DNA from: Rhodanobacteraceae bacterium
Lineage (GTDB): Bacteria; Pseudomonadota; Gammaproteobacteria; Xanthomonadales; Ahniellaceae
Assembly: GCA_016708465.1 (NCBI GenBank)
Contig: JADJFT010000001.1
Span: 249,680-313,679, forward strand
Length of the DNA stretch: 64,000 nt
Direction of reading: 5' to 3'
Shown here: positions 1-64,000 of the stretch, piece by piece
How the letters are laid out: each line of letters begins with the position of its first letter
Position numbering within the stretch: position 1 is the stretch's first letter
Position numbers and translations under genes: made by a program
Notes under the pieces: model-generated
The model's database searches: none
Told to the model about the DNA's origin: nothing
What the model saw: the letters and a program-made list of their open reading frames with translations, nothing else

Positions 1-2816
1 ACTGGTGGTGCCGGCAAGTCTTCGGTGACCGATGAACTGTTGAACCGATTTCTCGCCAGTTTTCCGGACATGCGTATCGCCGTCATCTCGGTCGATCCGA
101 CTCGGCGTCGTACCGGTGGTGCGCTGCTCGGCGACCGCATCCGCATGAACTCGCTGCGCTCGAAGCACGTGTTCATGCGCTCAATGGCGACCCGTCGCCA
201 GCATGTCGCGACCAATATCGTGCTCAAGGGATTGCATCGCTTTCCTGCGTGGCCAAGGCTATGACTTGGTGATGGTCGAGACCGCTGGCATCGGGCAGAG
301 CGACTCCGAGATCGTCGATCTCGTCGATTTCCCGGTGTATGTGATGACCAGCGATTTCGGTGCGCCGAGTCAACTCGAAAAGATCGACATGCTCGACTAT
401 GCCGAACTCGTGGTGCTGAACAAATTCGACAAGCGCGGTGCCGAGGATGCTCTGCGTGATGTCCGCAAGCAGTGGAAGCGCAACCGCTTGGCGTTCAAGT
501 TGGCCGACCAAGATGTGCCGGTCTATCCGACTATTGCCAGCCAGTTCAATGATCCCGGTATCGGTTGGATGTTTTCAAACCTGTGCCGGCTGATGCGCGC
601 AAAGCTGCAGTTGCCCGAGTCGAAGTGGACGCCGCAGATCGATACCTCGCTGCGTGAGCCACGCGCCACCGTGCTGATCCCGGGCCAGCGGACACGCTAT
701 CTCGCCGAGATCGCCGAACAAGGCCGCGGCATCAACCGCATGATCGAATCGCAGTCGGAAACCGCGAGTCGGGCGCAGAGCTACTTCGACACGCTGCGTG
801 ACATTGAAGACCCGGCATTGCCAAAGGCGCTGGATCTCTACGCGGTTGCTGCATTGTCCGGCGAGAGTGATCGATTCCTGTTGACGCTGCGCCAACGCTA
901 CAACGACGCCATCAAATCGCTCTCGAACGATGCGCTGAATGTGCTGCGCGATTGGCCGATTCGGCGGGCCTCGATCACGAACGAATTCAATGAATACACG
1001 GTGCGTGACAAGGTCATCCGTGTCGAGAATTACCGCGAGTCGTTGTCGCACCAGAAGATCCCGAAAATCGCAGCGCCAACCCTGCGCGATTGGGGCGACC
1101 AACTGCGCTTTCTGCAAAAGGAAAACCTGCCGGGAGCCTATCCCTACACAGGCGGTGTCTATCCGTATCGCCGCAGCGGCGAAGATCCGACGCGCATGTT
1201 CGCTGGCGAAGGTACGCCAGAACGTACCAATCGCCGCTTTCATTATTTGAGCGTTGGTCAACCGACAGCGCGCCTGTCGACGGCTTTCGATTCGGTGACC
1301 TTGTACGGCGAAGACCCGGCACCGCGCCCGGATATTTTTGGCAAGATCGGCAATTCCGGGGCTCGCCACGCTCGACGACATGAAGAAGCTGTATTCGGGC
1401 TTTGACCTGTGTGCGCCAACGACCTCGGTGTCGATGACGATCAATGGGCCGGCGCCGATGATCTTGGCGATGTTCATGAATACCGCGATCGATCAGCAGA
1501 TCGAGAAATATCTGCGTGCCGATCAGTCACGTTGGGACCGCGCCCACGACATCATCGAAAAATGCTACGAAGGCCGCCATCGCCCGAGTTATCACGGCAT
1601 GTTGCCGGACGGTAACGACGGCCTCGGTCTCGGCCTGCTCGGTATCACCGGTGACCAAGTGGTGGCGCCCGAGATCTACGCGAACATCAAGGCGGAGACC
1701 CTGCAATCCGTTCGCGGTACCGTGCAGGCCGACATTCTGAAAGAGGATCAGGCCCAGAACACCTGCATTTTCTCGACCGAATTCGCGCTGCGTATGATGG
1801 GCGACATCCAACAGTATTTCGTCGATCAGAAGGTTAGAAATTTCTACTCGGTATCGATCTCCGGATATCACATTGCCGAAGCCGGTGCGAACCCGATTTC
1901 GCAACTCGCATTCACGTTGTCGAATGGGTTCACGATTGTCGAGTACTACCTCGCGCGCGGCATGAAGATCGACGACTTCGCGCCGAATTTGAGCTTCTTC
2001 TTCTCGAACGGCATGGACCCCGAATACACCGTGATCGGCCGTGTCGCACGCCGCATTTGGGCACGCGCCATGCGTGAACGCTACGGCGCGAATGAGCGCA
2101 GCCAGATGCTCAAGTACCACATCCAGACATCGGGGCGCTCGCTGCATGCGCAGGAGATCCAGTTCAACGACATTCGCACAACCTTGCAGGCGCTGTACGC
2201 CCTGTTCGACAACTGCAATTCGCTACATACAAATGCCTATGACGAAGCGATCACCACACCCACCGAGGAGTCGGTGCGGCGTGCCGTTGCCATTCAGTTG
2301 ATCATCAACCGCGAGTTGGGTCTGAACTTCTGCGAGAACCCGTGGCAGGGCAGCTTCGTGGTTGAAGCATTGACCGATATCGTCGAGGAGGCGGTGTACA
2401 AGGAATTCGAGGCGATCAGCGAACGCGGCGGCGTGCTCGGCGCGATGGACACGATGTACCAGCGCGGCAAGATCCAGGAAGAGTCAATGTTCTACGAGCA
2501 GAAGAAGCATGATGGCTCGCTGCCGTTGATCGGCGTCAACACCTACCTGCCGCGCGAACACGCCGGTGAAGTTGCGACCGAGATCGAACTCATCCGTTCG
2601 ACGCCGGAAGAAAAACAGCAGCAGATCGACAATGTGCTGACGTTCCAGTCGTTACGTAACCACTATGCCGCCGACGGCCTGACCGAATTGCAGTCCACCG
2701 CCCGTCGTCGCGACAATCTGTTCAACGCGCTGATCGAAGCGGTGAAGACGCATTCCCTCGGCCAGATCAGCCACGCGCTCTACGACGTCGGCGGTGAATA
2801 CCGCAGGAATATGTGA
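1..2816 (+). pseudogene. icmF: IcmF-type fused isobutyryl-CoA mutase (MeaB-like G-domain plus B12-dependent mutase barrel). The 5' end lies outside the window. The frame is broken twice by +1 insertions, possibly assembly errors.
   Basis: Frame 1 from nt 1 reads [14 protein letters not shown] (P-loop). ORF 203-1405 continues with [16 protein letters not shown]...VVLNKFDK (G-domain). ORF 1338-2816 is the mutase barrel ([28 protein letters not shown]...). Frame switches sit at GGG 228-230 and GGGG 1358-1361; removing one G at each gives ...[17 protein letters not shown]... and ...[13 protein letters not shown].... Confidence 0.85.
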
Positions 2817-2825
2817 GGCGGGGCG

Positions 2826-3000
2826 ATGGACATCGAACGTATTTTCGAAACGCTCAACGTCGCTGGCGTTCGCTATGCGTGCGTCGGCGGTGTCTTTGCC
2901 TCGAACGCATTGTCGCGTCGCCGGCATCGAACATCTGGTGAAAGTGAAGCAAATCGCAGGGCGAGCCAAAGACCAGAGTGACATTCGAGTATGCCGATCC
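2826..3000 (+). pseudogene. Decayed remnant of a small nucleotidyltransferase-fold protein: N-terminus and C-terminus retained, middle missing.
   Basis: ATG 2826 gives MDIERIFETLNVAGVRYACVGGVFASNA, then runs out of frame. The adjacent frame reads IEHLVKVKQIAGRAKDQSDIRV. The pair resembles the start (..V.Y.L.GG.A) and end (L..L...K..AGR.KD..D) of small nucleotidyltransferase/MNT-like proteins, with roughly 100 codons absent. This is recognition from memory of the family pattern only. Confidence 0.3.
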
Positions 3001-3166
3001 TCACATGGCGCCATTGGTGCGGTCGCTGACACCGCACTCACGCGGGCAATCTGGGCCTCGATCCGGGCCATGACTTCCTCATGCGGATGCTCGGCCGTAG
3101 GTCGTCGATGGTGGCCTGAATCTCGGCGGCCAGCCATGCGGTGTGGTTCTCCTGGGCCGCGGTCAC
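3000..3166 (-). pseudogene. Frameshifted remnant of a small RHH/ParD-like 'stability determinant' antitoxin.
   Basis: The minus strand reads VTAAQENHTAWLAAEIQATIDDLRPS, then in the next frame IPHEEVMARIEAQIARV. The pattern (W....v.a.idD.rp.IPHeeVmA.i.a.I) is typical of short antitoxin-like proteins. No intact N-terminus or clean stop is present. Confidence 0.25.
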
Positions 3167-3588
3167 TGCGCAGCCTCCCACGGATTGATGACGTTCAGCC
3201 CGGCCGCCTCAAAAGAACTGGTGTCGCGGGTGGCAACGGTGAAGCCGTTGGCAAGGGCGACGGCCGCAATGAAGGCGTCGGCCGTTTCGATGGCCAAGCC
3301 AGCAGTGCGGGACTTGGCCAGCAGCTCGGCATACGCCTTCGTACAAGCCATATCGAACGACAACACCCGATTGGCGAACATCGGCAGCAGTCGCTTTTCC
3401 AAGTTCTCATGCAGGCCGTCCCGGCGCTTTCCGGCTGGCATCAGCGCGATACCGGCACGCAGCTCGGCTACGGTGATCGCGGACAGATAAAGCGTTTCCA
3501 GCGCTTGCGCGTCGATCCAGTCAAGGACGCGGGTATTGGGCGCTTGACGCTGCGGCTCCGAAATCACGTTCGTATCGAGCAGAATCAT
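3163..3588 (-). CDS. vapC: PIN-domain ribonuclease toxin, VapC/FitB-like.
   Basis: 141-aa ORF MILLDTNVISEPQR...TVAELRAGIA...ATRDTSSFEAAG, with the conserved acidic PIN residues (LLDTNV, AE, ATRD). ATGA overlap with the upstream antitoxin gene. Confidence 0.85.
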   Translation of the reverse strand: MILLDTNVISEPQRQAPNTRVLDWIDAQALETLYLSAITVAELRAGIALMPAGKRRDGLHENLEKRLLPMFANRVLSFDMACTKAYAELLAKSRTAGLAIETADAFIAAVALANGFTVATRDTSSFEAAGLNVINPWEAAQ

Positions 3589-3842
3589 TCGAAGCTCACC
3601 GCACGGGCCGGAGACTTGATGCGCGCACGCTCAAACAAGGCGTGTTCTTCATCGGTCAGGCCGCCAGCCTCGCGGGCGATGGAAGCCAGGAACGAGCCGA
3701 GTTTCACGCGGCCCTCGGGCCTCGCTGCCTTCTCTAAGATGGAGCGGATTTCGGCCTCGGTGCTGCGGCCATGCTGGGCGGCTTGGATTCGGATGGCCCG
3801 ATGCACCTCATCGGGCAGATTTCTTACATTCACGTTTGCCAT
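3585..3842 (-). CDS. vapB: RHH/Arc-type antitoxin, VapB/FitA-like.
   Basis: MANVNVRNLPDEVHRAIRIQAAQHGRSTEAEIRSILEKA is the classic FitA/plasmid-stability RHH N-terminus. I prefer ATG 3842 over ATG 3857 because GGAG (3852-3855, minus strand) lies 9 nt upstream. Confidence 0.8.
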   Translation of the reverse strand: MANVNVRNLPDEVHRAIRIQAAQHGRSTEAEIRSILEKAARPEGRVKLGSFLASIAREAGGLTDEEHALFERARIKSPARAVSFE

Positions 3843-3863
3843 TTGGTATATCTCCATTCATGG

Positions 3864-3948
3864 CTATCAATGCACCCATTATATAGCAATGATATCAATC
3901 CATCTGCCCTTTGTGGCGGGCGCTGGTTAAATCGTAACTCATTGATAT
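3864..3948 (-). promoter_or_regulatory. Putative vapBC promoter/operator in a local AT-rich patch.
   Basis: Three copies of a 9-mer: ctatcaatg (3864-3872) and atatcaatc (3892-3900) are direct; cattgatat (3940-3948) is inverted. A minus-strand TATAAT lies at 3878-3883. The patch is clearly lower in GC than its flanks. Confidence 0.3.
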
Positions 3949-4182
3949 ACGGTCACTTGCAGTGAAAGTGCCTACGTCACAAGGCCTCGGAGAGTCTCGG
4001 TAGCCGCGCTATGAAGTCCCGCAGGGACAGCTTCGCTTCGCCACGCGATCCAGCACACTTTCGGACACAGTCAGGGTAGCGTTCGTTGCTCCATCAGCGG
4101 TTTCAGCTGCGGGCGGCTCAGAGCGAACGGGCGGGCGGGTGCGTTAAAGTTCGCGGCCAAATCTCAATATGAGCGCGCGTCC

Positions 4183-5100
4183 ATGTCCATTGCGGCCAGC
4201 TATCCCGTCGGCACTCCCGGAAAAGCCTGGGGCGACTCTGAAAAGTCCGAATGGCGTTCGCGCCAGCGCAAGCTGCGTAGTTACGCCGACGACGTGTTGA
4301 GCGTCGTCGAGCGGCTGCGCGATCGCTTCGACGTGCAGCAATATGGCGAAATCGGCTACGACGACGCGCATTACCCGCTGATGGCGATTCGTAATCGCGA
4401 TTGGAATGAGGCATTGCCGTATGTGCTGGTTACCGGCGGCGTGCATGGCTACGAGACCAGCGGCGTGCATGGCGCATTGCAGTTTGTCGCAGAGCACGCC
4501 GAGCGCTATGCCGGGCGTGTCAATCTGCTGGTCGCAGCCTGTGTCAGCCCGTGGGCATATGAGCGCATCCATCGATGGAACGCGAATGCGATCGACCCGA
4601 ATCGTGCATTCCGCGAACCCAGCCCAGCTGCGGAATCGGCAGCGCTGATGCGTTTCACCTTGCCGTGGCGCGATCGCTTCGTCGTACACATCGACCTGCA
4701 CGAAACCACCGATAGCGATGAAACCGAATTCCGCCCGGCGTTGGCGGCACGCGACGGCAAAGCGTTCGAGCCGGAAGGCATCCCCGATGGCTTTTATCTG
4801 GTCGACGACAGCGAAAACCCGCAGCCGGCATTCCAGAGCGCGATCATTACCGCTGTCGCACAGGTCACACACATCGCGCCGGCCGATGGCAAGGGCGAGA
4901 TCATCGGTTCCACCGTGGTGGCGCCAGGCGTCATCGAATATCCGTTCAAGCGACTCGGCCTCTGCGCTGGGATGACCCATGCACGCTACACCACCACTAC
5001 CGAGGTCTACCCGGACAGCCCGCGCGCCACACCCGAACAGTGCAACGCTGCGCAGGTCGCGGCGGTGTCTGCGGCGATCGACTTCATGCTCGCCGCATGA
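4183..5100 (+). CDS. M14-family zinc metallocarboxypeptidase (succinylglutamate desuccinylase/aspartoacylase-like fold).
   Basis: 305 aa with zinc ligand motifs GGVHGYETSG (HxxE) and HIDLHETTD. Confidence 0.8.
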   Translation: MSIAASYPVGTPGKAWGDSEKSEWRSRQRKLRSYADDVLSVVERLRDRFDVQQYGEIGYDDAHYPLMAIRNRDWNEALPYVLVTGGVHGYETSGVHGALQFVAEHAERYAGRVNLLVAACVSPWAYERIHRWNANAIDPNRAFREPSPAAESAALMRFTLPWRDRFVVHIDLHETTDSDETEFRPALAARDGKAFEPEGIPDGFYLVDDSENPQPAFQSAIITAVAQVTHIAPADGKGEIIGSTVVAPGVIEYPFKRLGLCAGMTHARYTTTTEVYPDSPRATPEQCNAAQVAAVSAAIDFMLAA

Positions 5101-5651
5101 CTGTCGTACTGACCGACTTTGCGCGCCCGCGCCTGTTCCCTCGTGAGCCAAGGCGCAACACCATCCAGGATATTTCGGCGGATGAGTTCGAGCGCTACCT
5201 CAACGCGCACGAACCGCTGAGGGTCGTGGATGGCTACGCGTCGTTTTGCAAGCTGCACGTCCACCGCAATTGGACCTCGACACGCTGCTTGACTGTGCCG
5301 ATCAACGACGCCAATCGCCACCTGTTGCGCTCGGACTACGAGGCGCGCAGCAGTACCGAATTACCGGTGCTGGTGCGCTGGTTCGAAGGCATCGAACCGC
5401 CGGTTGCCGACTATCTCGTCGCCATTCTCTACAGCCGCGAACAGATCGCGAAAGAGGGCACGTCAATCGTCGCAGACTGGGGCATCGTTGGCTGCATGTA
5501 CACCAGCGAACCTGAGGAAACACCGATGGCCCCGATCACGATGCTGCGTAATGCGCTGGGCGTCGACGAAGGCGGCTCGGGCGTGCCGATCGACCGTGAC
5601 GCTTACCAGCGCAGCGTCGAGTTCTGGCGCAGCCACGCGAATTGGCGATAA
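5097..5651 (+). CDS. Conserved hypothetical protein, possibly DUF3228-like.
   Basis: ATG 5097 overlaps the M14 stop codon (ATGA). 184 aa with ordinary composition and good codon-position GC pattern. Family assignment is uncertain. Confidence 0.6.
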   Translation: MTVVLTDFARPRLFPREPRRNTIQDISADEFERYLNAHEPLRVVDGYASFCKLHVHRNWTSTRCLTVPINDANRHLLRSDYEARSSTELPVLVRWFEGIEPPVADYLVAILYSREQIAKEGTSIVADWGIVGCMYTSEPEETPMAPITMLRNALGVDEGGSGVPIDRDAYQRSVEFWRSHANWR

Positions 5652-5676
5652 CACTGGTTGCCAGCACGCGATGACA

Positions 5677-5706
5677 CTTGCAGCAGCGCCGAGAAGCCGC
5701 TGCAAG
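5677..5706. terminator. Hairpin between convergent genes, possibly a bidirectional terminator.
   Basis: cttgcagc (5677-5684) pairs with gctgcaag (5699-5706). No U-tract follows. Confidence 0.3.
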
Positions 5707-5729
5707 CGACGATCTGCGATGCGCAATGA

Positions 5730-7439
5730 TTATTCGAGCGTGAACCACTGCACTTCGACGCGACGATTGAGATCACCGTCGCTACCGGCCGGTTCTTCCC
5801 AGCCGCGACCGACGACTTCGATGCGATCGGTGGCGAGCCCGGGGTGCTTTTTCAGCAGTGCATCGCGCACCGATTGTGAACGCTGACGCGACAATTCCAT
5901 CGCCTTCAACGCCATGCTGCGCACTAACGCTTGGCCACCCTCACGTTCGAATTCACCGATGCGGGCGTTGTCGACGTGGCCACGCAAGACCACGATCGAG
6001 CCGGGACTGACCTGCAAAAAGTTTTTGATCGAATCCAGATACCCGAGATTTTGTTGGGCATCGCGGTCGAGCGTCGCCGAGTTCGGTTCAAAGAAGAAGC
6101 GGATGTCCTTGCTTAACAGGGCATCGCCTTCGAGTGAGCTGCCTTCGCGCGTCTTGATCGGCGCAATGGCGATGGTCTGCTTCGCAAACTCGGCTTTGCC
6201 CTTGAGCGCATCGAGTTGCTTGGCATCAATGAAGCGTGCCGGATCCGCCGGATTTTTGATCAGCTTGCCGTAGGCCAGCACCGATGACTGGAAAATGCCG
6301 TTGAACGAACCGGCAGAATCGATGGTGCCAGCGAAGAACGCCTGATTCTCCGGCAGGTTGGAGAAGTGCACCTTTGAGAGTTCGTCACGGGTGTCGGCAT
6401 CACTCCACTTGAACGCCTTGGAGATGGTTGCGACATTCGCTGCGGGCTCGTCGCGCACCCGGCGATTACCGTCCAGCAGGCCGTGCACCAAGCCTTTCAC
6501 CCAGTCCGTATGTGCGGCCGCAAAGCCTTTGTTGACCACCAGCAGGTCGGCAATGATCAACAGGTTGCGGTTCGACACCAGCATCTTCGCCTTACCGGCG
6601 GACGCTTCGATCACCTCATCGGTGCGTGGCGACCAGCCGATGCAGCCGTTCAAGCGGGCACTGGCGTTGAGTTCGTGCTCGTAGGCATCGCAGGCGACGT
6701 CGTTGTCTTCGTAAAACACCAGACCGAGCTGGTCAGGATTCGGGCGTGCATCGAGATCGCGCAGCACCACCACCGGGACGTTCGCTTCGGAAGCGAGATA
6801 ACGGATGAAAAACTCACTTTCGTTGAACTGCGCGGCCGCCAGCACCTTGCCTTTGAGCTGGTTGATGCTGCTGATGCCGGTATCGACCACCACCATGTCG
6901 GCGCCGCGCGAGAATCCGATCTGCGCCGGCACCGTCACTTCAAACTGGCGGCCGAGCGCGGCCAACACGTCGGCAGTGGTTACGCTCGCGGCGAGCTTGC
7001 CGTTGTTGAGCTTGGACCAACTCTCTTCTTCGCTCAGTGTCAGGTGAACTTGGAAGCCATAATTTTTCGCGAAAAACGAGTCCGGGTTGGGATCGAGGCC
7101 GCCATTCGCGACCACCAGTCCGGCATATCCAGCGTATTCGCTGATGTCGACATCGATGACGGCTCCGGTCGGCTGATAGGTGGCGGCGGCATCCAGCGTC
7201 GGCAGACCGTCGACCGGTTCAATCGGTGTCGGGGCGTCGCCATCAACGGCAGGGTTCACCGTGGGATTTCCCGGCGTCGTGGATTGCGTCGTTGTCGACG
7301 TATTGGTCGCGTCGGCTGCTTTTTTGTCGCGCAGCATCAACCATCCGCCCATCGCGATCAGTGCCACGATCAGCAATAAGGTGATCGCCGTGCCGGCGGA
7401 ATTGCCACGCATCAAGAATCTGGATGATCGAGTGTTCAT
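5730..7439 (-). CDS. Inner-membrane-anchored protein: periplasmic-binding-protein-like domain plus C-terminal OmpA-like peptidoglycan-binding domain.
   Basis: 569 aa. N-terminal TM segment (AITLLLIVALIAMGGWLML), Thr/Pro-rich linker, central SBP-like region, and C-terminal OmpA_C signature (LSRQRSQSVRDALL...DLNRRVEVQW). The start overlaps the upstream stop (ATGA). Confidence 0.85.
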   Translation of the reverse strand: MNTRSSRFLMRGNSAGTAITLLLIVALIAMGGWLMLRDKKAADATNTSTTTQSTTPGNPTVNPAVDGDAPTPIEPVDGLPTLDAAATYQPTGAVIDVDISEYAGYAGLVVANGGLDPNPDSFFAKNYGFQVHLTLSEEESWSKLNNGKLAASVTTADVLAALGRQFEVTVPAQIGFSRGADMVVVDTGISSINQLKGKVLAAAQFNESEFFIRYLASEANVPVVVLRDLDARPNPDQLGLVFYEDNDVACDAYEHELNASARLNGCIGWSPRTDEVIEASAGKAKMLVSNRNLLIIADLLVVNKGFAAAHTDWVKGLVHGLLDGNRRVRDEPAANVATISKAFKWSDADTRDELSKVHFSNLPENQAFFAGTIDSAGSFNGIFQSSVLAYGKLIKNPADPARFIDAKQLDALKGKAEFAKQTIAIAPIKTREGSSLEGDALLSKDIRFFFEPNSATLDRDAQQNLGYLDSIKNFLQVSPGSIVVLRGHVDNARIGEFEREGGQALVRSMALKAMELSRQRSQSVRDALLKKHPGLATDRIEVVGRGWEEPAGSDGDLNRRVEVQWFTLE

Positions 7440-8293
7440 GACGAGGCTCCGGTGGATAAGGGCGGTGGCTTGCGGGCGCTGTTACGCACGCGTTCGGGGA
7501 GGCGCTGGGCGGTGCTCGACTCGAATACGCCGAGCAGGTCGCGCTGGCTATCGAGCCAGCGATGGGTTTCATTGAACGAGGTCGTCAGCGCATTTAACGA
7601 CGCGCCAACGGTGTCATCGTCGGAGGCGAGCAGTGCCTGCTCGCGGATCAGCGCGAGTTGGTGATCGATGCGCGCCAGTTCGGCTTCGACCTGTTCCAGT
7701 CGATTGGCTGCATCGGCATGGGCCTGCTGGCGTTGGTCGATGACTTGTTGCTGCTGTTCTAGGCTGCGCTTGAGTTCCGGGCTGATATTGACTTGGGGTG
7801 ATACGCGCAGCGATTTGTTTTCCTGGTCGGCAAGTTGCGTCCGTTCGCGCGCAGCGGTGTCGATGACGCGGTTGATCGAGACCAAGGCGACCAGCAGTCG
7901 CAGGTGCAGCCAGACCAATTGCTCGACACTGTCGCTCTGACTGTCGAGCAGCGGAGTGCGCTTTAGCGTGTCGAGGATCTCGCTGGCGCGGCGTTCGATC
8001 TCCTGATGGCGGCGCTTTTCCGGGTAACCGAGTTGCGCCACCATCTCGTCGTAACGCGTGTCCATCGGATTGACCTCAGCCGCGGACGCAACGTTGCCGG
8101 CATCCACGGTCTTGCGGAAGCGAACATTGCCGGCGAGCAGTTTCAGATAGCCGAGTTCGAGCCCGGCACCGACTAGCCACAGCCCCGGATTGACGAAGAC
8201 GCCAAGCAGACCGATCGCCGCCAGGCCGAACCAGTTGGGTGGCACCGGCATGCCCAGCGGTCGCGCATTGAAGGCGGCCCACCAATACTTCAT
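7436..8293 (-). CDS. Membrane protein with two N-terminal hydrophobic helices and a long Q/E/R-rich coiled coil; family unknown.
   Basis: 285 aa with FGLAAIGLLGVFV and GLWLVGAGLELGYL near the N-terminus, followed by heptad-like sequence (LEQQQQVIDQRQQAHADAANRLEQVEAELARIDHQLALIREQ). ATGA overlaps with both neighbouring genes. Confidence 0.75.
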   Translation of the reverse strand: MKYWWAAFNARPLGMPVPPNWFGLAAIGLLGVFVNPGLWLVGAGLELGYLKLLAGNVRFRKTVDAGNVASAAEVNPMDTRYDEMVAQLGYPEKRRHQEIERRASEILDTLKRTPLLDSQSDSVEQLVWLHLRLLVALVSINRVIDTAARERTQLADQENKSLRVSPQVNISPELKRSLEQQQQVIDQRQQAHADAANRLEQVEAELARIDHQLALIREQALLASDDDTVGASLNALTTSFNETHRWLDSQRDLLGVFESSTAQRLPERVRNSARKPPPLSTGASS

Positions 8294-9939
8294 GCATTGC
8301 CACCTTGAGCCAGCGCGCGCAAGGCGGGCGGCACGAACTGCATGTCGGTGGCTTCGCGAATCGCGATTCGCATCTGGAAGTCGAGTACATCCGCGGCGAC
8401 CGGTGGTTGATAGCCATCAAGGCAAGCGGCCAGCGCTGCGGCCGGTGTCTCATTCGCGGTACGCACGCGTCGATACACCTTAACCGACAGCGCTTCGGCA
8501 GCACCCGGCGTCAGCAAAGTCGGTAGCGCTAACGCATCCATGGCCTGCGGATCGATCGTGATGTCGAGACGTTTCAGCAAAGCGTTCAACAACGCGGCGC
8601 TCTCGGCCTGGGTGGTGGTTGGTAGCAAGGGCACTTTGACGTCGATTCGACCGGGGCGTTTTAGATCGACTTCGATCAGGTCCGGGCGCGACGTTGCGAG
8701 AATCCAGACCACGCGGCCGCGGTTCGATGCATCACTCATTTCCTGCGCGATCATCGAATACAGGCGACCGGACAAGCCGCTGTCGCCGCTGCCGGAATCG
8801 CGTTTGCCGAGGCTCTGGTCGGCCTCATCGATGAACACGATGCAGCGACCGAGCGCACGGATCAACCGGAAGATTTTCTCGAGGTTACCTTCGCTGGAAC
8901 CAACCCAGCGGTCGCGGAAGTTCTTGAGCTTCACCACCGGCACGCCAGCCTCGCCGGCGAGACATTCGACCAGAAAGGTCTTGCCGGTGCCGACCGGGCC
9001 GCAAAACAGGTAACCCATCGGCATCGCCCGCAAATCGTTCGCTTGCCATAGCGCGATGTCTTGGCGCAGCCAGGTCTTCAGTGCTTCCTGCGCGTGATAG
9101 TGCGCGAGCGTCTTGTTTGATTCGATAAATTCGATCAGACCGGCCGAATCTGCTTCGACCATTTGTTTTTTTGCCGCCACCCAATCGGATTGATTCAGTG
9201 GCTTGCCTTCATGTTCGCGCAGTTTTACCAATGCGTTCAATGCAGTCACGGTGACGCCGGCGAGCAGGGGTGCCGCCTTGCTGCCGTCGTCATCAACGAA
9301 CGCCTTGGGATTGTCGATACGCAGTTGCGCCAGCGCTTGTTCGATTACCGCGATATCCGGCAACGGCACGCGCACCCGCGCGACGCGCGGGTTGGTCGCG
9401 ATCAGTGGATGCAGATCGTTCAAATTGTCGGCAATCAGAAAACTGGCGAAGGGCAGGTCGGTGAATGGCGGTTCAGCGGCCCAATCGCGGACCATGCTGG
9501 CTAGGCTCGCGGTATCGAATTCGCCTTGGCGGTTCGCCGGCAGGATTTGGTCGGCACCGCGCAGGATGCATGCGATGTGTTCGACTTTGTCGCGGCCCAT
9601 GGCACTCAGGTTGGCGCGATAACGCAGATAACGCGTGATCAACTCGACCGCCGCGCGCGGTTCTCGCGTGTTTGCGCCGAGCAGTTGCGCCCCCGGCCAC
9701 TTCCGGAAGGCGTCGCTGGTGCGCGGCACGCTGAGGCCGTTGCCGGGGTCGTACAGGAATACCAATTCGAAGCGGGACAGCAGTTGCACATCGAGAAACG
9801 CAGTCAGTGACAAGAAGCGGCCGCGACTCGGGAAGCGGTCGGCGACGTTGCCGTACAGCACAAACTGTCCCTGCGCGCCGCTCTCGTAAGCCAGCGCAAG
9901 TTCACGAGCCCAGTTGGGTGCGTCGCTTTCGAGCGGCAT
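8290..9939 (-). CDS. Classical-clade AAA+ ATPase with a ~300-aa N-terminal extension.
   Basis: 549 aa. Walker A GPVGTGKT (nt 8977-9000), Walker B IVFIDEAD (nt 8818-8841), and second region of homology ATSRPDLIEVDLKRPGRID. No GAFTGA loop and no C-terminal HTH, so it is not a PspF-type enhancer-binding protein. Confidence 0.9.
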   Translation of the reverse strand: MPLESDAPNWARELALAYESGAQGQFVLYGNVADRFPSRGRFLSLTAFLDVQLLSRFELVFLYDPGNGLSVPRTSDAFRKWPGAQLLGANTREPRAAVELITRYLRYRANLSAMGRDKVEHIACILRGADQILPANRQGEFDTASLASMVRDWAAEPPFTDLPFASFLIADNLNDLHPLIATNPRVARVRVPLPDIAVIEQALAQLRIDNPKAFVDDDGSKAAPLLAGVTVTALNALVKLREHEGKPLNQSDWVAAKKQMVEADSAGLIEFIESNKTLAHYHAQEALKTWLRQDIALWQANDLRAMPMGYLFCGPVGTGKTFLVECLAGEAGVPVVKLKNFRDRWVGSSEGNLEKIFRLIRALGRCIVFIDEADQSLGKRDSGSGDSGLSGRLYSMIAQEMSDASNRGRVVWILATSRPDLIEVDLKRPGRIDVKVPLLPTTTQAESAALLNALLKRLDITIDPQAMDALALPTLLTPGAAEALSVKVYRRVRTANETPAAALAACLDGYQPPVAADVLDFQMRIAIREATDMQFVPPALRALAQGGNA

Positions 9940-9942
9940 CGA

Positions 9943-10701
9943 TCAACCCTGCTGTGATTCGGACGGTTTTTCCGCTGTCGCGCCCATGCTGCGCGATGCC
10001 TCCGCTGGCGTCGCCTCGGTGCCGAGCGAGAGACCTTCGGCCGCGGCAAAATCCGCGAGCGCTTGGTCGGCGAGCGCCGTCATTTCGGCTTCCTTGAGGT
10101 TGATGTCGGCCATGTCGATCGAGTCTTTGGCAACGCGCGCCCGACCGGACGCTTTGTTGCGTTCTTCTTCGACCATGTCGTGCAGACGGTTGAGCGTGTC
10201 GCCGGAGCCGCCGATCGAACCGATCATGCCTGCAGCCATCTCGTTCATCTCGGCCATCGCCTTCTTCATCTTCATGTCGTTGATCGCGCCCTTGAGGCTT
10301 TCGATTTTCGCGCGCGCCGCATTGACTGCGACATCCCGCGCCTTGATCAAATCCTTGTAGGTGCCTTCGGCGGCTTCGAGTTGCTTGCGATTCTCGGTGA
10401 GTTCGCGTGTCACTGTTTGCAAGCGCAGCGCATATTGGCCGGCCGCCTGCGTGTTGCCCGCACGCAAATGCGCCGTGGTTTTGGCGCGCAGTTCCGATTC
10501 TTCCGATGCGAGCTTGCGCACCTGGCTCATCAAGCGCTCGGCGAGTCCGGCGTGACCCGCCAGGCCTTGGTTGTAGCCGGCAATTTGCTTACGCAGGTTT
10601 TCTTGCTCCAGTTCCAACAGCGCTTCCGGATTCCGCTTTTCCACATCCTTCACGAACATCGCGAAGAACCCTTTGAACACATTGATCAGGCGCTGGAACA
10701 T
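9943..10701 (-). CDS. PspA/IM30-family protein (ESCRT-III superfamily).
   Basis: ATG 10701 is preceded by AAGGAG. MFQRLINVFKGFFAMFVKDVEKRNPEALLELEQENLRKQ matches the PspA/IM30 N-terminal amphipathic helix plus hairpin start. The body is all-helical and heptad-rich, with an Ala/acidic C-terminal tail. The stop lies 3 nt before the AAA+ start. Confidence 0.85.
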   Translation of the reverse strand: MFQRLINVFKGFFAMFVKDVEKRNPEALLELEQENLRKQIAGYNQGLAGHAGLAERLMSQVRKLASEESELRAKTTAHLRAGNTQAAGQYALRLQTVTRELTENRKQLEAAEGTYKDLIKARDVAVNAARAKIESLKGAINDMKMKKAMAEMNEMAAGMIGSIGGSGDTLNRLHDMVEEERNKASGRARVAKDSIDMADINLKEAEMTALADQALADFAAAEGLSLGTEATPAEASRSMGATAEKPSESQQG

Positions 10702-10989
10702 GAAATCTCCTTGCAACAGACTGTGAGCCTCGCGGCGACGCCCGCCAACTTAGCGGGTTTGTGCGTTGGTGCAAGGGGTTCGCGGCAACCAGAGATCAAT
10801 CAGTTCGCTGCCGCATCCGATTTCCGGCATATTTCCGGAACCTGGCCATCGCTACCAAGTGTTGCGCCAACTGGGACGAGCCGGTGCCGATCGTGATCTG
10901 TCGTTCGCAGCGTCTTGACCTGTCGCGCCATAATCTCCGGATAGATTGAACAGGCGCGTCGGAACCCCGATGCGCGCAACGGAGCTGGC

Positions 10990-12051
10990 ATGAGCGCTAC
11001 ACGATCGACACGCAACCTCGTTCTGGCCGGACTGTCCGCAGTGTTTTTTGCGGCTTGCAGTAGCTCGTCGCAACAACAGGCGCAACGCGGCGGTTCGCCG
11101 GTGACGGTGCGCAGCACGGTGATCGTGGCCAGCGATTGGCAGGACAGCGTGCAGGCACTCGGTACCGCCAAGGCGAATGAATCGCTGACGATCACCGCCA
11201 AGGTCAGCGAGACCGTGCAGAAAGTCGCATTCGACAGCGGTGATTTCGTCGAAGCCGGACAGGTGCTGGTCGATCTCACCGGGAAGGTGCAGCTCGCCGG
11301 GCTGGAAGAGGCGCGCGCCGCCTACAAGGAAGCCGAGCAACAACTGAAGCGCGGCGAGGAACTTGCTGCCCGCCACTTGGTCCCCGGCAGCCAGATTGAC
11401 ACGCAACGCGCGACGCGCGACGCCGCACGTGCGCGCATGGATCAAGTTCGTGCACAGTTGTCGGATCGTGTCATCACCGCGCCGTTCGATGGCGTGCTCG
11501 GCTTGCGTCAGGTCAGTCCCGGGGCGCTGGTCACACCGGGCACGGCGATCACGACATTGGACGATGTCTCGATCATCAAGCTGGATTTCTCGGTGCCAGA
11601 AACGCTGATCGCGGCCTTGGCGCCCGGTCAGGAAGTCGCGGCCCACAGTGCGGCTTATCCCGCCGAATTATTCAGCGGCGTGCTGCGCACGATTGATTCG
11701 CGGGTTGATCCCGTCACGCGGTCGGTGATGGTGCGTGCAGAGATTCCAAACCCGGAACGACGCTTGCGTCCCGGTATGTTACTCACCGTTGATGTGCGGC
11801 GTGCACCGCGTCAAGCCTTGGCCCTGCCAGAGTTGGCGTTGCTGCAGATCGGGCGCAATAGTTTCGTGTTCCGCGTAGCCGCTGATGGCAGCGTGGCGCA
11901 GGTCCCGGTGATGATCGGTGCACGCGAACGCGGTCGCGTTGAGATTGTCGACGGCATCGCCGCCGGCGATCGCGTCGTGGTTGAAGGCACCGTGAAACTG
12001 CGACCGGGCGCAAAGGTGGTCGAAGCGGGTACGAACCCGCCGGCACATTGA
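10990..12051 (+). CDS. RND efflux periplasmic adaptor (membrane-fusion protein) lipoprotein.
   Basis: 353 aa with a lipobox (LSAVFFAAC-SSS) and HlyD/AcrA-type hairpin and barrel segments (ITAPFDGVLGLRQVSPGALV). Confidence 0.9.
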   Translation: MSATRSTRNLVLAGLSAVFFAACSSSSQQQAQRGGSPVTVRSTVIVASDWQDSVQALGTAKANESLTITAKVSETVQKVAFDSGDFVEAGQVLVDLTGKVQLAGLEEARAAYKEAEQQLKRGEELAARHLVPGSQIDTQRATRDAARARMDQVRAQLSDRVITAPFDGVLGLRQVSPGALVTPGTAITTLDDVSIIKLDFSVPETLIAALAPGQEVAAHSAAYPAELFSGVLRTIDSRVDPVTRSVMVRAEIPNPERRLRPGMLLTVDVRRAPRQALALPELALLQIGRNSFVFRVAADGSVAQVPVMIGARERGRVEIVDGIAAGDRVVVEGTVKLRPGAKVVEAGTNPPAH

Positions 12052-12061
12052 GGGCACGGCA

Positions 12062-15000
12062 ATGATGCTCTCCGATGTCTCCATCCGCCGCCCGGTATTT
12101 GCGACCGTCCTCAGTTTGATGCTGGTCGCGCTAGGGTTGATCGCGTTCACGCGGCTGCCGCTGCGCGAACTGCCGAACATCGATCCACCGATCGTGTCGG
12201 TCGATGTCAGCTATCCGGGCGCATCCGCTGGCGTTGTCGAGACCCGCGTGACCCAGGTGCTGGAAGATGCGCTGTCCGGTATCGAGGGTGTCGAGACCAT
12301 TCAGTCGCAAAGTCGTAACGGTCGTTCCAGCATCACGCTGGAATTTTCTTTGAATCGCGATATCGAAGGGGCGGCGAATGATGTGCGTGATGCTGTCAGC
12401 CGCGTCGCCGACCGTATGCCGCAGGAGGCAGATGCGCCGCAAGTCGCCAAAGTCGAGGGTGACGCCGACGTCATCCTGTGGCTGAATCTGAGTTCGCCAC
12501 AACTTGATTCCTTGGCGCTAACCGATTACGCCGGCCGCTACATTGTCGACCGGCTGTCCAGCATCGACGGCGTGGCGCAGTTGCGCATCGGTGGCAGCCA
12601 GCGTTACGCGATGCGTATCTGGTTGGATCGCGATGCGCTGGCCGCGCGTGGCCTGACCATCGCCGAAGTCGAAGCCGCCTTACGCGCAGAAAACGTCGAG
12701 TTGCCGGCCGGACGACTGGAATCGGATACCCGTGATTTCACCCTGCGGATCGACCGTGGTTATGTGCAGACGACCGATTTCGAAGCGTTGCCATTGCGCA
12801 AGGGCGCTGATGGCCACGTCATCCGGCTCGCCGAAGTAGCACGCGTCGCGATCGAGTCGACCGATCGCCGCGCCATGTTCCGCGGCAATGGGACACCACA
12901 GATTGGCCTCGGCGTGATCAAGACCTCGACCGCGAACAGCCTCGATGTCGCCAATTTGGTGAAGGCCGAAGTCGAGCGCATCAACGAGGGCTTGCCCGAG
13001 GGTATGAAGATCGGCGTGACTTTCGACAGCACGATCTTCATCGACGAAGCAGTGAAGCAGGTTTACAAGACCTTGTTCGAGGCGACTTTGCTGGTGGTGC
13101 TGGTGATCTGGTTGTTTCTCGGTTCGGTGCGTGCGGCGTTGGTGCCGGCGGTGACGGTGCCGGTGTGCCTGATCGCGTCGTTCATTGCGCTGTGGATGTT
13201 CGGGTTCTCGATCAATCTGTTGACCCTGCTGGCGTTGGTGCTGTCGATCGGACTGGTCGTTGATGACGCCATTGTCGTACTGGAAAACGCCCAGCGGCGT
13301 GCGGATCTTGGCGAACCGGTTTCAGTTGCAGCGCTGCGCGGTACTCGCCAGGTCGCGTTCGCGGTGATCGCAACCACGACGGTGTTAGTGGCGGTGTTTG
13401 TGCCGGTGTCGTTCATTGAGGGCAACAATGGCCGACTGTTCCGCGAACTTGCGGTGGCGTTGGCCGCTGCGGTTGCGATCTCAGCCTTCGTCGCGCTCAC
13501 CCTGACGCCGATGATGTGCTCGCTGCTGTTGCGTCGGCATGGCCAAGCCAGCGGTTTTTCCGAGCGCGTGGATGAACGCCTGAATGCGTTGGCCGGCGCT
13601 TATCGGCGCGTGCTGGAGCGGGTCATTGGTCACCCGAAGCGCTGGGTGTTGTTCATGCTCGTCGCGCTGGCGGGCAGCTATGGCTTGTCGACTCTGGTAC
13701 CGCGCGAATTGGCGCCGCCCGAGGATCGCGGTGCATTCTTCTTGTCCGTGGTCGGCCCCGAAGGGGCAGGTTTCGACTACACCGCGTCGCAAGTGCTGGA
13801 GGTCGAGAAGCTGTTGCTCAAGTACACCGGCGAGGGCCAGCCGATCGAGCGTGTCAACATCCGTGTTCCCGGAGGGTTCGGTGCCAGCGAGGAAATGCAT
13901 ACCGGGCAGGGTATCGTCGTGCTGAAACCGTTCGGACAGCGTGACCTGTCCACCAACGAGGTGGTCGAGCAGGTACGCGCCGACATGAATGCCATCGCTG
14001 GTGTGCGCGGACTGGCGCAGGTGCGCCAAGGACTAGTGCGCAGCCAAGGCCAGCCGTTTCAGGTGGTGATTGGCGGGCCCGATTACGCCGAACTCGCCAA
14101 CTGGCGCGATCGCTTGATGGCGCGCATGGAAAAGAATCCGGGCCTGTCCTCGGTTGATTCCGATTTCAAGGAAACCCGCCCGCAGATCCGGGTTTCAGTG
14201 GACCGCAACCGTGCCGCTGCGCTGGGTGTGTCGTTGGCGGACATCGGTCGAACTTTGGAAACCATGATGGGCTCGCGCCGCGTCACCACCTATGTTGAGG
14301 ATGGCGAGGAATACGACGTCATCCTGCAGGCCGAACGCGATGATCGCGCCGCACCGTCCGACCTGCGCAACCTCTACGTGCGTGCGCGCAGCGGCGAACT
14401 GATTCCGCTGGGCAGTGTGGTTTCGCTCAGCGAGTTGGCTGAACCGGGCAGCCTGAATCGCTTCAATCGCCTGCGCGCGATTACCGTGTCGGCGGCCATC
14501 GCGCCGGGATACACCTTGGGGCAGGCGATCGAATGGATCAGCCGAACCGCCAAGGAAGAACTGCCGCAGACCGCGCAAATCGACTTCAAGGGCGAGTCGC
14601 GCGAGTACCAACAGTCTGGCAGCGCGGTCCTGTTTACCTTCGCGTTGGCCTTGCTGGTTGTTTACCTGGTGCTCGCGGCGCAATTTGAAAGCTTTGTGCA
14701 CCCACTGGTGATCATGCTGACAGTGCCGTTGGCGGTGTTTGGTGCCTTCGTCGGTCTTGCTGTTACCGGGAATACGCTAAACCTGTTCAGTCAGATCGGC
14801 ATCATCATGTTGATCGGTTTGGCGGCAAAAAATGGCATCCTGATCGTTGAGTTCGCGAATCAACGTCGCGATGCCGGCCGGTCGGTGCGCGACGCGGTAC
14901 TCGAAGCCGCATCGACGCGCTTGCGTCCAATCCTGATGACCTCGATCGCCACTGCGGCAGGGGCCTTGCCGCTCGTGCTAGCGAACGGGCCTGGGTCGGC

Positions 15001-15175
15001 GAGCCGTGCCACGATCGGTGTCGTCGTCGCCTTCGGCGTGACCTTGTCGACCTTTCTGTCGCTGTTTGTGGTGCCCGCGTTCTATCTGTGGCTGGCTCCG
15101 TACACGCGTTCGCCGGAAGAGAAAACGCGCGAACTCGAACAACTCGAACATGCGACGCCGCCGGTGGAAAAGTAA
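12062..15175 (+). CDS. RND efflux permease, AcrB/AcrD/AcrF family.
   Basis: 1037 aa. MMLSDVSIRRPVFATVLSLMLVALG... is the canonical N-terminus, and the 12-TM pattern with two large loops is present. No outer-membrane factor or regulator is adjacent. Confidence 0.95.
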   Translation: MMLSDVSIRRPVFATVLSLMLVALGLIAFTRLPLRELPNIDPPIVSVDVSYPGASAGVVETRVTQVLEDALSGIEGVETIQSQSRNGRSSITLEFSLNRDIEGAANDVRDAVSRVADRMPQEADAPQVAKVEGDADVILWLNLSSPQLDSLALTDYAGRYIVDRLSSIDGVAQLRIGGSQRYAMRIWLDRDALAARGLTIAEVEAALRAENVELPAGRLESDTRDFTLRIDRGYVQTTDFEALPLRKGADGHVIRLAEVARVAIESTDRRAMFRGNGTPQIGLGVIKTSTANSLDVANLVKAEVERINEGLPEGMKIGVTFDSTIFIDEAVKQVYKTLFEATLLVVLVIWLFLGSVRAALVPAVTVPVCLIASFIALWMFGFSINLLTLLALVLSIGLVVDDAIVVLENAQRRADLGEPVSVAALRGTRQVAFAVIATTTVLVAVFVPVSFIEGNNGRLFRELAVALAAAVAISAFVALTLTPMMCSLLLRRHGQASGFSERVDERLNALAGAYRRVLERVIGHPKRWVLFMLVALAGSYGLSTLVPRELAPPEDRGAFFLSVVGPEGAGFDYTASQVLEVEKLLLKYTGEGQPIERVNIRVPGGFGASEEMHTGQGIVVLKPFGQRDLSTNEVVEQVRADMNAIAGVRGLAQVRQGLVRSQGQPFQVVIGGPDYAELANWRDRLMARMEKNPGLSSVDSDFKETRPQIRVSVDRNRAAALGVSLADIGRTLETMMGSRRVTTYVEDGEEYDVILQAERDDRAAPSDLRNLYVRARSGELIPLGSVVSLSELAEPGSLNRFNRLRAITVSAAIAPGYTLGQAIEWISRTAKEELPQTAQIDFKGESREYQQSGSAVLFTFALALLVVYLVLAAQFESFVHPLVIMLTVPLAVFGAFVGLAVTGNTLNLFSQIGIIMLIGLAAKNGILIVEFANQRRDAGRSVRDAVLEAASTRLRPILMTSIATAAGALPLVLANGPGSASRATIGVVVAFGVTLSTFLSLFVVPAFYLWLAPYTRSPEEKTRELEQLEHATPPVEK

Positions 15176-15177
15176 GC

Positions 15178-15447
15178 GTGGTCGCGCCCAACACGTTCGA
15201 AGTACATCACCAACCTGAGCATTCGCGCTTCGTCGCGAACATCGACGGCAAGGACTGCGTCGTGCGCTATCAAATCGACGGTGACACGATGCATGTGCTC
15301 TCTACCACGGTGCCTCCCGTCCTCGAAGGTCGTGGTATCGCGGCGGTTCTGACGCGCGCGGCGCTCGCCTATGCCGATGAACAGGGTTTGCAGGTGAACC
15401 CGGTATGCACCTATACCGTCGCATATCTGCGACGGCATCCGCGCTAA
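15178..15447 (+). CDS. Small GNAT-like (YjdJ-type) acetyltransferase-fold protein.
   Basis: GTG 15178 directly follows the RND stop. 89 aa with HTTVPPVLEGRGIAAVLTRAAL...VNPVCTYTVAYLRRHP, typical of this family. The upstream part of ORF 15088-15447 overlaps the RND gene and is rejected. Confidence 0.6.
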   Translation: MVAPNTFEVHHQPEHSRFVANIDGKDCVVRYQIDGDTMHVLSTTVPPVLEGRGIAAVLTRAALAYADEQGLQVNPVCTYTVAYLRRHPR

Positions 15448-16343
15448 GTCACGCGCCAGTTCAATCGGCCGTCGACGATGGTCTGAGTACAGCCACCAAC
15501 CCAAACTGACTGGTCTGGATCGATACGAATGCGCAGTTTGGCGTCGCGGCCGATTTCGCGGCCCTGACTGACGCAGTAGCCGCGGGCGAGTGGTCCTTGC
15601 GCTTCGGCCTGAGCAATATAGGCAGCGATCAGTCCGTTGGCGGCACCGGAGGCGGGGTCTTCGAGAATGCCGACGCCACATGGAAACGCGCGCACCGCAA
15701 CGTCGTGTTCGCCACTGTCACTGCGCGCAAATGCGCATAGGCCGAGCGTATCGGTGGCGCGGGCGAGCGAGCCGATCGCGGTGTGGTCTGGCCGCCACGC
15801 ACGCAGCGTTGCTTCGTCGACTAATTCAGCCAGCCACCACTTGCGTCCGCCTTCGATCATCGCCGCACCCAGCGCGCCGAGTTGCACGTCACCCAGGATA
15901 TCGCGCAGTGCTGAGGACGCCGCGGCACCCTGACTGACGACACGTGCCGTCGGCGCTTGCACCGATAGCTCGCGTTGCGCCCGCGTATGATCGATCTCGA
16001 CCGCGAGCAACCCGGCAGCGCATTGCTGGATCAAGGATTCGGCGGGGACATCGACGAAGCCGGTTTCCAGCGCCGCGTGCGCCGTGCCGAGAGACGGATG
16101 GCCAGCGAATGCGATCTCACGACTGGGCGTGAAGATGCGGACGCGATAATTCGCCGACGGTTCGGTCGGATGCAAGAGGAAGGTGGTCTCGACCAAATTC
16201 GTCCAGGTTGCGAAGGCTTGAAAGTCAGCGCTATGCCAGTGATCGGCACCGAGCACGACGCCGAGCGGATTTCCACCGCCGGGTCGATCGGTGAATACGT
16301 CGAGTTGCAGGAAGCGCAGGTCGCCGAGTGCGTGAGTGTTCAA
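15444..16343 (-). CDS. PhzF-family isomerase.
   Basis: 299 aa. LQLDVFTDRPGGGNPLGVVL is a PhzF N-terminal signature. Confidence 0.85.
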   Translation of the reverse strand: MNTHALGDLRFLQLDVFTDRPGGGNPLGVVLGADHWHSADFQAFATWTNLVETTFLLHPTEPSANYRVRIFTPSREIAFAGHPSLGTAHAALETGFVDVPAESLIQQCAAGLLAVEIDHTRAQRELSVQAPTARVVSQGAAASSALRDILGDVQLGALGAAMIEGGRKWWLAELVDEATLRAWRPDHTAIGSLARATDTLGLCAFARSDSGEHDVAVRAFPCGVGILEDPASGAANGLIAAYIAQAEAQGPLARGYCVSQGREIGRDAKLRIRIDPDQSVWVGGCTQTIVDGRLNWRVT

Positions 16344-16582
16344 TCGCGAATGTTGAAGCCGGGGTTCTCGTCGAGCGTGCCGTCGTCTTTGAGTACGGCA
16401 AACTTTTTACGATCGGAATCGAACACGATCGGAATCGACGGCTTGAACGGCGGTCGACGAATAAACTTCAATTCCCAACCGTAGCGCTCCAATCCGCGCA
16501 GCGTGATCAACTGTTCCTGATTCAGGTCACGCTCCATTGCTCTGACCGGTCGTGCCATATCGAGGCGCCGTTCAAATGCCAT
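16340..16582 (-). CDS. Small conserved hypothetical protein.
   Basis: 80 aa of non-repetitive sequence. Its stop overlaps the phzF-like start by 4 nt. Confidence 0.55.
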   Translation of the reverse strand: MAFERRLDMARPVRAMERDLNQEQLITLRGLERYGWELKFIRRPPFKPSIPIVFDSDRKKFAVLKDDGTLDENPGFNIRD

Positions 16583-16636
16583 GCAAGCTGTCCTCGGATG
16601 ATGATGGCCCGATTGTTACCTGAGGTCACGGTAAGT

Positions 16637-17857
16637 TCAATGCTGCTGTGACAGCCAATTGACCGCGCCGGCACCAGCGACCTTGCCGCTGGCAAAACTG
16701 GCAGTCAACAAGTAACCGCCGGTGGGTGCCTCCCAGTCGATCATTTCACCAGCGCAAAACACGCCTGGCATTGCGCGCAACATCAGCCCTTCGTCGAGTG
16801 CCGCGAAGCGGACACCGCCCGCACTGCTGATCGCCTCGGCCAATGGACGCGGGCGTAGTAGGCGGACCGACGCCTGTTTGATCGTTGCCGCGACGCGGCC
16901 TGGGTTGATCCATTCAGTGCGCGGCAACAGTTCGAACACCAGGGCCGACTTGGCTGCGTCGAGTCCGATAGACCGGCGCAAGTGTTCGCCGATGCTGCGT
17001 TTGCCGCGTTCGCGAGCGAGCGCAGCAACCAGTTGTTCAGTGCTGCGTTCCGGCAACAGGTCGAGATGCAGTAGGGCCCAGCCGTCAGCAACGATGCGTT
17101 CGCGCACGGGTCCGGATAGGGCATAAATCAGGCTGCCTTCCAGACCATAAGCACTGATCACGCATTCGCCGGCGACTGCCGTGCCAGCACCATCTAGTCG
17201 CGCGGCAATACGTTTCAGCGGCGCGCCGGCATGACGCGATCGCATCGGCTCGGACCAGTCGACCTCGAAACCGCAGTTCGCAGCCTGCAAAGGTGCGACC
17301 TCAATGCCGCGGGTGCGCAGCACATCCACCCACGCGCCATTCGAACCTAGTTGCGGCCACGACCCGCCACCCATCGCTAGCAGCGTCGCGTCGGCATGGC
17401 GCTGGATGGCACCATCGGGGGTATCGAAGACGAGTGCGCCGTTGGCGTCCCAGTCGGAGAAGCGATGATGGACATGAAAGCGAACGCCCTGTGCGCGCAG
17501 TCGTCGCACCCAGCCACGCAGAAACGGGGCCGCTTTCAGGTCGATCGGAAACACGCGGCCAGAACTGCCAATGAAGGTGTCGATGCCGAGCCCGCGTGCG
17601 AACGTGCGCAGCGCTGTCGCATCGAATTTGTTCAACCAGCTACGAACATCAGATTCACGGCCACGATATCGCGCCACGAAGGTCTCGAAATCGTCGCTGT
17701 GTGTCAGGTTCAGGCCACCCTTGCCGGCGATCAGGAACTTGCGTCCGACCGAGCCCATCGCGTCGTACACGTCGACCTCGATTCCTGAAGCACGCGCGGT
17801 TTCTGCCGCCATCAATCCGGCCGGACCACCACCGATGATGGCGAGCGTCGTCGACAT
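16637..17857 (-). CDS. NAD(P)/FAD-dependent oxidoreductase, BaiN/YhiN (HI0933-like) family.
   Basis: Starts at ATG 17857: MSTTLAIIGGGPAGLMAAE (Rossmann GxGxxG). The Arg-rich 108-aa extension in ORF 16637-18181 overlaps the crotonase gene and is rejected. Confidence 0.85.
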   Translation of the reverse strand: MSTTLAIIGGGPAGLMAAETARASGIEVDVYDAMGSVGRKFLIAGKGGLNLTHSDDFETFVARYRGRESDVRSWLNKFDATALRTFARGLGIDTFIGSSGRVFPIDLKAAPFLRGWVRRLRAQGVRFHVHHRFSDWDANGALVFDTPDGAIQRHADATLLAMGGGSWPQLGSNGAWVDVLRTRGIEVAPLQAANCGFEVDWSEPMRSRHAGAPLKRIAARLDGAGTAVAGECVISAYGLEGSLIYALSGPVRERIVADGWALLHLDLLPERSTEQLVAALARERGKRSIGEHLRRSIGLDAAKSALVFELLPRTEWINPGRVAATIKQASVRLLRPRPLAEAISSAGGVRFAALDEGLMLRAMPGVFCAGEMIDWEAPTGGYLLTASFASGKVAGAGAVNWLSQQH

Positions 17858-17862
17858 GAGAC

Positions 17863-18685
17863 TCAACGGCCCTTGTAGATCGGGTCGCGACGTTCCATGA
17901 AGGCGCGCATCGCTTCGGCGAAATCTTCCGATTGCATGAGCAGACCGTTTTGAATTGCGGCATCGCGGTTCACGCGGGCGATCTCGGCGTCGATGCGCGC
18001 ATTCATTGTGTGCTTGATGCCGGCAACGACCAGCGGCGGATTTGCCGCGAGCCGTGCCGCCAGGCGCTGTGCTGCTTGCGTCAAGGCATCGGCATCGTCG
18101 ACGACATGGCTGACCAGTCCGATGCGAAGCGCAGTGTCGGCATCGATGTCGTCGCCGAGCAGGGCAAGTTCGCGCGCCCAAGTTTCGCCGATCAAGTGCG
18201 GCAGCCTTGAGAGGCCGCCGAGATCAGGCACGATGCCCACTTTGACTTCGCGTAACGCAAATTTTGCCGACTTTGTGGCGATACGGATATCGCAGGCAGC
18301 GACCATCTCAACGCCGGCGCCGATGCACCATCCATCGATCGCGGCGACCGCCGGTACGCGGCTTGATGCCAATGCCGAAAAACCGCGATACATGCGCTCG
18401 GCCAGCGCCGGAATCTCGGCGCGACCACGCGCGCCATCGTTCAGCAGCGTGCCGATCTCGATGGCCATCGCGGGCAGGTCGAGACCGTAGGAAAAAATGC
18501 TCGCCGGCGCCACGCACGATCAGTGCGCGGATGTCGGCGGCAGCATCAATGGCGGCGATGGCGGCGGGCAGTTCGCGCCAGAAGTCCGGCCCCATCGCGT
18601 TACCGCGGCCAGGCCCGAGCAAGACCAGTTCCGCCACCGCTGCGCTGCCCGTGTCGACGCGAACCGAACGCTGTTCACTGGTCAT
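17863..18685 (-). pseudogene. Enoyl-CoA hydratase/isomerase (crotonase) family protein with a +1 frameshift in an A6/T6 run.
   Basis: The N-terminal part (from ATG 18685) reads ...ALIVRGAGEHFF. The C-terminal part (ORF 17863-18513) reads SYGLDLPAM...DGWCIGAGVEMVAACDIRIA. Removing one base from the run at 18492-18497 gives GEHFSYGLDL. Confidence 0.8.
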
Positions 18686-18701
18686 CGATCGATCCTCGCG
18701 A

Positions 18702-20613
18702 TTAGTACTTCTGGCGCGGTGGCTTGCGCTTCGGGTCGAAGTCACCGCCATGCTTGCGGATTGGTGCGCGCGGCGGTACGCCATCGACACGCGAGATACG
18801 CATCATCTGGCCGGCGACGCGAACCTTGCGCAAGTGATCCATCACGTCATCCGGCATGCCTTCTGGCAAATCGAGATAGGTATGGTCATCACGGATATCG
18901 ATGCGGCCGATGAACTTGCTCTCGAGGTCGATCTCGTTCGCAACTGCACCGACGATATTGCCTGGCTTCACGCCATGCTCATGGCCGACCTCGATACGGA
19001 AGGTCTCCATGCCGACTTCGGGTTCGCCACGTACGCGCGGTTCGCGTGGCCGATCGAGGTCTTGTGCCGAACGATTGGCGAACTCGCGCTTCGGTCGGTC
19101 GGCGCCAGCGAACTCGCGCGGCGGCGCGTCTCCGCTGAACTCGCGCCGTGGGCGCTCGGTTACGGCTTCACGACGCGGACGCTCGGCGAATGGCGTGCGC
19201 TCTCCGCGCGCCGGCCGTTCTGGGCGATCCGGACGCTCGCTGCGCGGACGTTCCTGATACTCGCGTGCCGGCGGCGGATCGTAGGCATCGAGCAGCAGTG
19301 GCTTGCCGCCCTGATACAAGCGCGCCAATGCGGCGGCGATCTCGATGGCCGGCACATTTTTTTCGTTTTCGATCGATTCGACGATCTGCTGGAACGCCGT
19401 CAGATTCGGTGCCGCAAGCGATTCAACGATCTTTTCCTTAAAGCGTTCGATGCGGCGGTCGTTCACCGCCGAGACCGTCGGCAGTTGCATCTGAGTGATT
19501 GGCTGGCGCGTGGCACGCTCGATCGCACGCAGCATGCCGCGTTCGCGCGGCGTCACGAACAGAATCGCTTCACCGGCGCGCCCGGCGCGCCCGGTGCGGC
19601 CGATACGGTGGACATAACTTTCGGTGTCGTAAGGAATATCGAAGTTGAAGACATGGCTGATGCGTTCGACATCAAGCCCACGCGCGGCAACATCGGTGGC
19701 GACAAGAATGTCGATATCGCCGGCCTTCAGTTTCTGGATCGTTTTTCTCACGTGCGGCCTGTTGCATGTCGCCATTGATCGCTGCGGCACGGAACCCGCG
19801 TGCTTCCAACTTTTCGGCCAGTTCTTCGGTCGACACCTTGGTGCGCGCAAACACGATCATTGCGTCGAACTTCTCGGTTTCGAGGATCCGGGTCAGCGCA
19901 TCGAGCTTGTGCAGACCGCTCACCAGCCAATAACGCTGGGTGATGTTTTGTGCGGTCTGGGTCAATGCGGCAATCTTTACCTCGGCCGGATCTTTGAGGT
20001 AGGTGTGAGCGATACGCCGAATCGATTCCGGCATCGTCGCCGAAAACAAAGCGATTTGGCGGGTTGCGGGCGTCTTCTGCAAAATCTTCTCGACATCATC
20101 GATGAAGCCCATGCGCAGCATCTCGTCGGCCTCGTCGAGCACGAGGTGGCGTAGCTGAGACAAGTCGAGCGTGCCCTTGTCGATGTGGTCGATGATGCGG
20201 CCCGGCGTTCCGATGACGACATGCACGCCGCGACGCAGCGCCGAGAGCTGCGCGCCGTAGCCGCTGCCGCCATAGATCGGTGCGACATGGAAACCTGGCA
20301 GATGGTGGGCGTACTTCTGGAAGGCCTCGGCGACCTGGATCGCGAGTTCGCGCGTTGGTGCCAGTACCAGCGCTTGCGGTGCTCTGGCGAGTGGCTGCAA
20401 CTTGGCGAGGATCGGCAGGGCAAACGCGGCGGTCTTGCCGGTGCCGGTCTGCGCTTGGCCGAGCAAGTCGCGGCCCTGGAGCAGCGCGGGGATGGTTGCG
20501 GCCTGGATCGGCGACGGTGATTCGTAGCCGACATCGGACAATGCCTTCAGCAGTGACTCGGGCAGGCCAAGGTCGGCGAAGGTGATGGAGACGGGCGAGG
20601 GCGCGTCAGACAT
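18702..20613 (-). pseudogene. deaD: DEAD-box RNA helicase DeaD/CsdA-like with a +1 frameshift in a T5/A5 run.
   Basis: [18 protein letters not shown] and SAT motifs lie in ORF 19672-20613. [13 protein letters not shown] and [10 protein letters not shown] lie in ORF 18702-19850. Removing one base from the run at 19742-19746 gives ...[14 protein letters not shown].... Confidence 0.9.
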
Positions 20614-20753
20614 GAGATTTCTCGGAAAGCGACGCGCAGCGCGTACCCGCGCAAACTAGCGGAAGCCCGTGGTGCTGACCAGTCGGGCGAGGGGTGCCAG
20701 GCGTGTGTCCTTCCCCGTGCGCGTCGCGCAAGGGGAAGGACGGGACAGGTTTT

Positions 20754-22885
20754 TTACTTCAACCCGCGCCGAACCAGCAACGGCTCGATGTTTGGTTCAC
20801 GGCCGCGGAAGTCGTGGAACAGTTGCATCGCGTCGACCGATCCGCCCTTCGACAGCAAAGTCTTGCGGAAATGGTCGCCGTTTTCACGCTTCAGGCCGCC
20901 GTGCTCCTTAAACCATTCGACGCTATCGGCGTCCAGAACTTCGGACCACAGGTAGGCGTAGTAGCCGGCGGCATAACCGCCAGAGAAAATATGGCTGAAG
21001 TACGTGCTGCGATAGCGCGGCGGTACCGGTGCAAAATCGACGCCGATTTTTTTCAGTGCATCGTGTTCGAACTGAATGGCGTCGGTTGGTATCTGATCAG
21101 GCTTGAGTTGGTGCCACCGTTGGTCGAGCATCGCTGCACCGAGGTATTCGGTGGTCGCGAAGCCTTGGTTGAAGGTACCGGTGGCGAGCACCTTGTCGAG
21201 CAGCGCTTTCGGCATGACTTCGCCGGTTTCGTAGTGCTTTGCATAGTTTGCGAGCACGGTGGGATCAGTCATCCACATCTCGTTGACTTGCGACGGATAT
21301 TCGACGAAGTCGCGCGGCACATTGGTGCCCGAAAAATGCGGGAACGTGACGTTCGAGAACATGCCGTGCAGCACGTGCCCGAACTCGTGGAAAGTGGTGT
21401 TGACCTCGTCGTAACTCATCAGCGTCGGCTGGCCTTTCGGCGGCTCCGGCACGTTCAGGTGCAGGGCCACAACCGGATGCGTACCGAGCAGAGCGCTTTG
21501 CGACACGTATTCGGTCATCCATGCGCCGCCACGCTTGGACGGACGCGCGTACATGTCGGTGATCAGCAGTGCCAGCTTGGTGCCGTCCTGGTCGAACACA
21601 TCGAATGTGCGTAGCGTCGGGTGATACTTCGGCAAATCCTTGCGCTCCTTGAAGCTCAGTCCGTAGAGCTTGCCGGCGGCGAAGAATATGCCGTTTTCGA
21701 GTACCGAATTGACTTCAAAGTAGGGCCGCAACTGAGCCTCGTCGAAGGCAAATTTCTCGGCGCGCACCTTCTCGGAATAGAACGACCAATCCGAGGCCGC
21801 GACCTGGAAGTCACCTTTGGCCGCGTCGATCAGTTTCTGGATCTCGGCGGCTTCCTTCTTCGCATTCGCAACTGCCGCCGGGGCGAGTTCAGCCATCATT
21901 TTGTTGACTGCGGCCGTCGTTTTGGCGGTCTCATCTTCCACGACGTAACTGGCGAAGTCGGCGTACCCGAGTAGTTGTGCGCGCTCGGCACGCAGTTTCG
22001 CTAGGCGCAACACGATCTGGCGATTGTCATATCGGCCGCCGACAGCGCAGCGTTGCTCCGATGCTTGCTGCAGTTTTGCGCGCAAGCCTCGGTCCTTGAT
22101 CACTGCGTTCGCAGGTTGACCGCTGGTGTTGACCAGGGCGATCAGGTATCCGTTTTCCTTGCCGGCGGCCTTGGCGGCCGATTCTGCAGCCGCGATGGCG
22201 TTGTCACTGAGGCCATCGAGTAAATGACGGTCTTCGACATACACCGCCGCCGCATTGGTTTCGTCGAGTACGTTTTGCGTGAATTGCGTCTGCAGAGTGG
22301 CGATCTCGGCGTTGAGCTTCTTCAGTGTTTCCTTGTCGGCGCCTGCGACCTTGGCGCCAGCGCGCACGAAATCGGTGTAATAACGCCACAACAGGCGTTC
22401 AGATTCAGCATCGAGCTTCAATTCGGCCTTGCGCTCGTATAGCGCCCTTGATGCGCTGGAAACAAGGCATCGTTGAGCAGAATCGCGTCGTTATGCGCCG
22501 CCAACTTTGGCGCAATGTCGGCGCGGATCTTGTTCATCGTATCGTTGGTGACGGTACCGCTGAGATTGAAGAACACCGTGGTTGCGCGATTGAACAGTTG
22601 ACCAGACTTCTCCATCGCGACGATGGTGTTGTCGAAACTTGGGGCCTCCTTCTGGCTGGTAATCGCGGCGACTTCGGCCAATTGTTCACGCATGCCCTGA
22701 TCGATCGCCGGGACGTAGTGTTCGTCCCTGATCTGGTCAAACGGCGGGAACTCATATTCCAGCGTGCTCGGCTTGAGCAGCGGATTGGCGGCGACGACTT
22801 CCTGCATGGCGGTGGCGGTTTCGGCGTGAACGATCGGACTGAGCCCGAGCACAATGGCAGCGGCGAGAAGCAAACGAGTGGACAT
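20754..22885 (-). pseudogene. dcp: M3-family peptidyl-dipeptidase Dcp with a signal peptide; two +1 insertions 13 nt apart.
   Basis: HEFGHVLHGM zinc motif. The N-terminal part starts at ATG 22885 (MSTRLLLAAAIVLGL...). Extra bases at 22458-22459 and 22445-22447; removing one at each gives ...NDALFQRIKALYERKAELKLDAESERLL.... Confidence 0.9.
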
Positions 22886-23060
22886 GGACAGTTCCTGCGG
22901 TGAGCGGTCGCTCACCATAAGCGAGACGAGCGCTTGCCGCATGTATGGATCGTCATGAACTGATGCGCTTCGCCCCTCGCTGATAACGATTCGTCCTGTC
23001 CATCGTCACGGTTTCCGGACTCGGTCGGGTCGACATCCCATTCGGGCGAATTTCAATCGG

Positions 23061-23843
23061 TCACTTTTCGACAAAAGCGCGCTCAAACACATATTCGCCG
23101 GCAACACCGATACGTGGTGCGGCGCAGAAGCCGCGAGCATCGAGGATGCGTCGGAAGTCCGCCAGCATTTGCGGACTGCCGCAGATCATCGCGCGATCGT
23201 GCTTGGGATCCAGTGCTTCGATACCGAGGTCCGCCTGCACCTGACCGTTGTCGAACAAGGTGGTGACGCGGCCCTGGTGGATGAATGGTTCGCGGCTCAC
23301 CGTCGGGTAGTAGCGAAACTTTTGTTGAATCGATTCGCCGAGGAATTCGTGGCGTGGCATCTCACGTTCGAGATAATCGCGATAGGCGAGGTCAGCGGCA
23401 TTGCGAACGCCATGCATCAAGATCACACGCTGATAGCGCGCGTAGGTATCCGGGTCGTTGAGAATTGACAGGAAAGGCGCGAGACCAGTGCCGGACGCAA
23501 GCAGATACAAGTTGCGGCCCGGATGCGCGTCGCTGATCAGCAGTGCGCCAGTCGGCTTGCGCGACAGCATCAGTTCGTCGCCCGGCTGGATGTGCTGAAG
23601 GCGCGATGTCAGCGGGCCGTTTTGCACCTTGATCGAGAAGAACTCAAGATGTTCTTCCCAGTTCGCGCTGGCGATCGAATACGCGCGCATCAGCGGCTTG
23701 CCGTTGACCATCAACCCGATCATGACGAACTGGCCATTGTCGAAGCGGAAACCGTCGTCGCTGGTGACCGTGAAACTGAAGTAGGCGTCGGTCCAATGAC
23801 GCACATCGAGCACGCGCTCGCTGATGAAGGCAGATGGGGACAT
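23061..23843 (-). CDS. fpr: Ferredoxin--NADP(+) reductase.
   Basis: Starts at ATG 23843. RAYSIAS (FAD-binding motif) and LLASGTGLAPF (NADP-binding motif). Confidence 0.9.
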   Translation of the reverse strand: MSPSAFISERVLDVRHWTDAYFSFTVTSDDGFRFDNGQFVMIGLMVNGKPLMRAYSIASANWEEHLEFFSIKVQNGPLTSRLQHIQPGDELMLSRKPTGALLISDAHPGRNLYLLASGTGLAPFLSILNDPDTYARYQRVILMHGVRNAADLAYRDYLEREMPRHEFLGESIQQKFRYYPTVSREPFIHQGRVTTLFDNGQVQADLGIEALDPKHDRAMICGSPQMLADFRRILDARGFCAAPRIGVAGEYVFERAFVEK

Positions 23844-23924
23844 TCTCGGGCTTCGCGACAGCGTGTCGCGCAATGGGTCAGGCCGGCATTCTAGAGGATG
23901 CCCGGCAGTACCGATTGACCGCGG

Positions 23925-26098
23925 TCAAGCACGCTTCTGACCGCTGGTCTCATCCAGGGCCAGACACAGCAGCCGGGCCTCAATCCGTTCGCTGATGTTG
24001 GCTGGTGAATCGAGGCGCATGCGTTTCAGGTCGGCAAGATGTTCCGGTCGCGGCCGGCCGCGCAAAAGTGCCTTTGCCATGCTGCGCAACTTCCCGGCGG
24101 GCGTCACCGTGCTGGCCTTGAGATGCTTCAGCGCGCCGATCAGACGCAGTTCGCGTTCATCGAAATCGCAACCAAATGGCCAGTGCGGCAAGTGGGTGAG
24201 TGCGCCACACGATGCTAGGCGCTGGTGCAGACCTTCCGGGTGTGTTCGTGCGCACCGCCTCGGGCAACACGTAGTCGCGGGCCAGCTTGCCAGCCGCCTC
24301 GGCTTTGCTCACCAGCGCATCAACGAAACGCGCGTCGCAGATCGCAAGCATGCGCTGCACACACTCCTCGTCGGTGGCGCCGCGCAGGTCAGCGATGCCG
24401 TATTCGGTCACGACGAGATCGCGCAGATGGCGCGGAATGGTGGTGTAGCCGTAATGCCAGACGATGTTCGACTGCGGTCCATGCGCGTTTTCTCGGACTG
24501 CACGCAACATCAATGCACTGCGGCCATTCGGAATTTCGTGTGCCATCGCGACGAAGTTGTATTTACCACCAACGCCGCTGACGACTTGGCCATCGGCGAG
24601 GCCGTCGGACACCGCGGCACCGAACACGGTCGCCATCATGCAGGTGTTGAAGAAGCGCGGATCGTGGCGTTGTGCGATGTCCAGCGACTCGCGCCCGCCA
24701 TACAACTGATTGATGTGCGTCACGCGGGTCATACACAGTCCTGCGTAATCGGCGTCGTCGAGATCGCGCAGCCAGTCTTGCAGCAACCGGGTGCCGAGCC
24801 AGAACGCGCCGTGCAGATAGCGACCACCGACCAGCGGTTTGCCGTCGATGTGCTCGACCAGCATGCGCTTGGCGCCGCGATCGGACAGGTCGGCACCACT
24901 GCGCATGCCGTCCGGCCAACGCAGTTCGCCATTGACGAGGTCGACGCTGGAATCGACGAGGCCAAACTTCTGCAGCCAGTGCAGCGAGGGCCGATCGAGC
25001 TGCATCGCAACCAAGCCGACCTCGATGAACCGATCCAGCGTTGATGTGTCGGCCACTTCATGCACCGCACCGCTATTCAGCAGTCGCTGCAGACCAAGGT
25101 CATCGAATACATGTCGGCGCAGGATGCCGCTCTTGCGCAGATGCATGAAACCGTCCATGACCATCTCGCTGGCACCATATAGCCCGCGTTCGAAAACGCC
25201 CGCATTCGATACCGAGTCCGGGACTGCGCAGGACACTTAAGGCGCGGACCGTCTGTGCAAATGCGGCAGGATCGCGTTCGCGCCAGAGCAAGCCATGCAC
25301 GATCGCATCCGATAGCGCGCCAATACCGATCTGCAGCGTTCCGCCGTCTTTGACCAAGCTGGCCGCATGCAGCCCGATCGCGTGTTCGCTCGGCAGCACG
25401 GGTTCGCGCGGCAAGGCGAATAAGCGATGACGATCATTCGTGTTCTCGACCAACAAATCGGCAAAATCGAGGCCAACTTCTGCATCGTTACCGAGGAACG
25501 GCAAATCCGCATGCACGACCGCGACCACGTAAGGCCGTGGCTGTCCATTCGCGGCCATGCGCTCAATCAGTTCCAACGTGACATCGGGATTGCAGGACAT
25601 GCTCAGCCGATCGCCCCGGCGCGCGACGATCTGCAGTAGCAGCGTTGGCTGCCGCGTTGCCATATCGCGTGCAACATGGGTGTAGTTGATGCTGGCGTAA
25701 TGGCGCTGAGCGGTGTCATTGCCGAGCCAGGCACCGGATTGAAAATAGAATTCGTGGACTGACACGTTCGCTGGCAAACGCCCGGCACGTTGGTCGAGCA
25801 CGTAGTCGAGGTCAGGATAATCGGCGCCAAAATGACGATCGATGAACGGTTGTGCGAAGCGCGCTTCCAGCCCGGGCTTTGGTTGCGGGCGCGCCAGCGA
25901 CAACGCCGTGAACAACTTGAGTGAACGCGACGGGTCGCGGCGCACGACGTCGTAGATCGCGTTCAGCAGGCGGTTCGGCTTGCCGAGGCCGAGCGGGATC
26001 GCGGCGACAATGTGCTTCGGACAGCGTTCAAGGATGCGTTCAAGCGCAGTGGCGTTGTCGCAAACGATTTCGGTGCGGGTCATAACGGCTCCGGTCAT
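23925..26098 (-). pseudogene. Acetyl-CoA hydrolase/transferase family protein with two +1 frameshifts.
   Basis: Three consecutive ORFs (25100-26098, 24157-25236, 23925-24191) read as one protein. Extra bases at GGG 25220-25222 and GGG 24238-24240; removal gives ...LRSPDSVSNAGVFERG... and ...RTNTPEGLHQRLASCGALTHLPHWPFG.... Confidence 0.7.
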
Positions 26099-26141
26099 GA
26101 CGGAATGCTAGCGCCCGTGACTTCGCCGCGCGTGATCCCGA

Positions 26142-26624
26142 TCAATCACCCGCATCCTTGCCGTTACGTTTGACCAGTTCATGAAACGTCGCCCCGGTGA
26201 ATCGCAGCGTCGCTGTCGCCAGAAACACTTCGCGCAGGAACAGCGCCAGCGCGACGACCATTGATGCCATCGCGGCGATGAACAACAAGGCCACCGGTAC
26301 TGACGCGTCGAAACCGAAGAATGCACCGATGAACATGATGGCGATCACCGCTGCGATCAGCAGCGCGGTCAATGTGGCGAGCGCGATCGCCCAACTGACG
26401 ACACGCCCGCGCTTGGCGATTCCCTGCAGTTCGCTGCGCGCTTTCGACGATTTCGCGTCGTCGCCGTCGGCAAACGATTCGAGGCGTCGCGCTCGATCGA
26501 CGATGCGTGCGAGGCGATTGGTCAACACACCGAGCAAGGCGGCGACGCCGGTGAGCAGGAAGACGGGGGCGACCGCCAATTGGATGGCATGCGCGATGCC
26601 GGACGTACCGAGGTTCGGGATCAT
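26142..26624 (-). CDS. DUF2721-like membrane protein.
   Basis: 160 aa. IQLAVAPVFLLTGVAALLGVLTNRLARIVDRARRLE plus C-terminal TM helices. Confidence 0.7.
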   Translation of the reverse strand: MIPNLGTSGIAHAIQLAVAPVFLLTGVAALLGVLTNRLARIVDRARRLESFADGDDAKSSKARSELQGIAKRGRVVSWAIALATLTALLIAAVIAIMFIGAFFGFDASVPVALLFIAAMASMVVALALFLREVFLATATLRFTGATFHELVKRNGKDAGD

Positions 26625-26655
26625 GGTCGTGGTGTTCGCAACAGGGGCGCTAAGC

Positions 26656-28229
26656 CTAGCCGAGCGTGCTGTCCGGTGTGATCGGGGTCAGCGGAAAGTC
26701 TGGCCTGCCGCGCACCCGCGCTTCGAGTGCGTGCATCAGCGCCAAAACACGTGATTCCTGCCACAACGGTGCGGCAATCTGTACCGCGACCGGTAGGCCG
26801 GTCGCATCGCGTTCGCACTCGATCGCAGCCCGAACGGCGCGATCACCGGTTGCTGCACGCGTCGGCGTCTCCTCGGCGCGAATGCGCGTGATCGGAACGA
26901 TCCCGGCCGGCCAGCCCAGCACATTCCACAACGAGGCATAGGTGCCGGCGACGCCGAGATCGATGGCCTGTCCATGCCGGTAAGCCGGGGTCGCGAAGGC
27001 CGGCATCAGCACGGCGTCAAACCCGTCGGCACGCAACATGTTGCGGAAACGTTCTTCAAATGACTGTTGGCGCATAACCGTGCGCCAGTAGTGATCGGTG
27101 TCGCCATGCCCGAAGCAGGACAACATGTCTGCAGCACCGATCTGTCCAAAAGCGCGCAACAGCGCCGCCATCACCGTGTTGAAACGGCGGCCACGCGCGG
27201 CGAAGAAGCGCAGTCGGGCGATGCGCGGATCGACTGGCGAACCGAGCAACTGCCGGCGAATTTCGGCACCTCGATCACTGGACAGCAGATGAAAGAAAAT
27301 CTCCTGTGCCTGGATCAGCGGTGGCGGTGTCCACGCGTCAACCGCGACGCCCGATGCACGCAGTTGCGCCGCTGCTTCAGTCACCGCGCGACGGCCAGCA
27401 GCATGAACCGGAAACACGCCGTCGTCCTCGATCAGGGCAACCCGCAACGCCGATACATCGATGCTGCGTGCATCGGCTAGCGGTGCCCAGGGCGGGCCAT
27501 CACGACCGGCGTCGAATTCGCCAAACACGATGCGCGTGCCGAGTTCGATGTCGGCGCTCGTGCGCGCCAAGACACCGGCTTGGGAGGTGATCGCACGCTG
27601 ACCTTTCGAGAAGCCGATGCCGCAGGCGTCATTGGCGCGCCCGGCACCCGGTTTCAGTCCGAAGATTCCGCAGAATGCCGACGGGACGCGGATGCTGCCG
27701 CCGATATCGGTTCGAGCCCGAGCGGCGAGCCACCGGCTGCGATCAATGCGCCTTCGCCGCCGGTGGAACCACCGCAGGAACGCTCGTGGTGCCAAGGATT
27801 GCGGGTGAGACCATAGACCGGATTGTCGGTTTCGACGAAGGACATCAGTTGCGGCACATTGGTCTTGCCCAGCACAATGCCGCCGGCATGGCACAGTCGC
27901 GCAACATGCGGATCGTTTACGGTGTCGATCACGGCTTTGCGCGTGGACAGGCCGCCGGTTGCCGCTGTGCCCGCCACTGCCAGGCATTCCTTGATGCTGA
28001 TCGGCAACCCATGCAGTGGCCCCAACGGTTCGCCGTGCAGGCGCCGTGTATCAGCTGTATCCGCTTCGCGGCGCGCATGGTCGAAACGTGCGACAACGAG
28101 TGCATTGATCGCCGGATTGACCGTCTCGATGCGCTCAATCTGTGCATCGACCGATTCACGTGCCGACACATCGCCACGAGCGAGCCGGTCACGCCATTCG
28201 GTCGCGCTCAATTGCCAGAGTGCCGTCAT
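26656..28229 (-). pseudogene. Amidase-signature family amidase with a 1-nt deletion.
   Basis: GGSTGGEGALIAAGGSPLGL in ORF 27654-28229 continues as TDIGGSIRVPSAFCG in ORF 26656-27987. One base is missing near 27712-27713; restoring gG/Ga gives GLGTDIGGSIR. Confidence 0.85.
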
Positions 28230-28330
28230 CGTTGATCCTCATCGTTGCATCACCAGTATGCCCGCGGCAGGTGACTTCGGGGAGCCAGCATCTCGGCCAA
28301 GCGCGGATCAGCAAGTACCGACGGCCAAGC

Positions 28331-28500
28331 TCAGTCAATTGCGACAACAACGCGGTTGCGGCCTTGTTGTTTGGCACGATACAGCGCGCACCGCACTGAG
28401 CAGCATGGCGAAACGCTGATGCGCGCGATTGTGATGATTCTGTGCCGCGCCGACATGGTTGTACTGCGACGGTGCGCGTAAAATTGCCACTTTCCCCAAC
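28331..28500 (-). pseudogene. C-terminal remnant of a GGDEF-domain (diguanylate cyclase) gene.
   Basis: The minus strand ends ...ALYRAKQQGRNRVVVAID-stop (TGA at 28331-28333), the characteristic GGDEF C-terminus. The neighbouring frame just upstream reads VGAAQNHHNRAHQRFAMLLSA. There is no room for the rest of the domain because fumA starts at 28512. Confidence 0.45.
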
Positions 28501-28511
28501 CCGATCTCGCC

Positions 28512-30010
28512 GTGGCCACGATCCAGCAGGAAGACTTCATCCAGTCCGTCGCCGACGCGCTGCAGTACATCAGCTACTACCACCCGGTCGACTACATCAC
28601 GAGCTTGGCGCAGGCCTACGAGCGCGAGCAATCGGCGGCGGCGAAGGATGCGATCGCGCAGATCCTGATCAATTCGCGCTTGTGCGCCGAAGGCCATCGG
28701 CCGATCTGCCAGGACACCGGTATCGTCACCGTGTTTCTGGAAGTGGGTATGAACCTGTGTTGGAACGCCACGTTGTCGGTCGATGAGATGGTCAACGAAG
28801 GCGTTCGCCGCGCATACCACCATCCCGACAACAAGCTGCGCGCCTCGGTTCTGGCCGACCCGGCGGGCAAGCGCATCAACACGAAAGACAATACGCCGGC
28901 GGTGGTCAACGTAAAAATCGTGCCCGGCGATCGGCTCGAGGTCACGGTCGCTGCGAAAGGCGGTGGTTCTGAGGCAAAGTCGAAGTTCGCGATGCTGAAT
29001 CCGTCGGATTCGGTCGTTGACTGGGTGCTGAAAACGGTGCCGACGATGGGTGCGGGTTGGTGCCCGCCAGGCATGCTCGGTATAGGCATCGGCGGTACTG
29101 CGGAGAAGGCGATGTTGCTCGCCAAGGAAGCGCTGATGGAGCCGATCGACATTCAGAACCTGATCGCGCGCGGCCCGAATAACCGCGCCGAAGAACTACG
29201 CATCGAGTTGTACGAGAAGGTCAACGCGCTTGGTATAGTGGTCTGACGACCGTGCTCGACGTCAAGGTGAAAGACTATCCGACCCACGCAGCGAACCTGC
29301 CGGTCGCGATCATTCCGAATTGTGCGGCGACGCGCCATGCACATTTCACGCTGGATGGCAGCGGACCAGTGATGCTTGATCCGCCCTCGCTCGATGTCTG
29401 GCCGAAGCTGACCTACGACGCCAGCAAAGGCAGGCGAGTGAATCTGGATACGGTGACGCGCGAAGAAGTTGCGATGTGGCAGCCGGGCGATGTGATCCTG
29501 CTCAGCGGCAAGTTGCTGACCGGCCGCGACGCCGCGCACAAGCGCATGATCGACATGCTCAATCGTGGCGAGGAACTACCGGTCGATTTCCGCGGGCGTT
29601 TCATCTACTACGTCGGCCCGGTCGATCCGGTGCGTGACGAAGTCGTTGGTCCGGCGGGCCCCACGACCGCGACGCGGATGGACAAGTTCACCCGCCAGTT
29701 GCTCGAAACCACCGGACTGCTCGGCATGGTCGGCAAGTCGGAGCGCGGGCCCGAGGCGATCAGCGCAATTCGCGACAATGCTGCCGTCTACTTGATGGCG
29801 GTCGGCGGTGCCGCCTATCTGGTCTCCAAGGCGATCAAGGCGTCGAAGGTGTTGGCATTCGAAGATCTCGGCATGGAAGCGATCTACGAATTCACCGTGC
29901 AGGATATGCCGGTCACCGTCGCCGTCGATTCAAAAGGAACCTCGGTCCATGACACCGGCCCGCGCGAATGGCAGGCGAAAATCGGCAAGATCCCCGTGGT
30001 CGTCCTATAA
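28512..30010 (+). pseudogene. fumA: Class I (Fe-S) fumarate hydratase, fused alpha/beta type, with the frame broken at the domain junction.
   Basis: MATIQQEDFIQSVADALQYISYYHP...CQDTGIV (alpha part, ORF 28512-29246) and ...GLTTVLDVKVKDYPTHAANLPVAIIPNCAATRHAHF... (beta part, ORF 29252-30010 plus its in-frame upstream extension). The switch lies at about 29236-29242. Confidence 0.9.
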
Positions 30011-30025
30011 CTTCTCGGAGTACGC

Positions 30026-30508
30026 ATGAGCAGCATCTACGAATTCAGTACAAAAGACATTGATGGCAATGATGTGTCGCTATCGGTCTACCAGGGCAAG
30101 GTGATGCTGTTGGTTAATGTCGCCTCGAAGTGCGGTTTCACGCCGCAGTACACCGGACTCGAAGCGATGTATCGCAAACATCGCGAACGCGGATTGGTCG
30201 TGCTCGGCTTTCCCTGCGATCAGTTCGGTCATCAGGAACCGGGCGACGAGGATGAAATCAAGAACTTTTGTTCGCTCACCTACGATGTCAGCTTCCCGAT
30301 GTTCGCAAAAGTCGACGTCAATGGTGCCAAGGCGCACCCACTGTGGCAGTGGCTGAAGTCGGAGAAACCCGGCGTTCTCGGGCTGGAAGCGATCAAGTGG
30401 AACTTCACCAAGTTCCTCGTCGATCAATCCGGGAAGGTGGTCAAGCGCTACGCGCCGACCGACACCCCGGAAAAAGTCGAGAAAGACGTAGACGCCTTGC
30501 TGCGCTGA
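30026..30508 (+). CDS. Glutathione peroxidase (BtuE/Gpx family).
   Basis: 160 aa. LLVNVASKCGFTPQY and FPCDQFGHQEPG motifs. Confidence 0.9.
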   Translation: MSSIYEFSTKDIDGNDVSLSVYQGKVMLLVNVASKCGFTPQYTGLEAMYRKHRERGLVVLGFPCDQFGHQEPGDEDEIKNFCSLTYDVSFPMFAKVDVNGAKAHPLWQWLKSEKPGVLGLEAIKWNFTKFLVDQSGKVVKRYAPTDTPEKVEKDVDALLR

Positions 30509-30516
30509 TTGTCGTA

Positions 30517-32067
30517 TTACCGGCTTCCCGCCGCCGCAGATGCAGCGGCCGTCTGTGATTTTGTCCACACGACTTGCACCGCCGCCACTGTCGAACGTGG
30601 AATTTCCAGTTCCATGCCGGGGCGATTGCGCAGCGAAACACGGATGCCGGCACGATTGAAGACCTTGAGTTCACCTTCACGGGTGGAGTTCATCGTGGTG
30701 CGGATGATCACGCGTTCGCCGATCATGTAAGCGAGGTCATCGAAGCTCACGTCTTCAATCACCGGTTTGTCCGCTGTTGGTACCTGACCATCGACGCCGA
30801 TCAACGTCGATTCGGCACTGACTATCATCGTCGGCACCGCTGGGCTCGGCGTTGCCATCGCGGCCACGACTGCTGCCGATTGCACTTCGGCCGGTAATGT
30901 CGCCGAGGTCTGCGCAACGATCTGGCGTATCTGCGACGCTGATTCGATGTCTTCCGTTTCCGGATACGGAACGGCGTTGACCACTCGCAACGTGAACGGT
31001 GCAGCGGTGTCGTCATTCACGCGCAGATTGGCGTTCAACATCCACAGCATGTCAGTGGCCGAAAAACGATAGAGTTTATCCAGCGATACCGGATCCAAAG
31101 GTTTGGCCGACCAAGTCAGTGTGTTGCCGGCGCTGGATACGAAACGTCGGTATTGCTCGACCATGGCAGTGTTCGCGAACAGACCCCAATTCAGCAGTCG
31201 GCGTTGCAAGTAGTCGATGTGCTGGTCGATGAACTGCACCTCGGTCAAATGGTCGCGCTGTGCGCAATAGGCGTTGCGTGCAGCAACGAATCCATCGTCT
31301 TTCACCGTCCATTGTTGGTCACGTAGCTTCGCCTGCTCCCAATCGATCAGCACCAGATTGCCGTCATGCGGCGCCTGCCAGTTCGCTTCGTAGCGCCAAC
31401 TGGAACGACCTGGGGCATCGAGTGCGACGCGCATCGCGATGCTTTCGGTACCGGTCGCACTGATATCCAGTTCGAAGTTCACGCCTGGGCTGCGCAGTTC
31501 CATTGCGTCGACCAGTTCACCTTCGGTCCAATACAGGTCTTGGCCGCAGCCCTCACCTTCGAATACCGAACCGCTGGCGAGGCCGTGAACGTCGTCCTGC
31601 CACATCTGTTGCTGCGCGTAGTCCGAAAAAACAACATTTTCGAGGCGCGCATGGATGCGCGGCATTGCCGGGATGTCTTCAAGCGGCGAGCCGTCGTTTG
31701 CTTTTTCGGCGGCTTTGGTGGCCCAGCGCAGAGCGCGGTTCTTGATCAGACTGCTCGGACTACCGAAGGAGAACGCCGACTGCAACACCCAACCCCAGCC
31801 CGGCGTGTCGATCACGAAGCGTTCGGCGGTGATGGCGTCGGTATCCGGATCGCCATCCCAAGGCCAGATCCGCACATTTGTTGCGCCGATATCGCCGTTC
31901 CAATCGACATACGTCCTATCGAAACTCGCCCAGCCGATCAAATTCAGCGACTGCATGGCATCGGACGCGACGCCGCGCACGCGGACGTAGCCGAAGCCGG
32001 CGAGGCCAACAACGATAATCAGAGTCTTCGCCCACCAGGGCCAGCTTTGCAGAGACTTCAACAGCAT
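30517..32067 (-). CDS. Hypothetical membrane-anchored or secreted protein; no family recognised.
   Basis: 516 aa. N-terminal TM segment (AKTLIIVVGLAGFGYV), Trp-rich central region, Ala/Pro-rich linker, and a small beta-rich C-terminal segment (ERVIIRTTMNSTREGELKVFNRAGIRVSL). Normal coding composition. Confidence 0.7.
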   Translation of the reverse strand: MLLKSLQSWPWWAKTLIIVVGLAGFGYVRVRGVASDAMQSLNLIGWASFDRTYVDWNGDIGATNVRIWPWDGDPDTDAITAERFVIDTPGWGWVLQSAFSFGSPSSLIKNRALRWATKAAEKANDGSPLEDIPAMPRIHARLENVVFSDYAQQQMWQDDVHGLASGSVFEGEGCGQDLYWTEGELVDAMELRSPGVNFELDISATGTESIAMRVALDAPGRSSWRYEANWQAPHDGNLVLIDWEQAKLRDQQWTVKDDGFVAARNAYCAQRDHLTEVQFIDQHIDYLQRRLLNWGLFANTAMVEQYRRFVSSAGNTLTWSAKPLDPVSLDKLYRFSATDMLWMLNANLRVNDDTAAPFTLRVVNAVPYPETEDIESASQIRQIVAQTSATLPAEVQSAAVVAAMATPSPAVPTMIVSAESTLIGVDGQVPTADKPVIEDVSFDDLAYMIGERVIIRTTMNSTREGELKVFNRAGIRVSLRNRPGMELEIPRSTVAAVQVVWTKSQTAAASAAAGSR

Positions 32068-32138
32068 TACTCCTGAGACGCTCGTTGTTGACGGCGTGAC
32101 AGAATGTTAATGGATATCGGTGTACCAGGACCAGCGAG

Positions 32139-33212
32139 TCAGCTCACACCGGCCTCGCGGTAGGCGCTACGCAACTGTTCCTGGAAGTGGAATAGGGCAT
32201 TTTCGCGTTTGGGATTGAGGCGGCCAGGTTGATAGCGGCCGCAGGTCAGCGCACGCTGCACGCGTTCGCAGATGTCGGCGTCCTCGGCTTGGACGTCGTC
32301 ACTGAATCGCTGGTCTTGCGCACGCAACTTGATTGCTTCTGCGGTGGCATCGGGTGGGTAGTAGAAATCGAAGTCCACCCGACATCGGTCAACCGCAATC
32401 GGAATAATCCGATTGGTCTGCAATCGATCCGGCAGAATGTTCAGCATCAAGTTTGGCCAAAGGTAAAAGTACAGCGCGATGCCATCGCCGTAGAAATTGC
32501 CGGCGGATTCCATCGGGCTGTACTGCAATGAATGCCAGCGGTCGGTTTCGGTGACGTAGTTGCGGTAGTCGAGCAGCTTGTTCAATTCCGGGTGCACGTG
32601 TGGGACGTGGTAACCCTCGAGGTAGTTGTCGGCATAAACCTTCCAGTTGCAGGGCACCGGATAGGACACTTTACGTTCGAACTCATAGTGCGAAAAATCG
32701 CGATTACCGAGATGCTTTTCAGTGCCGGCGAACAATTCCGCGAGTGGCATCTGCGGATCCAGCGCCGCGAAGACCAGCCCGCGCCAGGTATCAACAGCGA
32801 TCGGCGCGAGATGAATCGAGTGGATGTCGAAGTCGCTGGTGTCTTGCATTTCGGTAGCCGCCTTGAGCGCACCGTCGAGGCCATAGGTCCAGCCGTGGTA
32901 ACGACAGCGCAGCGCCTTTGCAGCGCGACCGTCGCAGGTGGCGATCGGGCCGGCGCGATGCTTGCAGACGTTGATGAATCCGCGTAGCCGGTCATCGTTG
33001 CCGCGCACGATCAGTATTGGAACATCGGCGATGTCGGCGACGACATGGTCGCCGGCACCGGATAGTTGCGAGATACCGGCGATCAACTGCCAGTTGCGCG
33101 CGAAGATGTGTTCGCGTTCCACTGTGATCAGCGATGTGTCGCTATAAAAGCGCGCGGCGAGCGCCGTGCTCGCCGCGAGCTGTTGTGCAGCCAGATCGAC
33201 GCTACCGGTCAT
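32139..33212 (-). CDS. Rieske [2Fe-2S] non-heme-iron oxygenase, alpha-subunit type.
   Basis: 357 aa. Rieske motif CKHRAGP...CRYHGWTY and mononuclear iron motif NYLEGYHVPHVH. Confidence 0.85.
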   Translation of the reverse strand: MTGSVDLAAQQLAASTALAARFYSDTSLITVEREHIFARNWQLIAGISQLSGAGDHVVADIADVPILIVRGNDDRLRGFINVCKHRAGPIATCDGRAAKALRCRYHGWTYGLDGALKAATEMQDTSDFDIHSIHLAPIAVDTWRGLVFAALDPQMPLAELFAGTEKHLGNRDFSHYEFERKVSYPVPCNWKVYADNYLEGYHVPHVHPELNKLLDYRNYVTETDRWHSLQYSPMESAGNFYGDGIALYFYLWPNLMLNILPDRLQTNRIIPIAVDRCRVDFDFYYPPDATAEAIKLRAQDQRFSDDVQAEDADICERVQRALTCGRYQPGRLNPKRENALFHFQEQLRSAYREAGVS

Positions 33213-33679
33213 CCGATGGGTCGACGTGCCATCGCTTCGAGGCGAGAATCGAGGATGTCCGGTGTGAAGCCAAGGCCCGCGGTAATTTGCTGAAGGAATT
33301 CTTTTTCGCGCGGACGCACACGGCCGTCTGATCCGGCCAAATCCAGCAACGTCTCGTAGAGCTTGCCGACCTCGGGCGACCCGGCGGGATGTACCGACAG
33401 GAAACGTTCCAGTTCAACGGCGATATCAATTTGCCGCGCCTTGCCTCGATTCATCGAGTCCAGCGCGATCTTGCGCGCCGAGAGCGACAAATCCATGTCG
33501 TCCATCAGATTGTTCAAGAAGGCTGCTTCGTCGTCGGTGACGATGCTATCTGCACGCGCCAGATAACCCAGTAGACCGAATACCACCTGCAGCGACACCA
33601 TCTGGTCGTCATCGATCTTGCCGCTCGAGAAAATCTCGCGCATCGCCAATTTCAGATCCTTCAACAAGCCGCTTGCCAT
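33209..33679 (-). CDS. TerB-like (DjlA N-domain-like) protein.
   Basis: ATG 33679 is preceded by GGAGG. Two TerB-type repeats (LLGYLARADSIVTDDEAAFL and LLDLAGSDGRVRPREKEFL). The stop overlaps the Rieske start by 4 nt. The longer ORF 33209-33967 is rejected. Confidence 0.7.
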   Translation of the reverse strand: MASGLLKDLKLAMREIFSSGKIDDDQMVSLQVVFGLLGYLARADSIVTDDEAAFLNNLMDDMDLSLSARKIALDSMNRGKARQIDIAVELERFLSVHPAGSPEVGKLYETLLDLAGSDGRVRPREKEFLQQITAGLGFTPDILDSRLEAMARRPIG

Positions 33680-33998
33680 GGAAACCTCCACTTCTGTCGA
33701 GGGTCTGATGGTGCGCCGGATCGTCGGTTCTGAAAAGGGGGCGAGTGTCAGGAAGCGTTGCGCGGCGAGCATGAACCGCGGGTACAAGTTTTCGGCAGGG
33801 ATTCCACAAATCCCTAAATTCCTGTTAGGGTGACGCTGCTGTGTGTGTTCGGGTGTCTTGAAAAGCATCCGCCCAGCGGCCGCTTCGCCTTGTCTGATCC
33901 ATGATCTGCGTGACGAACCGCCCTCGGTTTTGGGCATTTCCAGCAAGTCGGTGATCCTTTTGATCACCTGGTCTAAATAATTGATTGGAGTTTTTGCA
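33680..33998 (+). promoter_or_regulatory. Promoter plus long 5' leader of the cold-shock gene, containing overlapping alternative hairpins.
   Basis: 319-nt non-coding spacer. Hairpin agggat/atccct (33797-33815) and hairpin ccctaa/ttaggg (33812-33830) share nt 33812-33815. Hairpin ggtgatc/gatcacc lies at 33950-33968, just upstream of the GGAG at 33987-33990. Confidence 0.3.
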
Positions 33999-34211
33999 AT
34001 GTCAGCAGATCGTCAGATTGGTACCGTCAAGTGGTTCAACGAAGCCAAGGGCTTCGGCTTTATCGCCCGCGATAGCGGCCCGGACGTGTTCGTTCACTTC
34101 CGCGCAATCCAGGGTACGGGTTTCAAGACCCTCCAGGAAGGCCAGAAGGTGAGCTTCAAGGTCGTGCAGGGCCAGAAGGGCCTGCAGGCCGATCAGGTCA
34201 CGCCGGTCTGA
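33999..34211 (+). CDS. cspA: Cold-shock protein, CspA family.
   Basis: [34 protein letters not shown] carries the RNP1 and RNP2 motifs. 70 aa. Confidence 0.95.
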
Positions 34212-34237
34212 TCCCAACCCCCACGGGTTGAATCAAG

Positions 34238-34266
34238 AAACACCGGGAGCGATCCCGGTGTTTTTT
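34238..34266 (+). terminator. Rho-independent terminator of cspA.
   Basis: caccggga (34241-34248), loop gcga, tcccggtg (34253-34260), followed by T6 (34261-34266). Confidence 0.75.
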
Positions 34267-34338
34267 CGTCCGATGTTTGGATAAAAACGACACGTATCGC
34301 GTCGAACTTGTCGGTCAGTTGTGCAGCATGCACATCGC

Positions 34339-36841
34339 TCAGGTTCCGTCGAACCACTGTGCCAACGCCGCCTCGATGCGCGCATCAAAGTTGGCACGAC
34401 TCGGGCTGCCGCTTCCTGCGAGGGCCAGCCACTCGCGCCACAGGCTGGCAGTTTCATCCTCGACCTTGAGCGCCGCACCACCGCCGAGCTTTTCCGCAAG
34501 CCGCGCCATTTGGTGCGCCCGACGCTGTTCACGCCAGATTTCCGGCGATGGCATTCCGGCCAGAAACTCGGCGCGGATTGGAAGTTCGGCGATGGCGTCG
34601 TGATCGGCAAGCGACTGCCGTAGACCGTCGCGCTGGCGTTCGTCGCAGCAGGCGGATCGCGCGGCGTCGAGTCGTGCCATCAGTTCCACACTGACTCCTT
34701 GCTCACGCAACGCCGAAAGCGCTGCTTGTGCGTCGGCAAAATCTGTTGCATCGACAATGCGTTGTTCGATCACCGACAGTTGTGCCGACTGTTCACGGGC
34801 ATGCCGCCGTTGCGCGCGCACCTGATCGGCACGCAGTGTGGCTCCGCGCCGTTCGATCTTCGCCATGGCACGATCGAAGGCGAGGTCGTCGTCGCGGCCG
34901 CGGTCGTCGATCGCTTGGAAACGTTGACGAAGGTCGCTGGCTTGGTGGCGCAATGTATCGGCTGAAAGTTCGGCATCGGCGAGCACTTCTAGTTCGGTCA
35001 GAACCTGCAGCACAGCCTGCTGCTGTGCATTGCGCTCGTCACGCACGCGCTGGCTGTCATCACGTTCGCGTTCGAAGACCGGGTCAATCAGTGCACGCAA
35101 TTCGTTCCACAGCGTGTCTTCGGTCTTGCGCTGTCCGCGCGGTAAGGATTTCCACTGCGGCATGATCGACTTGGCGATATTGATCTGCTCGCGGGCATCG
35201 GCATTTGCGAGTTGTCGGCGCAGTTGCGCGATCAATTTCTGTTTGGCCTCGGCGGCACCGCTGTTGAACGCCTCGATGCGCGCATGCACGGCGTCCGACA
35301 GTCGCTTGCGGCGGAGCCCGGCATCACGGCGGTCGCTGCCAACGAGGTCGGCGATCTGGGTACCGACGTCGTTGAACTTGCTGCGCCACTCCAGCAACTG
35401 CGGTAGTGGCAGATCGGTATCGGCCAATGCCACTTCGGCGCCATCGAGGAATTCGGCAACGACGCGACCTTTTTCGCTACGCAGTTCCTTGCGTTTGTCG
35501 AGGTAAGGGCGCGCAGGCGCGACCGATTGATGGATCAGCGCACGGAAGCGGCGCGTCAAACCATCATTGCCGTCGGCAGCGCCATCACTTGCTTGCAAAC
35601 GCTCCCATTCACCCTGCAATTCGCGCACGCGTGTGATCAGCGCGTCTGGATGCAAGCCGCTGCCGATCAGGGCTTCGGCGGTGTCACAGAGTCGCTTTTT
35701 CTGGTCGCGCGACGACCACTGCTGCCAATGATCTAGCTTGGCGTACTGAGCGTCGAGTTCGGCGTAACGCTTGGCGTCGTCCCATTGCGACTTTGGCCAC
35801 TCAGTCTCGATCTGCTGCACCGCTGCGCGTGCCGCCCGAGCGTCGGCGAACTGGCCGGCGTCCAGTGTTTCGGCGTAACGCTGGATCGCTGCGTGTGTGC
35901 GCTCGCGCCATTGCCGACGTTGCGCCTGCTCCGCTTCGTGCGCTGCCGCTGCCGCAGCTTTTGCAGCTTCAATGGTGGGATCGGGCGCGACGACTGCAGG
36001 TACCGCAGCGGCGACTTCAGCGACGCTCACTTCGGTTACCGGAGCCGATTGCGGTTGCGGTTTTGGCGGTGGATTCAATATGTGTTTGCAAGGTGCCGAC
36101 CAGCCCGTGATAACGCCGCGCAATCGCAGCCTCGGTGGCGATCGACAGGCGCGACCAGTCCGATTCGATCTGCGCCAACCGCTCGGCCGCATCCGAACCA
36201 CGCGCGCGCAATAACGCGTCCAGCAGCGCACAGAGTTCGACGGCACGGACTTCGATCGCAGCGCTATCACCGGCTGCGAGCAGCGCAGCCTGCAAACGTT
36301 CGCGCGCCAGTCGTGACAATTGCTTATCGGTCTTGCGCGCACGCTCAACGATACGTTCCAGTTGCGCCGCGTCATCAATGCGCTCGAGCAGGACCAAGCG
36401 CAACTTTGGGTCCGGGTCTTTGACGCAGCGATCGACCAGGAAGGGCACTCGGTGGATACGTTCCATCGCGCAAGCACGCAGATCGGTTTCTACAGCTTCA
36501 GATGCAATCAATTCCAGCAGCGTGTTGTTCTCCATCACGCGCACGATGCGAATGCGTGCATCCAGCGGCATCTTGGCATCGAGCAGGAGATGACGCAGTC
36601 GCGCGCCAGCGGCGTCGCGTACTTCAGGCGACAGATCAAGACGAGCGCGATCTCCGAGCAGGGCGAGGTCGTCGATACGCTTGATGGCAGCGAGGCGAAC
36701 CTTGGCATCGGCATCATGGCGTGCAATGTCAGGCAGTCGCTCGACCATCGCGCTATCGGCCAAAGTTGCGACCGCACGCGCACGCTTGTCGGCATCGGCA
36801 CTTTCCCAAGCCGGGCGGGAGAACATCGAAAACAGTTTCAT
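34339..36841 (-). pseudogene. Large DUF349-repeat protein with HEAT-like N-terminal repeats; +1 frameshift.
   Basis: The N-terminal part starts at ATG 36841 (MKLFSMFSRPAWES...DAKVRLAAIKRIDD...DPKLRLVLLERIDD). The C-terminal part contains repeated W..S....K..L motifs typical of DUF349. The frame switches near 36071-36082, between ...GTLQTHI and PPPKPQPQSAPV. Confidence 0.8.
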
Positions 36842-36988
36842 CAGGGCATCCTTGGCGGGTCTGCGGTCACGCGGTGCAGACGCATTCGTACGTACCCCAA
36901 GCCTAGCGTCGCCGGCGTCAGTGGGCCAGCGCATCATGCTTGAACGTGCTGCCGCTATGCTGCGCGCCCCGAAACCGCCCCGACTGCA

Positions 36989-37786
36989 ATGGACTCTACC
37001 CCCAGATTTGCCGGTATCGACCGACTTTATGGCCGTGGTTCCGCCGCGCGCTTGCAGAAAGCGCACGTGGCCATCATCGGCGTCGGCGGGGTCGGGTCAT
37101 GGGTCGCTGAAGCGCTGGCGCGTAGCGGCATCGGCGCATTGACCTTGTTCGACGCCGACGAGATCTGCTTGTCGAATACCAACCGACAATTGCATGCGCT
37201 GGAAGGGCAATTTGGCAAACTCAAAGTCGAGGCATTGCGCGAACGGCTGCATCTGATCTCGCCGATTCTGGAGATTCAGGCCGTACCGGTCTTTGTGACA
37301 TCGTCGATGCTGGCGGAGCAACTCGGTCGCGGCTACGACTTGGTACTGGACTGCTGCGATGCGTTCCGAGTCAAGGTTGAAATGATCGCATTCTGTCGAC
37401 GCCGCAAGATTCCGTTGATCGTGTCTGGTTCGGCCGGCGGGCGCATCGATCCGACCAAGATCAGCGTGCGCGACCTATCGAAAACTGAACACGACGCCAT
37501 GCTGGCACTGATCCGAAAGAAGCTGCGCGACGAGTTCAATTTTCCGCGCGGGCCGAAACGCTACTTTGGCGTACAAGCGGTGTATTCGCTGGAAAACGTG
37601 CGTTATCCGCAAGCGGATGGAACAGTCTGCGGTTTGCGGCCGGAAGCCGGCGATGTCGGCAAACTCGACTGTGGTGGCGGTATTGGCGCGGCCATGCACG
37701 TGACCGCCGGCTTCGCGATGGCGATGGTCGGCCGTGCGCTGGATCGACTGCTCGTAGAAAAACCTCAGGCTGTGACACCGGCCTGA
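36989..37786 (+). CDS. tcdA: tRNA threonylcarbamoyladenosine dehydratase (ThiF/MoeB-like E1 fold).
   Basis: FAGIDRLYG...HVAIIGVGGVGSWVAEALARSGIG.LTLFDADEICLSNTNRQ. Confidence 0.85.
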   Translation: MDSTPRFAGIDRLYGRGSAARLQKAHVAIIGVGGVGSWVAEALARSGIGALTLFDADEICLSNTNRQLHALEGQFGKLKVEALRERLHLISPILEIQAVPVFVTSSMLAEQLGRGYDLVLDCCDAFRVKVEMIAFCRRRKIPLIVSGSAGGRIDPTKISVRDLSKTEHDAMLALIRKKLRDEFNFPRGPKRYFGVQAVYSLENVRYPQADGTVCGLRPEAGDVGKLDCGGGIGAAMHVTAGFAMAMVGRALDRLLVEKPQAVTPA

Positions 37787-38547
37787 TCGAGTCGGAATAG
37801 CCGAATCGCGTTTGCGCTGGTCGCCGCTGCGATCGTGGCAACATCGACCCCACGCAAGCCTGCGATCACCTCGGCCACTTCGATGATCGACGCCGGTTCA
37901 TTACGCGCGCCACGCGCACTCGCATTTGGCTGGTCCGGCGCATCAGATTCGAGCAGCAGGTGTTCGATCGGCATGGTCGCGATGAGACCGCGTAGACGTT
38001 GCGCACGTTCGTAGGTCACCGGCCCACCGATGCCGAGATGGAATCCGAGTTGGAACAGTTGTCGTGCCTGCACACTGCTGCCGCTAAAGCTGTGCACGAC
38101 GCCACGTAACCCGCCGATACGGCGCAGACGCAAGATCACTTCATCGACGGCACGGCGTGCATGCAGAATCAGCGGCAACTCGAATTCGCGTGCGAGCTTC
38201 AGTTGTGCATCGAATAACCGGCGCTGACGGTCCGGATCAAGACCAGCGACAAAAAAATCGAGGCCGCATTCGCCGATCGCGATCGCACCTTCGCGCAAAA
38301 TCGTATCGCGCACGACATCGATATCGTTATCGCCATGCTGATCGAGGTAGATCGGGTGCAGGCCGTAGGCAGCGAATAGATCATGCCGACCGCGACACAA
38401 CTCGGCCAATGCGTTGAATGTCGAAGCGGTCACTGCCGGGATCACCTGTACAACCACGCCGGCACGTGCTGCACGTTCGATCACCGCATCGCGGTCAGCA
38501 TCGAACTCGCCAGCATCGAGATGACAGTGGCTATCGATCAGGCGCAT
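37765..38547 (-). CDS. TatD-family metal-dependent hydrolase.
   Basis: MRLIDSHCHLD... plus the later H/E/D metal-ligand pattern (ESDAPD). Confidence 0.85.
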   Translation of the reverse strand: MRLIDSHCHLDAGEFDADRDAVIERAARAGVVVQVIPAVTASTFNALAELCRGRHDLFAAYGLHPIYLDQHGDNDIDVVRDTILREGAIAIGECGLDFFVAGLDPDRQRRLFDAQLKLAREFELPLILHARRAVDEVILRLRRIGGLRGVVHSFSGSSVQARQLFQLGFHLGIGGPVTYERAQRLRGLIATMPIEHLLLESDAPDQPNASARGARNEPASIIEVAEVIAGLRGVDVATIAAATSANAIRLFRLDQAGVTA

Positions 38548-38764
38548 GCGGCAGCGGCGGTGGCGCGCTTGTGATTGGCTCGCGTCGACGCTTCCAAGCC
38601 GAGAACAGCAGGGTCATCGCACCGAGCAAAATCTCGTCGACGAACGGAATCAAATCCGGGATCAGCAGATCGGTGACGAAGATTGTCGCGGTAATCAGAA
38701 ACAAGTTATGGAATCGGAGTTGCGCAAGGAAGGTGAGGACAAAAGGGGGCATCAGGAACTCCAC
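38531..38764 (-). CDS. Small membrane protein, possibly DUF6116-like.
   Basis: LFLITATIFVTDLLIPDLIPFVDEILLGAMTLLFSAW. The start is either ATG 38764 or ATG 38752. It overlaps the tatD-like start. Confidence 0.5.
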   Translation of the reverse strand: MEFLMPPFVLTFLAQLRFHNLFLITATIFVTDLLIPDLIPFVDEILLGAMTLLFSAWKRRREPITSAPPPLPHAPDR

Positions 38765-38802
38765 GACTAGGCGGATGGCTCGGAATATCGCATGCTCGGG
38801 TT

Positions 38803-39468
38803 ATGCGCAGGCTGAAGATGTTCACGATTTTTCTGGGGTTGGCGTTGGTCATCGACGCCGCCGCGCAGACGCATGTCTATCGCTGCCAAGATGCAAATGG
38901 GCATTGGGTGTTCCAAGGCCGTAAGTGCGGCGATGGCTTGACCTCGGTCGATACGCCCGCGACAGAGCCATTACGCAGCTCGCCGTCGCTGCGCGATACC
39001 TCAATACCGACACGATGCGAGAGCCCACCGCAGCGGTTCACGTTTGCCGATCCAGCGCTTGACGGCGCGGAGCTCAGTCTCGTAATGAGTCGCGACGCCA
39101 GCGGTTATCAAGTCGTGTTCAATCTCGGTGGGGTGATCGAACGCGATGACGGTCCAGTACCGATTCAATTCAGCGAGCGTCTCAGTGCCCAGGGCTTGCG
39201 CTTCGACGAAGGCGAACTGATTGCCCCTGATTTCCGCCGTGGCGACAAGCAACTTGGCTATGGTTATGCGCGCTCGGCAATACTGCTGGAGCGTGCAACA
39301 AGCGCGCTGACGATCGATACAGAGCTCGAACCACGGGGATATTCGCAATCGCTGTTGTCTGCGCCGATCGCCGCGAGTGTATTGCCAGCGTTGCGATCAG
39401 ACCTATTGCGCTGCCACTTGTTGCGTGAGCGTGTGCGCATGGCAATGGCGGCGGAGCCCGAACAATAG
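38803..39468 (+). CDS. Secreted DUF4124-like protein.
   Basis: Signal peptide MFTIFLGLALVIDAAAQ, then VYRCQDANGHWVFQGRKC, typical of the DUF4124 N-terminus. Confidence 0.6.
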   Translation: MRRLKMFTIFLGLALVIDAAAQTHVYRCQDANGHWVFQGRKCGDGLTSVDTPATEPLRSSPSLRDTSIPTRCESPPQRFTFADPALDGAELSLVMSRDASGYQVVFNLGGVIERDDGPVPIQFSERLSAQGLRFDEGELIAPDFRRGDKQLGYGYARSAILLERATSALTIDTELEPRGYSQSLLSAPIAASVLPALRSDLLRCHLLRERVRMAMAAEPEQ

Positions 39469-39573
39469 CTTGCTCGTTCGATCCTTCGGTCTCCGCACGC
39501 TGATGTCCGAGAGGACATCGTTTCCGCGATCGACTATGTTCGGCGTCGGCATCCCGACCGCGGTGAATGGTGT

Positions 39574-40955
39574 ATGCAGGACAACGGATCGACGAACCAG
39601 ACATCTGCGGCTGCTGCTGTCGCACCCGGGCGCTTGCTAACGGTTTTAGGTGCTGCGTTCGGTGTCGCGGTGCTGGTCGGCAACACGATTGGGCTGGGCA
39701 TCCTGCGCACACCGGGCGAAGTTGCGGCGCAGGTCCCTTCCGTCACCGGGTTCATGCTGGTCTGGATCGCAGGTGCGGTCTACGCATTGCTTGGTGCGCT
39801 GACAATCTCCGAACTCGCAGCGATGCGCCCGCGCTCCGGTGGGTTGTATCCGTTCGTACATCACGCCTTGGGTCCATATCCCGGCTTCGTTTCAGGCTGG
39901 ACCGATTGGATAGCAACCTGCGGTAGTGCCGCAGCAGGTGCGATCGTCATTGCGGAATATCTTGGGCCGCTGATTCCAGCGCTGGCCAACCATCAGTGGG
40001 TGGTTGCGATGAGCGTGATCGTTGCGTTCACGTTACTGCAGTCGGGTGGCGTACGTGTCGGCGACGCCGCGCAGCAGTTCACCAGCCTGTTGAAGGGACT
40101 TGCGCTGATTGCACTCGCCATCGTCGCACTGGTGATGTCACGTGGCATCGAATTACCAGCGAAGGCGACAGTCGCTGCAATCACACAGTATCCATCGGCT
40201 GCTGCGATTGCTGTCGCAGGCATCGTGGTTGCGCTGCAGTCGGCAATTTTTACCTACGACGGTTGGACCGGACCGGTCTATTTTGGTGAAGAAGTGCGCG
40301 ATCCCGGACGGAATCTGCCGCGCTCGATGATTGGCGGCCTGTTGATCGTACTGGCGATCTACTTGCTGCTGAACGCTGCGTTTCTGAGCGTCGTGCCGAT
40401 CACTGAGATGGCTGGGGATAAGTTCGTTGCGGCAACCGTCGCAACCCGGCTATTCGGACCCAGCGGCGACACCGGACTGCGCGTGCTGATGATCGTGTCG
40501 CTGCTCGCTGCCGTGAATGCGTGCATGATGATGGCATCACGTGTGCCCTACGCGATGAGCCGTGACCAACTCTTGCCGGCTTCATTCTGCACGGTCAGCA
40601 AGGGTGGCACGCCACTCCCGGCGTTGCTTGTGAGCAGTTTGTTCATGCTGGTGTTCATCGCGTCGAACTCGTTCAATACCGTGTTGGCGCTGCTTTCTTT
40701 CTGCTTCGTCGCTAACTACGCGCTGACGTTCTTCAGTCTGTTTGTGCTGCGCTGGCGGGAGCCTGATACAGCGCGTCCATTCCGCGTTCCGGGTTATCCT
40801 GGATACCTGGTCTAGCACTGCTTGGCCCGCTCACATTTCTCGCTGCAGCAATTTATAGCGACACCCGCAATAGTTTGACGGCACTGGCGCTGGTGGCGAT
40901 CAGTTGGCCGTTCTACGCATGGTCGCGCCGCCGACGCTCTGACATTACAGACTGA
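39574..40955 (+). pseudogene. APC-superfamily amino-acid permease with a 1-nt deletion near the 3' end.
   Basis: GNTIGLGILRTPGEVA and multiple TM helices. The main ORF stops at 40815, but the -1 frame continues as WIPGLALLGPLTFLAAAIYSD...WPFYAWSRRRRSDITD to TGA 40953-40955. A base is missing at 40799-40800 (ccT gg). Confidence 0.85.
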
Positions 40956-40991
40956 CGCCTGTAGTTGCGCCGACGGCAGCCACGTTGGCGA

Positions 40992-42188
40992 TCAGACCCG
41001 CTCGAAGATGCCGGCTGCGCCCATGCCGGTGCCGATACACATGGTGACCATGCCGTATTTCTGTTGGCGACGCTGCAGACCATGCAACAACGTAGCCACA
41101 CGGATCGCACCGGTTGCGCCGAGCGGGTGGCCGAGTGCGATGGCACCGCCGAGTGGGTTGATTTTCGTCGGGTCAAGACCGAGGTCGTGGATCACCGCCA
41201 GCGCCTGCGCCGCAAAGGCTTCGTTGAGTTCGATCCAGTCCAGATCCTTCTGCGATATGCCGGCCTGCTTGCAGGCTTTCGGGATTGCTGCCTTGGGGCC
41301 GATGCCCATAATTTCCGGCGGCACCCCGGCGACGGCAAACGAGACGAACCGGGCCAGCGGCGTCAAATTGAATTCCTTGATCGCTTTCTCGCTAGCGAGC
41401 AGCACGGCACCGGCACCGTCCGACATTTGCGAACTGTTGCCCGCAGTGACCGAACCACCGGCACGGAACACCGTTTTCAAGCTTCCGAGCGCTTCCAGCG
41501 TCGTATCGGCGCGCGGACCTTCATCTTGCGTGATGACCTTGCGAACGATGCGCACGTCGCGCTTGTCGAGATCGGGTAGGCGATCATCGATATCGTAAGG
41601 CAGGATTTCGGTCGCGAATTCACCGGCAGCGATCGCCGCTGCCGCTTTTTGATGGCTCGCTAGGGCGAACTGGTCCTGCGCGTCGCGCGTGACCTTCCAT
41701 TGCTCGGCCACCTTCTCGGCAGTAATGCCCATGCCGTAGGCAATCGCAATGTTCTCGTTGTCGAACACCGCAGGATTCATTGCGATCTTGTGCCCCATCA
41801 TCGGAATCATGCTCATCGACTCGGTGCCGGCAGCAATCATCAGGTCGGCTTCACCGAGCCGGATGCGATCGGCCGCGAGCGCAACGGCCTGCACGCCCGA
41901 GGAACAAAAACGGTTGATGGTCATCGCACCGATTGAGTTCGATAGGCCGGCAAGCAGCATGCCGATGCGCGCGATATTCATGCCTTGCTCGGCTTCCGGC
42001 ATGGCGCAGCCGACGATGATGTCATCGATACGCGTGCGGTCGAGTTGTGGCAGTGGATCAAGGATGCCGCGCAGACAGTGCGCAAGCAGATCGTCTGGGC
42101 GAGTGTGCTTGAACACACCACGTGGTGCTTTGCCGACCGCCGTACGATTGGCGGCGACGATGTAGCAATCCTGAGCTTGCTTGGACAT
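40992..42188 (-). CDS. fadA: Acetyl-CoA C-acyltransferase (3-ketoacyl-CoA thiolase).
   Basis: 398 aa. Active-site regions NRFCSSGVQAV, ...NEAFAAQ..., GGAIALGHPLGATG and CIGTGMG. Confidence 0.95.
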   Translation of the reverse strand: MSKQAQDCYIVAANRTAVGKAPRGVFKHTRPDDLLAHCLRGILDPLPQLDRTRIDDIIVGCAMPEAEQGMNIARIGMLLAGLSNSIGAMTINRFCSSGVQAVALAADRIRLGEADLMIAAGTESMSMIPMMGHKIAMNPAVFDNENIAIAYGMGITAEKVAEQWKVTRDAQDQFALASHQKAAAAIAAGEFATEILPYDIDDRLPDLDKRDVRIVRKVITQDEGPRADTTLEALGSLKTVFRAGGSVTAGNSSQMSDGAGAVLLASEKAIKEFNLTPLARFVSFAVAGVPPEIMGIGPKAAIPKACKQAGISQKDLDWIELNEAFAAQALAVIHDLGLDPTKINPLGGAIALGHPLGATGAIRVATLLHGLQRRQQKYGMVTMCIGTGMGAAGIFERV

Positions 42189-42208
42189 GAGATTCTCCGA
42201 ATGCCTGA

Positions 42209-44584
42209 TCAGTTACGCAGCGGCTTGCCGGTCTTGAGTGTGTGCAGAATGCGTTCCTGCGTCTTCGGCATTTGCGCTAGCGCGACGAAATGCTTGCGTT
42301 CGAGGTCGAGCAGCCATTGCTCATCAACGGCGGAACCGCGTTCGATTTCGCCGCCGCACAGCGTGTCCGCGATGCGCCGACCAATCTCGGCATCGTGCTC
42401 GGAAATGAAGCGACCCTCGAGCATGTTCACCAGCATCATCCGCAGCGATGCGGTGCCGGTATCGCCGGCGACCGGGATCGAGCGCGCCGGCAGCGGCGGG
42501 CGATAGCCGGAGTCGGCCAATGCACGTGCTTCGTTCTTCGCGACGTAAAGTAGTTCGTGGTTATTGAACACAATGACGTCGGAACTGCGCAACAGACCCA
42601 ATTCCACCGCTTCGAGCGCAGAACCGGACACGGTCGCCATGGCGACGGCTTGGAAGGCGCGTTGTAGAAACGGGAAAACATCACCGCCCTCGGCTTTCTG
42701 GGCGCAGCGCACGGCGAGTTCCTTCAGACCACCTCCGGCTGGCAGCAGACCGACGCCGGCCTCAACCAGTCCGATGTAACTCTCGAGTGCCGCCACCGTG
42801 CGTGCAGCATGCATCTGCAGTTCGCAGCCACCGCCGAGCGCCATGCCGCGTACCGCACAAACCACCGGGACCAATGACTGCTTGACGCGCATCGAGGTTT
42901 GCTGAAAGTGGTCGATCATCGCGTCGAACTCGGCCAGCTTGCCGGCTTGCAGTGTCGCCATCGCCCCGGTCAGGTCGGCACCGGCGCTGAATGGCTCGCC
43001 ATGCTGCCAAATCACCAGACCCTTGAAGCCACGTTCGGCTTCATCGACAGCGCGCTGGATCGCATCGATCACGCCACTGCCAATCGTGTTCATTTTGGTC
43101 TTGAAGCTCAGGATCGCGATGTCGTCACCCTGATGCCACATGCGCGCGTCGGCAGTATCGAATACGGCAGTGCCCGGATGCGGCAATTCGCCCAACAATG
43201 GATCCGGAAACAACTGGCGTTGATAGACCGCGGCCTTGCTCCGTGAACGATAGGTGTTGTCGCGCGGTGCATACGAGCCATGCGACGCGTGCACGCCGGC
43301 ACGGGTTGGATCGACCACCCATTTCGGCAAGGCTGCACTGGACATGGCTTTGCCGGCATCGATATCTGCCTGGATCCATTCTGCAATCTGTTTCCAGCCG
43401 GCCGCTTGCCAAGTTTCGAACGGACCCTGCGTCCAGCCATAGCCCCAGCGGATCGCGAAGTCGACATCGCGAGCGTTATCGGCGATCGCTTCCAAGTGAT
43501 ACGCGGTGTAGTGGAACAGGTCGCGGAAACAAGCCCACAAGAACTGCGCCTGTGGCTCTGCGGACTGGCGTAGTGCCGCCAACTTTTCCGCTGGATTCTT
43601 GATCTTTAGAATCGCCTCGACCTCGGGCACCACTTTGCCGCTTTGAGCGGCATACGCGCCTTGGGCGAGATCGATCATCTGGATGTCTTTGCCGACCTTC
43701 TTGAAAATGCCGGCGCCGGCTTTCTGGCCAAGCGCACCTTTTTCGATCAACGCTTTCAGCCATGCGGGCGCTGCGAAATGGGCACGCCAAGGATCGTCCG
43801 GCAACGTATCCGCCATGGTCTTGATGACATGCGCCATGGTGTCAAGTCCGACCACGTCAGCGGTGCGATACGTTGCCGATTTCGGACGCCCGATCGCAGG
43901 GCCGGTGAGGGCGTCGACGACATCGAACCCGAGTCCAAATTTTTCTGTGTGGTACATCGTTGCCAACATCGAAAACACACCGATGCGGTTGCCGATGAAG
44001 TTCGGCGTGTCCTTAGCTCGCACGACGCCTTTGCCGAGCGTCGTCGTCAGGAACGATTCCAGTGCATCGAGAATGGCTGGCGCCGTCGCCCGGATTGGAA
44101 TCAACTCGACCAAGTGCATGTAGCGCGGTGGATTGAAGAAATGCACACCGCAAAAACGTTCGTGGCGCTCGGCCGGCAGGCCTTCAGCAAGTTGGTGGAT
44201 CGGTAGTCCCGAGGTATTGCTGGCGATCACCGCGTCGTCTTTTAGATGCGGCAAGATCTTGCGATACAAGTCGTGCTTCCAGTCCATGCGCTCGGCAATT
44301 GCCTCGATCACCAAGTCGCAGTGCGCGAGCAGGGGCAGGTGCTGTTCGTAGTTCGCCGGAATGATTTCTCTGGTTTTCGTCTTCACTGCCAGCGGCGTCG
44401 GGCTGAGCTTGCCAAGATTGGCGATCGCCTTGGTGACAATCCCGTTCGGATCACCATCCTTCGCGGGCAAGTCGAACAACAAGACTTCGACATTGGCATT
44501 GGCGAGGTGCGCAGCGATCTGCGCGCCCATCACGCCGGCGCCGAGCACGGCGGCCCGACGAATTCGGAGCGTTGCGTCAGTCAT
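42209..44584 (-). CDS. Bifunctional 3-hydroxyacyl-CoA dehydrogenase / enoyl-CoA hydratase (FadN-type order).
   Basis: 791 aa. N-terminal Rossmann fold AAVLGAGVMGAQIAAHLA, HFFNPP, and a C-terminal crotonase segment EPFSAGADL. Confidence 0.95.
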   Translation of the reverse strand: MTDATLRIRRAAVLGAGVMGAQIAAHLANANVEVLLFDLPAKDGDPNGIVTKAIANLGKLSPTPLAVKTKTREIIPANYEQHLPLLAHCDLVIEAIAERMDWKHDLYRKILPHLKDDAVIASNTSGLPIHQLAEGLPAERHERFCGVHFFNPPRYMHLVELIPIRATAPAILDALESFLTTTLGKGVVRAKDTPNFIGNRIGVFSMLATMYHTEKFGLGFDVVDALTGPAIGRPKSATYRTADVVGLDTMAHVIKTMADTLPDDPWRAHFAAPAWLKALIEKGALGQKAGAGIFKKVGKDIQMIDLAQGAYAAQSGKVVPEVEAILKIKNPAEKLAALRQSAEPQAQFLWACFRDLFHYTAYHLEAIADNARDVDFAIRWGYGWTQGPFETWQAAGWKQIAEWIQADIDAGKAMSSAALPKWVVDPTRAGVHASHGSYAPRDNTYRSRSKAAVYQRQLFPDPLLGELPHPGTAVFDTADARMWHQGDDIAILSFKTKMNTIGSGVIDAIQRAVDEAERGFKGLVIWQHGEPFSAGADLTGAMATLQAGKLAEFDAMIDHFQQTSMRVKQSLVPVVCAVRGMALGGGCELQMHAARTVAALESYIGLVEAGVGLLPAGGGLKELAVRCAQKAEGGDVFPFLQRAFQAVAMATVSGSALEAVELGLLRSSDVIVFNNHELLYVAKNEARALADSGYRPPLPARSIPVAGDTGTASLRMMLVNMLEGRFISEHDAEIGRRIADTLCGGEIERGSAVDEQWLLDLERKHFVALAQMPKTQERILHTLKTGKPLRN

Positions 44585-44608
44585 AAGGGTATCCGGTGGG
44601 GGAGGGAA

Positions 44609-45229
44609 TCACGGTGCCCGCAGCCCGGCGGCTGCGAAACGGACGAAATGTTCGGCAGCAGTGCGTCGGTGCTGCTCGTCGGTGATGCCGACGGGCTTCT
44701 TGATCATGCCGAAATCGGACATCGCATAGGTGAGTGCGCCGCTGACGAAATCGAGGCGCCAATACAACGCGTCTTTCGATAAATGCGGAAGTAGATGCGC
44801 GATAACTTTTGCGAATTCCTTGAGCACGTGACCGTAGTTATCGGACACGAAGCGGCGCAGACGTTGGTCATGTTCGGCGAACGCATGCGCCAACAAGCGC
44901 ACGAAGGACGATCCGCCACCGCGATCGGAGGCAAGTGACAGCGCCGGCTGCACGAATGCCTCAAGTACTGATTCGAGTGTCGGTTGACGCGTGCTTTTGA
45001 CCTTGTCGAGCGCCGCCATTCGTGCGCCAGTGAGATCGTCGAGACGACGCTTGAACAACTCGTTGATCAAGTTTTCTTTGGAGCCGAAGTGATAGTTCAC
45101 TGCAGCCAAATTGACGTTGGCAGCCGACGTCACCTGGCGTAGCGACGCGCCGGCGAAACCGGACTTCGCAAACAGGTCTTCGGCGGCGCTGAGGATGCGT
45201 TCTTTGGTCGAGAAATGGGGATTAATCAC
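44609..45229 (-). CDS. TetR/AcrR-family transcriptional regulator, first gene of the beta-oxidation operon.
   Basis: ERILSAAEDLFAKSGFAGASLRQVTSAANVNLAAVNYHFGSKE (HTH). Confidence 0.9.
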   Translation of the reverse strand: MINPHFSTKERILSAAEDLFAKSGFAGASLRQVTSAANVNLAAVNYHFGSKENLINELFKRRLDDLTGARMAALDKVKSTRQPTLESVLEAFVQPALSLASDRGGGSSFVRLLAHAFAEHDQRLRRFVSDNYGHVLKEFAKVIAHLLPHLSKDALYWRLDFVSGALTYAMSDFGMIKKPVGITDEQHRRTAAEHFVRFAAAGLRAP

Positions 45230-45339
45230 GGAGGAGTGCCTGGTCGACAGAGGAAAAGCGGGGCCAGGAAGTCGATGCGTGCAGCTCGCTCGAACGCTTC
45301 AAACAGGCGTTCGAATACTAGCGACGGAGTGGCTATGCG

Positions 45340-46983
45340 TCAACCTTGGAAAGCTTTGTCGCGCCGCAGTTGCTTCAGCAATCGCGGCAGGTCGCTAAGC
45401 ATGTCCATCGGGGCTGGCGTACGGCCGCTGATTCGATAACTGGCGCTGGATTGGGTCTGCAATTCCGTCATCGCTGGCGTAGCAACCGAAACAGCGTGGC
45501 GCAACGTTTGCGCGAGTCCGGGCACGCCCAGCCGAGCCGCAATTGCATCGATGAGGTTCAGCATCTCTGGCGTTAGCGTGTCGCTCCGACCCGAGTAACG
45601 GATCTCGCCGCTGAGGTGCATCTCGATTTCGTTCGCGGCGACGATCATCAAGACCTCGGCGGCGGGCGTCGTGAGTTCGCCGAGCCTATCCAGGCGATGT
45701 GCTGCGGCCGAGGATTCATGCAGCGTGTAATCATGTACCAGTCGTTCGACCGGGCTATCGCGGCCACCAAGCAGGACTTCGATTTGGGTGATTGCCGCCT
45801 GTGGTCCGGCGTCGATCGGCGGACAATGCGTGTACAACGCGTGCAACAGCCCGGCCGCGACCACCTGAATGCGCAAGCGGTAGCGCAACAGGATGCCCGC
45901 AGTACCAATGAGGTGATTCAGAAATGGTCGTCCGCATGGCCGGTAACCAGCGTTCATCACCATCTGCGCGCGTGCACACGCATTGGACAGGCTAATCAGG
46001 TCGGCCGCGGAGTATCCGAGTTGCTGGGCGAGATCGAGCAGTTCCGAACGTGTATGCACCAATTCCCGTGGATGCATCGGTTCGAGCAATTCCGACAATG
46101 ACTGCGCCGACGGCCGAACCGGATCGACCCGTGACACGTGATGTTCGAGAAACGAACGGACGCCGCCAAAGGAGCGGGCGTCGTCAATGACGTTCCATTT
46201 CTGCGCGAACGCAGCGATGCTGGCCTCAGCCTCACGCAAATTCCAACGCGAGCGCAGCAATGGCAAATCGTCGAGGGTGTAGGGCGCGAACGCGAGGTAG
46301 GTCAAGCGTGCGGCCGGTTCGAACCAGCATTCGAAGCCGAGTTCGCGCGCGACCAAGGCGGTGTCGATGTGTTCGTGTACGCAACTGATCGCGGGATCGA
46401 ACATGCGCGAATCGTCGAGCAGTTCGCGTCGAATCAACATGCCATGGAATTCAGCGAAGTCGCAGCGGCGTCGTTCCAGAACTTCGTGCTCCGGGTCGGC
46501 ATTCATCAAGTAATGAGACTCGTCAAGCACGCGACGCTCGGATTCCGCATGTTCAATGATGAGTCCACCAGCCATATGGATGCGGGGACGGCGGATGCCG
46601 TCACTCCACAAGTACAACGGTGCGACGATGCCGGCACCAGTCTCGTCGGCGCAGCGAACCAAGGCATCCAACCAACCCGGTTCGACGGTCACATCGTTAT
46701 CGAGAAACATCACAAAGTCGCCGATGACGTCACCGACGATGCGGCGTCGTGCAACTTGCGGCCACATGGGTTCATCGAAACAATGCAACTCGAATTGGCC
46801 AGCCTCGGCCCGCGCTCTCAGTTCGGCGCGCAATTGACTCGGTGATTGCACGTCGAGATAGAGGAATTGAAACGGCTGTGAGGTATTCGCGAGCACGCTG
46901 TCGATTGCGGACAGCGTGAGCGCGTGCCGTTCGCGCACTGTCATCACCACAGTGACCCGACATGAGGCGGGCGATTCACTCAT
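45340..46983 (-). CDS. Fusion protein: family-2 glycosyltransferase (GT-A) N-domain plus HD-like helical C-domain.
   Basis: 547 aa. [22 protein letters not shown]... and FLDNDV (DxD) in the N-half. [15 protein letters not shown]....[11 protein letters not shown] in the C-half resembles the HD-phosphohydrolase helix pair but lacks the Asp. The start overlaps the ppsA stop by 8 nt (ATGAGTGA). Confidence 0.75.
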
Positions 46984-49386
46984 GCCCGGTTCCGCCCTTG
47001 CGATGCTTGGCGAGGCGCAACCAGGTATCGACCACCGTATCCGGATTCAGTGATACCGACTCAATACCCTGATCCATCAGCCATTCGGCGAGATCGGGGT
47101 GGTCGCTGGGTCCCTGGCCGCAGATGCCAATGTACTTGCCACGCGCGCGGCAGGCTTGAATGGCCATCGACAACAGCGCCTTGACCGCGCCATCACGCTC
47201 GTCGAACAGATCAGCGACCAGCGCCGAGTCCCGGTCAATACCGAGCGTGAGCTGGGTCAGGTCGTTCGAGCCAATCGAGAAGCCATCGAAATAATCGAGG
47301 AACTGGTCAGCGAGCAATGCATTCGACGGCAGTTCACACATCATGATCAGCTTAAGCTCGTCCTTGCCGCGTTCGAGCCCGTTCCTTGCCAGCACTTCAA
47401 CGACGCGCCGAGCTTCATCGACGGTACGCACGAACGGAATCATGACCCAGGCATTGGTCAGACCCATTTCTTCGCGCACCTTTTTCATGGCACGGCATTC
47501 CAGCGCGAAGCAGTCGGCAAAGTCGGCCGACACATAACGGCTGGCACCGCGGAAACCGATCATCGGATTCTCTTCATGCGGTTCGTAACGCTTGCCGCCG
47601 ATCAGGTTCGCATACTCATTCGACTTGAAATCTGAAAGACGCACGATCACCGGATTGGGCGCAAAGGCCGCAGTTAAGGTGGCGATGCCTTCGGCAAGGC
47701 GGTCGATGTAGAACTGAACCGGATCGGCATATCCGGCCATCCGCGCGTCAATCAATTTCTTTGTTGCGGCGTCTTGGTGGGCATAGTTCAACAATGCCTT
47801 CGGATGCACGCCGATGTGACTATTGATGATCATTTCGAGACGGGCGAGGCCGACGCCAGCATTCGGCAATTGCGCGAAGTCGAAGGCACGTTCGGGATTC
47901 GCAACGTTCATCATGATCTTCAGTGGCGCTGGCGGCATCTGGTCGAGATCAGCGGTGATGCGTTCAAATGCGAGTTGGCCGTCATAGATGAAGCCAGTGT
48001 CACCTTCGGCGCAGGACACCGTGACATCGTGTCCGTCGGGAATGGAGTCGATCGCGTTGCCGCAACCAACGACTGCCGGCACACCCAATTCGCGCGCGAT
48101 GATTGCCGCATGACAGGTGCGGCCGCCGCGGTTGGTCACGATCGCAGAAGCGCGCTTCATGATCGGCTCCCAATCCGGATCGGTCATGTCGGCGACCAGT
48201 ACATCGCCGGGCTGCAGCTTATTCATTTCGCTGATCGAGCGAATCACACGCGCTTTGCCGGCGCCAATTTTGTGACCGATCGAACGCCCTTCGCATAGCA
48301 ATGGGCCCTTGCCGCTGAGGTGGAAACGCTCGAGTTGCGTGGCACGATCGCGTGATTTCACCGTTTCTGGCCGCGCTTGCACGATGAACAACTTGCCGGT
48401 GATGCCGTCCTTCGCCCATTCCACATCCATCGGGCGCCCATAATGTTGCTCGATCACCAGCGCCTGTTTCGACAATTCCTGCACATCGGCATCGGAGATC
48501 GAGAAGCGGTTCTGCAACTCCAATGGCGTGGCCTCCGTCAACACGCGCTCGCCAGGCTGGTTCGAATAGACCATGCGAATCTGCTTTGAACCGAGTTGGC
48601 GGCGCAGGATGGCGGGTTTACCTGCGCGCAGCGTGGGTTTGTAGACGTAGAACTCGTCCGGATTGACTGCGCCTTGCACCACAGTTTCGCCGAGGCCATA
48701 ACTCGCGGTCACGAATACGGCATCGCGGAAACCGGATTCAGTATCGAGCGTGAACAACACACCGGAAGCGCCGATGTCCGAGCGCACCATCAATTGCACA
48801 CCCGCCGACAGCGCAACGTCTTCATGCTTGAAGCCGTGATGCACGCGGTAGGTGATCGCACGATCGTTGTAGAGCGAAGCGAAAACTTGCTTAACCCGAA
48901 GAAGCACATCGTCGATACCGACGACATTCAGATAGGTTTCCTGCTGTCCTGCGAATGATGCGTCGGGCAGGTCCTCCGCCGTGGCCGATGAGCGCACGGC
49001 GACGCTCACGTCAGCCGTGCGTCCGGAGCCTACTGAAGCGCTATTGTCGGTACAGAGCTGGTCGTAGGCCGCACGGATCGCGGCATCAAGTTGTGCTGTC
49101 AGTGGGGTATCGATGACCCAACCACGAATCTCGGCACCTGCCTTCGCGAGTGCATCGACATCTTCCGTGTCCAGCGTCGCCAACTTGGCGAAGATGCGTG
49201 CCTTGAGACCACTTTTTGATCCAAGAACTCACGGAACGCATGCGCCGTGGTCGCGAAGCCGCCAGGAACCGACACACCAAGCGCGGTTAGGTGGCCGATC
49301 ATTTCACCGAGCGACGCATTCTTTCCTCCGACTTGTGCAAGATCGGACAGACGCAAACGATCGAGCCAAAGCACGTGGTCGGTCAT
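46976..49386 (-). pseudogene. ppsA: Phosphoenolpyruvate synthase with a 1-nt deletion in an A/T run.
   Basis: MTDHVLWLDRLRLSDLAQVGGKNASLGEM... (ORF 49099-49386) continues in ORF 46976-49183 (...[21 protein letters not shown]..., ...SIGSNDLTQ...). The T5 run at 49213-49217 is one base short; restoring it gives [24 protein letters not shown]. Confidence 0.95.
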
Positions 49387-49520
49387 GGAATTCTCCGGAA
49401 GCGAGGGCGGGGCGCCGCAAAGCGGTGATTTTCAGTGATTGAAAGCGGACCAGCAAGCTTGCATGCACGACGCCGCCCTGCATTGCGTATGCTCAGCCAT
49501 CTCGCAGATGGGACAATTCG

Positions 49521-50336
49521 ATGGCGCGCAAGATTTTCTACATCTCGGACGGCACCGGCATCACCGCAGAGACGATTGGACACTCGGTGCTGACGCAGTT
49601 TGAAAGTGTGGCATTTGAGACCATGCGCATTCCGTTTGTCGACTCGTATGAGAAAGCGCTGGATGCGGCCGAGCGCGTGCGTGTCGGTGGTATCGAGTCT
49701 GGCTTGCGCCCGGTCGTCGTGAACACTGTCGTCGATTCCGATCTGACGCGCGTCCTCGCAGATAGTGGGGCATTGATGCTGGACGTGTTCGCACCGTTCA
49801 TCGCACCGCTGGAGCTGGAACTCGGCACCACGCGCCAGCCGCGCGTCGGCAAGGCACATGGTTTGGTCGACTTCGAACAATACGAGGCACGCATCAATGC
49901 GACCAACTACGCGTTGACGCACGATGATGGCATCGACTTCAACTACAACGACGCCGATGTCATCTTGGTCGGCGTATCGCGTTCGGGAAAGACGCCAACG
50001 TGTTTGTTCATGGCGCTGCATTTCGGTATCAAAGCGGCGAATTTTCCACTGACGCCGGACGATCTCGAGTTCGGTGAATTGCCGCGACGCCTAGCGATGC
50101 ATCGGCACAAACTATTTGCACTCACGATTGACCCGCTAAGGCTGCAACAAGTGCGCGAAGCACGCAAGCCAGGCAGTCGTTACGCGACTTTGGAACAGTG
50201 TCGACGCGAAGTCACCGAAGCCGAGAAGATGTTCCGGTGCGAACGACTTCCTCTGTTGAGTACCACGCATACCTCGATCGAGGAGATTGCGAGCAAGGTA
50301 CTGTCGGCGCTTGGCATCGAGCGACACCTGTTTTAA
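49521..50336 (+). CDS. ppsR: PEP synthase regulatory protein (bifunctional kinase/pyrophosphorylase).
   Basis: [27 protein letters not shown]... and the P-loop GVSRSGKTP. It lies divergent to ppsA. Confidence 0.9.
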
Positions 50337-50428
50337 GGCGACAGTGCCGAGGCCGTGTTCCACTATACGCCGCATCGAAGCGTCTGTGCAGGCTGGTCGG
50401 ATCGGTGCGAATCGGTAACATCCAATGC

Positions 50429-50901
50429 ATGACTCCGAGCCTATTGCACACTGCCATCCAACGCCCGAGCCGCTTCGGCTATCTGATGGGCTTGTACGGT
50501 GCGAACTATTGGCAGCTCACGCGCATGTTCGGGCCGCGCGCGCTGGCACTCGGCCGCTATCGTTCGGCCGGATCAGTGGGGTTGCCAGTGATCGTTGACG
50601 TGCTGGAGCGCGCGCCGTTCACTACCGAGCTGCGCATCAGTTACGAACTGGTCGACGAGTTGACCGGACAGCCAGATCCATCGGCACACGTAAGATTGTT
50701 CAGCGACGCGCAATTGGCGGAAGTGACTGCCTGCTATTTCGGCTCGCGTCTGGAGGATGTGCTCGGACGCAGCGCCCTGCAGCGACGGTTTTTCGGCATC
50801 GGCTGCAGATGAATGCATTCTTCGCGAAGTAGCTGGACTACTTGGAACAATGCGGCCATTCGCGCTTCGGTCTGCACCTCACTGCCAGCTCGTCGAGTTG
50901 A
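50429..50901 (+). pseudogene. DUF1249 (YqiB-like) protein with a 1-nt deletion and an in-frame TAG.
   Basis: ATG 50429 gives MTPSLLHTAIQRPSRFGYLMGLYGANYWQL.... The main frame stops at 50812, but the -1 frame reads RHRLQMNAFFAK-TAG-LDYLEQCGH..., matching the DUF1249 C-terminal motif (H.iNqFLa.WL.Y.L..G). The T5 run at 50789-50793 is one base short. TAG at 50830-50832 sits where the conserved Trp (TGG) is expected. Confidence 0.7.
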
Positions 50902-50907
50902 AATGAA

Positions 50908-50929
50908 GAAGGCGCCGTGCGGCGCCTTC
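50908..50929. terminator. GC-rich hairpin between convergent genes, likely a bidirectional terminator.
   Basis: gaaggcgcc (50908-50916), loop gtgc, ggcgccttc (50921-50929). Confidence 0.5.
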
Positions 50930-50951
50930 CGATATCGCGTTGCGGCGAAAA

Positions 50952-51767
50952 TTACTTGTAACCGAAGAACCCTTCGAGGACTTTTTCGTCGCCATCGTAA
51001 TCGGCGCCGCTGGCGGCAATGAACTGTGTCACGCCAAGTTCTGCCAATACCTCGTAGGCGCCTTGATCCTCATGCAGCTTCAGCAACGCATCCTTGACGG
51101 CCTGCTTTGCTTCCGGCGGCACGGTCGGTGCGGCCGAAATCGCGGCACCTAGATACTCGGTCGAGGTCGCAATCGGAACGAGGTTAGGATACTGGTCCTT
51201 CAGCCAAGTCGGGACAATCGCTGCATCGGCTTCGCCGGCAAACACGATCTCGACACCATCGCGCCAGCTCTGTGCGGTCGACATCAGGTTAGGCTGACGC
51301 ACCGGGTCTGGGAATAGTTGCAACAACATTGCGAAGCCCATGCTCGGCGAGGGCATGGTCACGATGCCCTTGCCGATCAGGCCTTTCAATGTGGTGTTGG
51401 TCAGCTGATCGCTGCCGAGAATCGTGTAACTGGTGTTCTCGATCGTGCGAGCGATCGGCTCGAACTGAAATCGCTTGGCTCGGAAATCAGTGAAGTGCGC
51501 TTCGGCGAACATGAAGTCGACCGGCGCGTTCTGGCGCACATCACGCCAGAAGAAGTGGTAATTGCGCGAGGTCACCAAGGTGATCTTGTGCCCGGTGGCC
51601 TTGCTCAGATATTCCGCCAGCGGTTGGTAGACTTCGACCGCACGCTGCACGTTGTAGCTCGGTTCGACCAGCAACGTGTACTCCGCCGCAGCGGCACCTC
51701 CGGTAGTCGAAACGCCGAACAGCGCCAGCAACGCCACCTGCATGCCTTTGTGCAATATCCGATTCAT
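50952..51767 (-). CDS. PhnD-like phosphate/phosphonate ABC-type substrate-binding protein (orphan SBP).
   Basis: 271 aa with a signal peptide (VALLALFGVSTTGGAAAA) and a PBP type-2 pattern. No permease or ATPase genes are adjacent. Confidence 0.75.
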   Translation of the reverse strand: MNRILHKGMQVALLALFGVSTTGGAAAAEYTLLVEPSYNVQRAVEVYQPLAEYLSKATGHKITLVTSRNYHFFWRDVRQNAPVDFMFAEAHFTDFRAKRFQFEPIARTIENTSYTILGSDQLTNTTLKGLIGKGIVTMPSPSMGFAMLLQLFPDPVRQPNLMSTAQSWRDGVEIVFAGEADAAIVPTWLKDQYPNLVPIATSTEYLGAAISAAPTVPPEAKQAVKDALLKLHEDQGAYEVLAELGVTQFIAASGADYDGDEKVLEGFFGYK

Positions 51768-51870
51768 GGAGCCTCCCTCCTGATGGTCCTGCTATAGCAC
51801 TAATTTCCAATGCTGCCAACGCACTAAAGCAACGATTTGTATCGGTTTCTAGGTGGTGGCTTCGATCGCC

Positions 51871-52620
51871 TCATCCACCATGACGACTGGCCCTATCCGG
51901 TCCGAGTCGGAGGCTCGTGCCGGGTGGAACGACTTGGTTCAGCACGGCGAGTGCGGTGGTCTGGCCGCTGCAGGCAATCTCGCCGATGTCGATGCCGTCG
52001 CCGTAGAGCCTGTCGCCACTCCGCCAAACCGTTTCTGTGCCGCCTTGTAGTCGAACCAGCGCGCGCTTGTTGCGACCGAGGAAATGCGTACGTGCGATGA
52101 TTTCCTGCCCGGGGTAACAGCCCTTCTTCACACTAAATGCGTCGAATCGTTCGAGTCGCAGCGAATGCGCCAAGTGGCGGCCAGATGCTGTTTCATCGAT
52201 CAAGACTAGGCCGGCAGCGATGAAGCGATCGATTGCATCGATATTAATCACGATGGTTGCGCCACGATCGACCACAGCGAAGTGAAGCCCGTCGATGCCG
52301 GTGTCAAGACCTGTTGCCGAGGCGACGACGCATTTGTCGACATCGAATTCAATGCGCAGCTTGCGTCGAAACACGAGGCGGCGCAGGATGTCGGCCAACT
52401 CGTTCCCTCTTTGGAATGGGACGAGTAACGACCAATCGTTGACGGTTGTACGAATCACTGCCACGACGAATAACACGCGGCCTTGGGGATTCAGCAATGC
52501 CGACCAACGCAGTGTGCCATCGGCCAGCGCCATCAGATCGGCCGCGAATTGGCTGTGCAGGAAGGGGAGTGCGTCGGCACCCCGAACATTCAAGATTTCG
52601 AACAAATTGGTACGTTCCAT
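51871..52620 (-). CDS. ygfZ: Folate-binding Fe-S cluster repair/tRNA-modification protein YgfZ (GcvT-like).
   Basis: KKGCYPGQEIIARTHFLGRNKR signature. I chose ATG 52620 because the longer ORF would overlap the DUF1674 gene region; the exact start is uncertain. Confidence 0.7.
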   Translation of the reverse strand: MERTNLFEILNVRGADALPFLHSQFAADLMALADGTLRWSALLNPQGRVLFVVAVIRTTVNDWSLLVPFQRGNELADILRRLVFRRKLRIEFDVDKCVVASATGLDTGIDGLHFAVVDRGATIVINIDAIDRFIAAGLVLIDETASGRHLAHSLRLERFDAFSVKKGCYPGQEIIARTHFLGRNKRALVRLQGGTETVWRSGDRLYGDGIDIGEIACSGQTTALAVLNQVVPPGTSLRLGPDRASRHGG

Positions 52621-52718
52621 GCCGCAATTGTGCCTGTATTGCAGACATGCCGCGTCGTCGATCACATCTTCATCCTTGTCGCTGATGCCCCCGGGGCAAT
52701 AAACTCCGTGGCTCAGCC

Positions 52719-52874
52719 ATGAAACAACAGCCACTCTCCGAACCCACGCCCGTCGACCCGTCGGCGCCAAAAGTGCCGCCGCCGATCACGCCCGTCGAAA
52801 TCGGCGGCCGCAAGGGCCCCGAACCGACGCGCTACGGCGATTGGGAGAAAGATGGGCGTTGTATCGATTTCTAG
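52719..52874 (+). CDS. DUF1674 / SDHAF4-like small protein; absent from the ORF track because it is shorter than 60 aa.
   Basis: My own translation: MKQQPLSEPTPVDPSAPKVPPPITPVEIGGRKGPEPTRYGDWEKDGRCIDF-stop. The C-terminal GPEPTRYGDWE.KGRCIDF is the family signature. It lies 30 nt upstream of sdhC. Confidence 0.7.
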   Translation: MKQQPLSEPTPVDPSAPKVPPPITPVEIGGRKGPEPTRYGDWEKDGRCIDF

Positions 52875-52904
52875 GCTCCCCAATGTATCGACCAGGAGAA
52901 TCCG

Positions 52905-53288
52905 ATGAGCGTGCAACGGCCGTTGTCGCCCCACCTGCAGGTCTACCAGCTGCAATTGACTTCAACGCTGTCGATCCTGCATCGCATTACCGGGCTTTGG
53001 CTGTGCCTTGGATCGATCGCGCTGATCTGCTGGATCGTGTCGCTAGCGGCTGGTCCAGAAGCCTATGCAGGCTTCGATGATTTTGCGCACGGCTGGGGCG
53101 GCAAGGTCGTCGTGGTCGTGTCGGTATTCGCACTCTGCTATCACCTTGGCAATGGCATCCGTCATTTGTTCTGGGACGCCGGTCGTGGTTTCGATCTGAA
53201 AACCACTTATGCCAGCGGCTATGCAGTCGTCGCCTTCGCAATCATTGCAACCGGCGGCATACTCTTCCTGCTCGGAGGTGCACGATGA
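52905..53288 (+). CDS. sdhC: Succinate dehydrogenase cytochrome b556 subunit.
   Basis: MSVQRPLSPHLQVYQLQLTSTLSILHRITG. Confidence 0.9.
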   Translation: MSVQRPLSPHLQVYQLQLTSTLSILHRITGLWLCLGSIALICWIVSLAAGPEAYAGFDDFAHGWGGKVVVVVSVFALCYHLGNGIRHLFWDAGRGFDLKTTYASGYAVVAFAIIATGGILFLLGGAR

Positions 53289-53665
53289 GCCTGCGTACGC
53301 CGCTCGCTCGCGCCCGTGGCCTCGGTTCGGCAAAAGACGGTACGCCGCATTGGTGGATGCAGCGCGTCACCGCCGTGTTGCTGGCACCCCTGTCGATTTG
53401 GTTCCTGCTCTGCGTCTTGCCGATGCTGGCTGCCGACTACGCTGACGCCCGTGTTTGGTTGGCGCAACCGCTGAATGCGTTACTGATCCTCGCGTTCGCG
53501 CTGGCAGTCATCTATCACGCCTTGCTGGGTGTGCAGGTAGTGATCGAGGACTACATTCATACCCGCTGGATCGAAGTTGCGCTGCTGACCTCGATTCGCT
53601 TGATTGCTTTCCTTGCCGCACTCGCGACGTCGCTCGCGATTGTGCGCATCGCCGTAGGAGGCTGA
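53285..53665 (+). CDS. sdhD: Succinate dehydrogenase hydrophobic membrane anchor subunit.
   Basis: [29 protein letters not shown] overlap with sdhC. Confidence 0.9.
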
Positions 53666-53666
53666 C

Positions 53667-55458
53667 ATGGCGAAGGACGCCTACAAGATTGTTCACCACA
53701 AGTACGATGCGGTTGTTGTTGGTGCCGGCGGTGCCGGTCTGCGCGCGACCATGGGCCTCGCCGCCAAGGGGTTGAGCACAGCCTGTATCTCCAAAGTTTT
53801 CCCGACGCGATCGCATACCGTCGCGGCGCAGGGCGGCATGTCGGCCGCACTCGCAAACATGGGTGCGGACGACTGGCGCTGGCACTTCTTCGACACAGTG
53901 AAGGGGTTCCGATTGGCTCGGTGACCAGGACGCCATCGAATACATGTGTCGCGAAGCAATTCCGGCGGTGATCGAACTCGAGCACTACGGCGTGCCGTTC
54001 TCTCGTACCGATGACGGCCGCATTTACCAGCGCCCATTTGGCGGCATGACCACGAAGTTCGGCGAAGGCCCACCGGCTCAGCGCACCTGCGCGGCCGCCG
54101 ACCGCACCGGTCACGCCATCCTGCACACGCTGTACCAGCAGTCGCTCAAGCATGACGCACGCTTCTTTATCGAGTACTTCGCACTCGACTTGATCATGGA
54201 CAACGGTGTTTGCCGCGGCGTCATTGCCTGGGACCTGGCCGAAGGCACGCTGCACGTGTTCCGCGCCCATGCCGTGATTCTCGCAACCGGCGGTTATGGC
54301 CGCGCCTACTTCTCGGCGACCTCGGCGCATACCTGCACCGGCGACGGCGGCGGCATGGTGCTGCGCGCCGGTTTGCCGCTGCAAGACATGGAATTCGTGC
54401 AATTCCATCCAACCGGCATCTATGGTGCTGGCTGCCTGATCACGGAAGGCGTGCGTGGCGAAGGTGGATACCTGACCAATTCCAAGGGCGAGCGCTTCAT
54501 GGAGCGTTATGCGCCGAGCGTGAAAGATCTGGCGCCACGCGACATGGTCAGTCGTTGCATGACCATGGAGATCCGCGAAGGCCGCGGCGTCGGTGCAGAA
54601 TCCGACCATATCCATCTGCACCTCGAACACCTCGGTGCAGCCACCATCCACGAGAAGCTGCCGGGCATTTCCGAATCTGCGCGCATTTTCGCGGGGGTCG
54701 ACGTTACTCGTGAGCCGATTCCGGTTATCCCGACCGTGCACTACAACATGGGCGGCATCCCGACCAATTACCACGGCGAAGTCGTGACCAAGCAGGGCGA
54801 CAATCCCGACACGGTCGTGCCCGGCCTATTCGCGATCGGTGAAGCCGCCTGCGTCTCCGTGCATGGTGCGAACCGGCTCGGTTCAAACTCATTACTCGAT
54901 CTGGTTGTGTTCGGTCGCGCTGTCGCCAACCGCTGTGGCGATGTCGTTACCGCAGGTGCGACGCATAAGGAATTGCCAGCCAATTCGCTCGATGCATCGC
55001 TATCGAACTTTGATCGCCTGCGCCATGCCAATGGCAGCGCGCCGACGGCCGATATCCGCTTGAGCATGCAGCGCACTATGCAGCTTGATGCGGCCGTCTT
55101 CCGTACCGGCGAGTCGTTGAAGAACGGCTGCAACAAGATGACGGAGGTGTTCAAGTCGTTCGGCGACGTCAAGGTGACTGATCGATCATTGGTCTGGAAC
55201 TCGGATCTGGTCGAGACGCTTGAGTTGCAGAACTTGCTCGGGCAGGCGGTTGCAACGATGTTTTCGGCAGAACACCGCACCGAGAGTCGCGGCGCACATG
55301 CCCGCGAAGATTTTGCGACGCGAGACGATGTGAATTGGATGAAGCACACGCTGGTGAACGTTAGCGAGCGCGGCGACTGCACATTCGACTATCGCCCGGT
55401 GCACATGAACACACTGGGTGGCGTCGATCCGATTCCGCCGAAAGAACGCAAGTACTGA
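53667..55458 (+). pseudogene. sdhA: Succinate dehydrogenase flavoprotein subunit with a +1 frameshift in a G4 run.
   Basis: [15 protein letters not shown]...[10 protein letters not shown] (ORF 53667-53924), then ...[23 protein letters not shown]... (ORF 53944-55458). Removing one G from GGGG 53903-53906 gives [19 protein letters not shown]. Confidence 0.95.
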
Positions 55459-55465
55459 GGCGACG

Positions 55466-55831
55466 ATGTCACCGCAGACCGGACTCATCGCATGGCAGTG
55501 GGCGACCTACGAGCGCAATCACCGCGACCGTCTGAATCTCATCGTGCATTTCTTGACGGTACCGGCGTTTATCGCTGGGGTATTGTCAGCATTGCGTCTG
55601 CTGACGTTAGGATTGCTTGTTCAAGCGGCGGCGATGTTCAGCGTGGCCGCACTCGCATTCCTGGTTCAAGTCGTCGGCCACAAACGCGAAGCCGAAGCAC
55701 CGATGCCATTCGATGGCCCACTCAACGTGATCGGCCGCATCTTTACCGAGCAGTTCATCAGCTTTCCGCGTTTCGTCTTCACCGGTGGCTGGGCGCGCAA
55801 TCTCGCCGGCCAGTCTCCTGATCAGACATGA
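55466..55831 (+). CDS. Mpo1/DUF962-like small membrane protein inserted between sdhA and sdhB.
   Basis: ATG 55466 follows [23 protein letters not shown] and [14 protein letters not shown] resemble the H..N...H and GH..E..P motifs of DUF962. The stop overlaps the ATG at 55828. Confidence 0.6.
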
Positions 55832-55839
55832 GGTCCACC

Positions 55840-56353
55840 ATGGCCGAATTCACACTTCCGAAGAACTCCAAGATCACTGCCGGAAAGCATCACCCCGCGA
55901 AGGTCGGTGCCAAGCAGGTTCGCAAGTTCAAGGTATATCGCTGGAACCCGGACGACGGTGCCAATCCGCGTACCGATACCTACGACGTCGACGTCGGCAG
56001 CTGCGGCCCGATGGTTCTCGATGCGCTGATCAAGATCAAGAACGAGGTTGATCCGACGCTGACCTTCCGTCGTTCCTGCCGCGAAGGCATCTGCGGTTCG
56101 TGCGCGATGAATATCGACGGTAGTACCAACACGCTGGCCTGTACCAAATCGATCAGCGAGTGTGGCTCAGGCGAGGTCAAGATCTATCCGTTGCCGCACA
56201 TGCCGGTCGTCAAGGATCTGGTGCCTGATCTGACGCAGTTCTACGCCCAATATGCATCGATTCGTTTGCACAAAAACCTGTCCGAAGGGCCTGAATCCGG
56301 CCAAGGCGATCGCCGAAATCAAGAAGCTAATGCTGCAGCGACGCACGCTCTGA
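55840..56353 (+). pseudogene. sdhB: Succinate dehydrogenase iron-sulfur subunit with an internal ~270-nt out-of-frame deletion.
   Basis: The N-part [12 protein letters not shown]...[15 protein letters not shown]...[11 protein letters not shown] is normal ([2Fe-2S] domain). At about 56263-56267 it jumps to another frame reading [28 protein letters not shown]-stop (56351-56353), the normal C-terminus. The segment in between, which normally carries the C..C..C...CP clusters, is absent. Confidence 0.9.
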
Positions 56354-56357
56354 CGCC

Positions 56358-56615
56358 GTGATCGCTGCCGACGACCTACGTCTCAAGCGCATGCGCTGGC
56401 ATTGTCGGCGCGGTACGCGTGAACTTGACCGTTTGCTCGAACGCTGGCTGGATGAACACGCTGCAGTTGCCAACGAAGCGCGTATCCTGCAGTTCGAAGC
56501 AGTGCTTGCCTGCGAAGACCGCGAGCTGCAACGCTGGATTCTCGGTTATCAAGTCTGCGAACGCGCCGAACTGACGGCGCTGATCGATGAAATCCGCGCC
56601 AATCCTATCGTTTGA
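56358..56615 (+). CDS. sdhE: FAD assembly factor SdhE (SDHAF2/YgfY/CptB family).
   Basis: GTG start. [23 protein letters not shown] carries the RGxxE motif region. Confidence 0.85.
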
Positions 56616-57003
56616 ACCGCGCCCTTCGCGCATTGCCGGCTGGTGTTCCGCACTGATCGCGGTGCTGGCCATCACCGCGATTTTCGTGAGCGGCTTGCCG
56701 TTCACAGGGCAGGCGGTGATCGCATGCCTTGTGGCGATTGTGCTGGCGCGATCGCTGCGTGCACCGCGCATCGCCTCTGGACTGCGCTACACCCTGCAAC
56801 TTGATGACGAGTGGCAATACCTGCGCGATGCCGCTGTTCAATCGGTCAAGCTGAAGCAAGCGCATGACCTCGGTTTCCTCATCGCCCTGCAGTTTCGCAA
56901 CGGCGCCGGAGGTCGCATCGACCTCGCGCTCTGGCCCGATTCGATTCCAGCGGACACGCGGCGGCAGTTGCGGGTGTGGCTCACTCGGCATCAGTGCTAT
57001 TAA
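56587..57003 (+). CDS. YgfX/CptA-like inner-membrane protein.
   Basis: 138 aa with two TM helices, then ...DLALWPDSIPADTRRQLRVWL, comparable to the E. coli YgfX C-terminus (LWLAADSMDEAEWRDLRRIL). It overlaps the end of sdhE by 29 nt; the start is uncertain. Confidence 0.55.
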   Translation: MKSAPILSFEPRPSRIAGWCSALIAVLAITAIFVSGLPFTGQAVIACLVAIVLARSLRAPRIASGLRYTLQLDDEWQYLRDAAVQSVKLKQAHDLGFLIALQFRNGAGGRIDLALWPDSIPADTRRQLRVWLTRHQCY

Positions 57004-57051
57004 GCGTTCACATCACACCGCTACACTGACCTCTCGCCAAGACATTCCTGC

Positions 57052-58295
57052 ATGTTCCGACCCCTAGAGCTGTTCATCGGCCTGCGTTACACGCGAGCAA
57101 AGCGCCGGAACCATTTCATTTCGTTCATCTCAATGGTGTCGATGCTCGGCATTGCGCTTGGGGTGACGGCGTTGATCACGGTGATCTCGGTGATGAATGG
57201 ATTCGAGGGTGAGTTGCGGGCGCGCATCCTCGGCATGGTGTCGCATGCGACCGTTGCTGGTGTCGGTGATGGATTGGCCGAGTGGGAAACCGCGTTGGCG
57301 ACAGCGAAGACCGTGCCGCATGTGATCGGTGCTGCGCCGTATATCGAGCGCGAGGCAATGCTGCAGGGCGGACGTGTCAGCGGTGCGATTCTGCGCGGTG
57401 TTGATCCTTTGCTGGAACGTGAAGTCAGCGAGATTGCTGATCGCGTCGTCGAAGGTTCCTGGGATGCATTGAAACCTGGTGAATACGGCATCGTGCTTGG
57501 CCGCGAACTGGCGCTCTGGGCAGGTGCTGAACTCGGCGGCGACGTGCTGGTCTTCGCACCGCAAGTGCGTGCCACTCCGGCGGGAGTTTTGCCACAGATG
57601 CGACGCTTCAAAGTTGTCGGCATCTTCGAAGCGGGCATGCAGGAATACGATCGCGGCATGGCCATCATCCATGTCGCCGATGCCGGCAAGCTCTTCCGCA
57701 TGGGTGACAAGGTCACCGGCGTCCGTCTCAAGCTGGATGACCTGTTCAAGGCCAGTCAGTCGCGGTAAAACTGGCGGACCAACTCGGTGGCTTCTATCGG
57801 GTGCGTGACTGGACCAGTGAGCACGCAAATTTCTTCCGCGCGGTGCAGACCGAGAAGACGGTGATGTTCATCATCCTGTCGCTGATCGTCGCGGTTGCGG
57901 CGTTCAATCTGGTGTCGTCGCTGGTCATGCTGGTCACCGACAAGCAAAGCGATATCGCTATTCTGCGTACGCTCGGCTTGAGTCCGCGTTCGGTGATGGG
58001 CGTGTTCGTGGTTCAGGGCACGATCATCGGACTGGTCGGGATCGTGCTCGGCACCATTGGCGGTGTGTTGCTCGCCGACAATGTGACCCGAGTGATGCGT
58101 TTACTCGAATCGATCTTCGGCTTCGAATTGATGCCGGCCGACATTTACTACATCAGCGACCTGCCGTCCGATCTGCGTTGGGATGATGTCGGCAGCATCG
58201 TCGGTCTCGCGTTTGTGCTGTGCCTGATCGCAACGCTGTATCCGGCATGGCGGGCGGCACGCACGCATCCGGTCGAGGCGTTGCGCTACGAATGA
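57052..58295 (+). pseudogene. lolC: Lipoprotein-releasing system permease, LolC/LolE family, with a 1-nt deletion.
   Basis: MFRPLELFIGLRYTRAKRRNHFISFIS... (ORF 57052-57768) continues as VAVKLADQLGGFYRVRDWTSEHANFFRAVQTEK... (frame of ORF 57801-58295). A base is missing at 57752-57753 (gcC cag expected). Confidence 0.9.
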
Positions 58296-58981
58296 ATACG
58301 AATAACGACATCGTGCTTGCTGCCCACGGCGTGGCCAAGACCTATCACGAAACCGGCGTTGAAACGCCGGTATTTTCGGGCATCGACTTTGCCGTACGTG
58401 CCGGCGAAGCGATTGCCATCATGGGGGCCTCCGGTGCCGGCAAGAGCACGCTATTGCATCTGCTTGGTGGGCTCGACGTACCCGATTGCGGTGAAATTAC
58501 CGTCGCTGGCCAACGCATGAATGCGCTGAGTGACAGCGCGCGCGGTCGTCTGCGCAACGAGGCACTCGGTTTCGTCTACCAGTTTCACCACCTGCTGCCG
58601 GAATTCACAGCGCTCGAAAATGTGGCGATGCCGCTATTGATTCGCGGTTTGTCGGTGGCAGCGGCGAGGGCAGCGGCGCAGCAGATTCTCGATCGCGTCG
58701 GTCTAGGGGCACGGCTCGAACACAAACCCGGCGAACTTTCCGGTGGCGAGCGCCAGCGCGCTGCAATCGCACGGGCGCTGGTCACGACGCCGAAATGTGT
58801 ACTCGCCGACGAACCGACCGGTAACCTCGATGCCGGTAATTCCGATGCGATCTGCAGCATGTTGTTGGCGCTGAAGCGCGACCTCGGCACGGCCATCGTC
58901 ATCGTCACGCACTCACAAGAACTCGCTTCACGCATGGATCGCGTGCTCGAGCTGTGCGGTGGCAAGCTGGTTCCGCGCTGA
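58292..58981 (+). CDS. lolD: Lipoprotein-releasing system ATP-binding protein.
   Basis: ATG 58292 overlaps the permease stop (ATGA). GASGAGKSTLLH, LSGGERQRAAIARAL and LADEPTGNLD. Confidence 0.95.
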   Translation: MNTNNDIVLAAHGVAKTYHETGVETPVFSGIDFAVRAGEAIAIMGASGAGKSTLLHLLGGLDVPDCGEITVAGQRMNALSDSARGRLRNEALGFVYQFHHLLPEFTALENVAMPLLIRGLSVAAARAAAQQILDRVGLGARLEHKPGELSGGERQRAAIARALVTTPKCVLADEPTGNLDAGNSDAICSMLLALKRDLGTAIVIVTHSQELASRMDRVLELCGGKLVPR

Positions 58982-58988
58982 GCGATCG

Positions 58989-61267
58989 ATGTTGAACCTG
59001 CCGCGATTCGCGCCTGGATTCCTGATCGGCGCGGTCGTGGCCTGTGCCGTACCGACGCTACCGCCATTGGCATGGGTGATCACAATCGGCGTTGTCGCGC
59101 TGGCTACCCTCTGGCTGCGTATTCGTTGGTTGATTCCGGTTGCCGCAGTCTTGGTTGGCGGCACGTGGTTGTGGTTCAACGCCGACGGTGCATTGCAGTC
59201 ACGCTTGCCAGCCGCCGCCGATGGCCGCGATCTACCAATGCAGATTGAAGTGGTCGGACTGCCGGAGCTGCGCGAGCGTCAGATCCGTTTCGAGGCCCGC
59301 GTCGTTCAATCCGAGTTGCTGGATCGCGGCGCGAAGCTGCGCCTGAATTGGTACACGCCGGCGCCGGAACTTCGTGCTGGTGATCGGATTGAGGCAACGC
59401 TGCGATTGCGACGTCCGCGTGGATTGATGAATCCAGGCGGCTTCGACTTCGAACGCCATGCGCTGACCGAACGCATCGCCGCCGTGGGCTACGTGCGAAC
59501 CGGTCAGGTGACGCTGCCGGGTGCTGGTGGCGCACTCGATCGATTACGCGGCCGTATCGCCGAACGAATCGATGCACGGGTGGCCAATCCGACCATCGCA
59601 GCGCTGTTGCGCGCACTCGCCATCGGCGATGTGCGTGGTTTGCGCGACGACGATTGGGACGTTCTACGCGCCACCGGCACCGGGCATCTGATCGCGATCT
59701 CAGGATTGCATGTCGGACTCGTTGCAGCCGTCGGTGCATGGTGGTTCGCCTTGCTTTACCGGCTGTTTCCGCGGCTCGGCCTGCGTTGGCCGCGTCCGCA
59801 GGCAATGGCCGTTGGCGCGCTATTCACGGCAACCGCCTATGCGTTACTGGCCGGATTCGGCGTGCCAGTGGTGCGGACCTTGCTGATGATCGCGGTGGCG
59901 CTGTCGGCGACCTTGATGCGGCGACGGTTTCGCAGCGGTGATGCGTTGCTGATCGCCGCTCTGGTGATTGTTGTCATCGATCCGCTGAGCCTGCTCGGTG
60001 CCGGATTCTGGTTGAGCTTTGTCGGGGTCGCCTTTCTGATCTGGGCGATGACTGGATCAAGCGTCGCTCGGCGGACTCTGGCGCGCAGGTTGCGATGAGT
60101 GTCGGATTGTTGCCGATCGGTGCCTGGTGGTTTGCACAGACCAGCGTGATTGGATTCGCGGCGAACTTGATTGCCGTGCCGTGGATCACCTTTGTGGTCG
60201 TTCCGATGCTCTTGCTGGCGATGCTATTCGATGCGATTACCGGCTGGAATGGCCTGTATGCGGTGCCGGCAGCATTGCTCGAGCCATTGTGGTCGAGTCT
60301 GGCTGCGGCAGCAGCATCGCCGTGGGCACAATGGCAGTTCGCTCAGTTCGGACTATGGGCACTGATGCTGGCGGTGGTAGGTGCAGCGTGGGCCTTGTTG
60401 CCACGCGGTGTGCCGATGCGCGCGGCAGGATTGTTGCTGATGCTGCCCTTGCTATGGCCGCGACACGAGGATTTGTCCGAGGGCGAGTTCGAACTCACCG
60501 TGTTCGATGTTGGTCAAGGCTTGTCAACGCTGGTGCGGACACGCACGCACGCCATGCTCTACGACACTGGCGCGCGCGTCTCGGCTGACTTCGATTTCGG
60601 CGACGCCGTGGTTGTGCCGAGTCTGTACGCGCTCGCGGTCGGACAGTTGGACCGCCTGATGATCAGCCATCTCGATGATGATCACGCCGGCGGCCGGGGG
60701 GCGGTGAAACGCGCCTTCCCGGAGGCGCTTGAAAGTATCGGTAACGAGGCCGACCCAGCGCCGCGTTGTGAAGCCGGACAGCATTGGACCTGGGACGGCG
60801 TGCGCTTCGACGTGCTGCATCCACCGCAGCATTTTCCGGATCTCGATAACGACAATTCGTGCGTGCTGCGTATTGCCTCACCGCGCGGAAGTGCGCTTTT
60901 GCCCGGCGATATCGGCACATTGATCGAACAGCGATTGGTGCGCGAGCAGGTTGCGGCGATCGACGTCGATGTCGTCGTTGCCGCGCATCACGGCAGCAAG
61001 AATTCGTCGTCACCGGCGTTTGTCGCTGCGACATCAGCCGACACCGTGGTGTTCTCGCGCGGTTGGCGCAGTCGTTTCGGACATCCTGCTGCGGAGGTGG
61101 TGCAGCGATGGATGACTGCTGGCGCGGTGACTTCCGATACCGCAGTCCAGGGAGCCATCACGATCCGCTTCGATCGCAATGGCGCAATCGTCCATTCCGC
61201 CCGCGACGACAGCGCCGTATTTTGGCGCGAGCACGGCCACGACGCAGTGTTGTCAGGATCGCGGTAA
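58989..61267 (+). pseudogene. comEC: DNA internalization-related competence protein ComEC/Rec2 with at least one frameshift.
   Basis: The N-terminal competence domain (...TGTGHLIAISGLHVG...) is in ORF 58959-60098. The remaining TM region and the metallo-beta-lactamase domain (VFDVGQGLS...HLDDDHAGG...AAHHGS) are in ORF 60095-61267. The frame changes somewhere in 60045-60095; the exact position is not resolvable by eye. Confidence 0.9.
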
Positions 61268-61293
61268 TTGCGCTGCACACTGTTAGAATCCGC

Positions 61294-61962
61294 ATGTTTT
61301 GGACTTCGGGAGTAGAGCGCGTGTGGGAGCTTTTGGTTGCGGGCGGCAAGGCGATGATTCCGATCGGAATCGCGGCGGTTTTGACTCTGGGCATCGTGTT
61401 GGAACGGTTCTGGTCGTTGCGCCGCAAGGAGATTCTGCCGCCGAATTTGCCGGGCGAAGTCCGCAATTGGGCGCAGCATCGCCGTTTGGATGACGAACAT
61501 CTGAAGGCGTTGGCCGACACCTCTCCCTTGGGTAGCGTGTTTGCAGCGGCGCTGCGTGCGCGCCATCTTGGCCGCGAAGCAATCAAGGAACGTGTCGAAG
61601 ACGCCGGCCGGCATGTCATGCACGACATGGAGAAATTCCTCAACACACTCGGCACGATCGCGCTGATCTCACCACTGCTTGGTCTGCTCGGCACGGTGAT
61701 CGGCTTGATTCGCATGTTTCTCGCCATCCTCAATTCGGGCATCGGCGACGCCAACCAGATGGCCGGCGGTATTGGCGAGGCACTGGTCTGCACCGCTGCG
61801 GGTTTGTGCGTCGCGATTCCGGCCTATGTCTTCCATCGCCATCTGCGCGCAAAGGTCGCCGGACTCGGCATCGAACTGGAGAAAGAAGTAGTTGCGCTGA
61901 TCGACGTGATCGAAGCCGAGATTCCGGTGCAGGTCGCAGCAGCGCGGAGAGCCGCGAAGTGA
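61294..61962 (+). CDS. exbB: MotA/TolQ/ExbB-family proton channel.
   Basis: ATG 61294. ...LGTIALISPLLGLLGTVIGLIRMF...GIGEALVCTAAGLCVAIPAY. The upstream part of ORF 60859-61962 overlaps comEC and is rejected. Confidence 0.9.
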   Translation: MFWTSGVERVWELLVAGGKAMIPIGIAAVLTLGIVLERFWSLRRKEILPPNLPGEVRNWAQHRRLDDEHLKALADTSPLGSVFAAALRARHLGREAIKERVEDAGRHVMHDMEKFLNTLGTIALISPLLGLLGTVIGLIRMFLAILNSGIGDANQMAGGIGEALVCTAAGLCVAIPAYVFHRHLRAKVAGLGIELEKEVVALIDVIEAEIPVQVAAARRAAK

Positions 61963-62390
61963 GAATCGCACGGTCCGCATCGGCCAACGATGAGTTCGAG
62001 ATCAATGTGATCTCGCTGATCGACGTGATGCTGACGCTGCTGATGTTCTTCGTGATGACCGCGACCTTCGAGCATCGTTCGCTGATGAAGGTGACACTGC
62101 CGGAAGCGGGAAGTAAGGAGACGACTGCGGCGCAGAAGTCGTTGGAAATCCTGGTTGATCGTGACGGCCGTTTCTTTATCGGCGCCAACGAAGTGATCAA
62201 CCCGGGTTTGGCCACGCTGAAGGATGCGATCGTGGAGGAAGCTGGCGACGACCGCGAACGCCCGGTCACGCTGCGCGCCGATGGCCGCACGCCACATCAG
62301 GCTGTCGTGACGGCAATGGACGCCCTCGGGCAACTGGGTTTCGCGCGTCTGTCGATCGCGACCATGCCGGCGCAAGCCGATGCCAAATAA
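61959..62390 (+). CDS. exbD: ExbD/TolR-family biopolymer transport protein.
   Basis: GTG 61959 overlaps the exbB stop (GTGA). EINVISLIDVMLTLLMFFVMTATF... Confidence 0.85.
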   Translation: MRIARSASANDEFEINVISLIDVMLTLLMFFVMTATFEHRSLMKVTLPEAGSKETTAAQKSLEILVDRDGRFFIGANEVINPGLATLKDAIVEEAGDDRERPVTLRADGRTPHQAVVTAMDALGQLGFARLSIATMPAQADAK

Positions 62391-62393
62391 GTC

Positions 62394-64000
62394 ATGGACC
62401 CCGCCGTCACGCCTGCGCGTCTGAGCACCGCGGCGCTTTATCGCCGCCTGCTCACGTTCTCTAAGGGGTATTGGCCGATCGCGTTGGTGGCGCTGATCGG
62501 CATGTTGTTCGAAGCCGCTGCCGCAGGTGCATTCACTTGGCTAATGCGACCGCTGATTGACGGCACCTTTGTGAACCATGACCTCAAGGTCGTGCGTTGG
62601 CTGCCGGGCGTCATCATCGCGATCTTCTTTATCCGCGGCGTGGCGACCTTTACCGCCGATGTCGCAATGGCACGCATCGGCCGCGGCGTAGTTCGTGACA
62701 TGCGCGATCACCTGATCGAGAAGTCACTACGCATGCCGTCCAGTTGGTTCGATCGCGAAGCTCCGGCAGCGCAGATTTCGCGCCTCACCTACAACACCGA
62801 ACAGCTCGCCTACGCCGCGGCAGAAGCGGTGAAGATCGTGTTGACGGATTCCTTGACGATCTTGTTTCTGCTCGGCGTGATGTTCGCGAACAGCGTCAAG
62901 CTGACGCTGACGATGTTCTTCATGGTGCCGCTGATCGCACTGATCGTTGCCACGGTCGGCAAACGATACCGCCGCATCAACACCACGCTGCAGGATGCGT
63001 TCGCACAATTCTCGCACCGTGCCGAACAGGCGCTGGCTGGGCAGGAGGCGATCAAGATCTATGGGGCGCAGCCGGTCGAGCGCGCACGCATCGCCGAACT
63101 GGCGCAGCGCAACTATCGACTCAATCTCAAAGTCATCGCCACGCAAGCGATGAGTTCGTCGTTGGTGCAATTGTTAGCCGCGTGTGCTTTGGCCGCCATC
63201 GTCTACGTCGCTGGCCGCGAAGCAGTGCGCGACGGCATGACCGCCGGAAGCTTCATGGCTTTGATCAGCGCGATGATGGCGATGTTGCCGTCGCTGAAGA
63301 AAATCACCAACGTGCAAAGCATGATCCAGCGCGGCATCGTGGCAGCCGAATCGGTGTTTGCCGTGCTTGACGCTGACGCTGAGGCCGACCACGGAACGCA
63401 ATGCATTGCGCGTGCGCGCGGCGAACTGGCGTTCACCCAGATCGCATTTGCCTATCCGGGTAGCAAGAGCCGTGCGCTAGACGACGTCAGTTTCCGTGTC
63501 GAACCGGGCACAACCACGGCCATCGTCGGTCGTTCCGGTAGCGGCAAGAGCACGCTCGCAAAATTGTTGCCGCGTTTCTACGAAGCGCAGAGTGGGCAGA
63601 TTTTTCTGGATGGCGTTGCGCTTACCGATTATCGACTCGCTGATTTGCGCCGGCAGATCGCCGTGGTCAGCCAGAACGTCGTGTTGTTTGACGACAGCAT
63701 CGCCGCAAACATCGCGTTTGGGGCACTGGCGGGTGCCAGCCGCGAAGACATCATCGCTGCGGCGCGTGCCGCAAACGCACTCGAATTCATCGATAAGCTG
63801 CCACAAGGCTTCGATACCCGCATTGGCGACCGTGGCGTGCTGCTTTCCGGTGGGCAGCGCCAACGCATCGCGATTGCGCGGGCGATCCTGAAGAACGCGC
63901 CAATCCTGATTCTGGACGAAGCCACGTCAGCCCTCGATTCTGAAAGCGAACGTCTGATCCAGGAAGCGCTTGACCGGATCCTTGCCGAGCGCACTGCGAT
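62394..64000 (+). CDS. msbA: Lipid A export ABC transporter MsbA (3' end outside the window).
   Basis: Not in the ORF track because no stop codon falls inside the window. My own translation from ATG 62394 is open to nt 64000: MDPAVTPARLSTAALYRRLLTFSKGYWP..., Walker A GRSGSGKST, signature LSGGQRQRIAIARA, Walker B ILILDEATSALD. Confidence 0.95.
   Translation, partial: MDPAVTPARLSTAALYRRLLTFSKGYWPIALVALIGMLFEAAAAGAFTWLMRPLIDGTFVNHDLKVVRWLPGVIIAIFFIRGVATFTADVAMARIGRGVVRDMRDHLIEKSLRMPSSWFDREAPAAQISRLTYNTEQLAYAAAEAVKIVLTDSLTILFLLGVMFANSVKLTLTMFFMVPLIALIVATVGKRYRRINTTLQDAFAQFSHRAEQALAGQEAIKIYGAQPVERARIAELAQRNYRLNLKVIATQAMSSSLVQLLAACALAAIVYVAGREAVRDGMTAGSFMALISAMMAMLPSLKKITNVQSMIQRGIVAAESVFAVLDADAEADHGTQCIARARGELAFTQIAFAYPGSKSRALDDVSFRVEPGTTTAIVGRSGSGKSTLAKLLPRFYEAQSGQIFLDGVALTDYRLADLRRQIAVVSQNVVLFDDSIAANIAFGALAGASREDIIAAARAANALEFIDKLPQGFDTRIGDRGVLLSGGQRQRIAIARAILKNAPILILDEATSALDSESERLIQEALDRILAERTA

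Follow-up and report, generated by a model that had tools for sequence, protein, structure and literature searches.

A conserved bacterial operon encodes a PspA/IM30-family protein and a two-tier AAA+ ATPase together with a coiled-coil membrane protein and an SBP/OmpA protein

Recent reviews describe bacteria as lacking an ATPase that would act on polymers of the ESCRT-III type in the way that Vps4 does. The locus described here, which lies in a window of 64,000 nucleotides (the whole stretch of DNA that was analysed) from a Rhodanobacteraceae bacterium, raises the question of whether an AAA+ ATPase encoded beside a PspA/IM30-family protein could have such a role. The initial annotation had proposed an ESCRT-III/Vps4-like envelope module built from four minus-strand genes, with 3 nt between the first two and ATGA overlaps at the other two junctions. 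This layout was verified in the sequence: genes 1 and 2 meet at TGAtcgATG, and direct reading gives cATGAa at 8290-8293 (genes 2/3) and at 7436-7439 (genes 3/4). The four-gene operon at 5730-10701 is a real and widely conserved bacterial unit, with the following features.

10727..10778, minus strand: candidate promoter block upstream of gene 1, defined by columns invariant in the window and four relatives (L002-L005)
10712-10707, minus strand: ribosome-binding site AAGGAG, from direct sequence reading
9943..10701, minus strand: gene 1, PspA/IM30-family (putative ESCRT-III superfamily) protein, 252 aa
8290..9939, minus strand: gene 2, two-tier AAA+ ATPase, 549 aa
7436..8293, minus strand: gene 3, inner-membrane hairpin-anchored coiled-coil protein, 285 aa
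5730..7439, minus strand: gene 4, bitopic inner-membrane SBP/OmpA protein, 569 aa
5675..5708, minus strand: stable RNA hairpin in the 78-nt gap 3' of gene 4, with convergent genes on either side

Gene 1 is placed at 9943-10701, and the mechanical open reading frame extends to a TTG at 10716. The upstream block contains TTGCAC (10774-10769), a spacer of 16 nt and TAAGTT (10752-10747), a putative promoter that deviates from the sigma70 consensus; a consensus scan returned no sigma70 site. No conserved sigma54 promoter was found at the operon. The downstream hairpin has a minimum free energy of -37.2 kcal/mol (z = -3.1 versus shuffles) and no U-tract, was not called by a terminator scan, and could be a terminator or a stabiliser. 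The gene coupling had been taken to imply co-translation and probably a stoichiometric complex; such a complex is conjectural. It had also been remarked that the operon is free of the indels that interrupt other genes. At least two to three other genes in the window are indeed interrupted, but at this rate an intact 5-kb operon is expected by chance, so its intactness is no evidence of selection. The operon is chromosomal and self-contained.

To learn whether the four genes belong together, we compared 80 related loci (the close set), nine of which appear to be cut by contig ends, with the array within about 400 nt of an end. In all 71 testable loci the four genes share one strand and one order, and their linkage is therefore not due to chance. 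The gap between genes 1 and 2 has a median of 4 nt, genes 2 and 3 overlap in 63 of 76 close loci, with a 4-nt overlap as the median arrangement, and for genes 3 and 4 an overlap occurs in 25 of 71. In the close loci, conservation of further flanking genes does not go beyond single lineages, and neither pspF nor pspB or pspC was found at the locus, in keeping with the initial annotation. These comparisons support the view that the four genes constitute a conserved functional unit.

Among 21 distant loci with full flanks, PspA was found in 19, the coiled-coil protein in 17, SBP-OmpA in 15, and a pair of genes for an ABC permease and ATPase in 11. The components occur there in at least six permuted orders (PSmBCA, mBCAPS, CAPS, PACS, PCA and PA), and the coiled-coil gene adjoins the ATPase gene wherever both were detected. 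Neither the window nor any of the 80 close loci has the ABC pair; compared with longer versions, which include this permease and ATPase, the window operon is a short form. The ATPase is present in at least 528 species-level genomes from several phyla, and two loci of its family (L084 and L087) have no PspA nearby, indicating that the family is not strictly dedicated to PspA.

The assignment of gene 1 to PspA/IM30 is upheld by a match to Pfam PspA_IM30 (PF04012; 38.4 bits, cut-off 33.9) that covers residues 2-221 and profile positions 3-217 of 220. Its predicted amphipathic N-terminal helix was recovered as well, the first 18-mer having the highest moment in the protein (0.57 versus a mean of 0.25). 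A direct sequence match between this family and solved PspA/Vipp1 structures was not obtained, and it is the Pfam profile that points to membership of the ESCRT-III superfamily. In the family alignment, a conserved C-terminal helix (ALADQALADFAAxEG) is followed by a linker, variable and rich in Pro and Ala, and by the tail motif RSMG. The motif, generalized as [KR]-x-[MLI]-G-(P), is present in 77 of 77 close PspA partners, where shuffles give 3.3%, and in 40 of 41 distant ATPase-linked PspA partners, whereas E. coli PspA has neither the C-terminal linker nor the motif. As a short motif that closes a flexible C-terminal tail, it parallels the MIM motifs of ESCRT-III proteins. The tail of the ATPase-linked PspAs is a new lead from sequence comparison, and it might serve a partner other than the ATPase.

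In gene 2, the reported Walker A (GPVGTGKT) and Walker B (IVFIDEAD) motifs are present and, like the RPGR arginines, invariant in 30 homologs; the protein matches PF00004 AAA over residues 311-436 (E = 9e-27). This domain, D2 (about aa 300-545), is of the active type, with the pore loop RWVG and the arginine fingers RPGR, and both W345-V346-G347 and R428/R431 are intact and invariant. Residues 1-300 had been left undescribed in the initial annotation. They hold a degenerate domain, D1 (about aa 20-265), in which GNVADRF replaces the P-loop and neither the Walker A lysine nor a DE Walker B is present. A degenerate D1 ring ahead of an active D2 makes the protein Cdc48/p97/Rix7-like. PEX1/PEX6 provide a precedent for such inactive-D1/active-D2 logic. 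In a Foldseek search with the AF2 model (pLDDT 81), full-length matches were to the tandem-AAA ATPases Rix7, p97/Cdc48 and Drg1 (E about 1e-17), with superpositions over about 570-590 columns and a TM of up to 0.59. A profile search of the PDB gave Cdc48 as the best match (2e-36), with D2 nearest to the D2 of Cdc48/p97. The likeness to type II AAA+ proteins (Cdc48/p97/VAT, Rix7, Drg1/AFG2) extends to full-length fold and D2 sequence. Against NCBIfam CDC48 the protein scores 74 bits (cut-off 803), and an N-terminal substrate/adaptor domain is absent, D1 starting from about residue 20.

The profile searches detected no HTH and no sigma54-activator family in gene 2, and they place it in the classical clade of AAA+ proteins, not among PspF-type activators, as had been argued. 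Within that clade it resembles the tandem Cdc48/Rix7/Drg1 type and not Vps4. Vps4 has one AAA tier and an MIT domain, whereas gene 2 has two tiers and no MIT domain and does not belong to the Vps4 family (35.7 bits against CdvC, cut-off 650 bits). By sequence the ATPase lies nearer to the D2 of Cdc48 than to CdvC, and a Vps4-like build was rejected. What survives of the proposed Vps4-like module is the role of the ATPase as a remodelling motor of the PspA polymer, which is a reasonable leading hypothesis, while its architecture is Cdc48/p97/Rix7-like.

The two remaining genes encode membrane proteins with the parts foreseen for them. Hydropathy and the AF2 model (pLDDT 70.7) show in gene 3 a moderately hydrophobic helix-break-helix segment (about 21-55) with helices at about 21-34 and 37-55 and NPG between them, followed by a long helical hairpin (114-164 and 172-225). 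A family search retrieved 2,461 homologs and no known family, and Pfam domains are lacking in all of these homologs; gene 3 is homologous to the corresponding protein of long-form operons (E = 9e-29). It would take the place of a membrane anchor or recruiter, as LiaI does for LiaH and PspBC do for PspA homologs (reviewed) and as YdjI does (Makarova et al.), although it has no sequence relationship to these anchors. Gene 4 has one strong TM helix (residues 18-36), a Thr/Pro linker, a periplasmic TauA/SsuA/NMT1-type solute-binding domain (about 100-410; SsuA_fam, 7e-7) and a C-terminal OmpA-like peptidoglycan-binding domain with NRRVEV (about 445-565; PF00691, 43.4 bits, cut-off 27.2 bits). Profile matches in the PDB were to OmpA-like domains (1e-9), TauA (2e-4) and, weakly, PomB/MotB (1e-3), and the protein is homologous to the NMT1+OmpA protein of long-form operons (E = 1e-42). 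The layout of an N-terminal TM helix and a C-terminal OmpA-like domain is shared with MotB/PomB/TssL-type proteins, but MotB-type proteins lack the roughly 300-residue solute-binding domain in between.

Operons with the same set of proteins, namely PspA, an inactive-AAA/AAA protein, a Snf7-like TM protein and PBPB-OmpA, with or without an ABC transporter, have been described by Ravi et al. (mSystems 2024; PMC11237479; section 18, Text S2.2 and Table S3), with OGG56892.1 and AEY64321.1 as examples, and these sections already propose an ESCRT-III/Vps4-like, ATP-dependent membrane remodelling for them. The same functional prediction was reached independently here. Since the components, their pairing and the analogy were published there, the novelty claimed for the locus fails at the computational level; that paper presents comparative genomics and reports no experiments, and our literature search found no experimental study of this operon. 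The window ATPase shares the inactive N-terminal AAA domain that Ravi et al. describe, and genes 3 and 4 are homologous to the long-form counterparts. The window differs in lacking the ABC pair and in its order (PspA-AAA-coiled coil-SBP/OmpA), which is not among the Table S3 entries that were compared, and the "TM + Snf7" assignment was not reproduced for gene 3, in which a profile test of low power detected neither a Snf7 nor a PspA signal.

Several other readings of the locus can be weighed against a PspA-directed motor. The ATPase could be a membrane-protein extraction or quality-control motor whose client or receptor is gene 3 or another membrane protein, with PspA as regulator or adaptor and not substrate. 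The tightest adjacency is that of the ATPase and coiled-coil genes, which neighbour each other in every order where both are detected, usually overlapping, and not that of ATPase and PspA, so gene 3 could be the primary client; members of the family without a neighbouring PspA exist, and the two-tier build is like that of Cdc48, Rix7 and Drg1, motors that pull proteins out of complexes. Moreover, E. coli PspA is established to bind and inhibit the AAA+ protein PspF (cited in review), so the regulatory direction could be reversed here. We nevertheless consider this reading unlikely, as PspA is present in 19 of the 21 distant loci and in all close ones, its terminal motif is conserved and of a kind recognised by AAA+ motors or adaptors, and gene 3 has no marks of a degradation or extraction substrate.

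A core devoted to solute handling, in which SBP-OmpA and the ABC importer of the long forms are central, PspA and the ATPase serve to protect or assemble the surrounding membrane or to couple its state to a periplasmic solute, and the short-form SBP is a leftover sensor, appears improbable. Long forms do encode an NMT1/TauA-type SBP-OmpA, then a BPD_transp_1 permease and an ABC ATPase in one array, Ravi et al. (PMC11237479) suggest that membrane remodelling and solute transport are linked, and some archaeal ESCRT loci contain an SBP (ProX) gene (Makarova et al.); however, with the ABC pair in just 11 of 21 distant loci and in neither the window nor any close locus, and no SBP in the PA and PCA forms, transport cannot be the invariant core. 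It is very improbable that the cassette is a membrane-acting anti-phage or abortive-infection module. Toxin-antitoxin genes lie nearby (VapBC-type in the window, PemK with TerB at L082, ParE at L085), PADLOC gives weak matches of the AAA domain to IetA, and the patchy multi-phylum spread at 60-70% identity suggests horizontal transfer. The PADLOC matches, however, fall on the generic AAA domain only, no component fits a defence family in its own right, the ATPase N-domain occurs in none of 72,556 plasmids and 50,697 phage records, and the Pseudomonas cassette occupies a fixed site beside putative RecB/RecD-like genes.

We tentatively favour, at slightly less than an even chance, the reading in which the locus belongs to a PspA-centred envelope system whose ATPase turns over or remodels the PspA polymer and whose genes 3 and 4 provide anchors. 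Like the E. coli Psp system (PspF-PspABC, sigma54), it ties a PspA-family effector to an AAA+ protein and inner-membrane partners, but its AAA+ protein is of the classical-clade unfoldase type and has no DNA-binding domain, and neither pspB/pspC nor a conserved sigma54 promoter accompanies it. As with eukaryotic ESCRT-III/Vps4 and archaeal CdvB/CdvC, a gene for a protein of the ESCRT-III polymer-forming type stands beside one for a classical AAA+ protein with an aromatic pore loop, while the bacterial module adds a peptidoglycan-binding periplasmic partner.

We observed what the parts are, that their co-occurrence and coupling are conserved, and that D2 has the motifs of a competent ATPase; from this we infer physical interactions and a direction of action as follows. 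The PspA-like protein would use its N-terminal amphipathic helix to bind the inner membrane and would polymerise there, as other ESCRT-III-superfamily proteins do. Gene 3, with its hydrophobic hairpin in the inner membrane and its coiled coil in the cytoplasm, may recruit or position the ATPase, nucleate PspA at the membrane, or both. Gene 4 would be an anchor in the same membrane, with its OmpA domain tying the assembly to peptidoglycan and its solute-binding domain possibly sensing a periplasmic ligand or the state of the envelope. The ATPase would act as a two-tier hexamer in which D1, the degenerate ring, serves as scaffold while D2, the active ring, threads substrate through the Trp-Val-Gly pore loop; it would grip PspA subunits, the C-terminal [KR]-x-[MLI]-G-(P) tail being a plausible handle, so as to extract or unfold them, leading to turnover or remodelling of the polymer. 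In function this would be the job of Vps4, done by a motor with a Cdc48-like build and a separate origin.

The four genes of the operon were recovered as minus-strand open reading frames (ORFs) in the following arrangement:

9943-10701, minus strand: gene 1, PspA/IM30 family protein (the mechanical ORF extends to a TTG at 10716)
8290-9939, minus strand: gene 2, classical AAA+ ATPase
7436-8293, minus strand: gene 3, helical protein with a hydrophobic hairpin
5730-7439, minus strand: gene 4, protein with a transmembrane (TM) helix, a solute-binding region and an OmpA domain

Reading of the junctions revealed a 3-nt gap between genes 1 and 2 (TGAtcgATG) and two 4-nt overlaps, gcATGAag and tcATGAac, at the gene 2/gene 3 and gene 3/gene 4 boundaries. 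ORFs and junctions are those described in the initial annotation, whose sequence-level statements on the operon were all correct. It had further remarked that the operon is free of the indels that interrupt other genes of the window. Interrupted genes do occur, with at least three frameshift-split genes in the approximately 59 kb outside the operon, but at this rate about 0.25 events would be expected in 5 kb and the probability of finding none is about 0.78, so that intactness was rejected as a sign of selection.

To learn about the distribution of the operon, 185,579 species, each represented by one genome, were scanned with an alignment of ATPase homologs, which yielded relatives of the ATPase in at least 528 species-level genomes. 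The best 80 loci from these at least 528 genomes, selected by their match to the window ATPase, were taken as the set of close loci. They include metagenome-assembled genomes (MAGs) of Ahniellaceae and Lysobacterales at 84-91% identity, a group to which the window probably belongs, members of Arenimonas, Pseudoxanthomonas, several Pseudomonas lineages and Steroidobacter, as well as the alphaproteobacterium Dongia, Anaeromyxobacter, a Desulfatirhabdiaceae MAG and a Binatia MAG. Cultured strains of Pseudomonas, Pseudoxanthomonas, Arenimonas and Steroidobacter are among the carriers. The initial annotation had treated the four genes as one unit, and their co-occurrence was borne out: in tblastn searches with the four window proteins, all four genes were found in window order and on the same strand at 71 of the 80 close loci, and at the other 9 the array extends, judged from coordinates, to some 400 nt or less from where the contig stops. 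With true ORF ends, a median of 4 nt separates genes 1 and 2, and overlaps occur between genes 2 and 3 in 63 of 76 close loci (median -4) and between genes 3 and 4 in 25 of 71.

Clustering of the flanking ORFs at the close loci gave lineage-specific genes only; since no flanking gene is conserved beyond single lineages, the cassette is a self-contained four-gene unit. Neither an ABC permease nor an ABC ATPase was found in the window or at any of the 80 close loci. The N-domain of the ATPase had no match among 72,556 plasmid and 50,697 phage records, and a defence-system identity was discarded, because PADLOC gave only generic AAA matches to IetA and plasmid or phage copies were not found.

More distant loci were collected with an alignment of divergent ATPases, followed by reading of their neighbourhoods, and with a metagenome scan, evaluated by tblastn, whose 80 loci were seeded from a long-form ATPase, that is, one from an operon that also encodes an ABC permease and an ABC ATPase. 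If P denotes PspA, A the ATPase, C the gene 3 homolog, S the SBP-OmpA protein (gene 4 type) and mB the ABC permease plus ATPase, the gene orders seen were PSmBCA, mBCAPS, CAPS, PACS (that of the window), PCA and PA. Of 21 distant loci with full flanks, 19 have P, 17 have C, 15 have S and 11 have mB; these frequencies are indicative only and no population estimates, as both locus samples are seed-biased. That co-occurrence is kept through repeated rearrangement is strong evidence for a functional unit. At one distant locus, L082, a 285-aa protein shares 29% identity with gene 3 (E = 9e-29) and an NMT1+OmpA protein matches gene 4 (E = 1e-42); the order at this locus and at L085 is PspA-SBP/OmpA-permease-ABC-helical protein-AAA. 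A protein of about 227 aa without a family assignment is encoded after the ATPase gene at L082 (8752-9983), at L084 (8593-9276) and at several metagenome loci (CAx, CAxP), followed in L082 by a TerB-domain gene, and this protein may represent a further part that only some forms of the system contain.

The L082/L085 architecture is the one listed in Table S3 of Ravi et al. (mSystems 2024, preprint 2020; PMC11237479) as PspA->PBPB+OmpA->TM->ABC->TM+Snf7->inactive-AAA+AAA. That paper describes PspA with a two-domain AAA+ protein whose N-terminal copy is inactive, as in the window, and suggests an ATP-dependent remodelling "comparable to Snf7 and VPS4". Genes 3 and 4 are homologous to the long-form proteins, whereas the ABC permease and ATPase, optional parts of the 'longer operons' in that description, are absent from the window. 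The window is a short-form member of the system of Ravi et al. Because these authors describe the system, the hypothesis of the initial annotation was already in print as a computational prediction, and the novelty that the annotation had considered possible does not hold at the computational level. New here are only the definition of the short form, a quantification of the linkage, a corrected ATPase anatomy and a tail motif in PspA. The statement of the annotation that it knew of no experimental characterization agrees with our survey, as no experimental work on a PspA-AAA operon was found in the literature searched.

The ATPase encoded by gene 2 matches PF00004 with E = 9e-27. Throughout 30 homologs, GPVGTGKT, D371-E372 (DEAD), R428/R431 (RPGR) and W345-V346-G347 do not vary, and distant members have these motifs too. 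D2, the C-terminal AAA ring, carries what its sequence indicates to be the full motif set of a working translocase. Pfam and NCBIfam agree with the earlier reading of the Walker A (GPVGTGKT), Walker B and SRH motifs and with the view that the protein is not PspF-like: among curated families it comes closest to CDC48, FtsH and PAN and does not group with sigma54 activators.

The initial annotation described the C-terminal AAA cassette only. AlphaFold2, supplied with 30 homologs, gave a model (mean pLDDT 81; residues 1-250 mostly 85-93) in which an alpha/beta AAA-like domain starting at about residue 20 precedes the canonical AAA domain. Foldseek aligned the whole chain with Rix7, p97/Cdc48 and Drg1/AFG2 over 566-634 columns (E between 1e-17 and 1e-16, TM up to 0.59), and residues 1-300, a confidently modelled region, superpose on D1 of Rix7 and p97. 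This first ring, D1, is degenerate: it has GNVADRF at the P-loop position, no Lys-Thr and no DE Walker B, and in distant family members the single Walker A of each protein is always located in D2. The D1-like N-domain forms a separate, moderately diverse family: 1.84 billion representatives yielded 589 clusters at 50% identity with E <= 1e-3, and its full-length members are typically 530-610 aa long. One member from a Bacteroidota context (P0480, 818 aa, locus L087, 7001-9457) has two consecutive D1-like N-domains before the active AAA domain, and no PspA gene lies nearby. An N-terminal PxW motif of the ATPase was considered as a marker of a PspA partner and dropped, since it is near-universal whatever the partner.

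By sequence, D2 is nearest to D2 of Cdc48/p97 (profile against PDB, 2e-36). The NCBIfam CDC48 model gave 74.2 bits against a cut-off of 802.65, and the CdvC model 35.7 bits against a cut-off of 650, below CDC48, FtsH and PAN. Vps4 was not among the best 60 PDB matches listed for the gene 2 profile, and neither Pfam nor NCBIfam gave an MIT family match in gene 2. The protein shares the tandem D1-D2 build of Cdc48/p97/VAT, as indicated by Foldseek, but differs from them in having no double-psi-barrel N-domain and no nucleotide-binding D1 and in scoring below the family cut-off. Vps4 and CdvC combine an N-terminal MIT domain with a single AAA cassette, neither of which is present in gene 2; with its two AAA tiers, no MIT and the low CdvC score, membership in Vps4/CdvC was rejected. 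Model and motifs together define the ATPase as a classical-clade protein of Cdc48-like, two-tier build with a predicted dead D1, no N-domain and no MIT. The classical-clade assignment that the initial annotation anticipated thus stands (PF00004), and the Vps4-like build does not.

Gene 1 matched PF04012 (PspA_IM30) with 38.4 bits, above the cut-off of 33.9, over nearly its full length (residues 2-221 on profile positions 3-217 of 220), as had been called from the sequence, and the PspA partners at distant loci likewise belong to PF04012. The N-terminal amphipathic helix postulated earlier was also recovered: the helical hydrophobic moment of the protein peaks at residues 1-18, MFQRLINVFKGFFAMFVK, with 0.57 compared with a mean of 0.25. 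Searches of PDB sequences with the single protein or the family profile gave zero matches, and hhalign gave the gene 1 family and E. coli PspA a probability of 3.4%.

In the alignment of PspA partners, four C-terminal elements follow the PspA core: the highly conserved helix ALADQALADFAAxEG; a linker rich in Pro and Ala that varies; a short motif; and a few terminal residues. The short motif is RSMG in the window and has the general form [KR]-x-[MLI]-G, mostly with a P after it. All 77 of 77 close relatives carry it, at a distance of 8-17 residues from the C-terminus, compared with 3.3% of shuffled tails, and it was present in 40 of 41 distant PspA partners spanning the PA, PCA, CAPS and PSmBCA forms. 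The C-terminus of E. coli PspA has neither the linker nor the motif. Because this linear motif is conserved, is placed at the end of a flexible tail and is specific to ATPase-linked PspAs, it has the features expected of a signal by which the ATPase docks on or engages PspA, and we infer that it may act as one.

None of the 2,461 proteins of the gene 3 family has a Pfam domain, and searches with gene 3 gave no match in Pfam or NCBIfam and nothing meaningful in PADLOC. The initial annotation had depicted gene 3 as two hydrophobic helices and a long coiled coil, and the model (pLDDT 70.7) is in line with this, with two short hydrophobic helices, 21-34 and 37-55, on either side of an NPG, as well as three shorter helices, a long hairpin formed by 114-164 and 172-225, and a helix at 229-253. 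Basic residues flank the hydrophobic hairpin on both sides, which suggests that both ends of the protein are cytoplasmic. In the second hydrophobic helix, the alignment places an invariant E46 between invariant glycines (residues 42-49, GAGLELGY); as pure speculation, a conserved acidic residue within the membrane is reminiscent of MotB, TolR and ExbD, which are proton-coupled stators.

A relationship of gene 3 to ESCRT-III was not detected: 31 family members gave zero Pfam matches to Snf7 or PspA at E <= 1, ESCRT-III was absent from the PDB profile matches of the family, and a Foldseek search returned nothing significant (best E = 0.34, BAR/eisosome proteins). In hhalign, the gene 3 and gene 1 families gave 5.8%, in a set-up in which the true pair of gene 1 and E. 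coli PspA reaches only 3.4%. As the gene 1 controls also miss PspA, the hhalign and PDB tests are weak for such coiled-coil proteins. The Snf7 assignment given to a gene 3-type protein by Ravi et al. could not be reproduced with these low-power tests.

For gene 4, hydropathy, Pfam and PDB profiles agree with the parts named earlier, a TM helix, a periplasmic-binding-protein-like region and an OmpA_C domain. One strong TM helix is located at residues 18-36, the middle region is SsuA/TauA/NMT1-like, the score against PF00691 is 43.4 bits (cut-off 27.2), and NRRVEV is present in the C-terminal translation. The family profile matched OmpA-like peptidoglycan-binding domains in the PDB (1e-9), including Omp38, Pal, YiaD and PomB. 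It also matched TauA, which binds taurine, at residues 119-324 (2e-4), and PomB/MotB (about 1e-3). This layout implies a predicted periplasmic solute-binding domain tethered to both inner membrane and peptidoglycan.

No gene of the pspF, pspB or pspC type was found to adjoin the operon, whether in the window, for which this had already been observed, or at related loci. A dependence on sigma54 was rejected, because matches occur at chance rate in the window and, upstream of gene 1 in 75 loci, are neither enriched nor fixed in position. A single sigma54-like match with 2 mismatches lies 153 nt upstream of gene 1, and 39 such matches were found in the window with 37.9 expected. That no sigma54 site is conserved fits the absence of pspF, and the operon differs from the canonical Psp regulon, whose PspF, sigma54 promoter and PspBC were not found here. 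A consensus scan also found no sigma70-consensus site. The following elements border the operon:

10727-10778, minus strand: upstream block TTGCAC-N16-TAAGTT, invariant in the window and four relatives
after the upstream block, minus strand: ribosome-binding site AAGGAG, read from the sequence
78-nt gap past gene 4: computed stable hairpin without a U-tract

The neighbourhood in the window contains a VapBC-type pair (3163-3857, minus) about 1.9 kb past the 3' end of the operon and an RND efflux pair (10990-15175, plus), divergent and directly upstream of gene 1, which is not kept beside the cassette in other lineages:

3163-3588, minus strand: PIN-domain toxin, overlapping the antitoxin
3585-3857, minus strand: FitA-like ribbon-helix-helix antitoxin of the VapBC-type pair
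4183-5100, plus strand: weak AstE/AspA/M14-like hydrolase, below Pfam cut-offs, convergent to the operon
5040-5651, plus strand: DUF3228 protein (E = 2e-59), convergent to the operon
10990-12051, plus strand: HlyD-type membrane-fusion protein (Pfam)
12062-15175, plus strand: 1037-aa RND-type pump, judged from its translation only

The two convergent ORFs overlap by 61 nt, probably through ORF over-extension and not a frameshift, since they match different families. Three genes elsewhere in the window appear split. An IcmF-like fused MeaB GTPase/methylmalonyl-CoA mutase (203-2816, plus) is divided into ORFs 203-1405 and 1338-2816 in different frames; mutase profile positions 23-106 fall in the first and 148-511 in the second, which places a frameshift near 1340-1400 that could be an assembly indel or mark a pseudogene. 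A DeaD-type DEAD-box helicase gene (18702-20613, minus) is frameshifted between ORFs 19672-20613 and 18702-19850, as Helicase_C profile positions 2-56 lie in one and 54-110 in the other. A ComEC-like gene (58959-61267, plus) is apparently split as well: Competence profile position 164 falls at residue 2 of ORF 60095-61267, and ORF 58959-60098 presumably holds the beginning of the gene.

The initial annotation correctly described a real and conserved feature, and the locus is best read as a PspA-centred envelope module that has an unfoldase of Cdc48-like build, an adaptor in the membrane and a tether to the cell wall. The likeliest mechanism, to which we give a little less than an even chance, is that the PspA polymer would be turned over in an ATP-driven manner at a peptidoglycan-anchored membrane platform. 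In the main rival explanation, the target of the ATPase would be the coiled-coil protein or some other membrane protein, and PspA would be its regulator. In favour of this rival, the gene 3 homolog adjoins the ATPase gene wherever both were detected; against it, the tail motif sits on the PspA partners themselves. We consider it unlikely.

ATP-driven turnover of PspA would resemble ESCRT-III/Vps4 in concept and differ from it in that the window ATPase stands outside the Vps4 family. According to a 2025 review (PMC7619361), an ATPase of the Vps4-like kind "appears absent in bacteria". A fuller joint reading, a true bacterial ESCRT-III disassembly machine of Vps4-independent origin that threads tails on a wall-coupled platform, is possible if doubtful in all its parts together. 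A Cdc48-like hexamer with a degenerate D1 would recognise the [KR]-x-[MLI]-G-P tail of a dedicated PspA paralog, this contact would be a functional analogue of MIM-MIT, and threading would recycle the polymer. The platform would be formed by the inner-membrane coiled-coil adaptor and the peptidoglycan-tethered periplasmic sensor, and ATP-driven membrane remodelling would thereby be coupled to the state of either the cell wall or the periplasm.

The question that the module addresses is how bacterial ESCRT-III-type polymers such as PspA and Vipp1 are disassembled and recycled, and as a candidate it is well defined and amenable to experiment, since the cassette is small, chromosomal and of four genes only, and PspA has a family-specific tail motif that can be mutated. 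Should the ATPase remodel PspA, Cdc48-like ancestors would have given rise to ATP-driven ESCRT-III dynamics on at least two occasions, and such an activity would have a physical link to the cell wall. Otherwise, the cassette would still be an envelope system with parts conserved across phyla. The value of the module lies in making this question experimentally accessible.
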